Source: a bacterium
GTDB lineage: Bacteria; J088; JAWLBW01
Assembly: GCA_041690355.1 (NCBI GenBank)
Contig: JAWLHK010000008.1
Location: forward strand, 7,374 to 71,373
Direction of reading: 5' to 3'
Length of the DNA: 64,000 nucleotides
In this document: one piece after another, positions 1 to 64,000 of the stretch
Numbering within the stretch: the first letter of the stretch is position 1
How the letters are laid out: every line of letters starts with the position of its first letter
The notes under the pieces: model-generated
Told to the model about the DNA's origin: nothing
Seen by the model: the letters and a program-made list of their open reading frames with translations, nothing else
Databases searched by the model: none
Program-made: the position numbers and the translations under genes

Positions 1-1114
1 ATGCCCGGCTCGAGCGGACGCGACTTGCCGTCGACGCGATAGGCGCCCACGTCGTGCACGTCGAGGCCGAGCCAGTGCCCCGTGCCGTGCATGTAGTACT
101 CGCGGAAGGTCTTGGTCTCCAGCGCTTCGTCGACGCTGCCGCGCAGCACGCCGAGCTCGATCAGGCCTTCCGTGAGAATCCGGCAGGCGAGATCGTGAAT
201 CGCCTCGAGCGTGTTCCCCGGGCGGCACGCGGCCACCGCCGCTTCCTGCGCGCGCAGGACGACCTCGTAGGCGGCCCGCGCCGCGCCCTCGAACCGCTGC
301 CCGACCGGGAACGTGCGCGTGATGTCGCCCGAGTACCCCGCATATTCCGCCCCGGCGTCGATGAGCAGCAGCTGCCCATCCTCCAGGCGCGCGGAATTTT
401 CCACATAGTGCAGAATGGCCGCATTCCCCCCGCCGGCGACAATCGTTCCGTAACCGGGGTACGAGGCGCCGCGACGGCGGAACTCGTACTCGATGGCCGC
501 CTGGATCTCGTATTCGTACATGCCCGGCTTCGTGAGCCGCATGGCCGCCAGATGTCCTTCCGCGGAAATCTCGAACGTCTTCTCGAGGAGCGGAACTTCG
601 TCTGCGGTCTTGAAGAGGCGCATCTCGGCCAGCTTGCGCGTCGGGTCGACCATCTCGACGGGCGCCTCGATCCCCTGACGGCCGCGGGCGCGCAGGCCGG
701 CCACGGTGTCGGTGACGAGCGTGTCGAGCGTGCGGTCGCGGCCGAGGGCGTAGTAGAGCCGCGGCTGGTTTTCGAGCAGCCCCGCGATCCGGTTCGGCCA
801 TTCGCTGAGCGGATAGGCCTCATCGGCCCCGTAGCGTTCCATCGCCCCCTCGGGTCCGATGCGGATGCCGGTCCAGATTTCGCGTTCCCGATCCTTCGGG
901 CGCACGAAGAGCACGAAGGGCTTCGCGTGCCCCGGGCGCAGGACGGCGACGGCGTCGGGTTCGGGAAAGCCGGTCAGGTAGTGGAACCAGCTGTCCTGGC
1001 GGAAGGGGAATTCGGTGTCGTTGCTGCGCGTCACCTCGTGGGCGGCGGGGATGATCACGACTCCGGGGGGCAGGTCGGCCAGAAAGCGTTCGCGGCGGCG
1101 GCGGAAGATGTCCA
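1..1114 (-). CDS. pepP: Xaa-Pro aminopeptidase (M24B), C-terminus runs off window start
   Basis: Reverse-strand translation gives MDIFRRRRERF...YMHGTGHWLGLDVHDVG (M24B His/metal-ligand region); not in ORF track because 3' end lies outside window. Confidence 0.8.
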
Positions 1115-1469
1115 TGGAGATCATTGTACCGTGCCGAGGTCTTCGGACGCCGGACGTCGGACGCCGGTGAAGCAAGGTCCCAGCCCCCACCCCGTGAATC
1201 CTGTGCTGCGGGACTTCCCCCAAGGCGAAGTGAGCAGGCAACTCATGGTGTTCCCGATGATCACCGGCTATGGGGACGACCCCAGCGGGGTCGCATTTTT
1301 GAGACGCGCCGGGTCGCGCGGAATCGTTTCTCCCTGGGCTCGGAAGCGCCGGAACCGGCGCGCGCGAGCCGTCCTTCGCGTGCACGGCCAGACTCCGCCG
1401 GATATCCGCACCGGACGTCTGTCGGATACCCAACGAGGCGGCAGGGTGGCCTCGAATCGCGAACGGAAT

Positions 1470-2840
1470 TTACGTGCTGCGCGGACCCACCCAGACCTGC
1501 TGCACGTTGACGAATGCGCGGATGCCGTGCGGACCCAGTTCGCGCCCGTACCCCGACCGCTTGACGCCGCCGCTCGGCAGGCGCGGATCGGTCTTCACGA
1601 TCCCGTTCACGGCCACCTGACCGGCGGCGATCTCGCGCGCCAGGGCCTCTCCGCGTGCCGCGGTCGTCCACACGCTGGCGCCGAGGCCGTACGGCGTGTC
1701 GTTCGCGAGCCGCAACGCGTCTTCGGCATCCTCGGCGCGCAGGACGACGCCGACGGGACCGAAGGTCTCTTCGGTGCAGGCGATCATGCCCGGGCGCACG
1801 TCGGCGAGCAGCGTGACCGGATAGAAGAAGCCGGGTCCCTCCGGAAGCGTTCCGCCGAGCACGCAGCGGGCGCCCTGGTCGATCGTGGCGCGCACCTGGC
1901 GGTGCAGGTTGTCGCGCAGGTCCGCGCGGGCAATCGGGCCGACGTCGGTTTCCTCGTCTGCCGGGTCGCCCACCTTGAGCGCGGCAAGGCGCGCGCGCAG
2001 GCGGTCGACCATGTCGTCGTAGACGGGCGCTTCGACGATGACGCGCTTGGCGGCGATGCAGGACTGGCCGGCGTTGATCATGCGCATGGTCGCGATGGCC
2101 TCGGCCGCGGCGTCGAGGTCGGCGTCGGCCAGGACAATAGCCGGATCGGATCCGCCGAGCTCGAGGACGGCCGGCTTGATCTCCGCCGCCGCCAGGGCCG
2201 CCACGGTCGCGCCCGCCCGGCTCGATCCCGTGAAGGAGACCGCCTGCACGCGCGGATCGCGGATGACGGCGGCCACATCCGGGGTCTCGATGGCCAGGTT
2301 CCGGAAGATCCCCTCCGGGGCGCCGACGGCCGCGAACAGGTCGGCAATGGCGCGCGCGCAGCCGGGCACGTGCGGGTCGTGCTTCATGAGGCACGTGTTC
2401 CCCGCCATGAGCGCCGGCGCGGCAAAGCGAAAGGCGAGCCAGAACGGCGCGTTCCACGGCAGGATGCCGAGCACGGGACCCAGCGGCAGATACTGCACGT
2501 AGCTGCGGGCGGCATCGGAGGCGATGAACTCGGTGGCCAGATACGCTTCCGCATGATCCGCATAGTGCTCGGCGCACCAGGCTGCCTTGAGCACCTCGGC
2601 GCGCGCCTCGCGGATCGGCTTGCCCATCTCCTGCGTCATGAGAGGCGCCAGCGACTCGACCTCTTCCCGCATGCGCGCCGCCACCCGCCGCAGGACGCCG
2701 CCGCGCGCGGCAAAGGAGGCTTTCCGCCAGTCCCCCCAGGCGCCTTGCGCGGCGGCGAGGCTCTTCTCGACGGCATCCGGTCCGTCGGGCTCAACCTTGC
2801 GGACGATCGCGTCAGTGCTCGGGTCGATCACGGTCAGCAT
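1470..2840 (-). CDS. NAD(P)-dependent aldehyde dehydrogenase (succinate-/aspartate-semialdehyde DH-like; candidate DoeC-type)
   Basis: ALDH family motifs (ELGGSDP, GQSCIAAKR, EETFGPV); start MLTVIDP at 2840 preceded by AAGGAGAG SD; overlaps upstream gene stop. Confidence 0.85.
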   Translation of the reverse strand: MLTVIDPSTDAIVRKVEPDGPDAVEKSLAAAQGAWGDWRKASFAARGGVLRRVAARMREEVESLAPLMTQEMGKPIREARAEVLKAAWCAEHYADHAEAYLATEFIASDAARSYVQYLPLGPVLGILPWNAPFWLAFRFAAPALMAGNTCLMKHDPHVPGCARAIADLFAAVGAPEGIFRNLAIETPDVAAVIRDPRVQAVSFTGSSRAGATVAALAAAEIKPAVLELGGSDPAIVLADADLDAAAEAIATMRMINAGQSCIAAKRVIVEAPVYDDMVDRLRARLAALKVGDPADEETDVGPIARADLRDNLHRQVRATIDQGARCVLGGTLPEGPGFFYPVTLLADVRPGMIACTEETFGPVGVVLRAEDAEDALRLANDTPYGLGASVWTTAARGEALAREIAAGQVAVNGIVKTDPRLPSGGVKRSGYGRELGPHGIRAFVNVQQVWVGPRST

Positions 2841-4080
2841 GATGCGCCTCTCCTTTCCACGGCGGTTCCTGCGTGTCGGCCCGCGTGTGTCCGGGGGCGC
2901 CGACGGCTTCCGCTTCGGCACGTTTGACCGTGAATTCGCGGTCCAGGCTGAAGAAGGATTCGCAGCCGTTCGCCGTTACGAACACCGTGTCGGAGATGCC
3001 GCACGTCTTGTCGCCGTCGACCCCCCACATCCACGGAATGATGTGCATGGTCATCCCCTCTTCGAGCACGGTCGGATCCCCCTGCTTCAGGCTGAGCATG
3101 TACCCCTCGTCCCAGCTGGGGGGAAAAGCGATGCCGATGGAGTACCCGGAACGGGTGATGAGATGGGCGCCGACGTCGTTGTCTTCGATGATGTCGCGCA
3201 CGATGTTGTCGGCGTCGGAGACCGTCAGCCCGGGGCGGATGTACCGCTCGACCTCCTGCAGCGCGAGCATCATGCGGTCCTGGGCCTTGCGCATCGACGG
3301 CGACAGTTCATCGAGGACGACGGTGCGCATCATCGCCGTGTGATAGCGGCGGTAGCATCCGGCGACCTCGAGAAATACGTGTTCTCCCGGCTGCGCCGCC
3401 CGCCCCTCCCACGTCGCGTGGCCGATCATCGTGCGCGGCCCCGAGGTGACGTAGGGCATGACGGCCGGCGCCTCGCCCCCCGCGCGGAACATGGCGGCGC
3501 TCACGGCGGCGGCGATCTCGTTCTCGGTCGCGCCGGCACGGCAGGCCGCGATCCCCGCCCGCATTCCTTCTTCCGTGGCCGCGGCCGCCTTGCGCAGGAC
3601 GGCGATCTCGGCGGGCGACTTGCGGATGCGCCCCTGCTCGACGATGCCGAAGCAGTCGAGCAGCCGGCCGTCGCTGAACGTGGTGTGGAAGCGATCCTGC
3701 AGATAGGCGGGAAAGAAATAACTGTTCCGCTCGTAGCCGATGTTGCGGCCGGCCAAGCCAAATTCGTGAAGCGAAGAAACGAGCATCTGAATGGCGTCGC
3801 CCGTATCCCAGTACGGCCGCGTGCGGTCGACCCAGGTGCGCGCGTGAACGTTCGACTCCTCCATCTTGCGCGTGATCATGAACGGCTCGTCGTCGAGCGG
3901 CACGACGAGCGCCTGGAAGAAGCTGTATCCGGTCGTCTGGTAATCCGTCAGATAGAGCAGATTCTCGGGATCGCTGATGATGACGGCGTCGAGCAGGCGC
4001 CTTGCCATGCGCTCCCGTAGTTCCCCCAGGCGCCGCTCGTACTCGGCGAAGGGGAAGGTCATGTCGTCGCGCCGTTTCAT
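2812..4080 (-). CDS. M24 family creatinase/Xaa-Pro dipeptidase-like hydrolase (candidate ectoine-hydrolase DoeA-like)
   Basis: Creatinase N-terminal-like region plus M24 metal-ligand region (HxxGxxxGxxxHE-like, MHIIPW); 4-nt overlap with upstream aminotransferase stop. Confidence 0.75.
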   Translation of the reverse strand: MKRRDDMTFPFAEYERRLGELRERMARRLLDAVIISDPENLLYLTDYQTTGYSFFQALVVPLDDEPFMITRKMEESNVHARTWVDRTRPYWDTGDAIQMLVSSLHEFGLAGRNIGYERNSYFFPAYLQDRFHTTFSDGRLLDCFGIVEQGRIRKSPAEIAVLRKAAAATEEGMRAGIAACRAGATENEIAAAVSAAMFRAGGEAPAVMPYVTSGPRTMIGHATWEGRAAQPGEHVFLEVAGCYRRYHTAMMRTVVLDELSPSMRKAQDRMMLALQEVERYIRPGLTVSDADNIVRDIIEDNDVGAHLITRSGYSIGIAFPPSWDEGYMLSLKQGDPTVLEEGMTMHIIPWMWGVDGDKTCGISDTVFVTANGCESFFSLDREFTVKRAEAEAVGAPGHTRADTQEPPWKGEAHHADRDRPEH

Positions 4081-5333
4081 ACCGAGGCGAGCGTCCTCTC
4101 CACGGCGCGATCGAGGATGTCGAGGCCGGCCTCCAGGTCCGCATCGGGGATGGTCAGGGGCGGAATCAGCTTCAGCACGCGGCCGCCCGATCCGCAGGGG
4201 CCGAGGAGCAGACCGTGCTCGAAGCAGTCGGCGGCGACGGCCTTCGCCAACGCCCCCTCGCCCATGTCGAGCGCCTGGACCATCCCGCGTCCCCGCACGT
4301 CAAGATGCCGATCTTCGTGGCGTTCCGCTATCCGGCGGAGCTGGTTGGCCATCTTCTCTCCTTTGGCGCGCACTTCGGCCATGAAGGTGCCGTCTTCGAA
4401 GTAGCGCAGGGCTTCGCGGCCGGCCACGAAGGAGAACCCCTGTCCGCGGAAGGTGCCCGTGTGCTCGCCGGGCGACCACACGTCGTACTCGGGAGCGACG
4501 AGATTCATGGCGAGCGGCGTGCCGAATCCGCCGATCCCCTTGGCGAGGCAGACGATGTCGGGCGAAAGATCCATGCCGTCGAAGCTGAAGTACGAGCCGG
4601 TGCGCCCGCAGCCGGCCTGAATGTCGTCGATGATGAACAGCGCTTTCTGCTCGCGGGCGATGGCGCGCACCTCGCGCAGCCATTTCACGGAGGCGACGTT
4701 GACCCCTCCTTCGGCCTGAATCGTCTCGAGGAGGAAGGCGGCGGGCGCTTCGATGCCGCTCGACGGATCGGCCAGGGTCGCGCGCAGTTCGCGCAGGGAG
4801 TCCATGCCGCCGCCCGGCGTGTTCTCGAAGGGGACGCGATAAACGTGCTCGAGCGGAACGCCGGCAGCGTTGCGGAAGTATTCGTTGGCCGTGCACGCGA
4901 GGGCGCCCAGGGTCATGCCGTGAAAGCCGTGGGTGAAGGCGACCACGCGCGTGCGCCCGGTGACCTTGCGCGCGAGCTTGAGTGCCGCCTCGACGGCATT
5001 GGTGCCGGTCGGTCCCGTGAACTGCAGCTTGTGCTTCATGCCCCGCGGCGCGAGGATGGTCTCGACGAACGCGCGGATGAATTCCGCCTTCACGGTCGTG
5101 GCCATGTCGAGGCTGTGGGCGATGCCGTCGCGCTCGAGAAACTCGATGAGGGCCTTCTTCATCCGCGGATGGTTGTGGCCGAAGTTAAGCACGCCGGCCC
5201 CCGCGAAGAAATCGAGGTACTCGCGGCCGTGCACGTCGGTCTGGCGCGCGTTGGAGGCCGAGGCGAACACGGTGGGATAACTTCGCGAATAGCCGCGGAT
5301 ATCCGACTCCCAGGTCTCGAAGATGTCCATCAT
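4077..5333 (-). CDS. Class-III aminotransferase, diaminobutyrate--2-oxoglutarate transaminase-like (EctB/DoeD-like)
   Basis: N-terminus MMDIFETWESDIRGYSRSYPTVF closely resembles EctB/DoeD N-termini; PLP-lysine region present; true start MMDIF at about 5333, 4-nt overlap with the M20 gene stop. Confidence 0.8.
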   Translation of the reverse strand: MMDIFETWESDIRGYSRSYPTVFASASNARQTDVHGREYLDFFAGAGVLNFGHNHPRMKKALIEFLERDGIAHSLDMATTVKAEFIRAFVETILAPRGMKHKLQFTGPTGTNAVEAALKLARKVTGRTRVVAFTHGFHGMTLGALACTANEYFRNAAGVPLEHVYRVPFENTPGGGMDSLRELRATLADPSSGIEAPAAFLLETIQAEGGVNVASVKWLREVRAIAREQKALFIIDDIQAGCGRTGSYFSFDGMDLSPDIVCLAKGIGGFGTPLAMNLVAPEYDVWSPGEHTGTFRGQGFSFVAGREALRYFEDGTFMAEVRAKGEKMANQLRRIAERHEDRHLDVRGRGMVQALDMGEGALAKAVAADCFEHGLLLGPCGSGGRVLKLIPPLTIPDADLEAGLDILDRAVERTLASV

Positions 5334-6514
5334 CGTGTGCCTCCTGAACGGGTCACGGCCTCTTCTCCCTCGGCTTCCGCGTGGGGAACCGGCGCGCCGG
5401 CCAGTTGCGCGAGGATGCGAACGGCGAGGGGAAGAAGGCGATCGTTGAAGTCGTAGTGCGGGCTGTGGCAGGGCGCGTCGTCCCCCTGGCCGAGGCCCGA
5501 GCCGAGCAGCGCGAACGCCCCCGGAATCCGCTTGAGGTATTCGCTGAAGTCCTCGGAGGCCATGAGGGGAACCGGCTGGCCCGCGGGTTGCCACGCTTCC
5601 CCCAGTTCCCCCGCGAGAACGGAGCGGTACCTGGCGGCTTCCCCGGCATGGTTCACCGTCGCGTCGTAGCGGCGCTCGACGGCGACCTCGGCCGCGACGC
5701 CGTAGCCGGCGGCCGTGGCGGCGCTGATGGTGCGGATGTGTTCGAAGAGCCGGTCGCGGTCGGCCGTGTTGCCGACGCGGATGCTGCCGCCTACCCGGGC
5801 TTCTCCCGGCGTGATCGTGGGCGCGCCGCCCGCCTCGAGCGTGGTTACGCTGACGACCGCGGAGTCCTGCGGGCGCATGCGGCGGCTGACGATCTGCTGC
5901 AGGGCCAGGGTGACGGCGGCGGCGGCGAGCACCGGATCGCGGCAGAGTTCGGGCTGGCTGGCATGACCGCCGGCGCCGCGCAGGGTGATGGCGAACGTAC
6001 CGTTGGCGCAGAGCACGGGTCCGTCGGGGCAGACGGCCTGGCCGAAGGGGATGGCGGGCCAGTTGTGCCAGCCGTAGATCGCCTGCACACCGTCGAGGGC
6101 GCCGTCATCGATCATGCGGCGCGCGCCATGCCCCCCTTCTTCGGCGGGCTGAAAAACGAGGGTCACGGGGCCGGGCAGCGCTTCTTCGTTTCCCTTGAGC
6201 CAACGCGCGGCCGCGAGGAGGGCCGCCAGGTGACCGTCGTGTCCGCAGGCGTGCATGCGACCGGGGTGCCCCGAGGTCCAGGGGAGCCCGGTCGCCTCGG
6301 TGAGCGGAAGCGCGTCCATGTCGGCCCGCAGCGCGATGGATCGCCCCGGTGCTCGCGGCGCCAGAATGCCGACCGTTCCCGTACGGGCGCAGGCGTGCCA
6401 GGGGATCCCCGCGTCCTCGAGTTCCCGGCGCACGAAGGCGGCGGTCTCGGTCTCCTGCCAGGCGAGCTCGGGGCGTTGGTGCAGGTGGCGGCGCATGCGG
6501 ACGGCCGCATCCAT
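5330..6514 (-). CDS. M20 family amidohydrolase (N-acyl-amino-acid deacylase / hippurate hydrolase family)
   Basis: M20D signature (RRHLHQRPEL, HACGHD, metal-binding residues); probable start MDAAVRMRR. Confidence 0.8.
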   Translation of the reverse strand: MDAAVRMRRHLHQRPELAWQETETAAFVRRELEDAGIPWHACARTGTVGILAPRAPGRSIALRADMDALPLTEATGLPWTSGHPGRMHACGHDGHLAALLAAARWLKGNEEALPGPVTLVFQPAEEGGHGARRMIDDGALDGVQAIYGWHNWPAIPFGQAVCPDGPVLCANGTFAITLRGAGGHASQPELCRDPVLAAAAVTLALQQIVSRRMRPQDSAVVSVTTLEAGGAPTITPGEARVGGSIRVGNTADRDRLFEHIRTISAATAAGYGVAAEVAVERRYDATVNHAGEAARYRSVLAGELGEAWQPAGQPVPLMASEDFSEYLKRIPGAFALLGSGLGQGDDAPCHSPHYDFNDRLLPLAVRILAQLAGAPVPHAEAEGEEAVTRSGGTR

Positions 6515-6594
6515 CAGGTTGTTCCAGCCCTTGTTCACGATGGCCGTGGCTTTCTCTTCGTTCTCCCTTTCGATGCTGCGTGCATTCTAGGGCA

Positions 6595-6735
6595 GCGGCG
6601 GGCGGGCGTACAGGGGGGGGGATCGGACGTCGGACTTCGGACGTCGGACGTCGGTTCGGCAAGGGCCAGGCAAGGACGTCTCACGCGGAGACGCGGAGCC
6701 GCGGAGAGGAAGGACCGGCAAGGACCTTCTCGACC
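6595..6735. repeat. Intergenic composite repeat: (TCGGACG)n ... (CGCGGAG)n AGGAAGGACCGGCAAGGACC
   Basis: Direct reading; partial copy at 1135-1175 and a second copy at 7585-7650. Confidence 0.6.
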
Positions 6736-6992
6736 TCCTCGACCTGTTCCGGCTTCTATGTCGCTCCAGGTGGAATTCGAGATGCTTCCGGCCTGCTTTG
6801 CCCGTGAAAAGGTTTTTGCTTCTCGCCGCGGTCTCCGCGCCTCCGCGTGAAACTGTTCTCATGGCCATGCATCCCATTTGAGCGGCAACTTTCGGGGGAA
6901 CCGACATGCAGCCTTTGGGTTCGGACGTCGACGTGCACTTGTGTTACGCGGCGCGCAAAGCTATGCTGTTCTGTTTGCAAGGAGAACCGGTC

Positions 6993-7514
6993 ATGACCCG
7001 TATCGCTTTGGTGCTTGCGACTATCGTTTCGCTGCTCACGGTTACGCCCGCGGCGGCGCAGAAGCAGGCTGTCGTCGAAGAAGGCAAGCTCGTGCGGGTG
7101 CGCATCACCCAGCCGGTGTCGAGCAACGGTTCGCGGCGAACGACCAAAGCCGTCGTCGATCGGGACGTGGTGCAGAACGGCAAGGTACTCATCCGCAAAG
7201 GCACGCCCGTGAAGCTCAAGGTCTACCGCGAGAAGAGCGAAGGTTGGGGCGCCGGCGGAGAGGTGAAGATCTATGCCCGATCTACCAAGGCGGTCGACGG
7301 CACCAAGATTCCGCTTCGCGGACGTATCAAGGAGATTGGCGCGCGCAACGACGAGATGCTCATCGTCGTGATTATCGGCGCGATTCTGATTCTGCCCCTG
7401 CTGATCCTCGGCTTCTTCATCGAGGGAGAGCCGGCGGTGGTTGAAGAAGACACGGTGCTCAAGGCGCGGGTCGACGAGGAGACGCCGATTCAACTGCCGG
7501 TTCCCCAAAGCTGA
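6993..7514 (+). CDS. Secreted hypothetical protein with N-terminal signal peptide and C-terminal TM helix
   Basis: Start MTRIALVLATIVSLLTVTPAAAQ (signal-like) after AAGGAGAAC SD; flanked on both sides by the same repeat family. Confidence 0.6.
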   Translation: MTRIALVLATIVSLLTVTPAAAQKQAVVEEGKLVRVRITQPVSSNGSRRTTKAVVDRDVVQNGKVLIRKGTPVKLKVYREKSEGWGAGGEVKIYARSTKAVDGTKIPLRGRIKEIGARNDEMLIVVIIGAILILPLLILGFFIEGEPAVVEEDTVLKARVDEETPIQLPVPQS

Positions 7515-7584
7515 TCGGTCTTCGGACGCCCCATCCGCTACGCTGCGGTGGGGGGGGCAATGCGCCGGTTTTCAATAAGGACGA

Positions 7585-7650
7585 AGTACCAGGAAAGGGC
7601 GTCCCACGCGGAGGCGCGGAGGCGCGGAGAGGAATGACCGGCAAGGACCC
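7585..7650. repeat. Second copy of (GCGCGGAG)n AGGAATGACCGGCAAGGACC element
   Basis: Same orientation as the copy at 6690-6735; brackets CDS 6993-7514. Confidence 0.6.
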
Positions 7651-7744
7651 CGTTCACCTGTTCCGGATACACGGTGCAACAGGCGAAACCCGAGTTGCTC
7701 CTGTTCCGCGCTGTGGTGAGACGAGGACCTTCTTGAACGGTTGG

Positions 7745-8899
7745 CTAGGGCGCCGAAGTGACCAGGGCCCGGTAAAGGGCCCCCCAGCACCAGAGCTCGC
7801 CGCCGGACTTGGTGGCACAGTTATAACCGCCCCGCAAGCTGCGTGAGGCGGCGACGGTCTCCCAGGGGCCCCCCGCCACCTTGACCGGGTGCTCGCGCGG
7901 TTCCGTCGTCCCGTCGCCGAGCTCACCGTACGAATTCCACCCCCAGCACCAGACCTCGCCCGCGCTATCCAGAGCGCAGCTATGGCCATCCCCAGCCGAA
8001 ATCCTGCGCCAGTCTTCTTTCTCCGAGAGGAGACGGGGCACTGCGCTGTCCTTGCCCACGCTGGGTGAAAGATTGCCCCAGCAATACAGGCGTCCGTCTG
8101 ATGCAATCCCGCACGTGTAAAAACCACTGGCGGCCAGCTCCCTGAACGTGACCCCCGGAAACATGACCGGACGCGTGACCGGTTCCGTAGAGCCGCTGCC
8201 CATAAGAGATCTCCTCGAGCCCAGACACCACGCCCGTTGCGCGGGATCCAGGGCGCATGCATGCAACGCGCCAGCCGTGAGGCTGCTCCATCCGGCCGGT
8301 TCGGTTACCGGCTCGGGAGATTCCTGATTGGGCAGGAAAGAGCCCCAGCACGACCAGACCCCCTGCGGGTTCGTCATGCAGGCGATCCGCTCGCCGATCG
8401 CCAGAGCGCTCATGGGCTCTTTCTCCCATGCATGCGCAACCCATGGCGTCGGTTCGTCACCGAACCACGGCCACTTCGTGAAAAGCTCTTCTCCCCAGCA
8501 CTCGAGCCTTGACGCCCCGAAGGCACAGTCGTTTGTCGCGCTGTGCGTGAGCGAGTCCGAAAGGTCTGTTACCTTCCGGGGCTCGACGGCAAAAGCATTC
8601 GTGTCGTCGACCCCGAGGCCATAGACTCTGTTACTGCCCAGACACCAGACGCCCCCGCTGCCTCTTGTGCCGCAGAGGTGAAAGATGGAGGGTGCGAGGA
8701 TCCGCCAGTCCGTGACCATACCTATCCGCACCGGGGTAAGGTAGTACTCCACCGTATGGTCAACCCGTTCGGTCTGCACGGCTTGCGAACCGCAGCCGGC
8801 AACTGCGACGACGAGAAGTGCCAGGCAGAGTCTGGCTTTCCACAGAATCGGTAGTGTAGTGAACCGAGCCGTTGCCGACCGAAGAATCGTGGGAGTCAT
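7745..8899 (-). CDS. RCC1-repeat (regulator of chromosome condensation-like beta-propeller) lipoprotein
   Basis: Repeated CWG(W)N..GELGDG-type RCC1 motifs (CWGWNSYGELGDG); lipobox AGCGS near N-terminus. Confidence 0.7.
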   Translation of the reverse strand: MTPTILRSATARFTTLPILWKARLCLALLVVAVAGCGSQAVQTERVDHTVEYYLTPVRIGMVTDWRILAPSIFHLCGTRGSGGVWCLGSNRVYGLGVDDTNAFAVEPRKVTDLSDSLTHSATNDCAFGASRLECWGEELFTKWPWFGDEPTPWVAHAWEKEPMSALAIGERIACMTNPQGVWSCWGSFLPNQESPEPVTEPAGWSSLTAGALHACALDPAQRAWCLGSRRSLMGSGSTEPVTRPVMFPGVTFRELAASGFYTCGIASDGRLYCWGNLSPSVGKDSAVPRLLSEKEDWRRISAGDGHSCALDSAGEVWCWGWNSYGELGDGTTEPREHPVKVAGGPWETVAASRSLRGGYNCATKSGGELWCWGALYRALVTSAP

Positions 8900-9097
8900 T
8901 AGCAGGCCGCCCAGTTTTTGGTGGACGTGTCTTGTCTGAGCGATGCGCTCATCTGGACGACACGCTACCCCATTTCGGCGATATCCGCAACCGACCGCAG
9001 GGGGCCCATAGGACTAGAGATCGACGCAATTGGCCCGGGTTTGCCCTTGCTTCGTCCCCCACTCTCCCCCTCCCCCACTCCCCCCTTCCTGCGCGAG

Positions 9098-10606
9098 CTA
9101 CGTGGGGAAATTGCCCGCCAGGTGACGCGCGTTGCGCACGGCGAGCGCCATGATCGACTCCTGCGGATTCACGCCGATGGGGCTCGGGAAGAGGCTCGCG
9201 TCCGACACGTACAGATTCCGCAGTTCGTGCAGGCGCCCCCAGTTGTCGACCACCGAGCGATCGGGATAGGCGCCCATCTGCAGCGTGCCCATGATGTGCA
9301 CGGTGAGCACCTCGGTGTCGCGCTTCTTGATCCCCGGGTCGAAGATCTTCGGGATCTCGTCGGGCGAGCTGATTTCGGGTAAGTGGGCGAACGGCAGCAG
9401 AACCCGTTTCGCCCCCGCGGCGAAATTGAGCTGCGCCGCCAGCGCCGTGCCCCGCTTCAATAGATAGAAGTCGTAGTCGTTCAGGTTGTACTGGAGAATG
9501 GCGGAACCCTTGGGCCCGAGCTTCACGCGGCCGCGGCTCGTGTCTTCGATCAGGCAGCCGTTGATCAGCATGTGGTTGAACTGATCCATCAGATCGGCCA
9601 TGGCCCGGCCGTACTGCGGCAGCGTGAGGGCGATGAGCCCCGGCGGTACGCCCGCGGTGGCCAGCACGATGCCCTCTTCGATGAATTCGTGCACCTGGTG
9701 CGACTGGTGCACACCCTTCCACGAGCTGACGTCTTCGTCGAAGATCCCGATGGCCTTCGCGTTCGGATGCAATTGAAGATTCCGCCCGAGCTGTCCGCTG
9801 CGCGAGCGGATGCCGCTGCGCAGGAGCAGCGCGGGAGATTCTCCGGCCCCGCCCGAAACTACGACGACCTTCGCATGCACGCGCACGCGGTGCGACCGGT
9901 TGTTGAAGTCGTCGACCATGTAAGCCTCGACCCCTGTCGCCTTGTCCCCCTTCCACAGAATCTTCTCGACGCGGCAGTTCGCGATCAGCTTCGCGCCGTG
10001 CTTCCACGCGAGGGGAAGAAAGGAAAAGAGCGTGCCCTGCTTGGCGCCGGTCGGGCAGCCGATCACGCACAGGTTGGCGCCCGCGCAGTGCAGCTGGTTG
10101 CGCCGATCGGGGGTCACCTTCCACCCCAATTTGCGCGCTCCTTCGGCGTGCAGGTGGTTGTCGCGGCCCAGCGACTCGGGATCCTGTTCGCGCACGTTCG
10201 CCCGCTCTTCGACGTACTCGAAGTAGGGCTCCATCTCCTTCGGGCTGATGTGGGTCATGCCCGCTTCCATCGCCCACTTGTCGAGCACGCGCTCGGGGGT
10301 GCGCCAGCACATGCCGCCGTTGATGACCGTGCTGCCCCCCACGGCGCGCCCTTCGGCGTAGGCCACGCTCGGGGCGCCGAAGGCCAGCGTGCCCCCGGCG
10401 TTACGGTAGAGCTTCTTCAGCATCTCGGCGGTGCGGTGCGTGTAATCCTCGGTGCGCCAGTAGCCGCCTTCTTCGAGGATGAGCACGCTGTAGCCCGCCT
10501 GCGCCATCTCGGCCGCAAACGGGGCCCCGCCGGCGCCGCTGCCGATGACGACGACGTCGACGCTCTCCTCAAGATTCCGATTGACGTCGGCGGATGTCAT
10601 CACCAT
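9098..10606 (-). CDS. GMC family FAD-dependent oxidoreductase
   Basis: N-terminal GSGAGG FAD-binding motif; GMC C-terminal region; overlaps upstream small gene by about 30 nt. Confidence 0.85.
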   Translation of the reverse strand: MVMTSADVNRNLEESVDVVVIGSGAGGAPFAAEMAQAGYSVLILEEGGYWRTEDYTHRTAEMLKKLYRNAGGTLAFGAPSVAYAEGRAVGGSTVINGGMCWRTPERVLDKWAMEAGMTHISPKEMEPYFEYVEERANVREQDPESLGRDNHLHAEGARKLGWKVTPDRRNQLHCAGANLCVIGCPTGAKQGTLFSFLPLAWKHGAKLIANCRVEKILWKGDKATGVEAYMVDDFNNRSHRVRVHAKVVVVSGGAGESPALLLRSGIRSRSGQLGRNLQLHPNAKAIGIFDEDVSSWKGVHQSHQVHEFIEEGIVLATAGVPPGLIALTLPQYGRAMADLMDQFNHMLINGCLIEDTSRGRVKLGPKGSAILQYNLNDYDFYLLKRGTALAAQLNFAAGAKRVLLPFAHLPEISSPDEIPKIFDPGIKKRDTEVLTVHIMGTLQMGAYPDRSVVDNWGRLHELRNLYVSDASLFPSPIGVNPQESIMALAVRNARHLAGNFPT

Positions 10607-11090
10607 AGGTCGCGAGCCTCCGGGCTTGAATGGTTTGCACATGCGAGACGGGGTCGTAATGGATGTGCCGCATGACTTCGGGGTGCTGGTAGAAGCCCAT
10701 GAGCACGACCCCCTTGAGCCCCTTCATCATGTCGCGCTTCCACCAGAACCGCGATTCGGTCCAGCCGGCCATGTAGCGCTCCTGCCGTTCCCGCGAAAGC
10801 ATCGTGAACGGCAGCGGCAGGCCGCTCCACAGGATGGCGGCGAACTGGAAGATCCAGACGCCGATGGGGAAGCCGAGCTTGAGCAGCGGCGGAAGATAGC
10901 GCACGAAGTTGTCGACGAAGTTGACGAGATCGTCGGTGCACTCCACGCGCAGCTTCTCGTTGCGGGGGAGCAGCACGTCGGTCATGGCGCGCAGAATGTA
11001 CCGGGTCCCGCGGCCGAGGTAGCGCTTCCCGGGGGGATGGAAATCCGCGGGGAGCGGCTCGGTGGCCGCCGGGGCGACAGAGTCGATCAT
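10569..11090 (-). CDS. Hypothetical protein, operon partner of the GMC oxidoreductase
   Basis: 173-aa ORF translationally coupled between the GntR gene and the GMC oxidoreductase; no recognisable motif. Confidence 0.5.
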   Translation of the reverse strand: MIDSVAPAATEPLPADFHPPGKRYLGRGTRYILRAMTDVLLPRNEKLRVECTDDLVNFVDNFVRYLPPLLKLGFPIGVWIFQFAAILWSGLPLPFTMLSRERQERYMAGWTESRFWWKRDMMKGLKGVVLMGFYQHPEVMRHIHYDPVSHVQTIQARRLATYGDDIRRRQSES

Positions 11091-11779
11091 GCCACCTCCT
11101 GAAGGCCCAGACCACGCAGCACGGCGTCGTCATGGGCGGCGAAATAGGTTTGCAGTTCCACCACGGCCCGCCGTTCGCGGCGCCGGGCGACCGCGTCGAG
11201 CACGGCGTTCATGCGCGCCGGGTAGTCGGCGGGGGGCACGATGACCGACGCGAAGCGGTCCACGAAGCTCTGGAAGGTTCCGACGGCGGAGTTGAGGAGC
11301 CACAGCGCGGGGGGAAAGTCGCTGCGCAGGGCCAGCAGCCGGTAGACTTCGAAGTCGGCGTGCGCGAAGGCCGCGCTGTCGCTCCGCAGGTTCCACGCGG
11401 CGGCGACGAGCGCGCGCGCTTCTTCTGCCGTGCCCCCCGGCGCGTAGACGGCGGCGAGGCGCACGACCTCGAGGCACGGCATGGTGCGGAAGTGCAGCAG
11501 CTCGCGCACCAGACGCGCAAAGGGGATGCCGGGGGCGCCGCAACGCAGGTAATGGGGAAGCAGATCCAGGGTCGCCGTGCGCCGCCAGTCGAGCACGCGG
11601 GTCCCGCTTCCCTGCTGCGACTGGATGAGCCCCAGGGCCTCGAGCCGCGCGATGGCCTCGCGCAATGCCGGCCGGCCCACCCCGAGCTCGGCGGCAAGGA
11701 GCCGCTCGGGGGGGAGCGTGGCGAGCGGGGCGTAGTGCCCCGAAACGATCCGCCCGATGAGTTCTTCGAAAAGGTCCAT
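11087..11779 (-). CDS. GntR family transcriptional regulator (FadR/FCD C-terminal domain)
   Basis: N-terminal GntR HTH (LPPERLLAAELGVGRPALREAIARLEALGLI) plus FCD-like C-terminus; start MDLFEEL. Confidence 0.8.
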   Translation of the reverse strand: MDLFEELIGRIVSGHYAPLATLPPERLLAAELGVGRPALREAIARLEALGLIQSQQGSGTRVLDWRRTATLDLLPHYLRCGAPGIPFARLVRELLHFRTMPCLEVVRLAAVYAPGGTAEEARALVAAAWNLRSDSAAFAHADFEVYRLLALRSDFPPALWLLNSAVGTFQSFVDRFASVIVPPADYPARMNAVLDAVARRRERRAVVELQTYFAAHDDAVLRGLGLQEVA

Positions 11780-11966
11780 GGTCCCCGTCGTGGTACGGGT
11801 TGCTCCGGCGCTTGGTCCGACCAATTGGTAAGACCACTTCGATCCTACCACGGGCCACCCGGCTATGGGAAGATCAATTTCCCACGTGCAACCGGCTCGC
11901 TGTGCGCCGCGTCATAGCGGTCAGCGATGCAAATGGTTTACACTGACTCGATTCAGGAGTGTTACC

Positions 11967-12569
11967 GTGTACGAAGCGATATTCGTAGAACCGTGGCCCT
12001 GGTGGGCCGGCGGCGTGGCCCTCGGGCTGTTCACGGCACTGTACGCATGGATCTACAACAAGCGCATCGGTGCCTCGGGTGCTTTCGAGAACGCGCTGCG
12101 CGAGTGGAACCGGCCGCTGATCCGCAAGCCGGAGGCACAGATGAGCCTCGATGAGGCCGCGTGGAAACTGGCGCTCGATCAGGGGCTCGATCCGAAGGCG
12201 CTCGGCCTGACGGCGCCGGTCGCGAAGGGCCCCGTTGCGACGAAAGAGTTCATTGAAATGAACCCGCGGGTGTTTCTCCCTGGCATTCTGGTGGGTGCGC
12301 TTATCGGCGCTCTGATTGCGGGTTCCGAAACGACTTTCGCCCCGGGGCTCGGCTTCGGCGAACTGTTTCCCATCGGCACGGTCGGACAGTCGCTCGTGCT
12401 GCTCGTCGGCGGCATTTTCGCAGGGCTCGGTGCGCGCCTCGCCGGAGGTTGCCCCAGCGGGCATGGCCTCGGCGGACTTTCGACCTTCGAGGCCTCGAGT
12501 TTTCTTGCGGTGGCCGGCTATTTCACATCCGGGATCGCGCTGACCTTTCTTCTGCGGGCGCTCGTATGA
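11967..12569 (+). CDS. YeeE/YedE family sulfur-compound transporter, N-terminal half-protein
   Basis: Conserved GGCxSG motif (LAGGCPSGHGL); GTG start after AGGAGTG SD. Confidence 0.7.
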   Translation: MYEAIFVEPWPWWAGGVALGLFTALYAWIYNKRIGASGAFENALREWNRPLIRKPEAQMSLDEAAWKLALDQGLDPKALGLTAPVAKGPVATKEFIEMNPRVFLPGILVGALIGALIAGSETTFAPGLGFGELFPIGTVGQSLVLLVGGIFAGLGARLAGGCPSGHGLGGLSTFEASSFLAVAGYFTSGIALTFLLRALV

Positions 12570-12994
12570 AGTCGGCAGGCATTGCACTGGTCCTGGGCCT
12601 GGTTTATGGTTGGATCATCAGCCGTTCGGGCATTGCGCAGTTCGAGCACATTACAGGAATGTTCTCCCTGACCGATTTCCACATGTTCGGCGTGCTCGGC
12701 GTCGCGGTTCCGGTCGCCGGACTCATCAAGTGGCTGCTCAAGGGAAGGCCCACCTTGAACGGCGAACCGTTTGCCCTCACGAAGAAGGTCCTTCACAGGG
12801 GCAACTATATCGGGGGCATGATCTTCGGTGCCGGCTGGGCCGTCACGGGGGCCTGCCCGGGCACCTCGCTGGGGCAGCTGGGCACGCTGCACTGGGGCGC
12901 AATCTTTACCTTGATCGGCATTGCGATCGGCGTTCTGCTGTATCGTCCGGTCAATCGGCACGTATTCAAATGGTCGACCGACAGCTGCGGTTGA
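12566..12994 (+). CDS. YeeE/YedE family transporter, second half-protein
   Basis: GACPG motif (VTGACPGTSLG); ATGA overlap with the preceding gene. Confidence 0.7.
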   Translation: MKSAGIALVLGLVYGWIISRSGIAQFEHITGMFSLTDFHMFGVLGVAVPVAGLIKWLLKGRPTLNGEPFALTKKVLHRGNYIGGMIFGAGWAVTGACPGTSLGQLGTLHWGAIFTLIGIAIGVLLYRPVNRHVFKWSTDSCG

Positions 12995-13011
12995 CGGGGA
13001 GTCTATCTATC

Positions 13012-13224
13012 ATGAGCGATCAATCACAGGGCGCCACGACCTGCACGCATCTGGCCACCTGCCCCATGTTCAAGGTTTTCGCCTCGCAGGCGAGCGGCAA
13101 CATCTTCCGCCGGATCTACTGCGAGAGCAATTATCAGGGGTGCGCCCGGTATCAGAAGAGCGAAAAGGGCGAAAGCGTCTCGGACTACCTTCTTCCGAAC
13201 GGCACCTTTCTCGCCGGTCGATAG
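13012..13224 (+). CDS. Small Cys-rich protein (70 aa) downstream of the YeeE/YedE pair
   Basis: Four Cys (CTHLATCPMF...YCESNYQGC); GGGAG SD; lacks the TusA CPxP motif, so not called TusA. Confidence 0.5.
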   Translation: MSDQSQGATTCTHLATCPMFKVFASQASGNIFRRIYCESNYQGCARYQKSEKGESVSDYLLPNGTFLAGR

Positions 13225-13358
13225 GGGCCGACTCGCAACGCCCATCCATCCGCATCGGCATCCCGGCTCGCAGCCCGCGCTGCGGCCGGGTACCCGAGCC
13301 CCCGCCCACCCTGCACTGAAGTTCCCCCCGGGCCCGCATCCGCGTTAGCCTGAGGGCA

Positions 13359-13925
13359 ATGGCATGTCGCAGACTCATCTTCCTCGCCGGCGCCGTCGGG
13401 ATCGGCTTCTTCCCCAGCCTCTTGCAGGCCCAGGAAGCGGCCCCTCCCGCGGCCGTGACCGCACCTGTCGAAACCGATGGGGCAGCCGCGCCGGCCGTCA
13501 TGGGACCGGCAGGCGTAACTGAAGAAGCGCTCGTCCCGTATCCTCCGGGCGTTACCGAAGCGCTCGATGCGCGGGCGCGCCTGCTCGACCAGCGGGAGGA
13601 GCTGCTCGAAGAGCGCGCGGTTTTTCTGGATGAGCGCGAAGATTACCTGCTCGATCGCGAAGACGTGCTGACGCAGCGGGAGCAGGCGCTGCTCGATCGC
13701 GAGCAGGCGCTGGCCGAGCTGCAGGAGTCGTTGCGGCTCGAGCGCGAACGTATCGTGGCCGAGCCCTCTGTGCGCGACGTCTACCCCGGCGGGCGGGAGT
13801 GGGTCGACCCCGATGTCTTTGCGCCCGGTCCCCAGGAGTTTGTGCCCGGAACTGAAGAAGAGTTCTCGCCCGGCTTCGGCACGGGCTTCTTCAGCTCGCC
13901 GCCCGAAGAGCCCGACGAGCCGTAG
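13359..13925 (+). CDS. Secreted coiled-coil hypothetical protein
   Basis: Signal-like N-terminus followed by REE/LLD heptad-rich region. Confidence 0.5.
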   Translation: MACRRLIFLAGAVGIGFFPSLLQAQEAAPPAAVTAPVETDGAAAPAVMGPAGVTEEALVPYPPGVTEALDARARLLDQREELLEERAVFLDEREDYLLDREDVLTQREQALLDREQALAELQESLRLERERIVAEPSVRDVYPGGREWVDPDVFAPGPQEFVPGTEEEFSPGFGTGFFSSPPEEPDEP

Positions 13926-13930
13926 GGGGC

Positions 13931-14341
13931 TCAGTCGGGTTTGGGCCGGTCAGGATGCTCCCGGACTTCTTGAGCCTTCTCCAGAAAAAACTGTTCCACC
14001 CGATCGACTTCTTCATGCACCAGCGCCATGGAGCGCCAGGTCCACCGCTCGAACATTTCTGGTTGCAGGAGGCCGAACTCGAGGCCGGCCCGCAAGCCCC
14101 GTTCGACTTGATTCATATACCCGCGAAGAAACCGCTGCAGCTGCGCCTCTTCCGGCGTTCCGGGTCTGGGTGGCGCCGGGGCCGACGGTTTTTCACCGAC
14201 GTGAAACTCGAGCGTCAGGCTCGACAGCTCGATATGGATGCCGAGCACAGGCGTCTTCAACGTCGCCGCCCGTGCGGCCACGCGGTACTCCACCACCCGC
14301 AGCAGTTCACGGATGGCCCCCTCGGCTTCTTCGCGGTTCAT
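13931..14341 (-). CDS. Hypothetical protein
   Basis: 136-aa ORF convergent with the previous gene; no motif recognised. Confidence 0.4.
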   Translation of the reverse strand: MNREEAEGAIRELLRVVEYRVAARAATLKTPVLGIHIELSSLTLEFHVGEKPSAPAPPRPGTPEEAQLQRFLRGYMNQVERGLRAGLEFGLLQPEMFERWTWRSMALVHEEVDRVEQFFLEKAQEVREHPDRPKPD

Positions 14342-14412
14342 CCCTTAGCATGGTCACGGCAGACGGCCGTGGAGTCAAGGAGGTCGAAGGCCGATCGATT
14401 GGGCAACGCAGG

Positions 14413-14624
14413 CTACAGGTCAGTCGGAGTAAGACCCGTGTGCCGTGCTATCCGCGCGAGCATCCGGGGGCCGATTTCATCGCCGTCGTGGAAGGCAAAG
14501 ACGAAGTCGTGCCACTTTCCCGCTTCATTACCTGGTGGGATCCCGTTTGTTGATCAATCCTCCAACCGATGGCAAGGAGAGCCTTCCGGAGGCGGCGGGC
14601 CTTGACCGTCGGCCAGGCGCTCAT
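14413..14624 (-). pseudogene. hicA: hicA toxin gene (HicA/YcfA-like), frameshifted
   Basis: ATG overlaps hicB stop (ATGA). Frame 1 gives MSAWPTVKARRLRKALLAIGWRIDQQTGSHQVMKRE (HicA N-terminus with GSH). The C-terminal HicA-like part KWHDFVFAFHDGDEIGPRMLARIARHTGLTPTDL continues in another frame after the GGGAAAG run near 14515-14521. Confidence 0.55.
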
Positions 14625-14827
14625 GCAGCGCGGGTACTGATGGTAATCGGCAGAGGCTTCAGTTCCTGATTTTCAAGGCGGTCGGCGATGACACGGAGAG
14701 CCAGAGTCTCTGCTTTTCGCATGGCCTCGTCGGCTCTTTCTCCGTAGGCCATTACCCCCGGAAGCTCCGGCACTTCAGCAAGCCAACGGCCATCTTCTTC
14801 CTGTTCGCACTCGAGCGTCAGATTCAT
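14621..14827 (-). CDS. hicB: HicB family antitoxin (UPF0150)
   Basis: MNLTLECEQEEDGRWLAEVPELPGVMAYGERADEAMRKAETLALRVI matches the HicB/UPF0150 pattern (EDGgy.a.vPeLPG). Confidence 0.7.
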   Translation of the reverse strand: MNLTLECEQEEDGRWLAEVPELPGVMAYGERADEAMRKAETLALRVIADRLENQELKPLPITISTRAA

Positions 14828-15178
14828 GCTTTGATTGTAGCAGGGTGTTGAAATATTCCCGCGAGCGCGCACATGGAGCGTTTTCAGGCGTCTGCAAGGC
14901 GCGACGAGGAGTCGATGTGGTGCATCGGCGACGAGGGCGCAACGCAGCAGCCGCCTAGAAAAGCCCTGTGCCCTGAAAGGGTTAGGGCCGGCATGGCCGC
15001 ATCTGCTGCGTTGCCGCGCCTCGACAGACCACCGGTATGCCTTCGGCGCGGACGCCTTGCATCTGCAAGCCATGGCGGCCCTAACGCGCCGCGCGGAATA
15101 TTTCAACATCCTGCTTACTCCAGATGGTGAAAATACGAGTGCTCTCAGGGGTCGTTGATGCGGAACCGTGCCCGCCCT

Positions 15179-16336
15179 CTACGGCAGCGCCAGGCGGAAC
15201 AGCTTGCGCACGACGCTTCCAAACTGCTTCCCGAGCGGGCCCGTGTTGTAGGGAAGTCCGTGCTTCTCGCAGAGCGCGCGTACTTCTTCCGCAATTTCCG
15301 CATAGCGGTGCGCCGGCAGGTCGGGAAAGAGGTGATGCTCGATCTGATGGCTGAGGTTGCCCGACATGATGTGGAACAGCGGGCCGCCCTCGATGTTGGC
15401 CGAGCCGAGCAGCTGCCGCAGGTACCAGTGGCCGCGCGACTCGTTCTCGCATTCCTCTTCGGTGAACACCGCGACGCCGTCGGGAAAGTGGCCGCAGAAG
15501 ATGATCATGAAGGCCCACAGGTTGCGGGCGACGTTCGCGGTCGCATTTCCCGCGAGCACGGGCAGAAATCCCGGGCCGGCGAGCAGCGGAAACAGCACGT
15601 AATCCTTGAGCGCCTGCCGGCTCCCCTTGCGCCAGACGCCGCGCGCCAGCGGAAGGATCTCGCGGATTGGCCGCTTGCCGCTCACGACCCGGTTCACTTC
15701 CAGATCGTGCAGGGCGATGCCCCACTGGAAGAGCACGGCCAGCCAGAAGGCGTTCAGCGGATTCAGCAGAAAGAATGGACTCCAGCGCTGCTCCTCCGAG
15801 ATGCGCACCTGGCCGTAGCCGATGTCGCGGTCCTTGCCGAGAATGTTCGTGTACGTGTGGTGCATGTAGTTGTGCGAATGCCGCCACTGATCGGCCGGAC
15901 ACGCCGTGTCCCACTCGAAGCGCTTCGAGTCGAGGGCCGGATCGCGCATCCAGTCGTACTGCCCGTGCATGATGTTGTGGCCGATCTCCATGTTGTCGAG
16001 AATCTTGGAGACCGACAGGGCGGCCGTGCCCGCCAGCCAGGCCGGGGGAAACAGGCCGAGCATGAGCAGCAGCCGCCCCGACAGCTCGAGGCCGCGCTGC
16101 GTCTTGAGCAGCTTGCGGATATAGCGCGCGTCGCGTTCCCCCAGATCGGCCAGCACGCGCTCGCGGATGGCGTCCAGCTCGGCCGCGAAGGCGTCCAGAT
16201 CGACGCCGGTCGCAGCTGCGGTTCGCTGTATTCGCGCTTCGTCGGGCGTGCGGAATGACGCGGTATGGGGCGCCGTCGTTTCGGTAGTCGTGTTCAACAT
16301 TGGTTCCTCACTGGGGTTCCTCACAGGGTTCCTCAC
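15179..16336 (-). CDS. Membrane fatty-acid desaturase (acyl-CoA/acyl-lipid desaturase, DesA3-like)
   Basis: Three His boxes (HNIMHG, HSHNYMHH, HQIEHHLFP); ATGA overlap with the upstream reductase. Confidence 0.85.
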   Translation of the reverse strand: MRNPVRNPSEEPMLNTTTETTAPHTASFRTPDEARIQRTAAATGVDLDAFAAELDAIRERVLADLGERDARYIRKLLKTQRGLELSGRLLLMLGLFPPAWLAGTAALSVSKILDNMEIGHNIMHGQYDWMRDPALDSKRFEWDTACPADQWRHSHNYMHHTYTNILGKDRDIGYGQVRISEEQRWSPFFLLNPLNAFWLAVLFQWGIALHDLEVNRVVSGKRPIREILPLARGVWRKGSRQALKDYVLFPLLAGPGFLPVLAGNATANVARNLWAFMIIFCGHFPDGVAVFTEEECENESRGHWYLRQLLGSANIEGGPLFHIMSGNLSHQIEHHLFPDLPAHRYAEIAEEVRALCEKHGLPYNTGPLGKQFGSVVRKLFRLALP

Positions 16337-17457
16337 AGGTCCAGGGTGACGTCGCCGACGGGTACCGAGACGCAGAGCTGAATCTCTTCGTCCGCTTCCG
16401 CCGAAACGGCGCCGGTCAGCAGATTACGCACGGTGCCGCTCGTCTTGCGGCACTTGCAGGTATGGCAGATGCCCATCCTGCATCCCGATTCGGGATTCAG
16501 GCCCGCGGCTTCGGCGCGCTCGAGCAGCGTGCCCGCGGCGGGAAGCGCGACGACGTTGGCGCGCGAGAAGCGGACCGCGCCTCCTGCATCTCCGTCAGCG
16601 TCCCGGGCCGGCGCGGCCGGAGCCACGAAGCGTTCCATGTGCAGCCGGTCGCCCCATCCCCGCGCATCCCAGAGGTTCTGCACGGCGTCGAGCATCCCCT
16701 GCGGTCCGCAGGCGAAGGTTGCGCAGGACGCCGCATCGGGAACGAGCGCATCCACATGTTCCGCGCAGAAACGGCCCTCGAGGGCGCCGGGCGATCCGGA
16801 TTCCGTGATGGGGTGGAACTCGGCCCGCGGCCAGGCGTGCCGCAAGGCGCGCAGCTCGGCGCCGAAGATGATGTCTTCCGGCGTGCGCGCGTAGTAGAGC
16901 AGCGTGATGCGTCCCTCGTAGAACTCGTCGTGCAGGGTGCGCAGCATCGACATGAGCGGCGTGATGCCGCTGCCGCCGCCGAGAAGAAGGATGCGCTCCG
17001 GGCGTTGCTCGGGCAGCGCGAACGATCCTTCGGCGGGCGAGAGTTCGACGACCATCCCCCGCTGCGCCCGGCGCACGAGAAAGCTCGACACGACGCCGCC
17101 TCGGTTTTCGCGAATGGTGACCGTCAGTCGCTCGCGCGGCCCGTGCGCCGAAGAGGAAACGGAAAAGCAGCGCGTGCGGCGGACGCCGTCGACGTCGACC
17201 CCCAGGCGCACGTACTGGCCGGCGCGGAATCCGGACCAGCGGGCGTTGGGCGCGAGCACGAGCGTCACCGTGTCTTCGGTTTCATAGCGGATGTCGACGA
17301 TGCGCGCGCGGACCGATGCGAGCGACCAGGTCGGCGCGAAGGTTTCGACGAACCGGTGAGGCCCGTGCGGCCACGCGAGGCCGCCGGCGAGCGGTGTCGA
17401 GAGCAGCGCGTTGAGGCCGCGCTGAAGGGTGTCCTGAAAACGGGCGGAAGCAGACAT
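16333..17457 (-). CDS. Ferredoxin reductase-type oxidoreductase (FAD/NAD-binding domain plus 2Fe-2S ferredoxin domain), electron donor for the desaturase
   Basis: RxYS-like FAD motif, GGSGITP NAD motif, C-terminal CxxxxCxxC...C ferredoxin cluster (CRMGICHTCKC). Confidence 0.8.
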   Translation of the reverse strand: MSASARFQDTLQRGLNALLSTPLAGGLAWPHGPHRFVETFAPTWSLASVRARIVDIRYETEDTVTLVLAPNARWSGFRAGQYVRLGVDVDGVRRTRCFSVSSSAHGPRERLTVTIRENRGGVVSSFLVRRAQRGMVVELSPAEGSFALPEQRPERILLLGGGSGITPLMSMLRTLHDEFYEGRITLLYYARTPEDIIFGAELRALRHAWPRAEFHPITESGSPGALEGRFCAEHVDALVPDAASCATFACGPQGMLDAVQNLWDARGWGDRLHMERFVAPAAPARDADGDAGGAVRFSRANVVALPAAGTLLERAEAAGLNPESGCRMGICHTCKCRKTSGTVRNLLTGAVSAEADEEIQLCVSVPVGDVTLDL

Positions 17458-17473
17458 GAGCGTTCTCCTCGGA

Positions 17474-17506
17474 GTGAACATATGTTCACAGTAAACAAGT
17501 GTTCAC
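17474..17506. promoter_or_regulatory. Two tandem perfect palindromes GTGAACATATGTTCAC and GTAAACAAGTGTTCAC; candidate TetR operator in the divergent promoter
   Basis: Direct reading between the reductase-desaturase operon (-) and the TetR gene (+). Confidence 0.5.
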
Positions 17507-17640
17507 AGTATCTACCCGAAGCGGCCGATTTGTCAAGCGATCCGCATTACTTTTCTGTTTCCGTATGGGTTTCCACTAGTTAGCGCTCCTTTGCGCCACA
17601 TGGGAACAACGGGTAGACTGAGAATCCGGTAAACGCTCAT

Positions 17641-18354
17641 ATGCCTCGTGTTCCCAAAGCCCCGAAAGCCCCGAAAGCAAAAGACGCTTCGCCGCAGCGT
17701 GACGATCGCAAACAGCGCACGCGCCGCGCGCTGATGGACGCGGCGCTTCTGCTGCTCGAGGGCGATCGCAGTTTCGACAGCCTGAGTCTGCGCGAGGTTA
17801 CCCGCGATGCCGGCGTCGTGCCGGCCGCGTTCTACCGGCATTTCGCCGACATGGAGCAGCTCGGGCTTGCCCTGGTCGAGGAATCCTTCCACACGCTGCG
17901 GCAGCTCATGCGCGCGGCCCGCTCGGCGCCGGTTCCCGAGCGCCAGCTCGTGCACCGCTCGATCAACACGTACGTGCGCTACGTGCGCGCGCACCCCACG
18001 CACTTCCGCTTCATTCTTCGCGAGCGCTTCGGCGGCATGGCCTCGCTGCGCGCCTCGATCCGCGCTGAAATCCGCCTCTTCGTGAGCGAGCTCGCGACCG
18101 ATCTTTCGCGGTTTCCGAACTTCAACAAGTGGACGACCGAAGATCTCCAGATGGTCGCTTCGCTCATCGTGAACGCCGTTGTGGCCACGACCGAGCTGAC
18201 GCTCGATCTTCCGAACCACCGTCCCGACGAAGAAGCCGAGGTGGCGCGTCTGGCCGAACGCCAGCTGCTCCTCATCTTCATCGCCGCCCCCCACTGGCGC
18301 AGCACGCCGCACCCGCCGGCCAAGGCCGTTCGCCGCTACCGCGAAAGCGAGTGA
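17641..18354 (+). CDS. TetR family transcriptional regulator
   Basis: N-terminal TetR HTH (RTRRALMDAALLLLEGDRSFDSLSLREVTRDAGVVPAAFYRHF). Confidence 0.8.
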   Translation: MPRVPKAPKAPKAKDASPQRDDRKQRTRRALMDAALLLLEGDRSFDSLSLREVTRDAGVVPAAFYRHFADMEQLGLALVEESFHTLRQLMRAARSAPVPERQLVHRSINTYVRYVRAHPTHFRFILRERFGGMASLRASIRAEIRLFVSELATDLSRFPNFNKWTTEDLQMVASLIVNAVVATTELTLDLPNHRPDEEAEVARLAERQLLLIFIAAPHWRSTPHPPAKAVRRYRESE

Positions 18355-18425
18355 GCGCAATTGACAATTTACGATTGACGATTGACGATTTGCCGGACAG
18401 TACGACCTATCGGGCGGGGCCCGGC
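18355..18425. repeat. Heptamer tandem repeat block (TTGACAA TTTACGA TTGACGA TTGACGA)
   Basis: Direct reading; same unit as at 19470-19505, 35510-35540 and, inverted, at 39195-39225. Confidence 0.6.
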
Positions 18426-18534
18426 GCCGTACCCGATCACGAAGGAATAGAAAACGGTTCCGTAGAGCCATGTGATCCGCGAGGGGGACGGCGCGCGGCG
18501 CCGCGCAGGTCTCCTCGGCTACAATGATCGGCTC

Positions 18535-19458
18535 ATGCCGACAACCGTCGCCCCCGCATCCGCTCCTGGCCCCGCCCTCGACCCGCATCGCCTGGTGCGC
18601 CGCCGTGTCGTGCTCGCCATGGTCACGCTCTACGTCCTGTGGAGTTCCACCTACCTCGCCATCCGCATCGCGGTCGAGAGCCTGCCGCCATTTCTCATGG
18701 CCGGCGCCCGGTTCGCCGTGGCCGGAAGCGTGCTCTACGCCGCGCTCCACCTGCGCGGTGTTGCGGCGCCCTCCCTACGGCAGTGGCGGAATGCGGGACT
18801 CATCGGCCTCTTTCTGGTGCTCGGGGGAAACGGGCTCGTGACCCTGGCCGAAACCACCGTTCACTCGGGGACGGCCGCCATTCTCGTTTCGACCTCGAGC
18901 CTGTGGACGACGATGCTCGGCGGCTTCATCGGGCTCCCGCGCCGGCGCCTGGAGTGGGCCGGCATCGCCGTCGGCCTTTCGGGGGTCGTGCTCCTGCACA
19001 TGCAGGATCTCGACCATCTCGGCAGCCCCTTCGGCATCGGCCTGGTCCTCACGGCCGCCGTCCTCTGGGCAAGCGGGTCCATTCTCTCGCTCCGGCTCGA
19101 CCTTCCGGACGCCGTCATGTCGACGGCCGTCCAGATGCTTGTGGCCGGCGGCGCCATGCTCGTCCTTGGCGCGCTGCTCGGCGAGCGGATTCCGCATGCC
19201 CCCACGCCCGATTCCCTCTGGGCCTTCGGCTATCTCATCTTTGTCGCCATGTCGGGCTTCACCGCCTACAACTACGCCATCCGCCATGCGCGCCCGGCCG
19301 TGGCCACGAGCTACGTCTATGTGAATCCGGTGCTCGCCGTCCTGCTCGGCGCCCTCGTCCTCGGCGAACCGATTACCCCTACGACGGTAGCCGCCATGGC
19401 GATCATCGTGAGCGGCGTCATCCTTGTCGTGCTCCCGGGTGCGCTCCGCAGGAAGTGA
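18535..19458 (+). CDS. EamA/DMT superfamily transporter
   Basis: Ten predicted TM segments and two EamA-like halves. Confidence 0.8.
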   Translation: MPTTVAPASAPGPALDPHRLVRRRVVLAMVTLYVLWSSTYLAIRIAVESLPPFLMAGARFAVAGSVLYAALHLRGVAAPSLRQWRNAGLIGLFLVLGGNGLVTLAETTVHSGTAAILVSTSSLWTTMLGGFIGLPRRRLEWAGIAVGLSGVVLLHMQDLDHLGSPFGIGLVLTAAVLWASGSILSLRLDLPDAVMSTAVQMLVAGGAMLVLGALLGERIPHAPTPDSLWAFGYLIFVAMSGFTAYNYAIRHARPAVATSYVYVNPVLAVLLGALVLGEPITPTTVAAMAIIVSGVILVVLPGALRRK

Positions 19459-19665
19459 CGAGTGACGAGCAATTGACGATTTACGATTGACGATTGACAA
19501 TTTACGATTGCGGTCGGGGAAGCACCTGACATTGCATCGGCCCTCGTTTCTTTGGCGCTTGGTGCTTGGCGCTCGGCGATTTTCCCCCCGCCCTCGCTTC
19601 TCAGGAATCAGGAATCCGGGCTTGATTGGCGCTTAGCGCTCAGCGCTTCGCGCCTGGTCCCCTCT
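19459..19665. repeat. Composite intergenic element: (GTGACGA)n, (TTKACGA)n, GGCGCTTGG blocks and (CAGGAAT)n
   Basis: Direct reading; homologous full elements at 35495-35700 and partial copies at the sites listed in the findings. Confidence 0.65.
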
Positions 19666-20590
19666 AGGCCGACGGCTGATCCTGTACGCCCGCCTCCGGC
19701 CTGAGCGGTTCTGCTACTTCGACCTCTTCCGCAATGCCCCCTTCGAACGCCCATCGATAGTCGGCGGCGAACTGGTCGAACGTTCGCGGGGCGCGGCCGG
19801 TGACCTTCTCGACATGGTTCGTGACCCGCGCGGCGATCTCCGTCTGCTCGAACGGATGGAGCGCGAAGAGCACGTCAATCGAGGCCTCGTCGACCCCCGC
19901 ATTCCGCAGCGCATCGCGGGCGTCGCCGACCTTGAGGTCCACGTATCGGACCTCACGTCCGAGTATTCCACCGAGGTGCCGGGCCACCTCCACGTTGGAC
20001 AAGGCCCGGGGACCGGTCAGAAACAGCGTGCGCCCGTTCTGGGTTTCGTGAATGAGCGCGGTCGCGGCCACGAGCGCCACGTCGCGCGCGTCGACGTAGC
20101 TCACGGCCGATTCGCCGGCGGGCTTGAAGACGATCCCCTGCTCGCGCACGACCTCGCCGAGGTGAAAGGCAAAGTCCTGCATGAGCGGGTGCGGGCGCAG
20201 GAAGACATACTGGAAGCCCAGAATCCGGATCTCGTTTTCGATCGCCCGGTGGTGCTCGATGAGCTCGTTGTCGCGCAGAACGCCGATGCCAGGTACCGAG
20301 ATCTTGACGATTTTGCGCACCCCCGCCTGCACCGCCGCGAGCACGAGACGCATCTCGGTCTCGAACTGGGCGGGGCCGAACGATGTGAGCAGAAAGAGGG
20401 TTTCGCACCCGGTAAGAGCCTTGCGCACCGAGCTGTCGCTGGCATGGTTGACGCGCACTTCCTCGTGCACCGTCTGGGTCGGGATACGGCCGGTCGCGTG
20501 TACGCCGATGCGCACGGGCACGTCCTGGGCGGCCAGGATCCGGAGCAGGTCTGCACCGATGAGGCCGGTGGCGCCGGTTACGAAAATCAT
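19664..20590 (-). CDS. NmrA-like NAD(P)-binding atypical SDR oxidoreductase
   Basis: N-terminal MIFVTGATGLIG Rossmann motif; GGAGG SD. Confidence 0.75.
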   Translation of the reverse strand: MIFVTGATGLIGADLLRILAAQDVPVRIGVHATGRIPTQTVHEEVRVNHASDSSVRKALTGCETLFLLTSFGPAQFETEMRLVLAAVQAGVRKIVKISVPGIGVLRDNELIEHHRAIENEIRILGFQYVFLRPHPLMQDFAFHLGEVVREQGIVFKPAGESAVSYVDARDVALVAATALIHETQNGRTLFLTGPRALSNVEVARHLGGILGREVRYVDLKVGDARDALRNAGVDEASIDVLFALHPFEQTEIAARVTNHVEKVTGRAPRTFDQFAADYRWAFEGGIAEEVEVAEPLRPEAGVQDQPSA

Positions 20591-20780
20591 GGGGAAACCT
20601 CCGCGGGAAATCTGATTCCATTCTGGGCCATCCGTGAGCTTCTGCGGGCGTGAGGGGAGACTCGGTCGGGCCGAATGCACCCGGCGACGCGCAACCGGCC
20701 TCCTGTGCTCCTGCGCCCCCCGCATCCGGCATTTGCCGCCCCCGAGGCACCTTTGCTATCATGATGGATTGAGCGCTTTC

Positions 20781-20870
20781 GGAGGGGTAGGAAAGCGGCT
20801 TAATCCACCTGACTCGAAATCAGGAGTCCCTTCACGGGGACCGTGGGTTCAAATCCCACCCCCTCCGCCA
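20781..20870 (+). tRNA. tRNA-Ser (anticodon CGA), class II with long variable arm, CCA encoded
   Basis: Acceptor GGAGGGG/CCCCTCC, anticodon loop CUCGAAA, T-arm GTGGGTTCAAATCCCAC, 3' GCCA. Confidence 0.8.
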
Positions 20871-20886
20871 TTTTCTCCCTTCGCAT

Positions 20887-20925
20887 CGAAAAGGGCTTCC
20901 GGCCCACCGCCGGAAGCCCTTTCGC
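20887..20925 (+). terminator. Hairpin AAGGGCTTCCGG-N7-CCGGAAGCCCTT followed by TTCGCGTTCT, immediately 3' of tRNA-Ser
   Basis: Perfect 12-bp inverted repeat. Confidence 0.5.
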
Positions 20926-21006
20926 GTTCTGCGCCGCGCCCCGCCCGCAGACCCCCGTCGCTCCCGCTCGCCCCGATGCCCCCCGACAATGGAGAGTGGG
21001 AGTAAG

Positions 21007-22452
21007 ATGCCTGACGCGAACCCTCGCCGGCTCCGCATTCATGCCGTGACGCGCGCTGCAGCCGTGGTTGCTGTGGTTCTCGTCGCCCTCATCCTCACTG
21101 CCGCCTTCGCCGCTTCGCGGGCGTGGGATGCATCGCAGGAGGCAGGTGATGCCGCAATCGCCGCCGCCATCACCGACGAGTTCGACCAGGCCTTGCGCGA
21201 ATACCACCGCCTGGGAAACGTCGCCATGGCCGAGTCGCTGAACCTCGACCCCGCGCGGTCTGCAGTCGCCGACCTTATCCGCACCCTGCTCCGTGATGTG
21301 CAGCAGTGGGCCGATCCCGAAACCACAGCGCTCTTGCGGCGGCTCACGGCCCAGACCGAACGGTATTTTCTCGAGCGCGAGGAGCTCGAGCGGCAAAATC
21401 TCGAACTCGCGGCGATCATTCGACGCCTGCGGCCTTCGCTCGAGGGGGCGCTCGCCACCAGTCACGCCCTGCAGGTTCATCACCAGCGGCGCTACGAGGC
21501 GGCTCGTGAGACGCAGGAAGAGGCACTGCTCGCCCTCGTAGCCACGACGGGCATCTCAGCTCTTCTCATGGGTGTGAGCGTCGTCGCTTTCGCCGTGCTG
21601 ATTAACAGCCGGTTACTGAATCCGCTATACCGATTACGCCGGGCTATGGCCGCATTCCGGGACGGTGACTCGCATCTGGAGCCGGCGGGCCGGGCGTTCG
21701 CCGAAGTTCATGATCTGGTGGAAGGATATCAGGAGTTGACGGAAACCATCGTCAGGCAGCGCCGCAACCAGCTCATCTTTCTGGCCGCCGTCGCCCATGA
21801 CCTGCGCAACCCGCTCGCCGCGATCAAGCTGATCGCACAGTCGGCCAAGGCGCACGCCCCGTACCTGACCCCCGAACGCATCGAACAGCTCGACGCCCAG
21901 CTCGATCGCGTCATGCGCATGGTCGGTGATCTGCTCGACGCCCTGAGTATCGAAACGGGGAGCGTCACCCTTGCGCTCGAAGCGACCGACCTGCGCCGAC
22001 CGGTCGAGACCGTGACGTCGCTCTACGCCGCCACGACCGATCGGCAGCGGATCGTCCTGCACAGCTCCGTCGAGCCGGTCATGCTCTGCGTCGATCCGGC
22101 GCGCATCGAGCAGATTCTCGGGAACCTGATCAGCAACGCCATCAAGTACTCCGATCCCGGAACCGACATCGTCGTCACCGTGGGCGCCATCCCCGGCGGC
22201 GCCGAGATCGCCGTGCGCGACCAAGGGCGCGGCCTTTCGGAGGACGACATCCAGAAGATCTTCCAGCCCTTTCACCGCCGGCCCGACTTCGGCTCCGTGC
22301 CCGGCGTCGGGCTCGGCCTGTTCATCGTGCGCCGCCTCGTGCGCGCCCATGGGGGCGAGGTAACCGTGCAGAGTACGCCGGGGGCGGGAGCTACATTTTG
22401 CGTGCGCCTGCCGGCCACGAAGGATTGCGACCCCCGCACCGACGGTCCGTGA
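21007..22452 (+). CDS. Sensor histidine kinase (TM/HAMP-like region, HisKA, HATPase_c)
   Basis: H-box AAVAHDLRNPL; N, G1, G2 boxes (GNLISNAIKY, DQGRGL, GVGLGL). Confidence 0.8.
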   Translation: MPDANPRRLRIHAVTRAAAVVAVVLVALILTAAFAASRAWDASQEAGDAAIAAAITDEFDQALREYHRLGNVAMAESLNLDPARSAVADLIRTLLRDVQQWADPETTALLRRLTAQTERYFLEREELERQNLELAAIIRRLRPSLEGALATSHALQVHHQRRYEAARETQEEALLALVATTGISALLMGVSVVAFAVLINSRLLNPLYRLRRAMAAFRDGDSHLEPAGRAFAEVHDLVEGYQELTETIVRQRRNQLIFLAAVAHDLRNPLAAIKLIAQSAKAHAPYLTPERIEQLDAQLDRVMRMVGDLLDALSIETGSVTLALEATDLRRPVETVTSLYAATTDRQRIVLHSSVEPVMLCVDPARIEQILGNLISNAIKYSDPGTDIVVTVGAIPGGAEIAVRDQGRGLSEDDIQKIFQPFHRRPDFGSVPGVGLGLFIVRRLVRAHGGEVTVQSTPGAGATFCVRLPATKDCDPRTDGP

Positions 22453-22464
22453 CGGGTCCGCAAG

Positions 22465-23529
22465 CTACTCGCGGTTCTCCCCTTCGGCGGATCCGACGTC
22501 AGGCGCAGCCTCGACGTCGGGCAGCGGTAAACAGACGGTCATGCAGGTGCCTGCGCCGGGCCGGCTCTCGAGCTCGATGCGCCCCCCATGGGCGCGGGTC
22601 AACCGGGCGGCGATGTAAAGGCCGAGCCCGAAGCCCTGCTTGCGCTGCGCGCTCGAGGCCCGCTCGAAGGCGTCAAAGACGTGCGCCTGCGCTTCGGGCT
22701 CAATGCCGACACCTCGATCGCAGACTTTCACACAGGCGTCGCGTTGGCGCCTGAAAATCGTTACACGAACGGGAAGCCCGCGTCCGTACTTCATTGCGTT
22801 CGTCAACAGATTGAGGAAGATCTGTTCGAGACGCTGCGGATCCCACTCGCCCTCAAGCCGGGCGCTTTCTGCCTCGACCACGAGTTCGATCCCCGCGTCT
22901 TCAAACAGCGGTGCAATCTGTTCGCGCAACGAAAGGAAGAGCGCGTTCAGTTCGACCCTGCGCCGTGCCAAGGCGGGTTCGCGATGCCGCAGGTAGCTCG
23001 CGTCGAGCACGTCGTTGAGGATACGCTGCGCGCGCCAGACCGCCGTTTCTACCCTGCGGAGTGCGGCATCTGCCGGACTCAGGGCGCGCAGGCTCGAAAG
23101 CGTGAGGGTTGCCGCCGTCAGGGCGTTTCGCACTTCATGGCTGACGAGTCCGGTCAATTCCTCACGCGCATGGCGTGCCTGATCGGCCCGTTGCCGATTG
23201 CGCTTCAAACCGTCGATGAGCAGGATGTAGCCGACGTTAATAAGGACGAAAAAGACGAGCTGCAGCAGATCCTGCGTCCACGTAGACGGAATGAGGAGCC
23301 GCCCGTCGAGGATATAGACCTCGGCAAGGAGAGAAGACGCCGCGAGCGCGAGAATGCCGTAAAACCGTCCCAGGTAGGCGCCATAGGCCACGACGGGATA
23401 CAGGAGAAGAAACCGGCTGGGCTCGAGAATCGCGAGTTCGCGCTGCAGAAAGACCGCGGCGACGGCCAGACCCATGACGGCCACGGCGCGGGCGAGCCCG
23501 ACGTTGAGTGAAGTCGATTCCTGATTCAC
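22465..23529 (-). CDS. Membrane sensor histidine kinase
   Basis: N-terminal TM helices; H-box LVSHEVRNAL; HATPase motifs. Confidence 0.8.
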   Translation of the reverse strand: MNQESTSLNVGLARAVAVMGLAVAAVFLQRELAILEPSRFLLLYPVVAYGAYLGRFYGILALAASSLLAEVYILDGRLLIPSTWTQDLLQLVFFVLINVGYILLIDGLKRNRQRADQARHAREELTGLVSHEVRNALTAATLTLSSLRALSPADAALRRVETAVWRAQRILNDVLDASYLRHREPALARRRVELNALFLSLREQIAPLFEDAGIELVVEAESARLEGEWDPQRLEQIFLNLLTNAMKYGRGLPVRVTIFRRQRDACVKVCDRGVGIEPEAQAHVFDAFERASSAQRKQGFGLGLYIAARLTRAHGGRIELESRPGAGTCMTVCLPLPDVEAAPDVGSAEGENRE

Positions 23530-23756
23530 AGTGTGCGCCCGCGCGTGGAGAATACAGATACGCGCTTCCGGCAGAGACGCGACGGCCGAAAATGGTCATC
23601 GCTGTGCGCACAGCATAACACACATTTTCGCCATGCTTGGTGAGTGCGGCAACAAACTCCAGAGGGCATTCAAGCAGAGCCCGGGTCGGTCGCGCGTCGG
23701 AGTTCGCCTCAAACGGTTGGCGGCCGCTACCGGGGCAATCATGGTCCGAGAGTGAA

Positions 23757-23993
23757 CTATGCATCCCAGTCGACCAGCCGCAGCCCGACGACGCGGCCGA
23801 ACTCCCGCGTCTTGTGCGTCACCAGCGTCGCATCATGGGCGCGCGCGATTGCAGGCGCGCGCGATTGCAGCGATCATCAGGTCATTGGGGCCGATGGGAC
23901 GGCCTTGCGCCGCAAGGTCGGCCCGGATCATGCCGTAATGCTCTGCGCACCGGTCATCGAGTGGTGTTGAGGTAAAAGAACACCCCGTTGGAC
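23757..23993 (-). pseudogene. vapC: VapC (PIN domain) toxin remnant: only the C-terminal half, further disrupted by a 16-bp tandem duplication
   Basis: Reverse translation gives ...PLDDRCAEHYGMIRADLAAQGRPIGPNDLMIAAIARA then, after a frameshift, HDATLVTHKTREFGRVVGLRLVDWDA*. GCGCGCGCGATTGCAG is directly duplicated at 23839-23854 and 23855-23870; removing one copy restores the frame. No N-terminal PIN half and no start codon. Confidence 0.6.
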
Positions 23994-24215
23994 TCAATCC
24001 CGGCGCTCGAAGTTGGTTTCAACCTCTCGCTCCAGCCGGTCTCCGGCCCACCGCCCCACGACGCTTTCAAACCAGCCATCCGGCCAGCGCGCGGCAGTGA
24101 GCTCGCGCGTCACCAGCGTAGCGAGGAACCTGGGAACGGTCAGGTTCGCCTCCTGCGCTTTTCGCCGGATGAGCGCTTCGAGGTCGTCAGGAATGACAAA
24201 GTGCAGCTGCCCCAT
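23994..24215 (-). CDS. Ribbon-helix-helix (CopG/VapB-like) antitoxin
   Basis: MGQLHFVIPDDLEALIRRKAQEANLTVPRFLATLVTRELT has an RHH-like pattern; sits immediately upstream of the VapC remnant. Confidence 0.55.
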   Translation of the reverse strand: MGQLHFVIPDDLEALIRRKAQEANLTVPRFLATLVTRELTAARWPDGWFESVVGRWAGDRLEREVETNFERRD

Positions 24216-24251
24216 AGGATCATGATTACATAAGTCTGCGCCTTTTCCCGA

Positions 24252-24998
24252 TCACTCGGCCGCCTTCTTTTTCTTCTTCGGCTTTTTTTGTGGCTCGCCA
24301 TCGACCGAAGAGAGCGCGCGCTCCAGATCCCGGCCGGCCGCATCCGTCGTTCTGCGGACCCCCGCCCAGCGGCTCGCATCTGTGTACACCGAGAAGAAGA
24401 GGCCGTAGGTCAGGCCGCCGTAGCGGAACCCGCCGTGGGTCCCGACATCGAATGGCGCCGGGCTCGCGTAGCCGCCTTCGAGCGTAATCGCGAACGGTCC
24501 CGCCCAGGGCGCCCAGGCGAGCCCCAGCGTGCCCGACAGCTGCGGGAAGAAGCTGTTCTCCACATGGTCTTCTGCGCCGTAGCCGGTCAGGCTCGAGCGC
24601 AGCCACGGAAATTCGGCCGCTACCTGGGCGTAGCCGCTCAGACTCGGCAGAAACCGCTGTGTGCGGCGCAGGCCGAAGTAGGGGTCGACGATGGTGAGCG
24701 TCGACGTCAGCCCCTCGAGTTCGGCGTCTTCGCTGCCGAAGCGCAGCCCGCCCACGTATTCGGCCTTGCCGTACAGATGTCCGGACACCTGGACGTCGAG
24801 CAGGTTGAAGGTGCGAACGCTCCCGACATCCCAGAAATCATCGTCGGCCGTGTGATAAGGGGCGAAGATGCCGTCGGTCGTCTGCACGTTGTGAAAGCCG
24901 AACCGCAGTTCCGCGGCCTCTGCAGACCCGGCCGGGAACGTTGAGAGCGCGAATGCCGCTGCGAGAAGAAGGCCGGCCGTTTTCGGGAAAGGTTTCAT
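24252..24998 (-). CDS. Secreted protein, possibly an outer-membrane beta-barrel, with a lysine-rich C-terminal tail
   Basis: Signal peptide MKPFPKTAGLLLAAAFALS; alternating hydrophobic pattern; C-terminal Phe-containing strands; KKPKKKKK tail. Confidence 0.45.
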   Translation of the reverse strand: MKPFPKTAGLLLAAAFALSTFPAGSAEAAELRFGFHNVQTTDGIFAPYHTADDDFWDVGSVRTFNLLDVQVSGHLYGKAEYVGGLRFGSEDAELEGLTSTLTIVDPYFGLRRTQRFLPSLSGYAQVAAEFPWLRSSLTGYGAEDHVENSFFPQLSGTLGLAWAPWAGPFAITLEGGYASPAPFDVGTHGGFRYGGLTYGLFFSVYTDASRWAGVRRTTDAAGRDLERALSSVDGEPQKKPKKKKKAAE

Positions 24999-25003
24999 CG
25001 TGC

Positions 25004-26533
25004 TCATTCTCCCCTCCGATCGAGGATGCCGTCGACGAGAAAATCGGTCTGCTCCTGCGTGCGGGCTGCCGCCGGATCGTGGAAGAGAATCGAACCGTAG
25101 GGATAATCGAGCAGCGCGAACAGAGAGCCGCCCTTGCCAAGCGTGCCGATGCGCAGCGGATAGAACGGCAGGTCCTCATGATCACGTGTCAGATCGAGCG
25201 CCTCGATCTTGCCCGTGCGCAGGTTGAGCGCCACCAGATCGGCGAAGTTCTCGAGGCGCAGAAACAGATGGGCGCCGTCGGGGGTCATGACCGCTTCGGC
25301 GATGCGGTCGGGGAGCTCTACCGGGCTGAAGGCTTCGGCATAGTTGACGTACGTGAACGAGTCGCCCGCCCCGTCCTGCCCGCGGTGGATGGCCACCGAG
25401 CTCTGTCCGTCGGGGGCGTGCAGGATCTCGTCGGCGCGCAGCTGGAAGGGAATGACGACGACGTGGCCGGTGCGCACGTTGAGGCGGTAAATCGACGGCG
25501 CCCCTTTGGCCTGGTGCATGAGCACCCTGCGGCCGTCGGGCGTCGCGACGAGGGTATCGGGCTTGCTCAGGATGTCGGGCATGCGCACGGTCACGGCGCG
25601 GTTCAGGTTGTCGACGTTGAACACCGAGATCGTCTTGTTTCCGTTGAGCACATAAAGCAGCCGCGTCTCGCCGGTGTCGCTGCGCGGAAAAATCGTTTCC
25701 GCGTCAGCCGCGAGCGGGGGGCCGAGCGCCAGCGCGACCGGCTGCTCAACGTCCTGGGCGAGAAAGTTCACCGGCGGCAGATCGAGCGCGGTGTCGGTGG
25801 CGACCGAGAGAATCTCGTCGCGCCCCTGGATGAGCACGAAGACCCGTCCTGCCGTCTGCACGGCCCCGGCCGGCCGTTCGCTCAGGTTGACCTGCACGCT
25901 GAGCGGCCGCGTCTGTTTCCAGTCTTCGCCCGGATCGGCTTCGAAAAGCCGCTCCAGCTTCACCTGCGCCATCTGGCCGGGGGAGAAGAAAAGGAGCCGC
26001 GTCTCGCCGTCCCTCTCGTAAAACGCAATCACGTCGGGGGGCGAGCCCACGGTGAACTCGGCCGCCTCGCCGGTGGCACGGTCGAGCACCGTCATCTGAT
26101 TCGGATCGACGATACCGGGCGCGTCGCCTCCCGGCGTGGCGCGCAGCAGGAGCCAGCGGCCGTCGGGCGACTCGTCGAGGCGATCGCAATACCGGCAGAC
26201 GGCAAAGGTCGCGGCCGTGGCCCCGTCGGCAGAAAGCAGCGTGAGGCGCCCGCGGGCCGGATCGATCCACGCGGTTCCGCCGCCGCCGGCCAGGGCACGG
26301 GCAATCGTGGGCTTGCCGCTCGGATAGAACGGAACGCGCCCGCCCGGGTGCAGCACGAATCCCTGCTTCCACGCGGGATCGTAGACGGCCACCCGTCCGC
26401 CGGCGCCCACCGCCTGCAGCCGGTCTGAGAAGGTTGCTGAATCCCGAGTGTCGCAGCCTGCGAGAAGCAGGGTCGCCCCAAGCAGCCCGGTTCCGAGAAT
26501 CTTTCGCCATGCGCTCGCATGTACCATGGTCAC
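25004..26533 (-). CDS. Lipoprotein with beta-propeller-like repeats
   Basis: Lipobox LLLAGC; repeated hydrophobic/Asp-Gly blade-like segments. Confidence 0.55.
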   Translation of the reverse strand: MTMVHASAWRKILGTGLLGATLLLAGCDTRDSATFSDRLQAVGAGGRVAVYDPAWKQGFVLHPGGRVPFYPSGKPTIARALAGGGGTAWIDPARGRLTLLSADGATAATFAVCRYCDRLDESPDGRWLLLRATPGGDAPGIVDPNQMTVLDRATGEAAEFTVGSPPDVIAFYERDGETRLLFFSPGQMAQVKLERLFEADPGEDWKQTRPLSVQVNLSERPAGAVQTAGRVFVLIQGRDEILSVATDTALDLPPVNFLAQDVEQPVALALGPPLAADAETIFPRSDTGETRLLYVLNGNKTISVFNVDNLNRAVTVRMPDILSKPDTLVATPDGRRVLMHQAKGAPSIYRLNVRTGHVVVIPFQLRADEILHAPDGQSSVAIHRGQDGAGDSFTYVNYAEAFSPVELPDRIAEAVMTPDGAHLFLRLENFADLVALNLRTGKIEALDLTRDHEDLPFYPLRIGTLGKGGSLFALLDYPYGSILFHDPAAARTQEQTDFLVDGILDRRGE

Positions 26534-28056
26534 TCCGCTTCGGTACCCAGCAGGTACCCGGTAAGAACTTCGCGATCGGTTTCGACGCTGGCGGCGCTGG
26601 CCGTCACGTCGAGAAAAAGAATGCGCCCCGCATCGTGCTCCTGCGTGACGAAGGCGTGGCCCCCCGCCAGCGGCATGGCGCTCAGGAACAGCGGCTTCGC
26701 GTCGAGGGCATGGGCCGCGTGCAGGCCGTTGCGCAGCGAGAGGGTCACGAGGTAATCGGGTTTCTCTGTGGTGAGGAATGCAAAGTCGCCGTCGGGGCTG
26801 AAGGCGATGCCGTGGATGTCCCCCGCAAGTTCGATGGCCGGCGCATCGCCCGTGGCCAGGTCGAGCATCGACACGACAGGACCGCCCAACGCGCTGCTTC
26901 CGGCGCGGTGCACGATGAGCGCGCTGCGGCTGTCGGGAGCCGGGATCGCGGCCGCCACGGGGGCGACGAGCGGCACGTCGGTGATACTGTCGTCACCCGG
27001 ATCAAAGATTGCCACGGCCGACAGGTTCGCCGCCGCCGTGAAGAGAATGCCGCGCGAGCCGTCGGGGGTGAACTCGGTCTGGGCGTAGGGGTGCGGGCTG
27101 GTGACGGCCGCACTGAAGGTCACCTCCGTCGCGCCGACGGCGAAGCGGCGCAGCCGGTAGCGTGAAGGATTGCGATCCGAGACGTAGAGCACGTCGGCGT
27201 CGGCGCTCAGATCCATGTCGGTGGCCACGCTGTCGCCGGCCACTGAAGACGCAATGCCGTCGGCGAGGCGCACGGCCCGCACGCCGTTCCGGTCCGCTTC
27301 GCGGAAGAACGCCCAGCCGCCGTCGTTGGTGAGCAGCGCCTCTTCGAGCGTCCCGAAGGTCGACGTCGTGAAGGGGATCGGGCTCGCCGTCGCCGTCGCC
27401 AGATTGAGCAGCGTGCCCCGCGCGTCGGTAGCCGCCAGCGCCAGCGGCGTTCCATCGTTCCCCGTCGCGAGCACGATGGCGCGCGGCGCGAAGCCGAGGG
27501 CGCGCGAGACGACGCGCCCGGCCGCGATGTCGATGATCGAGACGACGTCGAGCGAGCGCGCCCCGCCGTCGACCGCGTCGCCGTCGAGCGCGGCCTTGTC
27601 GACGTAGCCGACCCCGAACCCCGACGGGTGAAAGACGATGTCGTTGACGTCGGCCGGGATGCGCACGTTCCGCAGATCTCCAGAGGCGGCGTCGAGGAGG
27701 CTCACCGTGTGGTCGCCGCGGTTGAGCACGAGCACATGCTGCGGCGTCGTGCGGATGATGCCCGGCTCGAGCCCGGTGCGGATCAGGCTGATTTCATGCG
27801 GCCGCGCCACCGAGATGCGCGATATGGAGTCGATGCTCGGATTGGCGACGTACAGGTACTCTTCGGTCACTCCGGGCGCGACGCCGAGAAAGGCGCGTGT
27901 GACGACCTCGGTTTCGGGCGGGAGCGTCGTATCCGTGACGTCGTCGCCGATGCCGCCCGGACGGCCGTCTCCCTCCACGGCGCTGTCGTAGGCGCCGGAG
28001 CAGGCGACCGAACCGAGCACGAACAGCAGTGCGCCGTGGAGCAGGGTCTTATTCAT
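26530..28056 (-). CDS. YVTN-family beta-propeller lipoprotein (paralog 1)
   Basis: Lipobox VACSG; YVANPSIDSISRI-type YVTN repeat; about 60% identical to the next gene. Confidence 0.6.
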   Translation of the reverse strand: MNKTLLHGALLFVLGSVACSGAYDSAVEGDGRPGGIGDDVTDTTLPPETEVVTRAFLGVAPGVTEEYLYVANPSIDSISRISVARPHEISLIRTGLEPGIIRTTPQHVLVLNRGDHTVSLLDAASGDLRNVRIPADVNDIVFHPSGFGVGYVDKAALDGDAVDGGARSLDVVSIIDIAAGRVVSRALGFAPRAIVLATGNDGTPLALAATDARGTLLNLATATASPIPFTTSTFGTLEEALLTNDGGWAFFREADRNGVRAVRLADGIASSVAGDSVATDMDLSADADVLYVSDRNPSRYRLRRFAVGATEVTFSAAVTSPHPYAQTEFTPDGSRGILFTAAANLSAVAIFDPGDDSITDVPLVAPVAAAIPAPDSRSALIVHRAGSSALGGPVVSMLDLATGDAPAIELAGDIHGIAFSPDGDFAFLTTEKPDYLVTLSLRNGLHAAHALDAKPLFLSAMPLAGGHAFVTQEHDAGRILFLDVTASAASVETDREVLTGYLLGTEAE

Positions 28057-29563
28057 CGTGCGTCCCCAGGAGATAGCCGGTCAGGATTTCGGTCTCGTGC
28101 TCGACGCTCGCCAGGGTGTCGGTCACGTCGAGAAACAGGATGCGGCCGGCGTCGTGTTCCTGCGTGACGAAGGCGTGACCCCCTGCGAGGGGCAGCACGC
28201 CGAGAAACAGCGGCGCCTCGCCGAGCGCTTCCGCTCGGTACAGGCCGTTGCGCAACGAGAGCGTGAGCAGGTAGTCGGGCGATTTCGTCGTGACGAAGGC
28301 GAAGGCGCCGTCGGGGCTGAAGGCGAGCCCGTGCAGATCGCCCTCGAGCTCGATGGCGGGCGCCTCGCCGGTGTCGAGGTTCAGCAGCGTGAGCGCCGCG
28401 CGGGAGAAGAAGCCGCCGGCGCCGTCTCCCTCGTGCGCGAGAATGGCCGTGCCGCTGTCGGGGGCCATCCACAGGGCGCTGACGGGGCGCACGACGGGAG
28501 CTTCGAGTACGCCGCCGTCTGCGGTCGCGAGGATGCCGACTCCGGCGACCGACCCGCCCCCGGCGAACAGCAGCGCGCGGGTGCCGTCGGGCGTGAGCTC
28601 CACCTGCGTATACGGAGTCGCGACCGTCACCGTGGTCACCGGGGTAATCGCGGCGGCCCCGACGGCATAACGGTGCAGGCGGAAGTCGTTGTCGGCCTCG
28701 GCCACGTAAAGCGAAGCGCCGTCGGGGCCAAGTTCCGCATCGCTGACGGTAATCCCGGCGGCCACCGTCGCCGCCTCGCCATTCGCCAGCCGGACGGCGC
28801 GCAACCCCTTGTTCCCCGCGAGGCGGAAAAGCGCCCAGGCGCCGTCGGGCGTGAGCAGGGCTTCTTCGATCTCCGGAAGCGAAGCCGACGTGAAGGGGAC
28901 CGGCGTCGCGGCAGCCGTGCGCAGGTCGAGAAGGGCTGCCCGGTTCTCGCCGGCAACAAGCGCCGTCCAGGTACCGGCGAACCGGATGGCCGCGGGCGCG
29001 AAGCCGAGGGCGCGCGAGACGGCCGTTCGACCCGGAATGTCGAGGGCCGTGATTACGTCGAGGGCGCGCGTGCCGCCGTCGAGGTCGGAGTCGGTCACGC
29101 GTTCGCGGTTCACGAAGCCGAGTGCATAGTTGCCGTGGTGGGCGACGTCGTTGATGTCCTTGGGCAGGCGCAGCGTGCGCACGCTGTGGTCGGCGCGGTG
29201 CACGAGGCTCACCGAATGTTCCCCCTCGTTCAGCACGAGCAGGTCGGTCGGCGTCGCGTGAATGAGTCCCGGCTCGAGCCCCGTGCGGATCAGATCGATG
29301 GTGTGCGGCCGGGCAATGCCGATGCGCGAGATGGAATCGAGGCTCGGATTGGCCACGTAGAGATATTCCTCGGTCACGGCCGGCGCGACGCCGAGAAAGT
29401 GCAGGCTCACGATCTCCGACTCCCGGGGGAGCGGCCCCCCCTGGCCTGCGGGGTCGGGGTCGACCAGGTCGTCGAGCCACTCGCGCGAGGCCGCGTCGCC
29501 GCAGGCAACCATGGCGACCAGCGAGGCCATGAGGATCGGGAGCAGACGGGGCAGTCGCGTCAT
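28049..29563 (-). CDS. YVTN-family beta-propeller lipoprotein (paralog 2)
   Basis: Start MTRLPRLLPILMASLVAMVACGD; shares the C-terminus AGGHAFVTQEHDAGRILFLDVT with paralog 1. Confidence 0.6.
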   Translation of the reverse strand: MTRLPRLLPILMASLVAMVACGDAASREWLDDLVDPDPAGQGGPLPRESEIVSLHFLGVAPAVTEEYLYVANPSLDSISRIGIARPHTIDLIRTGLEPGLIHATPTDLLVLNEGEHSVSLVHRADHSVRTLRLPKDINDVAHHGNYALGFVNRERVTDSDLDGGTRALDVITALDIPGRTAVSRALGFAPAAIRFAGTWTALVAGENRAALLDLRTAAATPVPFTSASLPEIEEALLTPDGAWALFRLAGNKGLRAVRLANGEAATVAAGITVSDAELGPDGASLYVAEADNDFRLHRYAVGAAAITPVTTVTVATPYTQVELTPDGTRALLFAGGGSVAGVGILATADGGVLEAPVVRPVSALWMAPDSGTAILAHEGDGAGGFFSRAALTLLNLDTGEAPAIELEGDLHGLAFSPDGAFAFVTTKSPDYLLTLSLRNGLYRAEALGEAPLFLGVLPLAGGHAFVTQEHDAGRILFLDVTDTLASVEHETEILTGYLLGTHDE

Positions 29564-29809
29564 ACGGAATTCCTCGAGAAAGCGGAATGGATCCGGTTCG
29601 CCCGGTTCGCGGAGCAAGAAGCATACCATAGTCCATCGCTGAGCCTCACGCTTGGGGTAAGGGCGGATCCAGGCCTGGAATCCGGAGGGTGGAATGCGGA
29701 ATGGCCGGTCCCTGTACGACATTGGTGTCACAGAGGCAGGCGGAAGAAGGGCTTGCGCATTTAACGCAATGCGTCAATAATATGGGCAGGTCCCGGTTGG
29801 AGGATATGC

Positions 29810-30235
29810 ATGGTCGAGGTTGCGAATCGTGTGGGTCGGCTTGTCGAAATCCGGGCGTCTGCCGCCATCGGGGTGACCGACGCTGCGTCTTTCGAACGCG
29901 AGGTGCGCGACAGAATCCGCTTGGAGACACAGCGCGTGGTCGTCGCCGTCGACCTGACACGCATGCGGATTCTTTCGAACGAGCTGGCCGATCGCCTGCT
30001 CGTCGCCATGAAGGCCGACAACCTGCAGATGGAGCGGGCCGGCTTTCTGATCTCGCCCGAGAGCGCCTCGCTCGAAATGCAGTTCGAGCGCCTGATACGC
30101 GAGGCGGGTTCGGCCCAGCGCCGGCTCTTCTTTTCGCCCGAGGCGCTCAGTTCATGGCTGGGCGAGGTGTTGACCCTGTCGGAGAAGACCCGTCTCGAGT
30201 TCTTTCTGCGCGAGCCCCTGCGCCCGGCGGCCTAG
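29810..30235 (+). CDS. Hypothetical protein, weakly STAS/anti-sigma-antagonist-like
   Basis: 141-aa ORF, divergent from the lipoprotein cluster; only weak pattern similarity. Confidence 0.4.
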   Translation: MVEVANRVGRLVEIRASAAIGVTDAASFEREVRDRIRLETQRVVVAVDLTRMRILSNELADRLLVAMKADNLQMERAGFLISPESASLEMQFERLIREAGSAQRRLFFSPEALSSWLGEVLTLSEKTRLEFFLREPLRPAA

Positions 30236-30748
30236 CGCCACCTGGTACGCAAATGGAGCGGATTGTAGATTGCAGATCGGTCTTGTCCAAAACAGGTTCA
30301 TCGCGTGACCGTTCGCCCTGAGGAGCCGGGCCATGGGAATCGGAAATCAACTTGGCGGCATGGTCTCGCAAGGGTGACGTCGGCGGCGTCTCGAAGGGCC
30401 AGCGCCGCATGAACAGCGTGCTCGAGAACCGGAACCTCACTGGGTGCTCCTGCTACGAGTAAGGTCGCGAAGACCTTCTGGCCCCTCGGCACGCTCGCGG
30501 CGAATGGTTATCCATAAGCGAACGAGGGCCCCAACCTGATTCATGGGAACAACGGGCACGAAGGCAAACCACACGGAATCTCACGGTTTCCGTCGGGCAC
30601 AAAAGCGCTTTCTGGATGCAGTGATTGCAAAGGGCAGATCCCTTGGGCCGCTGCTCGAAGGTGACCGTTCCCCACGCCAACCCTTGCTTTCCCCGCGCCC
30701 GGCGTCCACCGACCAGCGCCCGGAGCGCACCCGCGCACGCTGCCGGAA

Positions 30749-30784
30749 TAATCTGGTCTGGTCAATATAGGAACTGACCAGATT
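30749..30784. promoter_or_regulatory. Inverted repeat AATCTGGTC-N18-GACCAGATT immediately upstream of the phd/vapC pair (candidate autoregulatory operator)
   Basis: Direct reading, about 20 nt upstream of the antitoxin ATG. Confidence 0.4.
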
Positions 30785-30801
30785 ATGTTAGACTGAAGTC
30801 C

Positions 30802-31035
30802 ATGAAGAAAGCCGGCATCTACGAAGCCAAGACACGCCTGTCTGAATTGATTCGCGACGTTCGTCGCGGCGAAGAGGTGACAATTCTCGACCGCGGTAAA
30901 CCCGTTGCCCGGTTGGTTCCCCTCGAAAAGCCGACGCACACCGATGCCGTGACCCGTTTTCGGAACCTGCGCGCCGAAGCCCGGACGGTCACGCAGGCCG
31001 AGGTTCGCGAGTGGATCTCCGCCGGGCGCAAATGA
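30802..31035 (+). CDS. Phd/YefM family antitoxin
   Basis: MKKAGIYEAKTRLSELIRDVRRGEEVTILDRGKPVARLVP matches the Phd/YefM pattern. Confidence 0.75.
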   Translation: MKKAGIYEAKTRLSELIRDVRRGEEVTILDRGKPVARLVPLEKPTHTDAVTRFRNLRAEARTVTQAEVREWISAGRK

Positions 31036-31460
31036 CGCCTGTCGTGCTGGATGCGTCAGCCGCCGCCAACTTCCTCCTCCCGGATGAGAGCAATACCTAT
31101 GGCGAGAAGGTGCTGCAGTACCTGGAGCGGTTCGGGGGCGTGGTGCCCACGCTCTGGGATTATGAAATCGGTAATGTCCTGACCATGGCCCTGCGCAGGA
31201 AGCGCATCGATCGCAGATTCAGGGATGTCGCCGTGTCTCTGCTTCTCGATCTTCCGCTCACGTACTGGAATCGCGGCGGCGCGGGCGCCCTTCTCCATGC
31301 GCCGCAGATCTGCGACCTCGCCGAACGGCTCTCGCTCAGCTTCTATGCCGCGAGCTATCTCTATGTCGCCAAGGTCGAAGACTTGCCGCTTGCGACCCTG
31401 GATACCGGATTGCGTACGGCGGCCCGCCGCAGCAAAGTCACCGTCTTCGCGGGTGATTAA
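31032..31460 (+). CDS. vapC: VapC PIN-domain toxin (intact)
   Basis: Start MTPVVLDASAAANFLL (PIN Asp1); conserved D residues; ATGA overlap with the antitoxin. Confidence 0.75.
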   Translation: MTPVVLDASAAANFLLPDESNTYGEKVLQYLERFGGVVPTLWDYEIGNVLTMALRRKRIDRRFRDVAVSLLLDLPLTYWNRGGAGALLHAPQICDLAERLSLSFYAASYLYVAKVEDLPLATLDTGLRTAARRSKVTVFAGD

Positions 31461-31472
31461 TCGGGAAGGCTG

Positions 31473-32042
31473 TCAGCGGCCGCCCTCGTCGTCGCGTCGC
31501 TCGCGCAGTTCGCGGAAGAACGTGCGCAGCGCGTGGCTGCAGGGTTCCTGCAGAACCCCCTCGGTGATCGACACCTTGTGGTTCAGGGGAAACTCATTCA
31601 GGTTCGCGAGCGAACCGAAGGCCCCCGCTTTGGGATCGCGGCAGCCGTAGACCACCCGATCGATTCGCGCCAGGATGATGGCGCCCGCGCACATGAAGCA
31701 CGGCTCGAGGGTCACGTAGAGGGTCGTGCCGGTGAGCCGCCAGGCGCCGAGCTTCCGGCTCGCCTCGCGGATGGCAATCAGCTCCGCATGCGCCAGCGGG
31801 TCGGCTTCGCTCTCGCGCAGATTGTGGCCGCGGCCGACGATTTCACCCTCGCGCACGAGCACGGCCCCGATGGGCACCTCGCCCTTCGCGCGCGCCGCGG
31901 CCGCTTCGTCGAGCGCCGCCTGCATCCACCGGCAGTCTTCGGCAGAACCGGCGGCTTCGGCGTCAGCAATGCCTGCGGCTTCCCCGCGCGAGGCAGGCGC
32001 GAGGGGGTCCTGTTCGGGGGAATCTGGATCGGGCCGGCTCAC
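31473..32042 (-). CDS. tadA: tRNA-specific adenosine(34) deaminase
   Basis: CMP/dCMP deaminase zinc motifs HAELIAI and PCFMCAGAI. Confidence 0.8.
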   Translation of the reverse strand: MSRPDPDSPEQDPLAPASRGEAAGIADAEAAGSAEDCRWMQAALDEAAAARAKGEVPIGAVLVREGEIVGRGHNLRESEADPLAHAELIAIREASRKLGAWRLTGTTLYVTLEPCFMCAGAIILARIDRVVYGCRDPKAGAFGSLANLNEFPLNHKVSITEGVLQEPCSHALRTFFRELRERRDDEGGR

Positions 32043-32092
32043 GCGAAGTACGGTACCACACGCGGCGCCGGGGCGGGAGTCGCCGGGGGGGA

Positions 32093-32130
32093 CGAAAAAA
32101 GGGGACCGGTCCGACCGGACCGGCCCCCCT
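32093..32130 (-). terminator. Rho-independent terminator (GGGGGCCGGTCCG-loop-CGGACCGGTCCCC followed by TTTTTT on the minus strand) ending the small-ORF array before tadA
   Basis: Direct reading of the GC-rich stem plus T-run on the minus strand. Confidence 0.55.
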
Positions 32131-32150
32131 CGTCCTTAGGAAGGACGGAC

Positions 32151-32228
32151 TTACTGCGGATCGACGATCTGGGTGACCAGCGTGATCGCGCGGACTTCCT
32201 TCTTGACGAACAGCGGCTTGTTGTACAT
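32151..32228 (-). CDS. Small ORF 1 of a tandem triplet: 25 aa, MYNKPLFVKKEVRAITLVTQIVDPQ
   Basis: ATG preceded by AAAGGGA SD; not in ORF track (<60 aa); paralogous to the next two ORFs with synonymous third-position changes. Confidence 0.6.
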   Translation of the reverse strand: MYNKPLFVKKEVRAITLVTQIVDPQ

Positions 32229-32324
32229 GGGATATCCCTTTGTCATGATGGTTGAACGGCCGGGGAGCTGCCCTGTAAGGCCGGTCCGCCGCGAGCGACG
32301 GACCGGCACCCTATCGTTTTCCCG

Positions 32325-32411
32325 TTACTGCGGATCGACGATCTGGTCGACCGGGGTCACCAGCGTGATCTTGCGAACGAGCTTCTTGGCGATGGCGGGT
32401 TTGCTGTACAT
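32325..32411 (-). CDS. Small ORF 2: 28 aa, MYSKPAIAKKLVRKITLVTPVDQIVDPQ
   Basis: GAGGAGTG SD; upstream hairpin; 3-codon insertion relative to copies 1 and 3. Confidence 0.6.
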   Translation of the reverse strand: MYSKPAIAKKLVRKITLVTPVDQIVDPQ

Positions 32412-32475
32412 GGCTCACTCCTCGGTAAGCATAGGTTACGAATGGTTTCGCCGTCCCGAAGGACGGCGAACCGGG

Positions 32476-32553
32476 TTACTGCGGATCGACGATCTGGGTG
32501 ACGAGCGTGATCTCGCGAACGACCTTCTTGGCGAACATGGGCTTGTTGTACAT
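32476..32553 (-). CDS. Small ORF 3: 25 aa, MYNKPMFAKKVVREITLVTQIVDPQ
   Basis: GGAGGA SD; same conserved termini as the other two copies. Confidence 0.6.
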   Translation of the reverse strand: MYNKPMFAKKVVREITLVTQIVDPQ

Positions 32554-32741
32554 GTGATCCTCCAACGAGTGAGGTTACGATGAGTGCGAACGCCGGTTTA
32601 CCCTGCGCTCACACTTCCACCGTAGCATTGCTCAACCGGAGGCAAGTCTCCGGGCGGTGACGAAGACCCCGGGGGGGTTGACAACCTGGAGCACGGCCCG
32701 CAAGGAAAACGCGGGGCGGGGGGAGCCGTCCGGAGCGGACT

Positions 32742-34877
32742 TCAGGCGTAGGGAAGGCTGAGGGTGAAGGTCGAACCGCTGCCGACTTCGCTCTCGACCA
32801 CGAGGCGGCCGCCATGGGCCTCGGCAAGACTGCGGGCGATGTACAGCCCGAGCCCGAGGCCCGAGATGCGCTCGAGATCGGGCGAGCGAAAGAATTTCTC
32901 GAAGATCCGCTCCCGGTGTTCGGGTTCGATGCCGGGCCCATGGTCGCGCACGCTCACCTGATAGAAGCGCTCCCCCGCCCGGCCTTCCAGATCGATCGGA
33001 AGTCCGCCGCCGTACTTGCCCGCGTTCGTAATGAGATTCGTAAGGATCCGATCGAGCGCCTGCGGGTCGGCCGTCATGTCGCGCTCGTCGGCGCGAACCA
33101 GCCGCAGGCTCACCCGGCCGCCGAATCGCGCCGGCAGTTCGCGCAGCAGATCGGCGATGGCCACGCGCTCGCGCTGCAGCGTGATGCGGGCACCGTCGAA
33201 CCGGCTGGCACCCAGCAGGTTGTCGACCTGGCCTGTCAGCCGCGCGACTGCCTGGCGGGCTGCGTCGAGGGCGGCGCTCACCGATTCCGCCGTCGAACCC
33301 GGCCGCAGAAGGGCGCGTTCGGCCAGGTCGAGCTGCAGCTGTACGGTCGTGATCGGCGTCTTCAGTTCGTGGGAGGCGACGGCAATGAACTCTTCGCGCA
33401 GGCGCACGGTCTCCTGCACTTCGGCGAGCAGCCGCGCGTTCTGGAGGATGACCGCCGCGCGATCGCAGACGTCCTGGAGCAGCGTCAGATCTTCGCGATC
33501 GAAAACCCATCCCTCGGCGGTGCGCACCACGGTGACGACCCCGCGGGCGCCGTCGGCCGTCTGCAGGGGCACGGCCAGCAGGCCGCGCACCCGGACGCCT
33601 TCTCCGGAATCGCTCGGATCCGAGGGGATTCGAAAGGCCTCTTTCTCGGTGAGCGCCGGGAGAAACACCGCTTCGCCGCCGTTCAGCACGCGGGCAATCG
33701 GCTCCAGGCTGGCCCCGTGGGCCGGCGCCTCGGCCTCCATCCGCTCCAGAAGCGCGGCGACTTCGGGCCGGCTGTGCGCGATCGCGACGGAATGCAGAAT
33801 TCCCCCCTCGCCGGGAATGCGCACGCAGCACCCGTCGCCCAACCCGTGGGCCAGATGCTCGGCCAGAAGGCGGTAGATGCGGGACGGATCCCCCTCATGC
33901 CGCGAAAACGCATCCGAAATCTGCACGAGAACTTCGAGCCGCCGGGTTGCCCGTGCCTCTCTCTGTTGCAGCCGGCCGCGATCGAGGGCCTGGCCGATCT
34001 GGAGGCTTACGAGCGTGAGAAACTGACGGACCGAGTCGTCGAGCGGCCCATGCCCGGGCAGCGACAGCACAAGGCAGCCGAGGACCCGCTCACCGGCGAG
34101 CAGCGGATACCAGCCGAGTGCCGTATCCACGGCGATGGGCGGCAGGTGGGGAAAACGTTCGCCCCACGCGCCGGCGTCGTCGACCCAGACCGGCTGACGG
34201 CCTTCGACGCACATCCAGGCCGGCAGCGACGGGTCGTGCGCTACCTCGCGCCAGGGGAGCATGGCGCTGTCGGGCACGCCGACGAAGTCGAGCAGGGTAA
34301 GAGCCTGCCCGCTCTCGTCGAGCCCGAAGAGGATGACCGAACCGGCCTGCACCGCGTAGCGGATCTCGGCGAGAACCTTGTGTGCCGCGTCGCCTGGGTT
34401 TCCGGAAGCCGCAAATGCTCCGGATATCCCGGAGAGGGCCGCATTGAAAGCCTCCTGCCGCACGAGCTGGGTGACGTCGTTGACGAGCAGAAAAATGCCG
34501 GCCACGTCTTCCTGCGGACGGTGGGGGACCCACGTTGCATTGATCCACCGCAGGCCCGCGCCGTCGTAAAACACCCGCGACTGGTGGTTGACGAACTCTC
34601 CGGCGAGGGCCCGCTGCAGGTAGGGGAGCAGTTGCCGGTAGGCTTCGTCGCCCACGACACTGCGCAGGTCGCTGTCGATGAACTCGCCGTGCGGGCGTCG
34701 GAACCAGGTTTCGTGCGCCCGGTTGACGAAATGAAACCGTTCTTCGGCGTCGAGATAGGCGATGAGCGACGGCAGTTCGTCGGCAATCGCATTGAGGCTT
34801 TCCAGTGCGCGCACAGGCCCCTCCTGGCTTGCGAGCAGGAACTCGACGGCGGCGCAACCCGTTCGTGCCGCCGGCAA
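32742..34877 (-). CDS. PAS/GAF multi-sensor histidine kinase (no adjacent response regulator)
   Basis: PAS-like and GAF-like regions; H-box VASHELKTPI; HATPase motifs (GLGLGLYIARSLAEAHGG). Confidence 0.85.
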   Translation of the reverse strand: MPAARTGCAAVEFLLASQEGPVRALESLNAIADELPSLIAYLDAEERFHFVNRAHETWFRRPHGEFIDSDLRSVVGDEAYRQLLPYLQRALAGEFVNHQSRVFYDGAGLRWINATWVPHRPQEDVAGIFLLVNDVTQLVRQEAFNAALSGISGAFAASGNPGDAAHKVLAEIRYAVQAGSVILFGLDESGQALTLLDFVGVPDSAMLPWREVAHDPSLPAWMCVEGRQPVWVDDAGAWGERFPHLPPIAVDTALGWYPLLAGERVLGCLVLSLPGHGPLDDSVRQFLTLVSLQIGQALDRGRLQQREARATRRLEVLVQISDAFSRHEGDPSRIYRLLAEHLAHGLGDGCCVRIPGEGGILHSVAIAHSRPEVAALLERMEAEAPAHGASLEPIARVLNGGEAVFLPALTEKEAFRIPSDPSDSGEGVRVRGLLAVPLQTADGARGVVTVVRTAEGWVFDREDLTLLQDVCDRAAVILQNARLLAEVQETVRLREEFIAVASHELKTPITTVQLQLDLAERALLRPGSTAESVSAALDAARQAVARLTGQVDNLLGASRFDGARITLQRERVAIADLLRELPARFGGRVSLRLVRADERDMTADPQALDRILTNLITNAGKYGGGLPIDLEGRAGERFYQVSVRDHGPGIEPEHRERIFEKFFRSPDLERISGLGLGLYIARSLAEAHGGRLVVESEVGSGSTFTLSLPYA

Positions 34878-34886
34878 CGCTTTCGG

Positions 34887-35489
34887 TCAGGGGGCGAGCC
34901 GCTCCCTCTGCCAGTGCCCTTCAGGCGACTTCCGGTACAGGAATCGATCGTGCAGGCGCCCCTCGCCGCGCTGCCAGAACTCGAGGGCGGCCGGCCGCAC
35001 CAGGTATCCGCCCCAATGCGGCGGACGGGGAACTTCGCTGCCCGCGAAACGCGCTTCCTGTTCCGCATACGTCTTCAGCAGGAACGCGCGGTCGGGGATG
35101 GTTCGGCTCTGCGGCGAGGTCCACGCCCCGATCTGGCTCATGCGCGGCCGCGTGCGGAAGTAGGCGTCGGAGGTCTCGGCCGCGACCTTCTCGGCGATCC
35201 CGCGGATGCGCACCTGGCGGTCGGTCTTGGGCCAGAAGAAATTCAGGGCCACGCGCGGATTTTCGGCCAGGGCGCGCCCCTTGTCGCTCTCATAATTCGT
35301 GTAGAAGCTGAACCCGTCGGCGGTCACGTCCTTGAGCAGCACGACGCGCGACGAAGGTTGGCCCTCGGCATCGGCGGTGGCGAGGATCATGGCCTCGGGC
35401 TCTTCCATCCCCGTCGCCTGCGCGTCGGCGAACCAGAGCCGGAACTGTTCGATGGGATCCGCGAGCATGAGTGTGGGATCGAGCGACAT
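34887..35489 (-). CDS. pdxH: Pyridoxamine 5'-phosphate oxidase
   Basis: Characteristic PNPOx sequence (RVVLLKDV..FYTNYESDKGRALAENPRVAL..FWQ). Confidence 0.85.
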   Translation of the reverse strand: MSLDPTLMLADPIEQFRLWFADAQATGMEEPEAMILATADAEGQPSSRVVLLKDVTADGFSFYTNYESDKGRALAENPRVALNFFWPKTDRQVRIRGIAEKVAAETSDAYFRTRPRMSQIGAWTSPQSRTIPDRAFLLKTYAEQEARFAGSEVPRPPHWGGYLVRPAALEFWQRGEGRLHDRFLYRKSPEGHWQRERLAP

Positions 35490-35494
35490 ACTTG

Positions 35495-35700
35495 AAGTGA
35501 CGAGTGACGAGAATTTACGATTTACGATTGACGATTTGAGGAAAGTGACGAGTTACAAGTGACGAGTGACGAGTTTTCCGGCAAGGACCTGGGCGTCCTT
35601 GTTCTTGCCGGTCAGCGCTTGGCGCTCGGCGCTCAGCGCTCGGTCCTGCCTCTCAGGAATCAAGAATCAGGAATCCGGAATTCATTGTATGCGTTTGCGC
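35495..35700. repeat. Full composite intergenic element: (GTGACGA)n (TTTACGA)n (GTKACGA)n, hairpin core TTTCCGGCAAGG...CCTTG..CTTGCCGG, GCGCTYGGCGCT blocks, (CAGGAAT)n
   Basis: Direct reading; homologous to 19459-19665, 36598-36700, 39813-39915 and 55735-55830. Confidence 0.65.
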
Positions 35701-35764
35701 AACAGGCGGCCAGCCGACCGGCCTCGTACAGATGCTGTCTGATTGCCGCCGTAGACTGGGGGGC

Positions 35765-36142
35765 ATGAAGCTGGATGGCAGGCTGACCACCGGACGGGCC
35801 GGCGAAGAATTCGGCGCCTGGCTTCTCGAAGGGGCCGGCTACCGGATCCTGGAGAGGAACTGGCGCACACGGTACGGAGAGATCGACATCATCGCACTCC
35901 ACCCGGATGGCACGCTGTGTATTGTGGAAGTTCGCACCACGACAACCGGCGAAGGGACGGCCTTCGGGAGTCTCCATCGGCGCAAGCGCTCCCGCCTGGC
36001 GCGCCAGGCGCTCGTCTTTCTGAGTGAACGCAACTGGCAAGGCCCGGCGCGAATTGACTTTCTCGCTCACGAGGTGCACGACGGATTCTGGGTGACCCTC
36101 CACTGTGAGAACGCATTCGGACTGGGTGGACGGATGTGTTGA
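35765..36142 (+). CDS. YraN family (UPF0102) endonuclease-like protein
   Basis: GEEFGAWLLEGAGYRILERNWRTRYGEIDIIA..EVRTTT matches the UPF0102 pattern. Confidence 0.75.
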   Translation: MKLDGRLTTGRAGEEFGAWLLEGAGYRILERNWRTRYGEIDIIALHPDGTLCIVEVRTTTTGEGTAFGSLHRRKRSRLARQALVFLSERNWQGPARIDFLAHEVHDGFWVTLHCENAFGLGGRMC

Positions 36143-36507
36143 AGACTACGCTTCAAAATCCGTCAAAGGAGCTTCGAAGTCGGGCGCCACGGTGAATTGC
36201 CCCTTGGCAGATCCTCTCGTCCGCTTCCCAGGTTCCCGAGCAGGGACGATGCGGGCTACGGGAGTCGTTCCGTGACAAATAACCACATCCTCGCCGGCCA
36301 GGGCTCTCTCAATGATCTCCAATAATCGAAGACTGGGCGTCGCGAAGTTCGTAGGTTGCCATCTGCAGACCGATCATACGGCTTTATGGACAGTCTTCTT
36401 GCGCAACCAACGGCTCAACCCAGCCCGTGCGTCTACGAGCTGGACGCCGGAGCCCGGCAGGGGCTATAATCATACGTTTGTACTGCCGTTTGACGCAGCC
36501 GAGTTTG

Positions 36508-36597
36508 GGAGAGGTGGCCGAGCGGCTGAAGGCACGCGACTGGAAATCGCGTAAACCTTAACGGGTTTCGAGGGTTCGAATCCCTCCCTCTCCGCCA
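36508..36597 (+). tRNA. tRNA-Ser (anticodon GGA), class II, CCA encoded
   Basis: GGAGAGGTGGCCGAGCGGCTGAAGGC...anticodon loop CUGGAAA...T-arm GAGGGTTCGAATCCCTC...CCTCTCCGCCA; TATAAT box about 40 nt upstream. Confidence 0.85.
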
Positions 36598-36700
36598 ATT
36601 CAAGTTACGAGTGACGAGTTACGAGTGACGAGTATTCGGCAAGGGCGTGGGTATCCTGGGCCCTTGTCGGCTCGGCGCTCAGTGCTTGGCGCTTTTCGCT
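36598..36700. repeat. Composite element copy (GTTACGA/GTGACGA heptamers plus a GGCAAGGGCGTGGGTATCCTGGGCCCTTGTC hairpin plus GCGCTCAGTGCTTGGCGCT)
   Basis: Direct reading immediately 3' of tRNA-Ser(GGA). Confidence 0.6.
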
Positions 36701-36918
36701 CGTGCCACGGCCGCGGCTGGCGATGGTGACCAGGTCCCGCGCGATGTACGGTCTGTGAACCCCGTCAGGCCCGGAAGGGAGCAGCGGTAACGGTTCCGGC
36801 ATGCGCCGCGGTCAAGCCTGGTCACCTTCTCCATCCGTGGCGCCCGCCTGCCGGTTGCCCTCTGCCATCGGCGCTGCGAGGCGAATTCTGATACGCTTTA
36901 GAATTCCGCGGCTCGACC

Positions 36919-38697
36919 ATGGCTTACCTCGTACTCGCTCGCAAATACCGCCCGCAGACCCTCGAAGACGTCCTGGGCCAGGACCACGTCACGACCACCC
37001 TGCGCAACGCGATCGCCGGCGATCGGGTCGCCCACGCCTACCTGTTCACGGGGGCGCGCGGCGTCGGCAAGACCAGCTCGGCGCGCATTCTCGCCAAGGC
37101 GCTCAACTGTGTGTCGGGGCCCACGATCACCCCGTGCAACACCTGCGAGAACTGCCGCGAGATCACCGACGGCAACAGCCTCGACGTCTTCGAGATCGAC
37201 GCCGCCAGCAATACAGGCGTCGATCACGTGCGCGACCTGCAGGACGGCCTGCGCTACATGCCGGGCAAGAGCCGCTTCAAGATCTACATCATTGACGAAG
37301 TGCACATGCTCTCGACGGCGGCCTTCAACGCGCTGCTCAAGACGCTCGAGGAACCGCCCCCGCACGTGCGCTTCATCTTCGCGACGACCGAACCGCACAA
37401 GATTCCGGTCACGATTCTCTCGCGCTGCCAGCGCTTCGACTTCAAGCGCCTGTCCCGTGCCCGCATCGTCGAGCGTCTGCGTCATATCCTCGACACCGAG
37501 GGCGTAACGTACGACGCCGCTGCTCTCCAGGTGCTCGCCCGCGAAGCCGAGGGGTCCATGCGCGACGCCCTGAGCCTCACCGATCAGGCGCTCAGCTTCG
37601 GCGGCGGAACGCTTGATGAACAGACGGTCACGAACGCGCTCGGCATCGTCGACCGCGCCATTCTGAACGACGCGGTGCGCGGCATCCTGCAAGGGGACGC
37701 GCAGCAGCTGCTCGAGATCGTCGAGAAGATCTACGATTACGGCTACGACGTGCGCCAGTTCACGCGGAATCTGCTGGAGCATTTCCGCCACTTGCTGGTG
37801 GTCAAGGTCGCGCAGGAGCCGGGGCGCGTCGTCGACCTGCCCGCCGAAGACATTGCCGAACTGCAGGCCCAGGCCGAAGGGCAGGGTTCAGACCGGCTGC
37901 ACCGGCTCTTCGGCGGCCTGCTCAAGCTCGGCGACGACGTGGGCCGCAGCGCCCATCCGCGCATGGTGCTCGAGGTGGGCCTGATTCGCCTGGCGACGCT
38001 GGGACCCCTCAAGCCGGTCGAAGAGCTGCTGGGGGCCCTGCGCGACATGGCCGGGCGCCGGCCGCCGATCGCCGGCGGCACGGGCGGCTATGTCCCGGCG
38101 GCCGCCGCGTCTCCCCTGCCCCCGCCGCCGCCCCCCTCGTTTCCCGTGGCCGCGGCCCCGCAGGTGCGCCCGCCGGCCCCCCCGCCGCCGGCGCCCCCCC
38201 CACGTGGAGAGCCCGAGGCTCAGCGCGCGGCCGAGCCCGCCGCGCTTCCGCCCACGACCGGTTCGGGAGAAGACTTCGGCGCGTGGCTGCACCGGGCGAA
38301 CTCAAAGCTGGCGGCGCAGCTGCGCTCGGCCGAGTTCCGCGTCGAAGGGCACGTGCTGCGCATCCGCCTGCCCAAGGAGCAGGGCTTCGTCATGACGCTG
38401 CTCCAGAGCACCCAGCGCGGCGAGCTCGAAGCGGCCGTGCGGGGCTTTCTCGGCAGCGCGGGCACGGCGGCCATCGAGCTGATCGATCGCGACGCGGCTC
38501 CGCGGGCGCAGGCGGCCCCTGCCGCGCCCCCCCCGCGGGCGCGCCGGGGCGAGAGTGAAGCCGAGCGCAACCGGAAGCGCGAAGCGGTCGACCACCCAGC
38601 CGTGCAGCAGATCTTGAAGGTTTTCGAAGGGAGTTCCATCATGGATGTGCAGCTCCTGGCCGAGCCGGTCGCTCCGGTCGACGAAGACATACACTGA
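36919..38697 (+). CDS. dnaX: DNA polymerase III subunit gamma/tau
   Basis: Walker A GARGVGKTS, Zn-finger CxxC..C..C, DEVHM box; Pro/Ala-rich tau linker. Confidence 0.9.
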   Translation: MAYLVLARKYRPQTLEDVLGQDHVTTTLRNAIAGDRVAHAYLFTGARGVGKTSSARILAKALNCVSGPTITPCNTCENCREITDGNSLDVFEIDAASNTGVDHVRDLQDGLRYMPGKSRFKIYIIDEVHMLSTAAFNALLKTLEEPPPHVRFIFATTEPHKIPVTILSRCQRFDFKRLSRARIVERLRHILDTEGVTYDAAALQVLAREAEGSMRDALSLTDQALSFGGGTLDEQTVTNALGIVDRAILNDAVRGILQGDAQQLLEIVEKIYDYGYDVRQFTRNLLEHFRHLLVVKVAQEPGRVVDLPAEDIAELQAQAEGQGSDRLHRLFGGLLKLGDDVGRSAHPRMVLEVGLIRLATLGPLKPVEELLGALRDMAGRRPPIAGGTGGYVPAAAASPLPPPPPPSFPVAAAPQVRPPAPPPPAPPPRGEPEAQRAAEPAALPPTTGSGEDFGAWLHRANSKLAAQLRSAEFRVEGHVLRIRLPKEQGFVMTLLQSTQRGELEAAVRGFLGSAGTAAIELIDRDAAPRAQAAPAAPPPRARRGESEAERNRKREAVDHPAVQQILKVFEGSSIMDVQLLAEPVAPVDEDIH

Positions 38698-38752
38698 ATG
38701 GCGCCCTGCGAACGACGCAGCGGCGCGACCCATTACGCGAAAGGATGACGGT

Positions 38753-39100
38753 ATGGCACGCGGAGGATTTCCCGGGGGCGGCGGTTTCAACCCCCAGCAG
38801 CTGATGCGTCAGGTTCAGAAGATGCAGCAGGAGATGGAGAAGGCCCAGGAAGCGCTCAAGCAGCGCGAGGTCGAGGCTTCGTCGGGTGGCGGCATGGTCA
38901 CGGTCGTCTTCAACGGCGCGCAGGAGCTGCTGCGCATGAAGATCGAGAAGGAAGTGCTCGAAGGGGGCGACCAGGAGATGCTGCAGGACCTCATCGTGGC
39001 GGCTGTCAACGAAGGCATCAAGAAGAGCAAGGATCTGCAGCAGCAGGAGCTGGGCAAGATCGCCGGCCCGGGCATGGGCGGCATGGGCGGCCTGTTCTGA
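38753..39100 (+). CDS. ybaB: YbaB/EbfC nucleoid-associated protein
   Basis: Conserved QQ..LM.Q.QKMQ.EM N-terminus; canonical dnaX-ybaB-recR synteny. Confidence 0.85.
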   Translation: MARGGFPGGGGFNPQQLMRQVQKMQQEMEKAQEALKQREVEASSGGGMVTVVFNGAQELLRMKIEKEVLEGGDQEMLQDLIVAAVNEGIKKSKDLQQQELGKIAGPGMGGMGGLF

Positions 39101-39235
39101 ATTGACGATTGACAATTGACGATTGACGATTTTTTCGTACACTCGTCAATCTGTCTTCGTCCCTTTTTTTTGTACTCCGTCCTTGCCGAAAATTGTTAAT
39201 CGTAAATCGTAAATCGTAAATTTGTCCGACCCGAT
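39095..39235. repeat. Heptamer repeats (ATTGACG ATTGACA ATTGACG ATTGACG) and, about 80 nt later, the inverted form (CGTAAAT)x3
   Basis: Direct reading between ybaB and recR. Confidence 0.6.
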
Positions 39236-39812
39236 CCAGAATCTCATTCATGAGCTGACGCGGTTGCCGTCGGTGGGCGAGAAGACCGCCACGCGGCTCG
39301 CGTTTCACCTGCTCAAGACGCCGACCGAGACGGCCCTCGCGCTTTCGCGCGCCATCGCCGAGGTCAAGGAGAAGGTGCGCCTGTGCAACCGCTGCTTCCA
39401 CCTGACGAGCGGCGAGGAGTGCAACCTCTGCATCGATCCGCGGCGCGAGGGAGATCGGATCTGCGTCGTCGAAGAGCCGCTCGATCTGCTCGCCATCGAG
39501 AAGTCGCGCATCTACCGCGGCCGCTACCACGTGCTGCACGGCGTGCTCAGTCCGATTGACGGGGTCGGCCCCGATCAGCTGCGCATCGAGCCGCTGCTGG
39601 CCCGCATTCCCGCCGAGCAGGTGCGCGAGGTCATCCTCGCGACCAATCCGTCGGTGGAAGGGGAGGCGACGGCCATCTATCTGGCCAAGCTGCTCAAGCC
39701 GATGGGCGTGCGCATCAGCCGTATCGCCCACGGCATTCCCATGGGCGGCGAACTCGAATACACCGACGAGCTGACCATCGGCCGCGCCCTCACCGACCGG
39801 CGTGAAATGTGA
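39222..39812 (+). CDS. recR: Recombination protein RecR
   Basis: HhH (LPSVGEKTATRLAFHLL), C4 zinc finger (CNRCFHLTSGEECNLC), Toprim. Confidence 0.9.
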   Translation: MSDPIQNLIHELTRLPSVGEKTATRLAFHLLKTPTETALALSRAIAEVKEKVRLCNRCFHLTSGEECNLCIDPRREGDRICVVEEPLDLLAIEKSRIYRGRYHVLHGVLSPIDGVGPDQLRIEPLLARIPAEQVREVILATNPSVEGEATAIYLAKLLKPMGVRISRIAHGIPMGGELEYTDELTIGRALTDRREM

Positions 39813-39915
39813 CGAGTTACGAGTGACGAGTGACGAGTTTCCGGCAAGGGCGTGGGCATCCTAGTCCTTGCCGGTCAGCGCTCAGTGCTTAGCGCTTGGC
39901 GCTTGGCCCTAGAAG
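39813..39915. repeat. Composite element copy ((GTGACGA/GTTACGA)n plus TTTCCGGCAAGGGCGTGGGCATCCTAGTCCTTGCCGG hairpin plus GCGCTCAGTGCTTAGCGCTTGGCGCTTGGC)
   Basis: Direct reading 3' of recR. Confidence 0.65.
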
Positions 39916-40817
39916 GGAAGCCGCAGGCTGCTCCCTTGGGGCACCAGATCCACACGCCGGATCCGATCCAGCCGGTAAGTGCGCTCTTCGCGCGTCTGCA
40001 GGCAGACGGCGCGCAGGTAATTGCGCCCCATCAGGTGCACGACGTCGCGCGGGGTCACTTCGCGCGGGAAGACGCCGCCCGTCGCCGTCGGATAGTGCAC
40101 GACGACGTCGCGCCCCTCGGCCAGGCCGCGCCCGAGGTTCCGCAGCTTGCGGGGAATGGGCACCTCGGCGTGTGGATCGAAGCGGACCCGGAACTTCCCG
40201 AGCGGATCTTCGGCGCCGGTCTCGACTGTGGCCGTGCCGGCCGGCCCGTACCCCGCAGGATTTTCCGCGAGCACGGTGGGGGCAAGGGTCTCCCGCGCCG
40301 CCCTGCGCGCTTCGAGCGCGTCGAGGCAGCGGAACAGGAGGCGCCCGGCCGTCTCGGCGTCGGCGAGCGCGCGGTGGAACTCGGTGCCCCCCAGTTCCAG
40401 GGCGGCGCTCAGGGAGGTCAGGCGGTGCGAGGGGAGCTCGGGGAAGGCCGCGCGCGAGAGCGGCAGCGTATCGACCAGATCGAAGGCGGGCAGGCGCAGG
40501 CCCGCCGTGAGGGCCGCCACGGTGAGAAAGGCCAGGTCGAACGGCGCGTTGTGGGCGGCGATCGGATCGCCGCCGAGAAACGCGAGCAGCCGGGGGAGCA
40601 CGGTCTCCATCGGCGGCGCGTCGGCCACGTCGGCGTCGGTGATGCCGTGAATGGCGGTCGAGGCCGGATCAATCGGCTCGCCCGGGTGCACCAGCGTGTG
40701 GAAGTGTTCGGCCGGTCGCCCGTCGATCCAGCGGACGGCGGCGACTTCGATGGCGCGGTTCAGCAGCGGCTGCAGGCCGGTCGTCTCGAGGTCGAGGGTG
40801 ACAATGCGGGGAATCAT
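39909..40817 (-). CDS. DEDDh 3'-5' exonuclease (DnaQ-like) fused to a C-terminal WYL-like domain
   Basis: Exo motifs I/II/III (LDLETTG, AHNAPFDLAFL, FHRALADAETAG); C-terminus NYLRAVCLQTREERTYRLDRIRRVDL resembles the WYL-domain signature. Confidence 0.7.
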   Translation of the reverse strand: MIPRIVTLDLETTGLQPLLNRAIEVAAVRWIDGRPAEHFHTLVHPGEPIDPASTAIHGITDADVADAPPMETVLPRLLAFLGGDPIAAHNAPFDLAFLTVAALTAGLRLPAFDLVDTLPLSRAAFPELPSHRLTSLSAALELGGTEFHRALADAETAGRLLFRCLDALEARRAARETLAPTVLAENPAGYGPAGTATVETGAEDPLGKFRVRFDPHAEVPIPRKLRNLGRGLAEGRDVVVHYPTATGGVFPREVTPRDVVHLMGRNYLRAVCLQTREERTYRLDRIRRVDLVPQGSSLRLPF

Positions 40818-41292
40818 CAGTGTGCGCGGAAGCGGAAACGTACGGGCCGGAGCCCGTCCAGGGGAAAAGGAGAACTCCGCCCCGGGGCGGGGCGGAGTCG
40901 TACCAGTTGATTTCCAGTGTACCCGGTCAGACGGGTCAGCGTTTGTCCGCGTCCTGAAAAATCAAAAGAGTCGACCTTCGGCATTGCACCGAGAAGCCGA
41001 CTCTTTTCGAGCGATGCAGCAGAAGAATTTCTGCTGACGCCGTGGCGGGACGTTACCTTGCCCTTCCCGTGATGGGAAAGCGCGGCAAGTGCGCCTGAAC
41101 GATCGCTTGAGTCCCGGCGTGTCCGGGGATCTGCGACCGCATGAGAGCTTATGAGTAGACGATGGTAGCAACGGCTCGGGACCGTGTCAAGAACGAATGC
41201 GCCCGCCCACCGGCCCCTCGCGCACCCGCCCTCCCCAGTTCGCCGGCGCGGGTCCGGGCGTGACGGGGCGGGCGCGGGCGGAATCTGGAATA

Positions 41293-42405
41293 ATGACCCG
41301 GATGGATATGCGTTTCATCGACCGCCCCCAGGATGTCTCCGAGACCGTCCGGGACCTTGCGGCGGCCCCCTGGCTCGCCCTCGACACGGAGTTCATGCGG
41401 GGCAACACCTACTCGGCCCGGCTCTGTCTGGTGCAGGTCGCCTCGGCCGACCTCATCGCCGTCTTCGATGCGTGCGCGCTCGGCGAGCAGATGAGCCCGC
41501 TGACCGATCTGCTGTTTTCCGACCGGACGCGCAAGGTTCTGCATTCCGCCTACCAGGATCTGGAGGTGTTCTATGACCTGCGCGGATCCGTTCCCGCGCC
41601 CGTCTACGACACGCAGATCGGCGCCCTGCTGCTCGGCTTCGAGCCGCAGATGGGCTACGGCGCCATGGTCGAGGCGGTGACCGGCACGACGCTCCCCAAG
41701 GCGCACACCCGCGAAGACTGGGCGCGCCGCCCGCTCGATCCCGCCGCCGTCGCCTACGCGGCCGACGACGTGAAGTATCTGCGGCAGGTTTACGAGGCGC
41801 AGCAGGAAGAGCTCGACCGCCTGGGCCGCGGCGGCTGGCTGGCCGACGACTTCGCGCGCATGGGTGAACCGCGCCTCTACGCCAATCCGCCCGAAGAGGC
41901 GTGGAAGCGCATCCGTGGCGCCGAGCGCCTTGTTCCCGTGCAGCTGAGCGTGCTGCGCGCGTTGGCGGCCTGGCGTGAACGCAAGGCGCGCGAATGGGAC
42001 CGCCCGCGCAAGTGGATCCTGCAGGACGGTCCGCTGCTCGAAATGTCGCGCCGCCTCCCGAAGACGCTCGCTGAGCTCGGCGAGATCCGCGATCTCGAAC
42101 GGCGGCAGATCGAGAAGCGCGGCGCCGAGTGGATCCGGCTCATCGAGGCCGCCGCCGCAGAAGCCGATGACGAGCGCCCGCAGCTCGAAGCGCACCAGCG
42201 CATGACGCGCGCCGAGGCGAAGAAGGTCGACGAGCTGGCGAAGGTCGTCGACGCCGTCGCGCGCCCCGAGCGCGTCCATCCGACCCTGGTGGCGACGAAG
42301 AAGGAGCTCGCGCGCCTGGTTCTCCAGGAGCACGACATTCCCCTTCTGCGCGGCTGGCGCCGCGACCTGGTCGGCGAAAAACTCCTCGAGCATCTCCGGC
42401 CCTAG
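41293..42405 (+). CDS. rnd: Ribonuclease D
   Basis: DEDDy exonuclease motifs (LALDTEF, HSAYQDLEV, YAADDVKYL) plus HRDC-like C-terminus. Confidence 0.8.
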   Translation: MTRMDMRFIDRPQDVSETVRDLAAAPWLALDTEFMRGNTYSARLCLVQVASADLIAVFDACALGEQMSPLTDLLFSDRTRKVLHSAYQDLEVFYDLRGSVPAPVYDTQIGALLLGFEPQMGYGAMVEAVTGTTLPKAHTREDWARRPLDPAAVAYAADDVKYLRQVYEAQQEELDRLGRGGWLADDFARMGEPRLYANPPEEAWKRIRGAERLVPVQLSVLRALAAWRERKAREWDRPRKWILQDGPLLEMSRRLPKTLAELGEIRDLERRQIEKRGAEWIRLIEAAAAEADDERPQLEAHQRMTRAEAKKVDELAKVVDAVARPERVHPTLVATKKELARLVLQEHDIPLLRGWRRDLVGEKLLEHLRP

Positions 42406-42530
42406 CGCGCCGGAGATGCATTCCTGATACCTGATTCTTGATTCCTGATTCGGCGAGGGCCGGGCAATTCCCCGTGCGTGCGTACCCTCGTCCTTGTTGG
42501 CTCAGGAATCAGGAATCAGGAATGGGAGGA
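42405..42530. repeat. (ATTCCTG)n inverted arm ... (CAGGAAT)x3: an inverted-repeat pair of the CAGGAAT heptamer block
   Basis: Direct reading; GCATTCCTGATACCTGATTCTTGATTCCTGATTC ... CTCAGGAATCAGGAATCAGGAAT. Confidence 0.6.
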
Positions 42531-42539
42531 AGCGCCGCT

Positions 42540-43206
42540 CTACTTCCGCGTGCGCTGTTCCTCGTCTTCGCGTCGCGGCGCTTCCTCCTCGTGGGTGTGC
42601 TCGCGCGGGAAGTCGGGTTCGAACTCGTGCAGAAAGCCGTCAATCTCGTTCGAGACCGGCTGGCTCTCGGCGGCGAGCTGAAACTCGATGTTCGGCCGGT
42701 CGATCAGCCTGCGATCGATGATCGGAATGCGCCGCCGCTCCCCGAAGAGCTCGAGCACCTCGGGGGTCAACCGCGGGCGTTCGAGGGCCAGCCGCCGGTT
42801 CTCGCCCGGGTGGCTCACGAACAGACGGTACAACCCCTCCTCCTTCAGCTTCATGCGCGCCATGACCTGCGGCGGCACGTCGCGCAGCCGGAACTCGAAG
42901 GCGAGAAACGTCTCGTCCTCTTCGGGGATGATGGAATAGGGTCCGTCGGCGATGCAGCGGCCGCCGTCTTCGCCCACGTCCGAAATGGCGTCTTCGAGCC
43001 GGTTGTAGACCCGATCGACCACCCCCCAGACGTGATGGTGGCGGATGGACGAGGGGTCGGGCAGGCGCACGTCCTGCAGGAGCACGCGGCGCACCGGACT
43101 CTCCGTACGCGGGTCGAAGATCAGCTCGACGTACTCGGTCGGATTCCTGAACTTGACGATAGGAAAGTAGTAGACGTAGAGGTGCCCGAAGTCGACGACA
43201 TCCATA
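42540..43206 (-). CDS. Hypothetical protein
   Basis: Start MDVVDFGHLYVYYFPIVKF; acidic C-terminal tail; no motif recognised. Confidence 0.45.
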
Positions 43207-43417
43207 CGGGTCAGTCTGAAATGTTTTGCCACGCGCTGCGAGGGTCGGGGCTCGGAGAGCAGGACGCCGCCGGCCGCTGCGACCTTTGCCCCGTCACGCC
43301 CCGGCCCTGCTTGCGGACCCCTGACGGCACTTTTCGAATACTTTTGTATACACTTCTCCCGGGTAAAGCCAGCCTGCCGGCGTTTGGCAAAGCGCTCTGC
43401 GATGGTACGCTGTTGCC

Positions 43418-44269
43418 ATGTCAACGTCAACCGAGAGACCCGATCTCTTCACGTATGCCGACTACCGGCGTTACCTGGCCGACTGGATCGCCTGGAAGCG
43501 CTCGAAAGGCAGCTTCTCGATGCGCTGGTTCGCGCGGCAGTCGGGATTCGGCGCCCCGAACATGCTTCGCCTCGTGATCGACGGGGCGCGCAACCTCTCC
43601 ATCCACTCCATCCGCAAGTTCGCGACCGGGTTGGCGCTCGCCGACGACGAAGGGGCCTACTTCGAGACCCTCGTGCTCATGAACCAGGCGCGCACGGTGC
43701 AGGAGCGCAAGCAGTATTACGAACGGCTGGTCGGCCATCCGAAGCGCCGGAAAGCCGAGCCGCTCGAGCGCGGACGGCTCGGTTTCTTTCAGCACTGGCT
43801 GGGCCCGGTGCTGTACGAGATGGTCCGCTTTCCCGACTTCCGCCCCGATCCGGCCTGGATCGCCGACCGGCTCGGCAGCGACCTCTCGGTGCGCGACATC
43901 CGCAAGGCGCTCGGGCTGCTGCGCGAGTCGGGTCTCGTTCGAGAGGAAGCGGAGGGCCGCTGGGTCTGCGCCGAAGAAGTCGTGCGCACGGGCGACGACG
44001 TGCGCGACGTTCACCTGTTTTCGTACCACGAGCAGGCCCTGCTCAAGGCATCCGACGCGCTGCATGAGGTTCCCTCCGGCGAACGGCACTACCACGTGCT
44101 GACCATCGCGGCGCCCCGCGAGGCGCTGGGGGATCTCAAGAAGCTGTGCAGCCGCTTCGAAGAGGAAGTTCATCGCCTCCTCGACACCTATCCGGGAGCG
44201 CCCGACGAAGTCTTTCAATTCGGACTGCAGGCGTTTCCGCTCACGCGCGGCAAAGGAGACCGCTCATGA
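43418..44269 (+). CDS. Hypothetical protein, possibly TIGR02147-like (paralogous family reported from Fibrobacter and predatory/gliding bacteria); family assignment tentative
   Basis: 283-aa ORF translationally coupled (ATGA) to the first lipoprotein of the A/B array. Confidence 0.45.
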   Translation: MSTSTERPDLFTYADYRRYLADWIAWKRSKGSFSMRWFARQSGFGAPNMLRLVIDGARNLSIHSIRKFATGLALADDEGAYFETLVLMNQARTVQERKQYYERLVGHPKRRKAEPLERGRLGFFQHWLGPVLYEMVRFPDFRPDPAWIADRLGSDLSVRDIRKALGLLRESGLVREEAEGRWVCAEEVVRTGDDVRDVHLFSYHEQALLKASDALHEVPSGERHYHVLTIAAPREALGDLKKLCSRFEEEVHRLLDTYPGAPDEVFQFGLQAFPLTRGKGDRS

Positions 44270-45003
44270 CGTTCCTTCGAATCATTTTCGTCGTTCTTCT
44301 GGTCTCCTCCTGCGGCGGCGTGCAGGCCGGTAACCCCGTCGGACCGGGCCGCTACTCGCTCACCGGCAAGGTGCTCTCGCTCGAGGGGAACGATCCGCTG
44401 CAGCGCACGGTGCGGGTGGTGGGCAATGGTCTGGACCTCGATACGGAATCCGACGCCGTCGGCGAGTATCTGTTCGACGAACTGCCCCCCGGCGCATACG
44501 TGCTGTCGGTCGATGACCGGCAGCGCGAAACCGTTGTCGTGCAAGGCGACACCATCAAGGACGTCATTCTTCCGGTCCCTGCCGCCCCCAGAAATTTCCG
44601 CCTGGTTGAAATCGGCGTCCTGAACGGCTTCTGCCTGCTCTGGGACGACGTTTCGGGGGTCGAAGCCGGGTTCCGCATCGAAGGTCCGGTGCAGTTCAGC
44701 GCACCGTCGAATCGCATCGGCGTGCTTCAGCCAATCGGCATTCCGGACGTCAATGATCGCGATGGTCTGGAAGCGAGAGCTGCCGCGGCGTGGAATGCGG
44801 ATTTTCCCGGAACGTACTACCTGACGGCGTACAACGAGTACGGCGATTCGACCGCTGTGCCGCTGGTGGTCTACGGCTACAGTCCCGATGACGTGTTTCT
44901 CGATCTGACGGCCATGCCCGATGAGCAATGGTCCGCGGATCAGCGCATGTGTCTTGCCACCGAAGTCCAGAACGGCAAACCCACCTATCTGGAGATCCCA
45001 TGA
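44266..45003 (+). CDS. Family-A lipoprotein A1 (about 245 aa; carboxypeptidase-regulatory-like plus Fn3-like domains)
   Basis: Lipobox LVSSCGG; N-terminal about 130 nt nearly identical to A3 (51215-51370). Confidence 0.65.
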   Translation: MTFLRIIFVVLLVSSCGGVQAGNPVGPGRYSLTGKVLSLEGNDPLQRTVRVVGNGLDLDTESDAVGEYLFDELPPGAYVLSVDDRQRETVVVQGDTIKDVILPVPAAPRNFRLVEIGVLNGFCLLWDDVSGVEAGFRIEGPVQFSAPSNRIGVLQPIGIPDVNDRDGLEARAAAAWNADFPGTYYLTAYNEYGDSTAVPLVVYGYSPDDVFLDLTAMPDEQWSADQRMCLATEVQNGKPTYLEIP

Positions 45004-46760
45004 CTGCAGGATGGCACCTGGGTCGGCTTGCGTCGATTGCGTTTCTGCTCGCGACCGCGTGCGCAGGCGAGACCGACCCTGTCTCGCCCCCCGATCCGGA
45101 GCCTGCCCCTGCACGAGAGGGCACGCTCCTTGTTTTCCCGGGAACGGCCGAGGTCGGTCTCGGCGAAAGCTTTGTCTTTCGCGCCTATGTTACCGGCCCC
45201 TCTGACCCCGGCACGGTCTGGCAGATTCGCGAAGGGGGAGCCGGCGGTTGGATCAACCAAGGCGGGATTTACAGCGCGCCCATGACCGCGGGTGAGTATC
45301 ATCTCGATGTTCACAGCACGGCCTTTACAGAAATGACCACTACGGTCACGGTAAAGGTCCGGCCGCGGCTTGCCTGGCCACGAGTGGTCAATCCGACACC
45401 TGGTGAGAGCGTTGTGATTGAGCCGCTTCTGCGCGACGTAGCCCGCGTGCTGCAACCAGTGCCCGATCCTGTGTTCCGAGTACTCGAGGGTGATGCCGGC
45501 GGTACCATTACACCCGACGGCGTTTATACGGCGCCGGCGCGCCAGGGCTCCTACCGCATCGAAGTACGCTCGCGCTCGGGAGTGATTTTTCCGGCCGTAA
45601 TCACGGCCAGCGTTCCGGCCCAGCCCGTGTGGATCGCCGACTTCGAGTTTCCTGACGGCGGCGCCATACTGGGTGCCGCGGCATTACCGGACGACAGCAC
45701 GATCCTGTATGGGGGTAACGGCGTGGTATCCCTCTGGGGCTGGGACGGAAAGCCTGTCGAAGGGAAGACCGTCAGGATCTCGCCGGGAATGGTTTTTCAG
45801 GAGCACCTTGATATTCCGGACGCCACGGTGTTGGCTGCCGGCTCCTATCTGACGGCCGTGGATCATTCCGGCAGCATCCTGTGGACGCGGCATTTCTCGG
45901 CGCCGATCGCGTCTCTTGCCGAGGCAGGCCCAGACCGTATCCTCTTTCTGAGCTCGACTGGCTACGGGACCCAGGCAGACTTCGGAGAGCTGGACCGACA
46001 AGGGCAGATTGTGTGGAAAAGGAGAACGAACTGGAGCGCGCGGCGCGCCGTGAAGGCAGGCGAACGAATCATTGTGGCAGGCATCGGGGGTAATGATTCG
46101 ATCCAGGTGAGCACATTCACCGCAGACGGGTTGCCGGTGGCGACTTTCGCGTATCACCTTCCAGAGGCAGGTTACCTCGTGATTCGTCAGGCCGGACGCC
46201 GCCTGTTTGCCGCACAAGGCTCCGGTCCACTGGGGATCACCTCGCTCTCCAGCAACGGAGAAATCGCGTGGCGAACGCAGATACTGGCACGTGGCCGGTT
46301 TGCACGGGGCTCGATTACAGGGCTCGCAGAGACCCCCGAGGGTGACCTGGTTGCTGGGGGGGTTCTGCATGAGCGGCTGGCCGGTCGAGACTACCCTCGG
46401 CGTTGGATCGCCAAGCTCTCATCGGACGGGGATGTCATCTGGGCCCGGGAAATCCGGGGTCTCCGGTCAGCGCTACAGACTCTCTCCATTGCGGTTTCTC
46501 CGCGCGGCCTGATCGACTTCGTGTATTACGGATATGCGCTCGCCAACACGATGGGCCGTATCCCGCCGGACGGCTGGATAGCGATCCGCGAAGATGCAGA
46601 GTTCGAAATCCTGCCGCTCGACCTATCCACCCGGCCCCTTGCGTGGGAAAAGACCGAGCTGGCGCCTTTCCAAGTCGTCGAAAGCAGTTTTTCGCCGGTT
46701 ACGTACGACACGTACACCGTCACACCGACGTCTATGAACTATGCCCGGCTCGCTCCGTAA
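45000..46760 (+). CDS. Family-B lipoprotein B1 (about 586 aa; conserved Ig-like N-terminal half, variable propeller-like C-terminal half)
   Basis: Lipobox LLATACAG; ATGA overlap with A1; paralog of B2, B3, B4. Confidence 0.65.
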   Translation: MTAGWHLGRLASIAFLLATACAGETDPVSPPDPEPAPAREGTLLVFPGTAEVGLGESFVFRAYVTGPSDPGTVWQIREGGAGGWINQGGIYSAPMTAGEYHLDVHSTAFTEMTTTVTVKVRPRLAWPRVVNPTPGESVVIEPLLRDVARVLQPVPDPVFRVLEGDAGGTITPDGVYTAPARQGSYRIEVRSRSGVIFPAVITASVPAQPVWIADFEFPDGGAILGAAALPDDSTILYGGNGVVSLWGWDGKPVEGKTVRISPGMVFQEHLDIPDATVLAAGSYLTAVDHSGSILWTRHFSAPIASLAEAGPDRILFLSSTGYGTQADFGELDRQGQIVWKRRTNWSARRAVKAGERIIVAGIGGNDSIQVSTFTADGLPVATFAYHLPEAGYLVIRQAGRRLFAAQGSGPLGITSLSSNGEIAWRTQILARGRFARGSITGLAETPEGDLVAGGVLHERLAGRDYPRRWIAKLSSDGDVIWAREIRGLRSALQTLSIAVSPRGLIDFVYYGYALANTMGRIPPDGWIAIREDAEFEILPLDLSTRPLAWEKTELAPFQVVESSFSPVTYDTYTVTPTSMNYARLAP

Positions 46761-46785
46761 GCAGACGGACAAGGAGAGAACCCCC

Positions 46786-48591
46786 GTGACGTATCTGACA
46801 ACAATTCTGGCTTCCGTGCCATGGTCCACTCGCGACCAGGCGCGCCCGCCGCTCCGGCAAGGGCTGCCCTTGTTGCTTCTCCTGGCATGCGCCTGTGGCG
46901 GTGGGAGTGACTTGCCACCGGCACCCGCCAATCCCGATCCCCAGACTGCTCGCGAAGGCGCGCTCAAGGTCTTTCCCGATTCCATGGATATGGGCGTCGG
47001 CGAATTCCGTGCTTTCCGCGCCTTCGTCACCGGCCCGGCCGACTTGAAAACGATCTGGGAAATTCGCGAAGGTAATTCCGGCGGCCGGGTCACACAGGGG
47101 GGCGTCTACAGCGCACCCGTCACCCCCGGAGAATATCATCTCGACGTGCGTAGCGCGGCCTGGTCTGAATTGACCACCTCGGTAACCGTCCGTGTCCGGC
47201 CTCCTCTTGCGTGGCCTCGTGCGGTGAATCCGATGCCTGGCGAGAGCGTCCGAATCGAGCCGCTCATGCGCCTTGCGAGTGGGGAGCTAACCCCTGTACC
47301 CGACCCCGTTTTCCGCGTAGTGGAAGGAGGTGCCGGTGGCTCGATTACCGCCGGGGGGCTCTATACGGCTCCTTCTGAACCGGGCTCGTACCAGATTGAA
47401 GTCAGCTCCTCTTCGCATAGGATCTTTGCGACTGTAGTCACGGCCAGTGTGGTATCGCACCCTGTCTGGGTGGCCCGTGCAAAGTCGCCGACCGATGTTC
47501 ACGGCATGGTCGCGCTGCCGGATGGTTCCCTGATTTCCTACGGGGGTGGTGTGATCTCGCGATGGGACTGGGAGGGCCAGGTCATATTCAGCACCTCGTT
47601 CTCACAGCGGGGTTACTCCGATCACCTTGTGACCGCCGATTCGATACTGCTCTCCACCGGCTTCAGTATAGATGCCTTTGACCACGGCGGCGACTTCAGT
47701 TGGACCATCTACCTCGGTCGGTTATTGACATCCCTGGTTGAAACCGACGCAGGAACCTTTTTATTCGTTGGCGGCAGCGTTTGGCCCCTGGTCGGCGAGA
47801 TTGGCGCAGACGGGCAACCGGTCTGGATAAGAAAGGTCAATGGATACTACGAGACGGGCATCAAGAATGACGGCAATATCATACTGGCTGGCTCAGGTCC
47901 GGGTTATGAGCACGTTACGTTCGCCGTGCTTAACGAGGACACATCGCCGCGTGCAACATTCATGTACCACTTTCCGGGCGCCGGTTCGGTCAGACCGCAG
48001 TGGGTCAAAAGAAAGTTTCTCGCACCGACGGAATATTGGGGACTGGTCTCCTTTACGACTGCCGGAGAGGTCGAGTGGGGCGTGCAGTTTCTGATCGGAG
48101 GTCGAGTGGCTCGTGGGTGGATCGATGGAATGGATTGGATGCCCGACGGCGACCTGGTCGTTGCGGGGATCCTGCACGAGGAACTCGGCGAACAGCAGCA
48201 TTCAAGGCACTGGATTGCCAGGTTGGCCCCGGACGGGAAAATCAGGTGGGCACGCGAGTTTCGCGGACTGGGGGACTCCGAACGACTGGTCTCTCTCGAC
48301 ATTGCTCCAACGGGCCTGATTGACTTCACGTACCACAAGCAAGCTTTCATCCCCTGGGACCAGGACTGGGTGAACCTTTTCGGCCGCCTGCCGCCGGATG
48401 GATGGCTTGGGTTTCCGCTGGGATCGGAGTTCGATCTGGTTACGCTCCCGATGTCGACCCGGCCCCTCGAGTGGATACGCAAGGACACGAACCTCATTTA
48501 TGTGACCGATCCGGGTCTTAATCCGCAGCCGTTCACGACGCCGCCGCCGGTCACCAGCGCAACTCTAGACTATGTCCGCATTGCTCCGTGA
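46786..48591 (+). CDS. Family-B lipoprotein B2
   Basis: GTG start after AAGGAGAG SD; lipobox LLLACACGG; conserved block REGALKVFPDS...YHLDVRS...LAWPRAVNP. Confidence 0.6.
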   Translation: MTYLTTILASVPWSTRDQARPPLRQGLPLLLLLACACGGGSDLPPAPANPDPQTAREGALKVFPDSMDMGVGEFRAFRAFVTGPADLKTIWEIREGNSGGRVTQGGVYSAPVTPGEYHLDVRSAAWSELTTSVTVRVRPPLAWPRAVNPMPGESVRIEPLMRLASGELTPVPDPVFRVVEGGAGGSITAGGLYTAPSEPGSYQIEVSSSSHRIFATVVTASVVSHPVWVARAKSPTDVHGMVALPDGSLISYGGGVISRWDWEGQVIFSTSFSQRGYSDHLVTADSILLSTGFSIDAFDHGGDFSWTIYLGRLLTSLVETDAGTFLFVGGSVWPLVGEIGADGQPVWIRKVNGYYETGIKNDGNIILAGSGPGYEHVTFAVLNEDTSPRATFMYHFPGAGSVRPQWVKRKFLAPTEYWGLVSFTTAGEVEWGVQFLIGGRVARGWIDGMDWMPDGDLVVAGILHEELGEQQHSRHWIARLAPDGKIRWAREFRGLGDSERLVSLDIAPTGLIDFTYHKQAFIPWDQDWVNLFGRLPPDGWLGFPLGSEFDLVTLPMSTRPLEWIRKDTNLIYVTDPGLNPQPFTTPPPVTSATLDYVRIAP

Positions 48592-48617
48592 GGAGCGATC
48601 CATCAAGGAGCCTGACC

Positions 48618-49361
48618 ATGAACCTCAAGCCTTCCTCTATCGTTCTCTCGTTGCTGCTATCCGGGTGCGGCGGCGATGTGGGTGCCGACGCCGCGGCTCA
48701 GAGTTTCTCGCTTGCTGGAAAAGTGCTTTCACTCGAGGGGACCGAGCCGCTCGAGCGAACCATTCGCCTCGCGGGGAACGGCCTCGAGCATAACACACAG
48801 TCGAATGGCGAAGGCGACTATCGTTTTGCCGGCTTGCAATCAGGTACTTATGAACTGCAGGTCGAGGGGCGCCAATGGGAAACGGTCCTTATCCTCGGCG
48901 ATATGGTCAAGGACGTCATTCTTCCGGTACCGGCTGCGCCCCGGAACTTCCGGCTGGTCAATATCGGCGTGGTCAACGGCTTCTGTGTCCTGTGGGATGA
49001 CATGTCCGGGGTCGAGGCCGGATTTCGTATCGACGGGACAATGACCTTGGAGGCACCCACCGACCGGGTGGGGGTTCTGCGTGAGCTCGCCGTGCCGGAA
49101 ATTGACGTGCGTGACGGTCTCGAAGAAAGAGCAGCTGCTGCGTGGAGCACGAGGTTCTCCGGCACCTATTACCTGACCGCATTCAACGAGTTTGGCGATT
49201 CTGCCGCGGTACCCCTTGTGGTTTACGGGTATACCCCCGACGAAGTCCTGCTCGATTTGAAGGCTGCGCTTCCGCCGGACCAGTGGTCGAAGGACCAAAG
49301 CCTCTGTCTCAATACCGAACATGCAGGCGGGGGTCAACCTGCCTATATCCAACGGCCCTGA
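48618..49361 (+). CDS. Family-A lipoprotein A2
   Basis: Lipobox LLLSGCGG; shares KDVILPVPAAPRNFRLV and LTAFNEFGDS blocks with A1 and A3. Confidence 0.65.
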   Translation: MNLKPSSIVLSLLLSGCGGDVGADAAAQSFSLAGKVLSLEGTEPLERTIRLAGNGLEHNTQSNGEGDYRFAGLQSGTYELQVEGRQWETVLILGDMVKDVILPVPAAPRNFRLVNIGVVNGFCVLWDDMSGVEAGFRIDGTMTLEAPTDRVGVLRELAVPEIDVRDGLEERAAAAWSTRFSGTYYLTAFNEFGDSAAVPLVVYGYTPDEVLLDLKAALPPDQWSKDQSLCLNTEHAGGGQPAYIQRP

Positions 49362-49376
49362 ACAGAAGAGGCGATC

Positions 49377-51143
49377 ATGTTCCGGTTTCTTATGGCCTTC
49401 ATGCTGTTTACCACTGCCTGCGCAGCAGAGCCTGAATCCCACTCGGCACCCCCGCCGACGCCGGAGCCTGCGCGGGAGGGATCCCTTGTCGTCATCCCTG
49501 CTGCTGCCGAGGTCGGTCTTGAAGAGGGCTATATCTTTCGCGCCTACGTCACCGGGCCCACCGATCCGGGCACGGTCTGGAAGATCCGCGAAGGGGCTGC
49601 CGGGGGCTGGATTACCCAGGGCGGCTATTACAGCGCTCCCATGACCGCGGGGGAGTATCATCTGGACGTCCACAGCACCGCCTTTACCGACATGACGACG
49701 ACCGTGACCATCCGGGTTCGGCCTCGCCTTGCCTGGCCCCGCGTCGTCAATCCGAATCCAGGGCAGAGCGTCCAGATCAAGCCGTTCATGCGCGCCGCCG
49801 GCGGGGAGCTGCAACCCGTGCCCGACCCCGTTTTTCGTGTTCTCGAGGGAGACGGGGGAGGCACGGTAACCTCTGACGGCACGTATACTGCGCCCGGGAA
49901 ACCGGGAACGTACCGGATCGAAGTCAGCTCGGCCACGCACCGGATTTTCGCGGGGCTTATCACCGCCAGCGTTCCACCCCGACCCGTGTGGATGACGCGA
50001 ATCACTGCTCCGCGTGTTCACATGACGGGGGTCGCTGCCACCGCAGACGGTCACACGCTCGCGTACGGAACAGACGGGGCGCTGGCTTTGTTCGGCGAGG
50101 ATGGCGAGCCCTACCGAAGCTGGAAGATGACAGACGCCGATTGGACGCAGATTCACGGCCACCACGAAAATGCAGACGGCATGATGCTTCTCCTTGGGAA
50201 CGAGACGCCGGATACGCTGGTATCTCTTGACCGGCAATGGAACATCCGCTGGACCAGCCGGATCCCCTATACCTTTCTTGGCGTCAGCATGACCACGGCA
50301 GAGAATACCGCGTTCGTGTCGAGCAGCTGTAACTGGCAATACTGTTACGATTCGATATTCGGGGAGTTGAACGGTTCGGGCAGCCTCCTGTGGGCCCGAA
50401 GACTGAGCCTGACCTATCAGAGCGTCATGGAATCCGACGATCAGTTCGTCCTGGTAGACCCGAACGGCATTTCCGTCTCTACATTTGCTCGTGATGGATC
50501 GCCGCTCAAGCAAAAGTCGTTCAAAGGGCGTGAGATACCCGGCTATTACTCACGCGCAAGCCGGGTCGGCGGTGGGGCCGCTGTCTATTCAGACAAGGGG
50601 ATGGACCCGCTGTCGATGGCGCTTCTGACGGGTGATGGGGAGATGGCGTGGTGGGTTGAGTTCCTGGTCAACGGTCAGCCCGTTCGAGGCAGAATCGAGG
50701 CTGTCGATCAGACCCCCGAAGGGGACATTGTCGCCACCGGGACCCTGATGGAAGAGGTGTGGGTCAAGCACTACTATTCGAAATGGATTGCGCGTATTGC
50801 TTCGGACGGAACTGTGCTCTGGGCGCGGCGGTTCGGCGTCGAATTTCCTTACGCTGATCATTCACTGAGTCTCGCTGTCGACGATGTGGGGCTCATTCAC
50901 TTCAGCTATCGCGATTGGAGCGGGCTCAACCTCGTGGGTCGCATCCCCCCGGATGGCTGGCTTGCCATCCCCGGCGACGCCGAGGTTGACATGGTTCCGC
51001 TCACGCTGTCGACAAGGCCCATCGAATGGGAGCAGCAAGACTGGGGCCTGCCATACGTCTGGAATGCCTATTTCACGTCGGTTACGGATGATGCCCTGAC
51101 GATTACATCCTTCACCCCGGATTACGTCCGCATTGCGCCTTGA
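49377..51143 (+). CDS. Family-B lipoprotein B3
   Basis: Lipobox LFTTACAA; N-terminal half about 75% identical in protein to B1. Confidence 0.65.
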   Translation: MFRFLMAFMLFTTACAAEPESHSAPPPTPEPAREGSLVVIPAAAEVGLEEGYIFRAYVTGPTDPGTVWKIREGAAGGWITQGGYYSAPMTAGEYHLDVHSTAFTDMTTTVTIRVRPRLAWPRVVNPNPGQSVQIKPFMRAAGGELQPVPDPVFRVLEGDGGGTVTSDGTYTAPGKPGTYRIEVSSATHRIFAGLITASVPPRPVWMTRITAPRVHMTGVAATADGHTLAYGTDGALALFGEDGEPYRSWKMTDADWTQIHGHHENADGMMLLLGNETPDTLVSLDRQWNIRWTSRIPYTFLGVSMTTAENTAFVSSSCNWQYCYDSIFGELNGSGSLLWARRLSLTYQSVMESDDQFVLVDPNGISVSTFARDGSPLKQKSFKGREIPGYYSRASRVGGGAAVYSDKGMDPLSMALLTGDGEMAWWVEFLVNGQPVRGRIEAVDQTPEGDIVATGTLMEEVWVKHYYSKWIARIASDGTVLWARRFGVEFPYADHSLSLAVDDVGLIHFSYRDWSGLNLVGRIPPDGWLAIPGDAEVDMVPLTLSTRPIEWEQQDWGLPYVWNAYFTSVTDDALTITSFTPDYVRIAP

Positions 51144-51189
51144 CGGCCGCGCGAACGCCAAGACGAACCCGGTCGAAACGAGACCACTC

Positions 51190-51921
51190 ATGAGACGATC
51201 TTTCCAACATATTCTTTTCGTCCTTCTGCTCTCCTCCTGCGGCGGCGTGCAGGCCGGCAACCCCGTGGGCCCGGGCCGCTACTCGCTCACCGGCACGGTG
51301 CTCTCGCTCGAGGGGAACGATCCGCTGCAGCGCACGGTGCGGGTGGTGGGTAACGGCCTGGATCGAAAGACCGCATCCGACGCGGATGGCGCTTACCGGA
51401 TTACCGACCTCGAGTCGGGAACCTACAGCATGTCCGTCGACGGAAAGCATACCGAGACCGTCGTCGTCGAAGAGGATACGGTGAAGAACGTGGTCCTTCC
51501 GGTCCCGGCCGCGCCGAAGAACTTCCGCTTCGTCGAGATCGGCGTCCTCAACGGCCTGTGCCTGCTCTGGGACGATGTTTCCGGCGTCGAGGCCGGGATG
51601 CGCATCGACGGGCCGCTCCCCTTTGAGATCCACACCAACTACGAAGGGTTGCGGCAGAGTATCGAGATTGGCGATCCCCAGGTGCGCGAAGGGCTTGAGA
51701 CCCGCGCCGCCGCGGCGTGGAACGAGAGCGTGCCGGGCACGTATGTGCTGACGGCGTACAACGAATTCGGCGATTCGGCGCCCGTGTACCTCGAAATCTA
51801 CGGCTACGCCGTCTCGGACGTTCCGCTTTTCGAGCGCGATCCCTACGAGCCGACCGTAGACGAGCAGAGATGTCTGGAGACGGCCGCCGACGCGAACCCG
51901 CGTTTCCTCGAGAGCCGGTAA
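51190..51921 (+). CDS. Family-A lipoprotein A3
   Basis: Lipobox LLLSSCGG; 5' end near-identical to A1. Confidence 0.65.
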   Translation: MRRSFQHILFVLLLSSCGGVQAGNPVGPGRYSLTGTVLSLEGNDPLQRTVRVVGNGLDRKTASDADGAYRITDLESGTYSMSVDGKHTETVVVEEDTVKNVVLPVPAAPKNFRFVEIGVLNGLCLLWDDVSGVEAGMRIDGPLPFEIHTNYEGLRQSIEIGDPQVREGLETRAAAAWNESVPGTYVLTAYNEFGDSAPVYLEIYGYAVSDVPLFERDPYEPTVDEQRCLETAADANPRFLESR

Positions 51922-51938
51922 CGAAAAGGAGCCCCATC

Positions 51939-53669
51939 ATGAAGCACATCCGCATTTTTCCTTTCGCACTCCTGCTCGCGTTTGCGGCCTGCGCGGCTGA
52001 GGATACCGCAACGCCCGCAGCGCGCACGCACGGAACCATTGTCGTGCAGCCGGCGGCGGCCGAACTCGGCTTCGGAGAAACGGTCGCCTTTCGCGCCCGG
52101 GTAACCGGCCCCACCGATCCGGGTACGGAGTGGAGCGTGCGCGAAGGCGCTGCCGGCGGGGTGGTGCAGGCCAACGGTATCTACACGGCGCCGGCCGTTG
52201 CGGGCGAGTACCATCTGGACGTGCGCAGCCGCGCGCACCCCGAGCTCGTGACGACGGTGGCCGTGGTCGTTCGCGGGCGGCTGGCGCATCCGTGGGTAGT
52301 CAACCCGTTGCCGGGCGAGGGTGTGCAGCTCGAGCCCCGCGTGGCGATCGCCGGGCAGGCTTCCGCGCCGCTCACCGATCCGGTCTGGCGGGTCCTCGAT
52401 GGCGACGCCGGCGGCAGCATTACGCCGGGCGGCGTCTACACTGCTCCTGCACACGCGGGCTCCTTCCGCATCGAGGTGGGTTCTGCTTCGCACAGCGTCT
52501 TTCCCACCATTCTCACCGCCAGCGTGCCGCCCGAACCCGTCTGGGCCCGAAGCTTCGGCGTCAAGCAGCTGAATGCGGTCGCCCTTCTCCCGGATGCGCG
52601 CACGGCGACGATCGCCGGTACGCGAACGGGCTTCTGGGATACGCGGGCCGAGCTCGAGACCGCGTTCGTGTTCAAGGAATTTTTCTACGGCGCCTACGCG
52701 CAAGCGCTCACGTCCGACGGTTTCGTCATTGCCTCGCGTTCGCTGGGCACGCGCGTGACGGCTTTTCACTCCGGCGGCGGCGTGCAATGGAGCACCGATC
52801 TGCCGCTGCGCGTGCACGGCCTCAAAGTGCAGAGCGGCGACGAAGTGTTCTTTACCAGCGAAGACGGACGCTACGGTCTGCTCGACGCGCGGGGCGAACT
52901 CCTCTGGGTCAAGGACGTTGCGCAGGCGCGCATGCTCGCGGGCGGCGGTCGCGACGATGAGGGGTTCACGCTCTTCGACGCCAAGGGGACGCTCCGGGTG
53001 CACCGCCTGGCGCCCGACGGATCGCCGCGCTCCCGCGTGGAATACGTGCCGCCGCGAGAATTCGTGATTGACGATTTTGAGGTGCACCCGCTCGGCGACA
53101 CGTATGCCGTACGCTATATCGATCTCTATGGGCTGACCGTTCCCGGGCTTCTGCGCTTCGGCTTCGACGGAAGTTTCCAGTCGGGCTTCACGCTCGAGCA
53201 TGACGGTGCTCCGCTCGAGGGGTGGATTACCGGCGTGTCTCAGGCGCCCGACGGCGACCTGCTGCTGACCGGCACGGCCCGGGTCCGCGACATCCTTGGC
53301 GAGTACGCCCCCTGGTTTGCACGGCTCGATCCCGAGGGGCATGTCCGTTGGGCGCATCGTTTTCACATTCCGGGCGACTCGCTCCCGTGGCTGGGCGGCG
53401 GTGCGGTAACTCCCTCGGGCATGCTGCTGCTGTGGGGAACCCAGAATGGCGCGGCCTGGATGGCCCGGGTTCCGGCCGATGGCTGGCTGGGTCTGCCCGA
53501 GAACGCGCCGCTCGCCTTGCGACGCTTCGACCTCACGACGCGCGATGCCGAGTGGTCTGCACAGACGCTGACGGCGGTCACGCCCACGGATGCCAGTCTG
53601 GATGCGGTGACGAACGCGACGGTGACCGTCTCGTCTGCGGGGTTCCCCTACACCCGCCTGACCCCCTGA
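51939..53669 (+). CDS. Family-B lipoprotein B4
   Basis: Lipobox LLLAFAACAA; conserved N-terminal blocks, divergent C-terminus. Confidence 0.65.
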   Translation: MKHIRIFPFALLLAFAACAAEDTATPAARTHGTIVVQPAAAELGFGETVAFRARVTGPTDPGTEWSVREGAAGGVVQANGIYTAPAVAGEYHLDVRSRAHPELVTTVAVVVRGRLAHPWVVNPLPGEGVQLEPRVAIAGQASAPLTDPVWRVLDGDAGGSITPGGVYTAPAHAGSFRIEVGSASHSVFPTILTASVPPEPVWARSFGVKQLNAVALLPDARTATIAGTRTGFWDTRAELETAFVFKEFFYGAYAQALTSDGFVIASRSLGTRVTAFHSGGGVQWSTDLPLRVHGLKVQSGDEVFFTSEDGRYGLLDARGELLWVKDVAQARMLAGGGRDDEGFTLFDAKGTLRVHRLAPDGSPRSRVEYVPPREFVIDDFEVHPLGDTYAVRYIDLYGLTVPGLLRFGFDGSFQSGFTLEHDGAPLEGWITGVSQAPDGDLLLTGTARVRDILGEYAPWFARLDPEGHVRWAHRFHIPGDSLPWLGGGAVTPSGMLLLWGTQNGAAWMARVPADGWLGLPENAPLALRRFDLTTRDAEWSAQTLTAVTPTDASLDAVTNATVTVSSAGFPYTRLTP

Positions 53670-53708
53670 GCTGCGCCCCTCCAGCGTCGAGCGCCCCGTT
53701 GCGGTACC

Positions 53709-54833
53709 ATGGCGTGCATGGATGCCGAACGGCTCGCCGAACTGTTGCGCCTGCCCGACGAGCGCCCGCACGTGCACGGATTTCACCCGTACCCGGCGCG
53801 GTTCTCGCCGCTGCTCGTGCGTGGGCTGCTGGCCGAGGTGCCGCCCGGTTCGCGGATCTTCGATCCGTTCGCGGGGAGCGGAACCGTGCCCGTCGAGGCC
53901 CGCCTGCGGGGCTCCCATGCGCTCGCGAACGACCTGAATCCGATCGCCGTGCTGCTCTGCCGCGTGAAGGCGACGCCGCTCGCCCCGAAGATCTTCGACG
54001 CGCTTGAGCGCGATCTGGTCTACCTGCGTAAGTACGTGGCCGGCCGCCTGGCCAGCCGCGACGAGGCCGAGCACGTGAAACTTCCGCCGGGACCGCGACT
54101 GTTCCTTCCCCATGTCTACTGGGAGCTCCAGGTACTGCTCGGCGGCATCCAGCGCGTCCGGCATCCCCACAACCGCGATATCTTTCTCGCCGCCCTCTCG
54201 TCCATCGTGAACCGGGTGAGCCTGCAGGCACGCGAGAGCCAGCCCGAGCGGCGGCTTCCGGGCGGGCGCGGCGGGCCGCGGACGGCGGTCCTCTTTTACC
54301 AGCAGGCCGAGCGGTTCATCGCCGATCTGCGGCTCTTCAGCCGCCAGGCGCGCGACGGCTCACTGCGCGTCTGGCAGGCCGACGCGCGGGACCTGGGCGG
54401 AATTCCCGATGCGACGGCCGACCTCGTGGTCACCTCGCCCCCCTACGGCGGAACCTACGACTACGCCGCCATGCACGCCCTGCGCAACGTCTGGCTCGGC
54501 ATGGACTGGGGGCCCTTCGAAAAGCTCGAAATCGGCGCCCGCCGCCATCAGGCCGAGAAGGATGCGCTCGCGCGACTGCGCGCCGATCTCCAGGCGGTCT
54601 TCACCGCCCTGCGCCGGGTCGTACGCGCGGGGGGCGGCGTGTGGTGGGTCATTGCCGACGGGGTCATGGCCGGCAAGGCATACCGGGCCGAGGAGCTGAG
54701 TGCCGAGGTGGCCGAGGCCGCGGGGTGGAAGGTGGAGGCGGCCGGCGCGGTCGAGCGGCCCATGTGGTCGGAAGAGGAAGCCGATGCCTATGCGAAGCGG
54801 GCGAAACGCGAGCATCTGATGCTGTTCCGCTGA
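53709..54833 (+). CDS. SAM-dependent amino-methyltransferase (DNA N6-A/N4-C or RNA N2-G class); orphan, no nuclease partner seen
   Basis: Motif I DPFAGSGT and motif IV SPPYGG. Confidence 0.6.
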   Translation: MACMDAERLAELLRLPDERPHVHGFHPYPARFSPLLVRGLLAEVPPGSRIFDPFAGSGTVPVEARLRGSHALANDLNPIAVLLCRVKATPLAPKIFDALERDLVYLRKYVAGRLASRDEAEHVKLPPGPRLFLPHVYWELQVLLGGIQRVRHPHNRDIFLAALSSIVNRVSLQARESQPERRLPGGRGGPRTAVLFYQQAERFIADLRLFSRQARDGSLRVWQADARDLGGIPDATADLVVTSPPYGGTYDYAAMHALRNVWLGMDWGPFEKLEIGARRHQAEKDALARLRADLQAVFTALRRVVRAGGGVWWVIADGVMAGKAYRAEELSAEVAEAAGWKVEAAGAVERPMWSEEEADAYAKRAKREHLMLFR

Positions 54834-54861
54834 GCGCAGCGTTCCGGTACAATGGATTCGC

Positions 54862-55329
54862 ATGTCATCCAATGAACTGGACGCCCTGCTGCGCCGGATT
54901 CGCGAAGAGGCGGTTTCGCGCGGCCTGCTCGTTTTCAAAGCGTCGCCGCTCTGGGACGACGATCTTCTGACCACCGTCGAATGGCGCGGCGACGAATCTG
55001 ACGCCGGCTGGCGTGAGTTTCTCGACGTGGCGGGGGCCCGCAAGGTTCCCATGCTGCTCGAGATCGCCCACTCGTTCGACCCCTCGGCGTTCGAGCCGAC
55101 GCCCCGCGATTTCCGCGCCCGGCTCGACCGCGAAATGCAGGAAGAATTCGAAGAACGCGATCAGATGCTCGCCGCTGCGAGCCAATGGGCCGGGCAGACC
55201 GGGCGCATCGAGATCGGGTGGATTGAAAACGGCGTCTTCTATCAGTGGCGCCGCGAGACCGACTGGTACCCCCGGGTCTGGGAGCTGGTCTCGAGTGGAC
55301 CGTTCGGTTTCGACGACAGCGAAGAATAG
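54862..55329 (+). CDS. Hypothetical acidic protein
   Basis: 155-aa ORF; no motif recognised. Confidence 0.4.
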   Translation: MSSNELDALLRRIREEAVSRGLLVFKASPLWDDDLLTTVEWRGDESDAGWREFLDVAGARKVPMLLEIAHSFDPSAFEPTPRDFRARLDREMQEEFEERDQMLAAASQWAGQTGRIEIGWIENGVFYQWRRETDWYPRVWELVSSGPFGFDDSEE

Positions 55330-55427
55330 GGGGGAAGAAGCGGCCTCTGGCCTTCCCCGCCCATCGCGCCCCGGGAGATCCGCCGGGCGATGGGGCGAGT
55401 CAAACGCAGGGATCAGCGAGGAATTCC

Positions 55428-55700
55428 ATGGCGAAGATTCAGATTGAGCGGGCCCATACGATGCAGATCAGCGACGTCAAGGGCAAGGTCGACGGCATGA
55501 TGGACAAGATGAAGTCCATGGGCGTCGACGCCACCTGGCAGGGTGATGACCTGCAGCTCAACGGCCGCGGCGTGAAGGGGACGGTCAAGGTCGGCGCCGA
55601 TCGGGTCGTCGTGAACCTCGACCTCAGCATGCCGGCTTCGCTCATGAAGGGGAAGATTGAAGAGAAGATCCGCCAGGGTCTCGACAAGAATCTCGCGTGA
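55428..55700 (+). CDS. Small hypothetical protein (90 aa), possibly polyhydroxyalkanoate-system-family-like
   Basis: GAGGA SD; family assignment is a recollection only. Confidence 0.4.
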   Translation: MAKIQIERAHTMQISDVKGKVDGMMDKMKSMGVDATWQGDDLQLNGRGVKGTVKVGADRVVVNLDLSMPASLMKGKIEEKIRQGLDKNLA

Positions 55701-55734
55701 CCTCATCCCCCCCTGCGCCTGAAGCGCAGGGGAC

Positions 55735-55830
55735 CCTTCTCCTTGCGAAGGAGAAGGGTTTCTTTCCCGGTCCTTGCTTCCTGATCCGGCCCTTGCTTCT
55801 CAGGAATCAAGAATCAGGAATCAGGAATCC
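55735..55830. repeat. Composite element copy (hairpin CCGGTCCTTGCTTCC...GGCCCTTGCTTCT plus CAGGAAT/CAAGAAT x4)
   Basis: Direct reading. Confidence 0.6.
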
Positions 55831-56391
55831 TTATTTCGCTGCTTTGAGTTCCTCGAGCTTGGCCTTGAACTGCTCGTTGGCCGGCTCGATGCCCACGGCG
55901 AGCTGCAGCTGCAGCTTCGCCCCCGCGACGTTCTTGTTCTTGAGCGCGTCCATGGCCGCCATCCAGTAGCGCTTGCCGGGGCCGTTGCCGCCGTCGTACG
56001 TCGTGCCCCCCTGCTGCTGCCGCTTGATCTCCTCTTCGATGGAGAAGCGCACCTTGGCCGGGTCCTCGGCGATCTGCCGATCGTAGGCTTCACGCCACTG
56101 CGGCGAGCGCAGGATATTGTAGGCCTCGGCAATCCGCTTGTAGATCTGATGGACGGCGTTGCGGAAGTTTTCGTGGGGAAAACGGAAGTAGCGATCCGGA
56201 TGGTAGTCGCGCGACAGCTTGTAGAAAGCCTTCTTGACCTCGCCCTGATCTGCCTTGGGCGAGATCTCGAGCAGCTGGTAGTAATTCAGGCGCGGCAGCG
56301 CCTTCCACACCAGCTTGAGCTTGTTGACGATCTCGGGGTCGAGTGCAGGCGCCTGCTGCAATCCGGTATCCGGCGCAGTATCGGTGCTCAT
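55831..56391 (-). CDS. J-domain (DnaJ-like) co-chaperone, partner of the upstream Hsp70
   Basis: YYQLLEISPKADQGEVKKAFYKLSRDYHPDR with HPD motif; ATGA overlap with the Hsp70 gene. Confidence 0.75.
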   Translation of the reverse strand: MSTDTAPDTGLQQAPALDPEIVNKLKLVWKALPRLNYYQLLEISPKADQGEVKKAFYKLSRDYHPDRYFRFPHENFRNAVHQIYKRIAEAYNILRSPQWREAYDRQIAEDPAKVRFSIEEEIKRQQQGGTTYDGGNGPGKRYWMAAMDALKNKNVAGAKLQLQLAVGIEPANEQFKAKLEELKAAK

Positions 56392-57956
56392 ACGTTGACC
56401 TTCATGCCTTCGGCCTTGGCCCGCTCGAGCTCTTCGGAAGACAGGCCGCCGCTCACGGTGATGCGCACCTTTTCTTCCTTGCCGGTACGGGCATCGCGGG
56501 CCTGGACGCTCACGAGACCATCGGTGTCGATGTCGAAGGTGACTTCAATCTTGACTTCGCCGCGGGGCGCCGCCGGAAGGCCCGTCAGCGTGAACTCGCC
56601 GAGCTGTTCGTTCTCGGCCGCGTTGCGGCTTTCGCCCTGATAGATCTGGATCTTGACGGAAGTCTGGTTGTCGCGGCTCGTCGTGAACGAGCGGGTCGCC
56701 GACGTCGGGATCGGGCTGTTGCGCGCGATGAGGACGTCGACCAGCCCGCCGGCCGTTCCGATGCCGAGGCTCTGCGGGGTGACGTCGAGCAGCAGCGAGC
56801 CCCCTTCGCGTCCGCCGCCGGCGAGCGATTCGGCCTGGATGGCGGCCCCGAGGGCCACGACCAGATCGGGATCGATGCCGATCTTGGGTTCCTTGAGGTA
56901 GTAATTGCGCACGGCGTCCTGAATGATCGGCATCTTGGTCGAGCCGCCGACGAGGATCACCGCTTCGATTTCATCGACCGTCAGGTGGGCCGCCTGCAGG
57001 GCCTCGTCGCAGACCTTGAAGGTGCGCTGGATGAGGTCGTAGGTGATGTTGGCGAACAGGTTGCGCGTGATCGGAATGTCGAGGTCGAGCGGCTTGCCGT
57101 CCTTGCTCTTGCCGATTCCTTCAACGTGCGCCTTGACTTCGAGCGCGTCGCTGAGGGCGATCTTGACCCGTTCGGCTTCGACCTTGAGCTTCTGCAGGGC
57201 TTCTTTGTCCTTGCGCAGATCGATCTTGGTCTGCTGGAAGAAGGAGTCGGCAAAGTAGTCGATGAGCCGGTCGTCGAAGTCGTCGCCGCCCAGATACGTG
57301 TCGCCCGAGGTCGAAACGACTTCGAAGACGTCGGTGCCGATCTCGAGCACCGAGACGTCGAAGGTGCCCCCGCCGAGATCGTAGATGACGACCTTCTGGT
57401 TGAGCCCCTGGCCGAACCCGTAGGCGAGGGCCGCGGCGGTCGGCTCGTTGAGAATGCGCAGGACGTCGAGCCCGGCGATCATGCCGGCGTCCTTGGTGGC
57501 CTGGCGCTGGCCGTCGTTGAAGTAGGCGGGCACGGTGATGACCGCCTGCGTGACCGGCTCACCCAGGTAGGCCTCGGCGGTCTTTTTCATCTCGCGCAGG
57601 ATGAAGGCGCCGATTTCCGAGAGGCTGTAGTCTTTTTCGGCGACCTTGATACGCACGCTGTCGTTGGGCCCTTCGACAATTTCGTAGGGCATGACCATCT
57701 GCGCCTTCTTCACCTCGCCGGAGAAGAACTTGCGGCCGATCAGACGCTTCGATGAATAGACGGTCGTGCGCGGCTCGACGACCACCCGCTTTTTGGCCTC
57801 GGTGCCGACGATGACGTTGGAGGCGTCGAGAAAAGAGACGACCGAGGGGATGATGCGCTCGCCGGCGGCGTTGGGCACCGTGGCAGGCTTTCCGTTTTCG
57901 ACGACGGCTACGATCGACGTCGACGTCCCCAGGTCAATACCGATGACTTTTCCCAT
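56388..57956 (-). CDS. Hsp70 family chaperone paralog (non-canonical DnaK-like)
   Basis: [27 protein letters not shown] motifs; shorter C-terminal lid than canonical DnaK. Confidence 0.9.
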
Positions 57957-58037
57957 GCGGATGCCTCCTGAAATGGCCCGAACATTCTACCAACTTGCGG
58001 GCGGCAAATTCAAAGCCGCCCGCTCGCAGCCGACCCG

Positions 58038-59837
58038 CTAGGCGACCGATCCGGTCGGGGTTCGCTGCAGGGGGAGCAGAATCGAGAAGACGGTGCCGGC
58101 GCCGACCTGGCTCTCGACCAGAATCCGTCCGCCGTGCTTTTCGACGATGGTCTGCACGATGGACAGGCCCAGCCCGGTGCCCCCGCCGTGGGGGCGGCTC
58201 GTGAAGAACGGCTCGAAGATGCGCTCGAGGTTCTCGTTGGGGATGCCGGCGCCGTTGTCGCCCACGCGGATGAGCACCCCCCCCTCGTCGGCCTCGGCAT
58301 CGATCCGGATGCGGCCCGTGTCGGGGGCGACGGCCTGGATGGCGTTCGTGAAGAGATTGACGAAGACCTGCTGCAGCTGCGTCTTGTTTCCCTCGACGCG
58401 CGGCAGGCCGTCGGCGAAGCGGGTCTCAAAGACGAGGTTGGCCTTGCGGATCTGGTGCTCGCAGAAGACGACCGATTCCTGAATGAGGGCCGGCAGCGAG
58501 AGGGGCGAGGCGGTTTCGGGGGCCGGCCGGGCGTAGCTGAGCAGATTTTTCACCAGCAGGCGGATGCGCTCGGTGTTTTCCATGATGCGCCGGATGCGCA
58601 GCTCGCTCTCGGGACCGATGGTTTCGCCGCGCTTGAGCTGCAGGTCGAGCATCTGGGCGTTCGCGTCGATGGCCGTGAGCGGATTGTTCAGGTCGTGCGC
58701 CACGCCGGCCGCCAGCTGGCCCAGCGAGGCCATCTTCTCGGTCTGCATGAGAATCTGCTGCAGCTCGCGCTGTTCCTCTTCGCGCCGCAGCCGCTCGGTG
58801 ACGTCCTCGAGGCAGACGAGCAGCCGATCGCCGGGCCCGCCGGCGAGGGTCGTGATGGAGAGAAAGAGCTTCTGGCCGGTCGCCGGGCGCAGGAAGGGAA
58901 AGTTGTGGAGCGTGAGCCCCTCGCCTTCGCGGGCGCGCTGCAGGTAGAGGTGCAGCCCCGAATCCACCAGGTCGGCGATTTCTTCGGCGCGGCGTCCCGT
59001 CCAGCCCGGATGCGCCCCCAGGATACGCACGGCGGCGGGGTTGAACGAGACGACGCGGGTCTCCCGGTCGAGGGTGAGCACGCCGAAGGGAAAGATGTCG
59101 AGGATGTCTTCGGAGAGTTTTCGCAGGCTCGTGATCTCGGCCCGGCCCTCGAGGATGGTCTCGACGACGCGGCCGAGCTTGTCCTTCACGAAGTTCGAGA
59201 AGTAGACGATGCCGAAGACCATGCTGGCGAGCGCGGCCCAGGCGATGAACGAGGCGGCCGCGTGGCGCCCGAGATAGTCGAGGGGCGCCGAGCCGCGCCC
59301 GATCCAGCGTTCGGGAAGCACCGGGTGCCAGCCGATCCAGCCGATGTAGCGCAGCAGGAAGAGCGCCGCCACCATCCCGAGCAGGGTCGCGCCGAACCAG
59401 TAGCTCTCGCGCTTGCTCGTGTTGATCGAAACCATGAACGAGGCGACCACGAGCAGGGGCAGCATGAACAGCTCGAGGCCCCCGAGCAGGCCCAGCAGCG
59501 AGACGAGCGCCACCTGGTCGAGCAGCGTGAGCAGGCGTTGCAGTCGCTGCAGGGCGGCTCCGTCGCCCGGCTCGTGCCCTGAAACGCGGCGCAGCACGAG
59601 CGCGCCAAGCGTGTTGTAGGCGAGGATGAACCCCAGCAGAAGTACGAGGCTCGCGTAGGGGATGCTGTCGCGGTAGACGCCGAAAAGACGCGCGCCGGCG
59701 AGCGCCGTCAGGCCGATCAGGGAAAAGACGTAGCGGATGCGGACGCCGAGCCGGTTGAACAGAAGCTGCTCGCCCGCCGTGAGCAGCAGGGTCGTGCCCG
59801 AGCCCCGGCGCGGCGGCCTCGGCGCAACGGGCGTCAT
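58038..59837 (-). CDS. Membrane PAS sensor histidine kinase
   Basis: Multiple TM helices; H-box AAGVAHDLNNPLTAI; HATPase_c. Confidence 0.85.
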   Translation of the reverse strand: MTPVAPRPPRRGSGTTLLLTAGEQLLFNRLGVRIRYVFSLIGLTALAGARLFGVYRDSIPYASLVLLLGFILAYNTLGALVLRRVSGHEPGDGAALQRLQRLLTLLDQVALVSLLGLLGGLELFMLPLLVVASFMVSINTSKRESYWFGATLLGMVAALFLLRYIGWIGWHPVLPERWIGRGSAPLDYLGRHAAASFIAWAALASMVFGIVYFSNFVKDKLGRVVETILEGRAEITSLRKLSEDILDIFPFGVLTLDRETRVVSFNPAAVRILGAHPGWTGRRAEEIADLVDSGLHLYLQRAREGEGLTLHNFPFLRPATGQKLFLSITTLAGGPGDRLLVCLEDVTERLRREEEQRELQQILMQTEKMASLGQLAAGVAHDLNNPLTAIDANAQMLDLQLKRGETIGPESELRIRRIMENTERIRLLVKNLLSYARPAPETASPLSLPALIQESVVFCEHQIRKANLVFETRFADGLPRVEGNKTQLQQVFVNLFTNAIQAVAPDTGRIRIDAEADEGGVLIRVGDNGAGIPNENLERIFEPFFTSRPHGGGTGLGLSIVQTIVEKHGGRILVESQVGAGTVFSILLPLQRTPTGSVA

Positions 59838-60400
59838 TGGTCGTCGGCGTGAAACCGGAGCACGGTGTGCCCCATCTGGAGCGTGTCGCCGTGGCGCAGT
59901 TTGATGGTCGTCACGCGGTGGTCGTTGACGAGCGTGCCGTTGGTCGAGGCCAGATCGCGCAGGTAGATGTTCTCGCGCGAGATCGCTTCGATGACGGCGT
60001 GCTTGCGCGAAACCTTCTGGTCGTCGAGCAGGATGTCGCCGTCGGTGCGGCCGAAGGTGATGCGCCCTTTCGTGAAGCGAAAAACCGTTCCCTGCGGCGT
60101 CGACCCCGCGGGTCCCGACAGCACTTCGACATACAACACCTTACCGTACGGGACGGGAAGCTCGCCGGGGGCGGTCGTGTCGCCGATGAGCGTCGTATCG
60201 ACTTTGGTGATCGGGTTCAGCACGACCGCCGTGCGCGCGTCGACGCGGGCGAGGCCGGCCTCTTCGGAGTAGGTGGGAATCTCGGGTTTGCCGCCGGGCG
60301 CGAGGGCGAAGAGGAATTCGCAGCTCGGGCACGGCACGAGGGAGCGTTCGGTGACCTCGACCTTGAGTTCGTTCTTGCAGTGCAGACAGTGAACCAGCAT
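59834..60400 (-). CDS. FHA-domain protein with N-terminal zinc-ribbon
   Basis: CxxC...CxxC N-terminus; FHA core (GRTDGDILLDDQKVSRKHAVI...STNGTLVN). Confidence 0.8.
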   Translation of the reverse strand: MLVHCLHCKNELKVEVTERSLVPCPSCEFLFALAPGGKPEIPTYSEEAGLARVDARTAVVLNPITKVDTTLIGDTTAPGELPVPYGKVLYVEVLSGPAGSTPQGTVFRFTKGRITFGRTDGDILLDDQKVSRKHAVIEAISRENIYLRDLASTNGTLVNDHRVTTIKLRHGDTLQMGHTVLRFHADDQ

Positions 60401-60421
60401 GAAAACCGTTTCTCCCCCGGT

Positions 60422-61591
60422 TTACGAAGGCCAGAAGAAAAGGACGAGTCCGCCGAGAAGCGCGGCGACGACGACCAGGCCCGCCCAGAACATCGGCGGC
60501 AGTCCGTCATCGCTCCCGCGGCGCGAATTGCCGGCGGCGCTGCGCAGCAGCCGCTCGATGCGCCCGCTGTCGGTGGTCGACGAAGAGCGGCGCTTCGACA
60601 CCTGGCTCTTGACGTCCATGTTGAAAAAGACGCTCCGATCGGCGAGCGGGTTGTGACGCTCGACCGGCAGCGTGCGCTGGTAGGTCGGCTTCATGGAATC
60701 GGACGCACGCTCCACGGGGGCCTCCGCGGCCGCGGCAGCCATCGGGGGGCCGGCGACCACCGTCTCGCCCGCCGCCGTCCGGCGGAAAGCTTCTTCGAAG
60801 CTCGCCGCGTCGGCAAACCGGTCTTCGGGCTGCTTGGCCAGGGCCTTCGCGAAGAAGCCGGTCCAGCGGGCGAGCTCCCGATCGTGCGTCGCCGGGTCAG
60901 GGTGCGGGTCGTTCACGATCTTGTAGAGGATGCCGTTCGTATCCTCGGCCGGGAACGGCTTTTCGCCGGTGAGCAGCAGATAGGCGATGACCGCCAGCGA
61001 AAAGAGGTCGCTGCGGCCGTCGATGGCGGTGCCGCGCACCTGCTCGGGGCTCATGTAGCTCGGCGAGCCGAGAAAGGTACCGGCGCGCGTCAATTCGGAG
61101 CCGTCCAGGCGCGCGATGCCGAAGTCGGTCAGCACGGCCCCGGCCGGCGTCATGAGAATGTTGGCCGGTTTCACGTCGCGATGGATGATGCCGTTGCGGT
61201 GCGCGTGTTCGAGGGCGGCGCAGATGTTGCCGACGATGCCGGCGACCTGCTCTTCGGTCAGCGTCTGCTTGCGGCGCATGCGGTCGAGGCTCTGCCCCTC
61301 GACGTAGGCCATGACGATGTATGGCAGATCTCCCTCGAGCCCCACGTCGAAGACGGGCACGATGTTCGCGTGGCCCGACAGGCGGCCCGCGGCCTGCGCT
61401 TCGCGGCGGAAACGTTCGAGATATTCCTTGCGCTTGCTGGGGGGCAGATCGAGCGTGCGCTTGATCGTCTTGATGGCGACCTGCCGACCGATCTCGGGGT
61501 CATAGCCTCGGTAGACTACACCCATCGCCCCGCTGCCGAGTTCCGAGCGGATCTCGTAGCGGCCGAACCTGTGTGTTGGCGAGTCGTTCAT
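60422..61591 (-). CDS. Ser/Thr protein kinase with C-terminal TM anchor
   Basis: GSGAMGVVY, AIK, HRDVKPANIL, DFG, SPE motifs. Confidence 0.85.
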   Translation of the reverse strand: MNDSPTHRFGRYEIRSELGSGAMGVVYRGYDPEIGRQVAIKTIKRTLDLPPSKRKEYLERFRREAQAAGRLSGHANIVPVFDVGLEGDLPYIVMAYVEGQSLDRMRRKQTLTEEQVAGIVGNICAALEHAHRNGIIHRDVKPANILMTPAGAVLTDFGIARLDGSELTRAGTFLGSPSYMSPEQVRGTAIDGRSDLFSLAVIAYLLLTGEKPFPAEDTNGILYKIVNDPHPDPATHDRELARWTGFFAKALAKQPEDRFADAASFEEAFRRTAAGETVVAGPPMAAAAAEAPVERASDSMKPTYQRTLPVERHNPLADRSVFFNMDVKSQVSKRRSSSTTDSGRIERLLRSAAGNSRRGSDDGLPPMFWAGLVVVAALLGGLVLFFWPS

Positions 61592-61657
61592 AGAGGGGTG
61601 ACACCAAGCCCAACATAGTATATTTGGCGGTGCTATGAGTGTCAATGCGCCGGTTCG

Positions 61658-62932
61658 ATGCTGTATACTGACTGGAAAAATGAGTTACCCATGATACTTG
61701 CTTCTCTGAATGATTTTTTTCTGGCCCGCAACAAGGAAATCGACGCCTGGTTCGCCCACGAAGAGGCCGGCCGGCGGGTCCCCTTCTACGCCTCGATCGA
61801 CCTCCGCAACGCCGGGTACAAGATCGCCGTCGTCGACACGAATCTGTTTCCGGCGGGGTTCAACAACCTCTGCCACTATTCGTACAAGCTCGCCTCGGAG
61901 CAGACCCGGGCCTACTTCGACGCCTGGTGCCCGGGGGTACGCCGGGTGCTCATCATCCCGGAATCGAATACGCGCAACCCCGGCTACACGGCCAATGTCG
62001 CCCGCCTGCAGCAGGTGATCCAGGGGGCCGGATTCGATACCGCCGTCGCGACCCTGATCGAATCGGTCCCCGCCGCGGGGGTCGAGCTGCAGGGGGCCGA
62101 CGGGCTCAACGTGCACGTCCGGCCGTTCACGCTCGTCGACGGCGTGCCTCACGTCGAGGGGGTTCCGTACGACGCCGTCGTCCTCAATCACGATCTTTCG
62201 GGAGGACTCCCCCCGACGGTCGAGCAGATCACGGTTCCGGTCATGCCGACCCGCAAGCTCGGTTGGTACCGGCGCCGCAAGAGCGATCATTTCCTCGAAC
62301 TCCAGGCGGTCACGAACCGGTTCGCCGCCGAGTTCGGGCTCGATCCCTGGACGCTGCTGCCCGAATTCGAATTCGTCGAGAATGTTTCACTGGACAACCC
62401 GGCCCCCCTGCAGGAGTCGGTTTCGCGCGTGCTCGAGCGGGTGCGCCACGGATATGCGCAGCGCGGCATCGCCGACAAGCCTTACGTATACGTGAAGCAC
62501 GACGCCGGCACCTACGGCATCGGGGTCATTTCGGTCGAAAGTCCCGACGAGCTGGCGGGGCTTTCGTCGTCGATCCGCAAGAAGATGCGCACCGGCAAAG
62601 GGGGGGTCGCCATCGACAACTACGTCGTACAGGAAGGGCTGCCGACACAGGACCGCATCGGCGACTGCTACGGTGAGCCGGTCATCTATACGATGAACAA
62701 CCGCATCATCGGCGGCTTCTTCCGTTCGCACTGCGAATCGGACGATCGAGAGAGCCTCAACCGCCCCGGCCAGGTCTTCAAGCAGCTCTGCTCCGTGCCC
62801 GACCCCGAGCTGAGCCGCGATGAAAAGTGCTGGCATGACAGCCGCCTGTTCCGCGTCTACGGCGTTCATGCGCGCCTGGCCGGGCTCGCGGTAATCGCCG
62901 AGGCCGAGAACGCCGGGCGGAGAGCGGCTTGA
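61658..62932 (+). CDS. gshA: Glutamate--cysteine ligase (non-E. coli GshA type, as found upstream of gshB in several proteobacteria); assignment by synteny and recollection
   Basis: 424-aa ORF translationally coupled (ATGA) to gshB. Confidence 0.6.
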   Translation: MLYTDWKNELPMILASLNDFFLARNKEIDAWFAHEEAGRRVPFYASIDLRNAGYKIAVVDTNLFPAGFNNLCHYSYKLASEQTRAYFDAWCPGVRRVLIIPESNTRNPGYTANVARLQQVIQGAGFDTAVATLIESVPAAGVELQGADGLNVHVRPFTLVDGVPHVEGVPYDAVVLNHDLSGGLPPTVEQITVPVMPTRKLGWYRRRKSDHFLELQAVTNRFAAEFGLDPWTLLPEFEFVENVSLDNPAPLQESVSRVLERVRHGYAQRGIADKPYVYVKHDAGTYGIGVISVESPDELAGLSSSIRKKMRTGKGGVAIDNYVVQEGLPTQDRIGDCYGEPVIYTMNNRIIGGFFRSHCESDDRESLNRPGQVFKQLCSVPDPELSRDEKCWHDSRLFRVYGVHARLAGLAVIAEAENAGRRAA

Positions 62933-63900
62933 TTCACGTCTTCGTCATGGATCCGCTCGAGCGGATCAATACGTTCACCGATACGACCTACGTGCTCATG
63001 CGCGAGGCCGAGCGGCGCGGGCACACCATCTACGAGGTGCACGTCAACCGCCTTCACGTGCGCGACGGCACCGTGCGCGCGCATGCAAGGCAGGTGCGCT
63101 TCACCGAGGGGAGCGAGCGTTTCTTCGAAGTCGTCGCCGGCGCCGACCTGGACCTGAACGAGGTCGACGTCGTCTGGCAGCGGAAGGACCCGCCGTTCGA
63201 CGCGCTCTACCTCTACTCCACCCAGCTGCTCGAGACCCTCTCGCCGCGCGTCTTCGTCTTCAACCATCCGCGCGGGCTTCGGGATGCGAACGAGAAGCTG
63301 TACGCCCTGCACTTTCCCGACTTCACGCCGCGCACGATGGTGAGCGCCGATCGCGGCGACATTCTGCAGTTTCTCGACGAGATCGGTGGGCGCGGCGTCA
63401 TCAAGCGGCTCGATCGCAGCGGCGGGGTCGGCGTCTTTCTCCTCGAGAAGGGGGATAAGAACCGCAACGCCCTCATCGAGGCGTCGACCGAAGAGGGAAC
63501 CCGCTACGCACTCGTGCAGGAATACGTGCCGCAGGTGGTCGACGGCGACAAGCGCATCATCGTGCTCGACGGCGAACCGGTCGGGGCGGTGCTGCGCCGC
63601 CCGCGCGCCGACGATCTGCGCGGCAACATTCACAGCGGGGCGACGACGCACGCCTGCGAGATCACGCCGCGCGAGCGGGAGATCTGCCGGGCCATCGCGC
63701 CCAAGCTGCGCGCCGACGGCCTCTGGTTCGTGGGGCTCGACGTCATCGGCGAGAAGATCACCGAGATCAACGTCACGTCGCCCACCGGATTCCAGGAGAT
63801 CACGCGCCTGACCGGCGAGCGGCTCGAAGAGCGCTTCGTCGCTTTCGCCGACGAGCGCGCCCGGGCCCTGCGGGCGGACGTCGGACGCCCCATCCGCTGA
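62929..63900 (+). CDS. gshB: Glutathione synthetase (ATP-grasp)
   Basis: N-terminal MDPLERINTFTDTTYVLMREAERRGH and ATP-grasp motifs. Confidence 0.85.
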   Translation: MIHVFVMDPLERINTFTDTTYVLMREAERRGHTIYEVHVNRLHVRDGTVRAHARQVRFTEGSERFFEVVAGADLDLNEVDVVWQRKDPPFDALYLYSTQLLETLSPRVFVFNHPRGLRDANEKLYALHFPDFTPRTMVSADRGDILQFLDEIGGRGVIKRLDRSGGVGVFLLEKGDKNRNALIEASTEEGTRYALVQEYVPQVVDGDKRIIVLDGEPVGAVLRRPRADDLRGNIHSGATTHACEITPREREICRAIAPKLRADGLWFVGLDVIGEKITEINVTSPTGFQEITRLTGERLEERFVAFADERARALRADVGRPIR

Positions 63901-63934
63901 ACTATGGGGGGCAATGCGCCGGACCCTTCCTTCG

Positions 63935-64000
63935 TCAGGGCAGGCTCTGGACGTCGGCCGGGAGCAGCTCCGCGCCCGCGGCTTTCCGCTCAGGAATCAA
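63935..64000. repeat. Start of another CAGGAAT-type element (truncated by window end)
   Basis: GGCTTTCCGCTCAGGAATCAA at the window edge. Confidence 0.4.

Follow-up and report, generated by a model that had tools for sequence, protein, structure and literature searches.

The intergenic spacers of this DNA, which comes from an uncultured bacterial lineage, carry short tandem repeats at many places, and the question they raise is whether these sequences form one family, how copies came to lie at separate loci, and what they might do there. The window (the whole stretch of 64,000 nucleotides analyzed, with a composition of about 66% G+C) had been described in a first-pass annotation as containing mosaic elements assembled from a common set of modules around a hairpin core, possibly REP or MITE-like terminators or insulators, small-RNA genes or protein-binding arrays, with a 7-bp periodicity considered unusual for REP elements. 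This interpretation is partly supported: there is a modular intergenic family and many of its members are sited at gene ends, although the features of MITEs and of canonical terminators are missing and the class of repeat is one already described.

The period-7 arrays are real and well above chance. A scan for tandem periodicity finds 11 strong period-7 runs in the window, as against zero to two for each of the other periods within 4–12, and in 100 dinucleotide-preserving shuffles the mean number of strong period-7 runs is 0.02 and the maximum is one. The units lie head to tail, as in heptanucleotide simple-sequence repeats, and they are likewise confined to non-coding DNA; with a looser cut-off all 15 of the period-7 runs are non-coding, in a window of which about 10% is non-coding. 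Tandem Repeats Finder reports 19 period-7 arrays (starting at 1144, 6623, 18360, 19454, 19472, 19552, 19601, 19629, 35496, 35615, 35653, 36603, 39101, 39190, 39809, 39877, 42420, 42502 and 55800) and two 8-mer arrays (starting at 6683 and 7607), at the sites of the first-pass annotation, and CGGCAAGG is present 18 times compared with 4.5 expected. The modules proposed in that annotation are present at every intergenic site it listed, and its description of a modular, dispersed repeat family is borne out by the recurrence of these modules in a fixed order.

The recurring units are five heptamers and one octamer, spread over 12 spacers, and the arrays contain two to five units each. The small number of units reused across loci, counted within the 64-kb window, is as follows:

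Module A, GTKACGA, a heptamer found in four spacers.
Module B, TTKACGA, a heptamer found in four spacers.
Module C, GCGCTYR, a heptamer with AGCGCT palindromes spaced 7 bp apart, found in four spacers.
Module D, CAGGAAT, a heptamer found in five spacers.
Module E, TCGGACG, a heptamer with GACGTC palindromes spaced 7 bp apart, found in two spacers.
Module F, CGCGGAGN, an octamer.

The individual sites, placed from the sequence, Tandem Repeats Finder and the gene map (constructed from codon-position G+C together with NCBIfam and Pfam matches), are these:

1144-1167, + strand: (CGGACGY)3.4 array of module E. The start of a '-' strand aminopeptidase-like gene follows it after 28 nt in the direction of that gene, and the stop of a '-' strand aldehyde dehydrogenase gene precedes it by 302 nt in the direction of transcription.
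6623-6654, + strand: (TCGGACG)4.6 array of module E in a divergent spacer, with GACGTC palindromes every 7 bp.
6661-6726, + strand: first copy of the F block, (CGCGGAGN)3 followed by AGAGGAAGGACCGGCAAGGACC, a 66-nt direct repeat.
7584-7649, + strand: second copy of the F block, in unchanged orientation.
18357-18391, + strand: B block, GCA-(ATTGACR/ATTTACG)4-ATTT, following a fabR-like gene.
19454-19654, + strand: composite between convergent genes and without a hairpin core, beginning with (GTGACGA)2, which contains the TGA stop (19456-19458) of a yedA-like gene.
19469-19510, + strand: B block of the 19454 composite, (ATTKACG)5, followed by a spacer.
19552-19578, + strand: (TTGGYGC)3 of the same composite.
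19601-19616, + strand: (TCAGGAA)2 of the same composite.
19626-19654, + strand: (GCGCTYR)3 of the same composite, ending 10 nt from the stop of a '-' strand gene.
35496-35681, + strand: the fullest composite, in a divergent spacer between pdxH ('-') and a UPF0102/YraN gene ('+'), in the order (GTGACGA)2, (ATTKACG)3, (GTKACRA)4, hairpin at 35578-35611, (GCGCTYR)4-5 and (TCAGGAA)4 at 35647-35681.
36603-36700, + strand: composite of (GTKACGA)4, hairpin at 36637-36670 and a GCGCTYR block, starting 5 nt past tRNA-Ser(GGA) and upstream of the SRP RNA gene.
39101-39131, + strand: (ATTGACR)4 array following ybaB.
39190-39221, - strand: inverted partner of the 39101 array, reading (AAATCGT)4.6 on the + strand and ending at the recR start.
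39809-39907, + strand: composite between convergent genes, with (GTKACGA)4 containing the recR TGA stop (39810-39812), hairpin at 39841-39874, and (GCGCTYR)4 ending 1 nt from the stop of a '-' strand exonuclease gene.
42420-42523, no strand assigned: long palindromic structure between convergent genes, consisting of (ATTCCTG)4.6, a GC-rich central stem and (TCAGGAA)3.
55794-55829, + strand: D block, CTTC-(TCAGGAA/TCAAGAA)4, ending 1 nt from the stop of a '-' strand DnaJ-like gene.
63990-64000, + strand: start of a (TCAGGAA) array.

The last of these had been taken for a truncated copy spanning 63935-64000; what can be seen is a weak match of about 1.5 CAGGAAT units, the rest being cut off by the end of the window. 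Likewise, the region 19459-19665 had been described as modules arranged around a hairpin core, and although the heptamer modules are there, the core is not.

The arrangement of the modules is not haphazard. The order A, B, hairpin, C, D on the + strand is common to four spacers (those with composites starting at 19454, 35496, 36603 and 39809), and independent copies of each family share one orientation in the window, inverted partners excepted. A block of about 105 nt, composed of (GTKACGA)4, the CCGGCAAGG-N16-CCTTGCCGG hairpin and (GCGCTYR)4, is present in three copies with 85% column identity that extends through the hairpin loop, and in two of the three the G/T order of the unit variants is identical. 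The B blocks at 18357-18391 and 19469-19503 are 94% identical, as are the D blocks at 35647-35681 and 55794-55828, which have in common both the TCAAGAA variant and the order of unit variants; the two 66-nt F blocks at 6661-6726 and 7584-7649 are 88% identical and in direct orientation. These copied blocks range from 35 to 105 nt and retain unit-variant order and short flanks. Since blocks with 85–94% identity lie at separate loci, whole arrays have been copied between loci, besides any local expansion, as read from the sequences themselves. The F-block copies flank a small gene at 6993-7514, the product of which has a predicted signal-peptide-like N-terminus if 6993 is its start, in keeping with the small secreted gene that the first-pass annotation had placed between two same-orientation copies.

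Array boundaries are also very near the ends of genes. At 10 places the array boundary is 0–16 nt from a stop codon or tRNA end, which agrees with the initial observation that several of the elements directly follow stop codons or tRNA-Ser, and at two sites (yedA-like and recR) the array itself supplies the TGA stop. On the + strand, arrays begin 5 nt past the fabR-like stop, 5 nt past tRNA-Ser(GGA), 0 nt past the ybaB stop and 14 nt past the rnd stop; relative to four '-' strand gene stops, array ends lie at 10, 1, 16 and 1 nt. There are two inverted array pairs, 39101/39190 and 42420/42502, as had been reported for 39095-39235 and 42405-42530, and at 42420-42523 both flanking mRNAs would carry AUUCCUG units 14–16 nt past their own stop codons. 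The 12 spacers comprise five between convergent genes, four between tandem genes, two between divergent genes and one that runs off the end of the window. Because composites are found in two divergent spacers, including the fullest one at 35496-35681, the elements are not purely 3′-end features.

Complete hairpins are found at only three sites (35578-35611, 36637-36670 and 39841-39874), each with a predicted stem of 9–10 bp and a loop that is kept in all three copies. The core sequence originally given for them is one base off from the copy at 39838-39874, which reads ...ATCCTAGTCC... at that place. Predicted folding extends beyond these hairpins. The A-hairpin-C composites have predicted folding z scores of -3.2 to -3.8, the C arrays are predicted to fold on themselves, the last unit of the 39101 array is predicted to pair with TCGTCAATC at 39142-39150 in a stem of 9 bp, and the spacer at 42403-42542 is predicted to form a single long hairpin on either strand (z scores of -4.4 and -5.0).

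The REP/BIME sequences of enterobacteria, like REPINs, are short intergenic elements that are dispersed in the genome and have an imperfect palindrome as their basis; REP/BIMEs are overrepresented at 3′ ends and in convergent spacers, and within mRNA 3′ ends they stabilize the RNA or attenuate read-through. REPs are not made of tandem heptamers, and REPINs are paired hairpins tied to the gene of a REP-associated tyrosine transposase (RAYT). The window has a dispersed REP-type imperfect palindrome of about 20–40 nt in three copies, but it differs in its tandem heptamers, in its three countable hairpins being single rather than inverted doublets, and in that no RAYT is seen among the ORFs scanned in the 64 kb. 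Neither are these hairpins intrinsic terminators of the canonical kind (a GC-rich stem-loop with a U-tract): no T-run follows any of the three, canonical terminator-like sites are not enriched in the 35–43 kb region (5 versus 5.5 expected), and the sole terminator-like site overlapping a composite, at 35577-35593, is inside the left half of the 35578-35611 hairpin and does not span it. Classical ends with a hairpin and T-run exist at other genes of the window, for example after 55245-55700 and after tRNA-Ser(CGA). The hallmarks of MITEs (terminal inverted repeats and target-site duplications) are also missing, the A-hairpin-C blocks ending in two different direct-repeat arrays and having no duplication common to the flanks of the three copies, and a non-exhaustive scan of the window ORFs yielded no transposase or recombinase candidate. 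A designation of the elements as MITEs or as canonical terminators is not supported.

Comparison with related genomes is constrained by distance. The next relatives are metagenomic, with 67–79% protein identity, and named matches (Polyangiaceae, Binatia and others) are only about 50% identical; the relatives' contigs have fewer arrays, with different units. The orthologous spacer between ybaB and recR has the following content in the window and in four of them:

Window: (ATTGACR)4...(AATCGTA)4.
Relative L120: (KTTGAGG)4...(CCTCAAM)3, with a predicted fold of z = -3.6.
Relative L458: inverted 8-mers.
Relative L123: a canonical hairpin and T-run.
Relative L457: 18 nt only.

These orthologous spacers differ in unit, and we conclude that the units turn over fast while the type of structure recurs. 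In L123 a classical terminator occupies the place of the window's arrays.

Tandem heptanucleotide repeats of cyanobacteria such as Calothrix PCC 7601 go by the name STRR and were reportedly described by Mazel and colleagues in 1990. Like the window, Calothrix PCC 7601 has several heptanucleotide units in tandem, dispersed over many intergenic loci of one genome; the units are different, as is the phylum, the window being from an uncultured lineage of about 66% G+C, and no CCGGCAAGG hairpin such as that of the window is described in association with the Calothrix repeats. Three tandem heptanucleotide repeats in Calothrix are cited in PMC4692102. More generally, heptanucleotides are said to be the commonest long simple-sequence repeats in most bacterial genomes, and a polymerase footprint has been proposed to explain the 7-nt period (Mrazek 2007, as cited in PMC4679880 and PMC4692102).

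Close parallels are found in Xanthomonas, where 186 GGGAATC arrays have been described (Rehm et al. 2015, PMC4692102), located in proximity to stop codons, with a modal length of four units and with inverted pairs, and reported to be transcribed and positionally conserved (PMC4692102). Both these and the GGGGAYT arrays of Nostoc resemble those of the window in having four units most commonly, in their convergent inverted pairs, in being about 90% intergenic, in lying closer to the 5′ than the 3′ neighboring gene, and in the use of one unit at hundreds of loci (PMC4692102); moreover CAGGAAT of the window, read as AGGAATC, is one base from GGGAATC. The window differs in that several unrelated units coexist there, joined in a set order with a hairpin core between them, and in the evident copying of whole blocks. 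Its units are not rich in G-tracts, unlike those of Xanthomonas and Nostoc, and G-quadruplexes are thus not expected.

A second parallel is with the TAACTGA direct repeats of Beggiatoaceae, Cyanobacteria and Bacteroidetes (MacGregor 2015, PMC4679880), which occur in sets of two to six copies at about 170 intergenic sites and, as with (KTKACGA)3, represent one heptamer in distant phyla. It has been suggested, though not shown, that these repeats work post-transcriptionally and with RNA-binding partners (PMC4679880). Most of them immediately precede start codons, unlike the window arrays, most of which come directly after stops, and they comprise a single unit rather than five heptamers and an octamer. 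A third is with the heptads bound by the omega (ParB) protein of pSM19035, 7-bp units, some direct and some inverted, that adjoin one another and of which at least four are needed for function, each unit (consensus WATCACW) binding one ribbon-helix-helix dimer (PMC9499535). The window also has four or more contiguous 7-bp units, direct and inverted, but of the WATCACW consensus there is only the TCAC core in the reverse complement of GTGACGA, and no ribbon-helix-helix gene is present among the scanned ORFs neighboring the arrays. Omega sites overlap the promoters of plasmid partition operons and adjoin the gene of the binding protein (PMC9499535), in contrast to the window arrays, which belong to a chromosome, include several types of unit and are found chiefly at gene ends.

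Intergenic heptanucleotide arrays were noticed in bacteria long ago. Papers of 2015–2022 describe them without an established function, binding partner or tested reason for the 7-nt period, and a 2022 preprint on Nostoc recF/recO still treats the role and binding partner of the repeat as unknown. As such arrays are a described bacterial class, and 7 bp is given as a common period of long simple-sequence repeats in bacteria (in the accounts of PMC4679880 and PMC4692102), the periodicity is unusual only in relation to REP elements proper. Membership in a known element family, which the first-pass annotation had set against its own reading, largely holds at the level of the class, although neither the particular unit family nor the hairpin of the window is described in the literature. 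The window arrays thus belong to the known heptanucleotide repeat class, accompanied here by a small REP-like hairpin.

How widely is this kind of array distributed? A search for (KTKACGA)3 with one genome per species, in which the matches listed were chosen for carrying the heptamer array, identified at least 119 loci in many phyla, including Acidobacteriota, Verrucomicrobiota, Bacteroidota, Chloroflexota, Planctomycetota, Cyanobacteria, Gammaproteobacteria and others. Cultured carriers among the matches listed include Alcanivorax sp. DG881, Dysgonomonas termitidis CCUG 66188, Mariniflexile soesokkakense KCTC 32427 and a Chitinophaga pinensis genome. The approximately 119 listed loci contain 285 period-7 runs, of many different units, compared with 0–28 for other periods; as the loci were picked for a heptamer array, this excess applies to those genomes. 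In 671 kb of unrelated metagenome DNA there are five period-7 runs, not above other periods. A metagenome scan for CCGGCAAGG-N10-24-CCTTGCCGG, which serves only as a control, returned 120 chance palindromes, none of them near heptamers.

Among the matches listed, the KTKACGA arrays are polar. They start at a median of 14–19 nt past a same-strand stop codon, with the 3′ side far from the next gene, and the 5′ side of the array is nearer to the neighboring gene in 51 of 70 spacers, as against 19 with the opposite arrangement (p = 1.7e-4). Start-codon-side distances in other phyla, possibly shortened by longest-ORF calling and stop-rich reverse strands, were not relied on. Inverted partners in these listed matches are downstream rather than upstream of the array at 16:4 genome loci and 6:0 viral loci; an adjacent array of a different unit accompanies about 16% of arrays in genome loci and about 10% in viral loci, and 13–16% of the KTKACGA arrays have either an inverted partner or an adjoining array of another unit. 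The presence of such partners and neighbors elsewhere indicates that the mosaic, inverted architecture of the window is typical of the class. On viral contigs KTKACGA arrays occupy at least 120 loci and two permuted control heptamers 31 and 61, counts that weaken the idea that KTKACGA is a uniquely conserved motif.

Several specific roles were considered for the repeats. Provision of backup stop codons in all three frames is rejected, as TTTACGA arrays have no stop on the sense strand and are equally near stop codons (10 of 19 such arrays are within 20 nt). Nor do the arrays mark the replication strand, their orientation being unrelated to local GC skew in 116 genome and 119 viral loci. Finally, TTGACG units do not behave as -35 promoter boxes, the one promoter-like match, at 39116-39143, being weak; a TTGACG-type unit is also present in Bacteroidota, whose promoter consensus differs.

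Much of this could be accommodated if the arrays were neutral by-products of a 7-nt bias in replication slippage, tolerated only outside genes and lying close to stop codons simply because they expand up to the coding sequence. Such an origin accords with the prominence of heptanucleotides among long simple-sequence repeats and the polymerase-footprint proposal (Mrazek 2007, as cited in PMC4679880; PMC4692102), with the abutment of arrays against any functional boundary including a tRNA end, with the rapid turnover of units between relatives, and with the existence of arrays of arbitrary control units. We nevertheless think it rather unlikely that the arrays are neutral, given the reuse of a few units, the copying of blocks between loci, the polarity of array position (51 versus 19) and of inverted partners (16:4 and 6:0) among the matches listed, the conserved hairpins that accompany the arrays, and the reported transcription and positional conservation of the related Xanthomonas repeats (PMC4692102). 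The copied blocks, in which unit-variant order and short flanks are intact, along with hairpin cores conserved in three copies including the loop and the single strand orientation of each family in the window (inverted partners excepted), speak for non-autonomous mobile elements of the REP/REPIN or MITE type, in which the mobile unit would include the heptamer arrays and the hairpin would be recognized by a transposase encoded in another part of the genome, such as a RAYT of the IS200/IS605 type. However, the blocks have neither terminal inverted repeats nor target-site duplications, the hairpins are single, unlike paired REPINs, most modules (B, D and E) have no hairpin at all, the scanned ORFs of the window include no transposase, and KTKACGA array orientation elsewhere is independent of local GC skew; this mobile-element interpretation appears unlikely.

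The regular register of the units could instead reflect cooperative binding of sequence-specific proteins that regulate or insulate the adjacent genes, either on DNA by a ribbon-helix-helix protein, much as omega/ParB binds the heptads of pSM19035 or MetJ its tandem 8-bp boxes, or on RNA by proteins of the cold-shock-domain, S1-domain or CsrA type, any one of which occupies about 7 nt. The 7-bp register, typical length of four units and mixture of direct and inverted units match the omega sites (PMC9499535), and the TCAC core of WATCACW can be read in the reverse complement of GTGACGA; there are palindromic hexamers at 7-bp spacing (AGCGCT in GCGCTYR, GACGTC in TCGGACG) and a GGA motif within CAGGAAT. 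A small set of units is used repeatedly, (KTKACGA)3 outnumbers the two permuted controls by a factor of at least 2–4 on viral contigs, and the authors working on the Nostoc and Beggiatoaceae repeats (PMC4679880 for the latter) also postulated a binding partner. Yet a genome with five or six unrelated units would have to supply several factors, close relatives have different units at the same spacer, permuted control heptamers form arrays too, at tens of sites, no consensus matches a known operator, and neither a ribbon-helix-helix gene nor any other candidate adjoins the arrays among the ORFs scanned, so that binding arrays, whether on DNA or on RNA, seem distinctly unlikely. It is very improbable that the composites are small regulatory RNA genes or processed tRNA-trailer RNAs, notwithstanding their stable predicted folding and the position of one composite directly 3′ of tRNA-Ser with a sub-threshold match to the Xanthomonas sRNA sX4. 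That match (RF02223, 49.4 bits against a gathering threshold of 70) is carried by the tRNA-Ser part of the model and is the only sub-threshold one in an Rfam search that gave no family at threshold; furthermore, no promoter-terminator pair frames the composites, and module content differs among copies.

We therefore favor a reading, to which we assign a probability of about 0.55, in which heptamer arrays of a known class, born by slippage and spread as blocks, would act as structured spacers at gene ends. Replication slippage with a 7-nt register would generate the arrays and alter their length, and blocks would spread by ectopic recombination, gene conversion or a mobilizing enzyme from elsewhere in the genome, persisting, chiefly at the ends of genes, where they are harmless or useful. 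They would be transcribed as part of 3′ or inter-cistronic RNA and may there form stable stem-loops from the hairpin core, from the self-complementary GCGCTYR and TCGGACG arrays and from inverted array pairs, and these stem-loops could act in a REP-like manner as 3′-end barriers, read-through attenuators or insulators between neighboring genes. The repetitive, structure-forming nature of the arrays is probably more important than the specific heptamer sequence. Counting against this reading are the hairpins without a U-tract, the lack of terminator enrichment and the presence of two composites in divergent (promoter) spacers, and slippage alone leaves the genome-wide reuse of the same few units and the preference for period 7 unexplained.

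A more far-reaching proposal is that heptamer arrays are pan-bacterial polar gene-end elements and that some process in a 7-nt register creates, spreads or reads them, such as a dedicated enzyme or a factor working at the termination of transcription or translation. It draws on the location of 5′ ends 0–20 nt past stops in many phyla, irrespective of whether the unit contains a stop, on inverted partners that are nearly always convergent, and on the movement of whole blocks between loci, but we consider it quite improbable.

The sequences of the window add a dense, multi-unit heptamer example from an uncultured lineage, together with clear evidence that arrays are copied between loci as blocks and not merely expanded in place. 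For annotation, such spacers are best labeled as heptanucleotide repeat arrays and not as novel RNAs or mobile elements. The window alone leaves existing knowledge unchanged; it suggests experiments in cultured carriers of KTKACGA, a unit different from that of Xanthomonas for which the Xanthomonas-type gene-end polarity holds across many phyla.

In the window, the spacer between ybaB and recR carries inverted heptamer arrays, and the orthologous spacer in relatives is occupied either by different short-period inverted arrays or by a terminator, as follows.

L120 (contig of a relative) 9893-10003: (KTTGAGG)4...(CCTCAAM)3 inverted arrays in the ybaB-recR spacer.
L458 (contig of a relative) 8680-8840: inverted GGTAGTTY 8-mers in the ybaB-recR spacer.
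L123 (contig of a relative) 6946-7031: classical terminator, GCGCCCCGTAACGGGGCGCTTTT, in the ybaB-recR spacer.

Arrays of the window's own KTKACGA type are also present in viral collections: at least 120 viral or proviral contig stretches (IMG/VR, L244-L363) carry (KTKACGA)3, in either phage DNA proper or flanking host DNA. Where distant (KTKACGA)3 arrays share one IMG/VR contig, they are mostly in the same orientation (10 pairs versus 2, among the matches listed).

The tRNA-Ser that adjoins one heptamer-hairpin composite lies within a match to the Rfam family sX4, a Xanthomonas sRNA, at 36498-36652 (49.4 bits, below the gathering score of 70). The aligned part is the tRNA-Ser itself, and sX4 was therefore ruled out at this site; since the alignment is confined to the tRNA, the match is uninformative about the repeats.

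The window also contains a short-period array of another composition:

9055-9086: C-rich 8-mer array, (TCCCCCAC)3.8, directly 3′ of the stop codon of the gene at 9098-10642 (− strand).

In the mRNA of this gene the array appears as G-runs (GGGGGAGTGGGGGAGGGGGAG...), which may form a G-quadruplex and in this resemble the G-rich repeats of Xanthomonas.

The segment 44284-52159, with a reduced G+C content of about 61%, contains three paralogous units in tandem, is spanned by repeat families D1, D2, D6 and D15 from the within-window comparison, and encodes in each unit a protein of about 600 aa (610, 616 and 588 aa, with no Pfam match) and a smaller protein, two of these (257 and 262 aa) having a CarboxypepD_reg domain. 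Two neighbouring paralogous − strand genes at 26530-29731, of about 510-560 aa, have segments of 106-300 nt in common at 74-75% identity (families D3, D5 and D13). At 32151-32558 an 83-nt segment is present three times in tandem (63-89% identity), and the copies appear to be three small tandem − strand ORFs, one of them called (53 codons).

Gene order at 55831-63900 is kept in a relative (L455 3-7795) at about 74% identity, and the cluster comprises, in order:

truncated Hsp70-like protein (522 aa), adjoining a DnaJ-domain protein;
histidine kinase, FHA-domain protein and Ser/Thr kinase;
gshA-gshB.

Finally, the 17-mer GGGGGGCAATGCGCCGG is present in two exact copies, at 7552-7568 and 63906-63922, against a chance expectation of 0.09 matches when up to two mismatches are permitted. 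Each copy follows a + strand gene, at 38 nt and 6 nt past its stop, respectively, and the sequence looks like a further small dispersed gene-end motif, distinct from the heptamer modules.

What the first reader, a model, noticed from the sequence alone, without database searches (positions are those of the whole stretch)
23757..24215. Decaying toxin-antitoxin locus: RHH antitoxin followed by a VapC remnant inactivated by N-terminal loss and a 16-bp tandem duplication
Immediately downstream of a 73-aa RHH-type antitoxin, the minus strand encodes only the C-terminal about 65 residues of a PIN toxin (LDDRCAEHYGMIRADLAAQGRPIGPNDLMIAAIARA...HDATLVTHKTREFGRVVGLRLVDWDA). The reading frame is broken exactly at a perfect direct duplication of GCGCGCGCGATTGCAG (23839-23854 and 23855-23870); deleting one copy restores a contiguous VapC C-terminus. 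This gives a clear mechanistic snapshot of toxin-gene decay while the antitoxin ORF stays intact.
Basis: seen in the sequence. Interest (0 to 1): 0.55.

Follow-up and report, generated by a model that had tools for sequence, protein, structure and literature searches.

The report
Decayed vapBC toxin-antitoxin locus
This is a broken toxin-antitoxin gene pair: the small antitoxin gene is still whole, but the toxin gene next to it has lost about 187 bases from its front half and also carries a 16-base tandem duplication, which is an ordinary way for such loci to decay.

Summary
On the minus strand, 24215-23994 encodes a full-length 73-aa ribbon-helix-helix VapB-type antitoxin. No Pfam or NCBIfam model covers it, but it has about 130 homologues of 73-77 aa, and these sit directly upstream of VapC in 42 fetched loci. 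Downstream, only the C-terminal half of a tRNA(fMet)-type VapC/PIN toxin remains, matching positions 65-129 of 130 of NF047863. GCGCGCGCGATTGCAG is perfectly duplicated in tandem (23839-54 and 23855-70). The five homologues aligned at DNA level lack this insert, and a DNA profile of 30 intact vapBC loci matches the duplicated segment twice. The same profile shows that 205 profile positions are missing, a net loss of 187-188 nt. One refinement: about 7-8 codons of the vapC 5' end probably survive (23983-23960), so the loss is an internal out-of-frame deletion rather than a clean N-terminal truncation. No N-terminal PIN half exists elsewhere in the window. About one in nine related metagenomic vapC copies is also disrupted, and the literature already describes orphan antitoxins beside degraded toxins. 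Read-level support and sister genomes could not be checked, because the source lineage has no sequenced relatives in the collections. This is ordinary and of low interest.

The parts
23994..24215 (-). vapB: intact 73-aa RHH-type antitoxin ORF (ATG 24215-24213, stop TGA 23996-23994)
   Evidence: ORF. About 130 homologues of 73-77 aa match end to end. All near-invariant family residues are kept: W44 P45 F49 G54 W56 G58 R63 E70 R72. RHH fold is supported. Homologues lie directly upstream of VapC in 42 loci.
23960..23983 (-). Probable relic of the vapC 5' end: GTG TTC TTT TAC CTC AAC ACC ACT (VFFYLNTT, against family xMFLLDTN). The first catalytic Asp position reads Asn. This relic reads into TGA at 23956-23954.
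   Evidence: nhmmer extends the left hit to the vapC start, model position 233, at low posterior probability. Gapless mean identity to 39 unique vapC 5' ends is 0.495, against a null of 0.239 +/- 0.067. Only 6e-4 of 24-mers in 8 kb of flanking sequence do as well. Support is moderate, not conclusive.
23960..23966 (-). Deletion junction. About 187-188 nt of vapC are missing (roughly codons 9-70, which include the E42-equivalent catalytic residue).
   Evidence: Profile positions 234-438 of 626 are absent. The distance from vapB start to vapC stop is 623-639 nt in 35 homologous loci (nearly all with intact vapC), against 459 nt here, or 443 nt without the duplicate. The gap also shows in the MAFFT alignment. 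A possible CCA microhomology at the junction is inference only.
23855..23964 (-). vapC 3' relic, part 1: PLDDRCAEHYGMIRADLAAQGRPIGPNDLMIAAIARA. It lies inside the 54-aa ORF 23997-23833, which then runs out of frame to ...CNRARP and a stop.
   Evidence: nhmmer model positions 439-545. Aligns to residues 71 to about 107 of Shigella VapC 3TND, including the D98 equivalent.
23839..23870 (.). Perfect tandem duplication of 16 bp (GCGCGCGCGATTGCAG x2), which shifts the frame by +1. The periodic tract is 23838-23870, so the register is ambiguous by 1 nt.
   Evidence: The insert is absent from all five aligned homologues. Profile positions 529-545 are matched twice.
23757..23854 (-). vapC 3' relic, part 2, in a different frame: (AIARA)HDATLVTHKTREFGRVVGLRLVDWDA plus stop TAG at 23759-23757
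   Evidence: nhmmer model positions 529-622. Aligns to residues of about 103-131 of 3TND, including the E119 equivalent.

Best explanation
This is a pseudogenised type II vapBC toxin-antitoxin module. The ancestral locus was a standard bicistron of about 626-632 nt. It consisted of an RHH VapB antitoxin of about 75 aa, followed within a few bases by a PIN-domain VapC of about 133 aa from the tRNA(fMet)-endonuclease clade.

Two independent lesions have destroyed vapC:
- An internal, out-of-frame deletion of about 187-188 nt removed roughly codons 9-70. These include the E42-equivalent catalytic residue, and only a short relic of the first codons is left.
- A 16-bp tandem duplication in a GC-alternating tract shifts the frame in the remaining C-terminal half. 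The tract and the 1-nt flanking homology are consistent with replication slippage.

The order of the two events cannot be determined, and either alone would inactivate the toxin. vapB remains an intact ORF with all family-conserved residues.

This fits the expected asymmetry of toxin-antitoxin decay. Losing the toxin is harmless, whereas losing the antitoxin first would be lethal, so the toxin dies first and the antitoxin lingers as an orphan.

Shown here: the anatomy, the homology, both lesions relative to intact relatives, and the RHH fold. Inferred: the slippage mechanism, the microhomology at the deletion junction, that vapB is still expressed, and that the decay is recent.
For: - The duplication is real in the sequence and perfect. 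It is absent from the five homologues aligned at DNA level, and profile positions 529-545 are matched twice.
- Profile positions 234-438 of 626 are missing. The locus span is 459 nt against 623-639 nt in 35 homologous loci.
- The repaired fragment matches NF047863 positions 65-129 of 130 at E 1.9e-19 and PIN positions 69-117 of 120. It aligns to residues 71-131 of solved tRNA(fMet)-specific VapC structures such as 3TND and 9H6A, with the D98 and E119 equivalents present.
- No N-terminal PIN half exists elsewhere in the window.
- The antitoxin matches its family end to end, has an RHH fold, and is the cognate upstream partner of this VapC subfamily in 42 loci.
- The remnant is still 70-81% identical to the closest of the fetched homologues, so little drift has occurred since inactivation.
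- About 8 of 70 complete related loci are also disrupted.
- Orphan antitoxins next to degraded toxins are documented as common (PMC7354431).
Against: - No reads are available, so the duplication could in principle be an assembly or consensus artefact. The locus would still be a dead vapC because of the deletion.
- No sister genome or syntenic locus could be found, so the ancestral intact state is inferred from homologues with 70-81% toxin identity and about 50% antitoxin identity, not from an orthologous locus.
- No sigma-70-like promoter was predicted on the minus strand upstream of vapB, so expression of the antitoxin is unproven.
- The antitoxin is slightly more divergent from its homologues than expected for the toxin's similarity: 42% against 52 +/- 7% in the 70-80% toxin-identity bin. 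This could mean it is also beginning to drift.
Confidence: 0.85

Rival explanations
1. The orphan VapB is not merely awaiting decay. It is kept by selection, for example as an anti-addiction module that neutralises incoming or paralogous VapC toxins, or as an RHH transcriptional regulator. This concerns the fate of vapB and is compatible with vapC being dead.
For: vapB keeps every near-invariant family residue, including those in the C-terminal toxin-binding half, while vapC carries two lesions. VapC toxins of this clade are abundant on conjugative plasmids, with 2,668 PLSDB records. The literature proposes anti-addiction roles for orphan antitoxins (PMC7354431).
Against: The vapC remnant is itself barely drifted (70-81% identity to the closest fetched homologues), so an intact vapB is equally expected from recency alone. 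This antitoxin family has no plasmid match in PLSDB. No other VapC is present in the window. The antitoxin is slightly more divergent than expected. No promoter was predicted.
Confidence: 0.2
2. The 16-bp tandem duplication is an assembly or consensus artefact, or a minority population variant in a metagenome-assembled genome. The only real lesion would then be the 187-nt deletion.
For: The source appears to be a single NCBI contig of 215 kb from a lineage with no relatives, possibly a MAG. The alternating GC tract is a difficult template.
Against: Perfect 16-bp tandem duplications are not a typical short-read or homopolymer-type error. No other gene-disrupting perfect duplication of this kind appears in the window's TRF list. 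Tandem duplications by slippage are a common natural mutation, from established knowledge.
Confidence: 0.1
3. The deletion is a true 5' truncation, running from the vapB 3' end to about vapC codon 60, with filler or small extra indels. On this reading the 24 nt at 23983-23960 are not a relic of the vapC start. They could instead be a frameshifted remnant of the ...KVFFxPL... segment just upstream of LPFDD.
For: GGGGTGTTCTTTT resembles AAGGTGTTTTTTT (K-V-F-F) of locus L001 at 10 of 13 positions, by my reading. nhmmer posterior probabilities at the vapC start are low.
Against: This reading needs an extra 8-nt deletion. The register that matches the vapC start is the best of 36 tested and lies 3.8 sd above the null. 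That register sits at the expected distance after the vapB stop.
Confidence: 0.3
4. The truncated PIN fragment is a functional mini-protein: the 54-aa ORF 23997-23833, or a product made by programmed frameshifting across the repeat.
For: An ORF with a TTG start exists.
Against: It lacks two of the four PIN acidic residues and half of the fold. It ends in out-of-frame residues. No homologue shares this architecture in a conserved way; the truncated relatives each carry different lesions.
Confidence: 0.02

Closest known systems
tRNA(fMet)-specific endonuclease VapC / MvpT (PIN domain; NCBIfam NF047863 and NF010285; solved structures such as Shigella flexneri VapC 3TND)
   Same: The surviving C-terminal half aligns without gaps to residues 71-131 of 132, with the D98 and E119 equivalents and the GRPIGPxD...TREFxRV motifs. 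It sits downstream of an antitoxin gene, as in vapBC operons.
   Different: Only about half of the domain is present. The D7 and E42 equivalents are lost or mutated, the frame is broken by a 16-bp duplication, and the score of 70 bits is far below the curated cut-off of 140. It is a pseudogene, not a member protein. In Shigella and Salmonella the partner VapB is, from my own knowledge, AbrB-type rather than RHH.
RHH-type VapB antitoxins (e.g. M. tuberculosis VapB26 5X3T and VapB11 6A7V) and the Arc/CopG/MetJ ribbon-helix-helix superfamily
   Same: It has an N-terminal strand-helix-helix DNA-binding module (Arc E 2.4e-4; Arc rmsd 1.0 A over 41 residues and VapB11/VapB26 as top hits). This is followed by an extended C-terminal toxin-binding tail.
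   Different: No Pfam, NCBIfam or PADLOC model detects it. It belongs to a distinct subfamily with the tail motif WPxGYFE..GxWxGxPLxRPxQGxFExR. That tail also occurs fused to a different N-terminal domain in locus L002.
Orphan antitoxins beside degraded toxins (e.g. the Caulobacter parE pseudogene with ParD, Shigella yacB frameshift, and Klebsiella orphan antitoxins; review PMC7354431)
   Same: The pattern is the same: the toxin is inactivated by a frameshift or deletion while the antitoxin ORF persists.
   Different: Nothing essential differs. This instance happens to show two separate lesions, one of which is a neat tandem duplication.

Membership tests
VapC / PIN-domain toxin (tRNA(fMet)-specific clade) | Complete PIN domain of about 130 aa that scores above the curated family threshold | tested here: not met
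   NF047863 gives 70.3 bits against a cut-off of 140, covering only profile positions 65-129 of 130. Pfam PIN covers positions 69-117 of 120.
VapC / PIN-domain toxin (tRNA(fMet)-specific clade) | Four conserved acidic active-site residues in one reading frame (D7, E42, D98, E119 in Shigella VapC numbering; numbering from my own knowledge) | tested here: not met
   The D98 and E119 equivalents are present but separated by the frameshift. The E42 region is deleted. The D7 position reads Asn in the probable 5' relic.
VapC / PIN-domain toxin (tRNA(fMet)-specific clade) | Sequence descent from the family (homology of the surviving part) | tested here: met
   E 1.9e-19 to NF047863. E 8e-16 to solved VapC chains. 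Identity of 70-81% to the closest of the fetched homologues, most of which are intact.
VapC / PIN-domain toxin (tRNA(fMet)-specific clade) | Cleavage of initiator tRNA | not testable with these tools
   Needs biochemistry. Not expected for a half domain.
RHH-type VapB antitoxin | N-terminal ribbon-helix-helix DNA-binding fold | tested here: met
   The profile of alignment A1 hits Arc (2.4e-4), an RHH CopG-family protein, VapB26 and MazE6. The AF2 model has pLDDT 86 with helices at 10-22 and 27-41. Foldseek gives Arc at rmsd 1.0 A, probability 0.99, with VapB11 and VapB26 as top hits.
RHH-type VapB antitoxin | Encoded immediately upstream of, and co-oriented with, a VapC gene | tested here: met
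   Here, the vapB stop is at 23994 and the vapC relic starts at about 23983. Homologues of this antitoxin lie directly upstream of the same VapC subfamily in 42 fetched loci.
RHH-type VapB antitoxin | Full-length ORF with the conserved C-terminal toxin-binding segment | tested here: met
   End-to-end matches (1-73 against 1-72 or so) to many homologues. All residues conserved at 90% or more are kept. The ORF is 1-4 residues shorter at the variable tip.
RHH-type VapB antitoxin | Binds and neutralises VapC, and autorepresses its operon | not testable with these tools
   Needs experiments. No minus-strand promoter was predicted upstream.
Functional type II toxin-antitoxin module | Both a functional toxin gene and a functional antitoxin gene | tested here: not met
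   The toxin gene carries a deletion of about 187 nt and a 16-bp frameshifting duplication.

The most novel reading that the evidence does not exclude
The orphan RHH VapB belongs to an antitoxin subfamily that no Pfam, NCBIfam or PADLOC model detects. It could be actively maintained after toxin loss, either as an anti-addiction or immunity factor against incoming VapC-bearing mobile elements or as a domesticated regulator. The locus would then be a snapshot of antitoxin domestication rather than plain decay.
Probability: 0.12. Interest if true: 0.35.

Novelty: new member of a known kind. Interest (0 to 1): 0.14.

Why it matters
It matters little beyond annotation. The region should be annotated as vapB plus a vapC pseudogene, not as a functional TA system or as a novel small ORF. 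It is a clean textbook example of the toxin-first order of TA decay, with two mechanistically different lesions: a probable microhomology deletion and a slippage duplication in a GC-alternating tract. A minor by-product is that this VapB subfamily (tail motif WPxGYFE..GxWxGxPLxRPxQGxFExR) is widespread in metagenomes but not covered by the Pfam, NCBIfam or PADLOC models used here. TA-finding pipelines that rely on those models would therefore miss the antitoxin.

Tried and rejected
- **Antitoxin in the word-indexed protein search:** it returned only the query itself. The exhaustive search was needed to find the family.
- **Short toxin query in the word-indexed search:** the 67-aa repaired fragment returned only hits of 118 aa or less. 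The three loci fetched from them all had broken vapC genes. I first suspected widespread decay, then rejected that as a length bias of the short query. The unbiased metagenome scan shows most copies are intact.
- **Finding the source genome or syntenic relatives:** two genome-contig scans found nothing, one with the antitoxin and one with the adjacent 509-aa protein. Exact look-ups of three window proteins found no contig on record. The adjacent 251-aa protein has no homologue. Five window proteins found in the exact look-up are singleton clusters without names.
- **Promoter and terminator scan:** no minus-strand promoter upstream of vapB and no terminator.
- **PADLOC:** no hits.
- **PLSDB with the antitoxin:** no match.
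- **Co-divergence analysis:** this tested whether the antitoxin has drifted faster than the toxin remnant. It shows only a weak, non-significant excess of divergence.
- **MAFFT gap placement:** its placement of the junction residues was judged arbitrary, so it was replaced by the profile and register tests.

Full report
**Observation**

The plus-strand sequence at 23839-23870 reads GCGCGCGCGATTGCAG GCGCGCGCGATTGCAG. Tandem Repeats Finder reports 23838-23870, period 16, 2.1 copies, 100% matches and no indels. With about 64% G+C, the chance of a perfect 16-nt tandem repeat at a given position is about 0.27^16. That gives roughly 5e-5 expected in 64 kb (my estimate from composition), so this is not a chance feature.

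Downstream, the reading ...PLDDRCAEHYGMIRADLAAQGRPIGPNDLMIAAIARA runs out of frame at the repeat. The continuation HDATLVTHKTREFGRVVGLRLVDWDA* lies in another frame.

**What the two genes are**

The repaired fragment matches Pfam PIN (PF01850) only over profile positions 69-117 of 120. It matches NCBIfam NF047863, the tRNA(fMet)-specific endonuclease VapC, over positions 65-129 of 130 (E 1.9e-19). The score is 70 bits against a curated cut-off of 140.

Against solved structures, it aligns without gaps to residues 71-131 of 132 of Shigella and Salmonella VapC (3TND, 9H6A and others; E about 1e-15). The equivalents of D98 (GPNDLM) and E119 (TREF) are present. The active-site numbering comes from my own knowledge of the Shigella VapC structure.

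The 73-aa protein has no Pfam, NCBIfam or PADLOC hit, and it found only itself in the word-indexed search. An exhaustive HMMER search found 130 representatives at E<=1e-3. Most are 73-77 aa long and match end to end. Their alignment shows a conserved pattern, MxQLHxYVPD...A...WPxGYFE..GxWxGxPLxRPxQGxFExR. The window protein keeps every residue conserved at 90% or more, and it ends 1-4 residues earlier than most homologues, at a variable tip.

Three results support an RHH fold:
- A profile of this alignment hits the Arc repressor (E 2.4e-4), a CopG-family RHH protein, M. tuberculosis VapB26 and MazE6 over positions 1-41.
- An AlphaFold2 model has mean pLDDT 86. It has helices at 10-22 and 27-41, then a short helix and an extended tail.
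- The best Foldseek matches are M. tuberculosis VapB11 and VapB26, then Arc at rmsd 1.0 A over 41 residues (probability 0.99), CopG and AtaR.

The label "RHH-type antitoxin" is therefore supported.

**Comparison with intact relatives**

My first toxin search with the 67-aa fragment returned only proteins of 118 aa or less. The three loci I fetched from it each carried a broken vapC, by frameshift, in-frame stop or premature stop. I treat this as a length bias caused by the short query.

An unbiased scan of metagenome contigs gave 80 loci. Of these, 10 are cut by contig ends. Among the remaining 70, 61-62 carry an intact-looking VapC of about 133 aa beginning M[FY]LLDTN. About 8 are disrupted: L019, L032, L050, L058, L062/L063, L074 and L085 (with manual correction). 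Decayed copies of this vapC subfamily are thus fairly common, at about one in nine.

Homologues of the window's antitoxin lie immediately upstream of the VapC gene in 42 of the fetched loci. This establishes it as the cognate partner family. From antitoxin start to toxin stop, 35 of these loci (nearly all with intact vapC) span 623-639 nt. The window spans 459 nt, or 443 nt without the duplicate.

**The two lesions**

In a MAFFT alignment with five homologous loci, the window has a 16-nt insertion at exactly the repeat position that none of the five has. It also has a gap of about 187 nt.

I built a DNA profile from 30 vapBC loci (nearly all with intact vapC), 626 positions long. It matches the window in three pieces:
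- positions 6-233, covering vapB and the very start of vapC;
- positions 439-545;
- positions 529-622.

Positions 529-545 are matched twice, which is the duplication. Positions 234-438 are absent and only 17 nt stand in their place, a net loss of 187-188 nt that is not a multiple of three.

tblastn with full-length homologues finds no N-terminal PIN half anywhere else in the 64-kb window.

**Refinement of the breakpoints**

The 24 nt at 23983-23960, GTG TTC TTT TAC CTC AAC ACC ACT, encode VFFYLNTT. They sit 10 nt after the vapB stop, where vapC should begin. They resemble the family's 5' end (xMFLLDTN).

Their mean gapless identity to 39 unique homologous 5' ends is 0.495. The null from all 24-mers in 8 kb of flanking sequence is 0.239 +/- 0.067, and only 6e-4 of those windows do as well. 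This is the best of 36 registers tested around the junction. After allowing for the registers tried, the support is moderate, roughly p of 0.02 by my estimate.

On this reading the loss is an internal out-of-frame deletion from about codon 9 to about codon 70. The junction lies within ACCACTC (23966-23960), where a CCA microhomology is possible (inference). The first catalytic Asp position now reads Asn.

The alternative is a pure 5' truncation plus a small extra indel. I give it about 0.3. It does not change the conclusion.

**Mechanism and state of decay**

Either lesion alone would inactivate VapC. The deletion removes the E42-equivalent residue and half of the fold. The duplication puts the E119-equivalent residue out of frame. 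Their order cannot be determined.

The duplicated unit begins with an alternating (GC)4 tract, and the periodic tract extends 1 nt beyond two full copies. This is consistent with replication slippage, which is an inference from established knowledge.

The remnant is still 70-81% identical at protein level to the closest of the fetched homologues, and it has no lesions other than these two. Inactivation therefore looks recent. An intact vapB is expected from recency alone and need not imply selection.

In a co-divergence comparison, the window's antitoxin is somewhat more diverged than expected. Its identity is 42%, against 52 +/- 7% for pairs whose toxin C-termini are 70-80% identical. This is about 1.4 sd and not significant.

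No sigma-70-like promoter was predicted on the minus strand upstream of vapB. vapB starts 36 nt after the stop of the upstream 251-aa gene, so co-transcription is possible.

**Comparison with what is known**

The toxin remnant descends from the VapC/MvpT clade, which is abundant on conjugative plasmids (2,668 PLSDB records match). The antitoxin family has no PLSDB match.

Orphan antitoxins beside degraded toxins are well documented. A review (PMC7354431) describes thousands of predicted orphan antitoxins in Klebsiella, most flanked by degraded partners. It also cites the Caulobacter parE pseudogene and the Shigella yacB frameshift, and it discusses the untested idea that such orphans act as anti-addiction modules.

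This locus is another instance of that known pattern. It fails the membership tests for a functional VapC and for a functional TA module. Its antitoxin passes the sequence, fold and context tests for an RHH VapB.

**What could not be done**

Reads are not available, so an assembly artefact for the duplication cannot be excluded. I give that about 0.1, and the deletion would still leave vapC dead.

The source lineage is essentially unsampled:
- Two scans of GTDB species representatives found nothing.
- Exact look-ups found no contig on record.
- The neighbouring 251-aa protein has no homologue.
- Five window proteins found in the exact look-up are singleton clusters from one 215-kb NCBI contig.

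The ancestral orthologous locus therefore could not be examined.

**Verdict**

This is an ordinary decaying vapBC locus. Novelty is "new member of a known kind" and interest is about 0.14.

Noticed in passing
window 1144-1167, 6623-6654, 18360-18390, 19452-19510, 19552-19578, 19600-19620, 35495-35574, 35604-35643, 35653-35681, 36603-36633, 39101-39131, 39190-39221, 39809-39838, 42420-42451, 42502-42523, 55800-55829: Many short tandem arrays of heptamers (ATTGACG/ATTTACG, AGTGACG, TCGGACG, TTGGCGC, TCAGGAA; 3-10 copies) recur at apparently intergenic sites. In at least two places (19440-19680 and 35480-35700) three array types occur in the same order. A 75-nt stretch at 35545-35619 is 91% identical to 39809-39882. 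This looks like a dispersed intergenic repeat family, reminiscent of heptanucleotide STRR repeats (from my own knowledge), in a genome of about 65% G+C.
   Followed up: partly
whole window (e.g. 24252-25007, 25004-26533, 26530-28056, 36919-38697, 58038-59837, 7745-8899): The source lineage appears almost unsampled. The six window proteins found in the exact look-ups are singleton 90% clusters from one 215,294-bp NCBI contig. The 251-aa protein has no homologue in the 5.8-billion-protein search. Two scans of GTDB species representatives found no relative.
   Followed up: partly
window 24252-29731 (minus strand): Directly upstream of vapB lies a run of four overlapping minus-strand genes (560, 508, 509 and 251 aa). 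They have no Pfam hits apart from a weak LpqB beta-propeller (Gmad1) match in the 560-aa protein. The 251-aa protein ends in a lysine-rich tail (EPQKKPKKKKKAAE). It looks like an operon of unknown function.
   Followed up: no
locus L002:2208-2444 (NCBI GCA_046728855.1): In this relative, the same C-terminal toxin-binding tail (WPPGFFEQTAGAWQGEPLTREPQGEFEERD) is fused to a different, non-RHH-looking N-terminal domain. This is an example of DNA-binding-domain swapping among antitoxins. The vapC there has an in-frame stop at codon 10, and the module sits inside a type I R-M / DarT defence island.
   Followed up: no
antitoxin family (alignment A1; loci L001-L058): This widespread VapB subfamily has about 130 representatives at 50% identity and partners the VapC subfamily in 42 fetched loci. 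Pfam-A, NCBIfam and PADLOC models do not detect it at the thresholds used, so HMM-based TA finders would call these VapCs solitary toxins.
   Followed up: partly
window 20781-20870 and 36508-36597: Two tRNA-Ser genes (anticodons CGA and GGA) are present. The second is immediately followed by an AGTGACG heptamer array at 36603-36633.
   Followed up: no

Follow-up and report, generated by a model that had tools for sequence, protein, structure and literature searches.

Tandem arrays of short cationic peptides upstream of tadA: a previously unrecognised small-protein family in uncultured bacteria

The gene for PqqA, the precursor of the cofactor PQQ in the PqqD/PqqE system, is small and has a hairpin behind it, and genomes with several copies of it are known. 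MftA, the precursor of mycofactocin, is a peptide of about 30 amino acids, conserved both in its N-terminal recognition part and at its extreme C-terminus, of which only C-terminal residues are used. It is not known outside clusters with mftB-F. The peptides of the staphylococcal psm-alpha operon and of multi-peptide leaderless bacteriocins form amphipathic alpha-helices in which Leu, Phe, and Lys abound, and a dedicated ABC exporter serves them. As for how precursors are recognized, the N-terminus of PqqA is the leader bound by PqqD (PMC10906245), and the conserved leader motif of lasso precursors is YxxPxL, at positions -17 to -12 (PMC10368454, PMC6784204).

The locus described here belongs to a previously unrecognised family of cationic peptides, 25-36 residues long. 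It lies in a 64-kb stretch of bacterial DNA (the window, by which I mean the whole of that stretch), where a sequence-only reading had noticed three minus-strand ORFs with individual Shine-Dalgarno sequences. The ORFs are where that reading placed them, their translations are exactly the peptides it quoted, and the Shine-Dalgarno sequences are as claimed:

Copy 3, first in transcription order: 32476..32553, minus strand; MYNKPMFAKKVVREITLVTQIVDPQ, 25 aa, short type, 63.7 bits with the family HMM
Shine-Dalgarno sequence of copy 3: 32563-32558, minus strand; GGAGGA
5' leader of the first ORF (copy 3), holding this GGAGGA: 32554..32606, minus strand; from sequence
Copy 2: 32325..32411, minus strand; MYSKPAIAKKLVRKITLVTPVDQIVDPQ, 28 aa, Pro-linker type, 62.8 bits with the family HMM
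Shine-Dalgarno sequence of copy 2: 32423-32418, minus strand; GAGGAG
Copy 1, last in transcription order: 32151..32228, minus strand; MYNKPLFVKKEVRAITLVTQIVDPQ, 25 aa, short type, 58.8 bits with the family HMM
Shine-Dalgarno sequence of copy 1: 32240-32235, minus strand; AAGGGA

Motif searches find the peptide motif exactly 3 times in the 64 kb, as against 0.00-0.02 expected by chance. The family is conserved in related organisms: 16 further members were found in four related uncultured bacteria, on metagenome contigs L001, L006, L008, and L012. One of these arrays has 6 copies, one has 4, one has 3, and one has at least 3. This brings the family to 19 members in five loci, each with a Shine-Dalgarno site and 18 of them distinct. 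The family HMM separates members (48-64 bits) cleanly from background (at most 9.7 bits), and the short and Pro-linker subtypes occur together in four of the five arrays. Contigs L013 and L015 yielded no additional arrays, and L002, L004, L007, and L009-L011 have none, though equally related.

The family is missing from databases of billions of proteins because genes of 25 codons undershoot the limits of gene callers. That the ORFs fall under those cut-offs and match no curated family, as first supposed, holds for the three window peptides in Pfam and NCBIfam (no match at E<=10) and for all 18 distinct members in NCBIfam. The NCBI annotation of copy 1 is wrong, an over-extended ORF of 52 aa (P0001). 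At four of the five loci gene callers put over-extended or antisense ORFs in place of the true genes, and at the fifth they make no call across the array. An exhaustive HMMER profile search of 1.84 billion protein representatives returned only two mis-called ORFs and a match to a 2115-aa protein, rejected as a chance match in the linker of FN3 repeats. A profile search of the PDB gave no match, nor did searches of viral contigs, plasmids, and phages. Scans with degenerate patterns gave 0 matches both in JGI metagenome contigs and in 185,579 species genomes (the second genome pattern was the first metagenome pattern, checked to match every copy then known). The source genome itself was not recovered by the species-genome scan; it is either not a species representative or masked.

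It might be thought that the array is a non-coding or dual-function repeat, a set of small RNA genes or something akin to a type I toxin-antitoxin system, in which the ORFs are incidental or encode membrane toxins. Tandem modules of promoter, short transcript, and terminator do resemble arrays of small RNAs or type I toxins, and the 5' start-of-transcript block is conserved. The codons, however, tell of selection on a protein. Entropy at the three codon positions of the family is 0.51, 0.38, and 1.02 bits, the third position exceeding the first two by a factor of 2-2.7, and pN/pS is 0.29 within loci and 0.32 both between loci and pooled. Several synonymous codons are in use for residues that never vary. 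Between L006 and L012, the ORFs are 86-95% identical and the spacers 66-75%, and global alignment of the window's paralogues agrees with the earlier statement that ORFs are conserved and spacers are not (75-90% vs 15-50% identity). The first copies of the window and of L012 differ by 1 amino acid change and 9 synonymous codons. All three copies in the window share their last 21 nt (CAGATCGTCGATCCGCAGTAA), so within the window synonymous variation is found only in the first 19 codons; across loci it is plentiful along the whole ORF. Purifying selection acts on the amino acids that the ORFs encode, and the codon-position pattern, the pN/pS of about 0.3, and the conservation of ORFs over spacers all uphold the earlier claim of a translated small-protein family rather than a DNA repeat. 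Rfam holds no relevant family, and six leaders compared with each other show no consensus pairs or conserved secondary structure, a result that also led to rejection of a riboswitch-type leader RNA. Finally, unlike hok/ldr/ibs-like type I toxins, the peptides have no hydrophobic transmembrane helix: their longest apolar run is 2-5 residues, and the maximum 15-residue Kyte-Doolittle mean is 0.5-1.95. A purely non-coding repeat is largely refuted already, and the reading as a whole, dual function and membrane toxins included, is very unlikely.

The peptides are made of three modules. The first comprises the 19 N-terminal residues, M-Y-x-x-P-x-Φ-x-[KR]-K-x-V-x-x-[IV]-T-L-V-T, TLVT is followed by the second, a linker that spans 0-9 residues (Q, or with P first), and the third is the C-terminal Φ-Φ-D-P-[Q/R/S]. 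The first description, invariant ends around a variable middle, was right in that both ends are conserved, but the variability resides in the linker after TLVT and at positions 3, 4, 6, 8, 11, 13, and 14. Y2, the only Tyr, is invariant in the family, as are K10, T16, T19, and the single Asp. P5 is present in 18 of 19 members, and position 7 is F, L, or I in 16 of 19. The charge of the peptides ranges from +1 to +5. There is no Trp, no signal peptide, and no Gly-Gly leader (GG occurs in no member). The peptides are rich in beta-branched residues, the stretch ITLVTQIV has a strong beta propensity, and their helical moment is modest and unconserved across subtypes.

Such peptides might be exported without modification as bioactive molecules, in the manner of leaderless bacteriocins, phenol-soluble modulins, or short pheromones, by a transporter encoded elsewhere. 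The staphylococcal psm-alpha operon and multi-peptide leaderless bacteriocins also have tandem ORFs with one Shine-Dalgarno sequence each. The peptides are cationic, the paralogues diversify, the distribution is patchy, like that of accessory genes, and short hydrophobic-acidic C-termini such as PIIIDPQ resemble the mature parts of Gram-positive pheromones. But the signature of an amphipathic helix is lacking, along with Trp and the two kinds of export signal just mentioned, and genes for an ABC transporter, immunity, or a receptor or regulator adjoin no array. Export of this kind is unlikely.

Expression of the array can be considered with the help of these features:

Upstream box TGTCAA[C/G]CC, about 50 nt upstream of the -10 element: 32675..32683, minus strand; invariant in a four-locus alignment
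Extended -10 promoter-like element and start-of-transcript block (TGCTACGGT-GGAAGTGTGAGC): 32607..32627, minus strand
Inter-copy GC hairpin 1, without U-tract: 32444..32472, minus strand; -28.6 kcal/mol by spacer RNA fold
Inter-copy GC hairpin 2: 32280..32307, minus strand; -34.7 kcal/mol by spacer RNA fold
Two terminal hairpins: 32095..32147, minus strand; fold energy -44.5 kcal/mol
Intrinsic terminator closing the array, the second terminal hairpin plus a T6 run: hairpin at 32130-32099, minus strand; by terminator scan
tadA (tRNA adenosine-34 deaminase), context gene: 31473..31925, minus strand; Pfam hits, 150-aa product P0003

The array is equipped with a conserved control region of its own, and its terminator insulates it from tadA. 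The extended -10 element, which by its sequence probably acts as the array promoter, forms with the start-of-transcript block a composite motif (TGnTAnnnT-N5-9-GTGAGC) that is kept in every locus holding upstream DNA. It occurs 2 times in the window, as against 0.075 expected. The box TGTCAA[C/G]CC, a candidate regulator-binding site, is found once per array in L001, L006, and L012 and before a second unit in L008. In the latter locus, the -10/GTGAGC element is repeated ahead of individual copies, each copy has its own control region, and the unit is an autonomous module of promoter, ORF, and terminator. RNA folding bears out the GC-rich hairpin that had been seen in each spacer (-28.6 to -44.5 kcal/mol), and a consensus scan recognizes 32130-32095 as a terminator, in keeping with the strong one that had been seen at the end of the array, before tadA. 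Equivalent terminators end the arrays of L001, L006, L008, and L012, and every copy has a stable hairpin 3' of it, in many cases a true terminator. The locus forms a self-contained mini-operon, apparently with strong expression, whose three genes are translated independently of one another.

The order array-then-tadA is found in all five loci, each array lying directly upstream of tadA in the same orientation. No other gene is always linked to the array, and tadA is taken here as context. One view is that the ORFs encode cis-acting leader peptides, tandem attenuators that control read-through into tadA, with ribosomes stalling at ...IVDP-x-stop or on Val, Ile, Thr, or Leu codons. The constant position of the array is what such a view would expect, a hairpin or terminator lies close behind each stop codon, the D-P-x-stop end is conserved, and branched-chain residues abound in the peptides. 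It is too much to ask of attenuators, however, that they regulate nothing: unlike attenuation leader peptides, units 1 and 2 of L008 each close with a terminator, behind which lie a new control region and one more peptide gene. In the window, a promoter-like element of tadA's own, with the same rare architecture as the array's, follows the array terminator, and in L006 a promoter-like TTGAAT-18-TATACT can be read from the sequence at the corresponding place. The distance from ITLVT to D-P varies by 0-9 residues, a poor fit to a sensor in the exit tunnel, and array-less relatives express tadA without any array. Arg codons are unconserved in the family, and the copies of L006 have none at all. 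A link to the tRNA-Arg substrate of TadA was rejected on the same ground, and no UACG editing-type motif is present at Tyr2. Attenuation of tadA is quite improbable.

The neighbours had been correctly named as tadA downstream and a PAS/GAF histidine kinase upstream. The kinase was rejected as a component because it adjoins the array only in the source genome. An unannotated protein of 221 aa encoded next to the arrays of L001 and L006 was also rejected as a partner, for it stands beside tadA in array-less L007 too. It has no match in Pfam, NCBIfam, or the PDB, and a single-sequence AlphaFold model of it is unusable (mean pLDDT 36). No modifying enzyme had been seen in the 64-kb window, and none is there: it contains no gene for a radical-SAM, RRE/PqqD, YcaO, LanB/M, P450, or graspetide-type ATP-grasp protein, nor for a peptidase or exporter. 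Its sole ATP-grasp protein is glutathione synthetase GshB (GSH-S_ATP, 209 bits), next to GshA and about 30 kb away. No maturation-type genes were found in the flanks of the arrays of L001, L006, L008, and L012, and the only genes to co-occur across arrays are tadA and those also found in array-less relatives. The suggestion that these are RiPP precursors thus found no backing in the genes around them: none of the five loci has an adjoining maturase, RRE protein, peptidase, or exporter, and only tadA is consistently linked.

I propose nonetheless, as a tentative reading that falls short of probable, that the peptides are docking-leader precursors processed by machinery encoded elsewhere in the genome. 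With so few residues, and too few of the structure-fixing kind, they would not fold by themselves, and so would act by docking on a partner. Y-x-x-P-x-Φ and the beta-strand-prone ITLVT would together form a docking or leader element of the kind bound by PqqD-type RiPP recognition domains in PqqA and in lasso-peptide leaders, and would offer the C-terminal part, short and of variable length, to an enzyme that processes or modifies it and is encoded elsewhere. A high ratio of peptide to enzyme may be secured by the hairpin behind each ORF, as described for pqqA. In short, the peptides would be precursors or substrates of an unlinked maturation system.

This proposal draws on the signs of translation and selection, on the recurrence of the family in five loci, and on the expression features of the array. 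It is favoured because a conserved N-terminal module is followed by a C-terminal part variable in length and sequence, because the leader-like motif is shared with PqqA and lasso leaders, and because peptides of positive charge without a transmembrane segment are not membrane toxins. It is disfavoured because no maturase lies in the 64-kb window or the flanks of the arrays and none co-occurs with them, because the likeness to PqqA and lasso precursors amounts to an 8-residue motif and curated precursor models are unmatched, and because the conserved C-terminal Φ-Φ-D-P-x leaves no classic hypervariable core. Hardly any RiPP precursor is known without a linked maturase, and this too counts against it. 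Doubtful is the more specific idea that, in a deep-branching uncultured lineage, the arrays supply precursors for an RRE-dependent, ribosomally made product of a new class, the maturase being unlinked to the precursor genes. The product would be either a small peptide with modifications or a molecule resembling a cofactor, made from the conserved C-terminal Φ-Φ-D-P-x.

The main rival to docking-leader precursors is that the peptides are stand-alone small proteins, active intact and unmodified at 25-36 aa. By this account a partner (an enzyme, a regulator, the ribosome, or a nucleic acid) would be bound by strand addition via ITLVT...IVD, the number of copies would supply dosage, and the two subtypes would be variants in partner or affinity. 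A maturase is linked to the array in none of the five loci, conservation at both ends is more what one expects of a binding protein than of a leader with a hypervariable core, and the orthologous first copies are under strongly purifying selection, with their single amino-acid change. The autonomous units of L008 agree with this account, and the rare promoter architecture common to the array and tadA in the window would fit a co-regulated role of the housekeeping type. But the array is dispensable, because equally related organisms do without it; no candidate partner co-occurs with the arrays; and the leader-like N-terminal motif is left unexplained. Very few bacterial proteins as small as 25 aa are known to function in a soluble, non-membrane, unmodified form, which also weighs against this account. 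I regard it as somewhat unlikely.

Whichever account is preferred, the family exemplifies, cleanly and testably, the small proteins that stay hidden in uncultured bacteria, and is kept at 3-6 copies with its own conserved control region and under clear purifying selection, though unannotated. If the leader-like N-terminus docks on an RRE-type enzyme, then the family would show that arrays of precursors need not be linked to their maturases at all, and such arrays would be a blind spot of RiPP mining, since genome mining based on clusters cannot see the system. Should the peptides instead work in unmodified form, few soluble bacterial proteins with a conserved function would be as short.

Set against described systems, the family differs from double-glycine-leader and class II bacteriocin precursors in having no GG motif and no C39-peptidase ABC exporter nearby. 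Microviridin-like graspetide precursors differ in their adjoining ATP-grasp macrocyclase, GshB being the only ATP-grasp of the window. Graspetide cores carry conserved Thr, Ser, or Lys donors and Asp or Glu acceptors. Here T16, T19, K10, and one Asp are invariant, so a single ester or amide link is chemically conceivable, and the Thr-Asp spacing varies by 0-9 residues. With the psm-alpha operon and multi-peptide leaderless bacteriocins the family shares tandem ORFs of 20-30 codons with their own ribosome-binding sites, escape from annotation, and the want of either leader or signal peptide; unlike them, it is rich in Val, Ile, and Thr, has Pro at positions 5 and 24, and has no linked exporter. 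Like MftA, these are short peptides with a conserved N-terminal part and extreme C-terminus, but there is no sequence similarity and no NCBIfam match, and the last residue of the family varies (Q/R/S).

The likeness to PqqA put forward by the sequence-only reading can be detected statistically, but only in the N-terminal octamer M-[WY]-x-K-P-x-F, and not for alphaproteobacterial PqqA. With PqqA and lasso sequences entered by hand, hhalign gives a probability of 63% over 18 columns for PqqA, and the family HMM scores Klebsiella-type PqqA above 2000 of 2000 shuffles, two other gammaproteobacterial PqqAs and a lasso leader marginally (p ~0.01-0.03), and alphaproteobacterial PqqA not significantly. 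The two families are almost equal in size (25 aa here, 23-24 aa for PqqA, whose range is 23-29 aa) and have an [IV]-T-L-x segment at the equivalent place; at the N-terminus, M-Y-x-K-P-x-F here stands against M-W-x-K-P-x-F in PqqA. They differ in that the Glu-x3-Tyr cross-link pair of PqqA is absent here (hhalign sets the Glu against family position 14, which is E/K/A/V/R/S/I/Q, and the Tyr against the invariant Val18), that curated Pfam and NCBIfam models of PqqA are unmatched, that no pqqB-E lie nearby in the 64-kb window or the flanks of L001, L006, L008, and L012, and that PqqA lacks the conserved C-terminal Φ-Φ-D-P-x module.

Lasso precursors part from the family downstream of the leader. 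With Y at -17, position -2 would be the invariant Leu17 where lasso precursors have Thr (or Ile/Val), and the core would begin at Thr19, not at Gly, Ala, Ser, or Cys. The would-be core mostly has 7-10 residues (15-18 in the two longest copies of L001), and in short-type peptides Asp is at core position 5, against Asp or Glu at 7-9 in lasso cores. Only 2 residues come after the Asp, so the core is too short for a ring and a threaded tail. No B, C, or B1/B2 genes adjoin the array in the window or the related loci. The leader itself compares well: Y2-x-x-P5-x-[F/L/I]7 fits the YxxPxL bound by B1/RRE, and one copy of L001 reads YTQPKL exactly.

Three tiny ORFs stand in tandem beside tadA, and the sequence-only reading described them accurately: the ORFs, their Shine-Dalgarno sites, the spacer hairpins, the terminator and the tadA and kinase neighbours are all as it stated.

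32553-32476, minus strand: first transcribed ORF, ATG start, peptide MYNKPMFAKKVVREITLVTQIVDPQ
32411-32325, minus strand: second transcribed ORF, ATG start, peptide MYSKPAIAKKLVRKITLVTPVDQIVDPQ
32228-32151, minus strand: last transcribed ORF, ATG start, peptide MYNKPLFVKKEVRAITLVTQIVDPQ

A purine-rich Shine-Dalgarno site lies 5-9 nt ahead of each ORF, the spacers fold into GC-rich hairpins (-28.6 and -34.7 kcal/mol), and the array is closed by a double hairpin (-44.5 kcal/mol) with T6 after its second stem, which a terminator scan calls. Downstream is tadA, with a true start at about 31925 that gives a 150-aa product (P0003), and upstream is a PAS-GAF-GAF-HisKA-HATPase kinase. Degenerate motif searches of the 64 kb return exactly the three array sites, against 0.00-0.02 expected from shuffles.

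Single peptides are too short for homology search, and the query was the three peptides concatenated. It found two proteins: P0001, the source genome's over-extended 52-aa call, and P0002, a 57-aa JGI 'hypothetical protein' with the C-terminus MYTQPKLVKKTVRAITLVTQIVDPR. The contig of P0002, L001, bears six tandem paralogues, then tadA. With TadA as the handle, contigs that encode its nearest relatives (about 67-74% identity) were fetched and gave three more arrays, of four copies in L006, three in L012 and three in L008, a contig that begins inside the array region. In all five array-bearing loci tadA comes directly after the array, in the same orientation. A family HMM, built from 18 distinct sequences and tested on segments from six-frame translation of the window and of 15 loci, scores 19 members at 48-64 bits and every other segment at 9.7 bits or less. 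By this measure there is no further or degenerate copy in the window, and no array in L002/3, L004/5, L007 or L009-11, relatives whose TadA is equally similar. L001 and the window have blocks of gene order in common (their Hsp70-like protein is 83% identical), and the upstream neighbour of the array varies, being the histidine kinase in the window and an unannotated protein of 221-224 aa in L001 and L006. By its RecR the host falls within a tight clade of about 15 metagenomic sequences (73-79% identity), with named organisms at 66% or less; it therefore belongs to an uncultured lineage that has no named close relative. The array family is new and lineage-restricted; it keeps a fixed chromosomal site beside tadA, and some close relatives have it while others do not.

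Between copies 4 and 5 of L001, a 184-nt gap holds what looks like a decayed family copy, a remnant reading ...GNGHVQIVDP-stop (8281-8373, plus strand). The GNGH in it recurs in the unusual Gly-rich tail of copy 6 (8619-8729, GLGNGHGRGNAYGLDKP), which fits birth-and-death turnover of copies.

Annotation lacks every one of the 19 real genes, at all five loci. No gene is called across the L012 array, and over the other four arrays the public calls are wrong, consisting of over-extended ORFs (P0001 and P0002) or antisense ORFs, 41-238 aa:

window 32151-32309, minus strand: wrong gene call
L001 7914-8087 and 8326-8523: wrong gene calls
L008 221-937: wrong gene call
L006 3366-3637: wrong gene call

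Are the ORFs genes at all? Over the 18 alignable members, mean column entropy at codon positions 1, 2 and 3 is 0.51, 0.38 and 1.02 bits, pooled pN/pS is 0.32 (with pS about 0.6, near saturation), and several synonymous codons are in use for the invariant residues Y2, T16, L17, V18, T19, D and P. Between the first copies of the window and of L012 there is a single amino-acid replacement, set against nine codons with synonymous differences. A separate comparison finds the ORFs of L006 and L012 86-95% identical as against 66-75% for spacers and leaders, and within the window 75-90% for ORFs as against 15-50% for spacers. Codon-position entropy, pN/pS and the greater conservation of ORFs than of spacers bear out the earlier view that selection acts on a protein rather than on a DNA repeat, and the comparison with related genomes agrees, the ORFs being conserved in 19 members at five loci. 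By these statistics the family evidently consists of translated mini-genes under purifying selection. That the units are non-coding or toxin modules is scarcely credible, given the codon statistics and peptides that have no transmembrane segment.

The N-terminal module reads M-Y-x-x-P-x-[F/L/I/C]-x-[K/R]-K-x-V-x-x-[I/V]-T-L-V-T and is followed by Q or by a Pro-led linker of 1-9 residues. The C-terminus is [I/V]-[I/V]-D-P-[Q/R/S], except in one L001 copy with a Gly-rich tail of 17 residues. Short (25-aa) and Pro-linker peptides occur together in four of the five arrays. Net charge is +1 to +5 throughout and Val, Ile and Thr are abundant; Trp, Gly-Gly and transmembrane segments are found in none of the 19 members, and Cys, never conserved, in five.

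Two blocks upstream of the first ORF are common to four loci: TGTCAA[C/G]CC and, some 50 nt further downstream, TGnTAnnnT with GGAnnTGTGAGC after it. The combination of TGn and TAnnnT is the extended -10 form of sigma-70 promoters, and the second block is probably such a promoter; transcription would begin at or close to the conserved GTGAGC. No conserved secondary structure was found in the 5' leaders. A strong hairpin stands 3' of most family ORFs, many with U-tracts. Each L008 copy has a control region of its own after the preceding terminator, so that the repeat unit there is a full module of putative promoter, leader, ORF and terminator. Array units, as far as their sequence tells, are autonomous, tandem and apparently highly expressed.

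The window has just two occurrences of the composite promoter motif (0.075 expected), one ahead of the array and one ahead of tadA:

32037-32058, minus strand: TGGTACCGT-N7-GTGAGC, between array terminator and tadA

It is absent upstream of tadA in the other loci. The shared motif suggests common regulation, or an array control region derived from the tadA promoter. The ORFs might even be cis-regulatory leader peptides for tadA, an idea that the L008 anatomy and a putative promoter belonging to tadA make highly improbable.

A short A-A-C-C(-T/A) element, such as CGTAACCT, TCAACCA or ACAACCA, lies 10-20 nt upstream of most family Shine-Dalgarno sites, and may serve as a signal for translation or processing:

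window 32565-32575, 32431-32437 and 32250-32256, minus strand: A-A-C-C(-T/A) element, with equivalents in L001, L006, L008 and L012

L006 also carries a tandem heptanucleotide (GACTCAA, about 6-7 copies; 2872-2925, plus strand) about 220 nt upstream of its first peptide gene.

As to possible partner genes, Pfam annotation of nearly every sizeable ORF in the window gives housekeeping and regulatory content (tadA, pdxH, SRP RNA, dnaX-ybaB-recR, RNase D, RNase T, kinases, GshA/GshB, a VapBC-like pair). It upholds the earlier remark that no modifying enzyme is visible: radical-SAM, RRE, YcaO, lanthipeptide, P450, graspetide-ligase, peptidase-exporter or similar genes are not found there. No gene except tadA is shared specifically by the array-bearing loci. 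The array neighbour of L001 and L006 has a homologue 10 kb from the window's array:

42540-43205, minus strand: 221-aa protein

This protein matches nothing in Pfam, NCBIfam or PDB, its single-sequence AlphaFold model is unusable (pLDDT 36), and it is kept at 59-76% identity in L001, L004, L006 and L007. In L001, L006 and the array-less L007 a homologue immediately precedes tadA or the array.

Other features of the neighbourhood are these:

24252-29731, minus strand: four large ORFs in a row (251, 509, 508 and 560 aa), an uncharacterised operon downstream of tadA; family matches are a weak LpqB-type beta-propeller, a far sub-threshold hydrazine-synthase-beta and essentially nothing else
30802-31460, plus strand: VapBC-like pair (small ORF and PIN-domain protein), convergent with tadA; an antitoxin-PIN pair likewise follows tadA in the array-less L004/L005
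36508-36826, plus strand: tRNA-Ser(GGA) and small SRP RNA just upstream of dnaX-ybaB-recR; tadA...ffs-dnaX-ybaB-recR has the same ancient arrangement in the Bacillaceae contig L015

The claim that the peptides match nothing nameable survives, save for the mis-called P0001 and P0002. Neither Pfam nor NCBIfam has a model that any member matches, PDB holds no true relative, and 1.84 billion protein representatives yield none beyond those two, a single extra match being rejected as an FN3-repeat linker. Patterns that fit all the window copies find no family match in 185,579 species genomes, a collection in which the source genome, although its 215,294-bp contig stands in NCBI, either is no representative or is masked over this part; a pattern search of JGI metagenomes gave no further member, and viral contigs, plasmids and phages none.

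The sequence-only reading had likened the N-terminus to PqqA. Here hhalign aligns 18 columns (probability 63%), and with the family HMM a Klebsiella-type PqqA beats 2000/2000 shuffles and two other gammaproteobacterial PqqAs reach p ~0.01-0.03; what matches is the N-terminal M-[WY]-x-K-P-x-F. Two alphaproteobacterial PqqAs, however, do not rise above shuffles. In PqqA a Glu and a Tyr are cross-linked (PMC10906245); in the alignment they fall on a variable column and on an invariant Val of the family, and the peptides are therefore not PqqA. The YxxPxL motif in the leaders of lasso precursors (PMC10368454, PMC6784204) also fits the N-terminus, but the residues after it cannot form a lasso core. 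By analogy, the two likenesses point to one kind of element, a short leader bound by PqqD-type recognition domains, with homology not established.

I infer that the peptides work by binding to a partner on which they dock. I propose, tentatively and at somewhat less than even chances, that the conserved N-terminal module would dock as a leader on machinery encoded elsewhere, offering it the short C-terminal part for processing. The main rival, that the intact peptides are themselves active small proteins, I hold to be rather unlikely, and that they are secreted bioactive peptides, improbable. Tandem arrays of tiny peptide genes are a known kind of system; new here is a family without a match among those described, which annotation does not see and to which no enzyme is linked.
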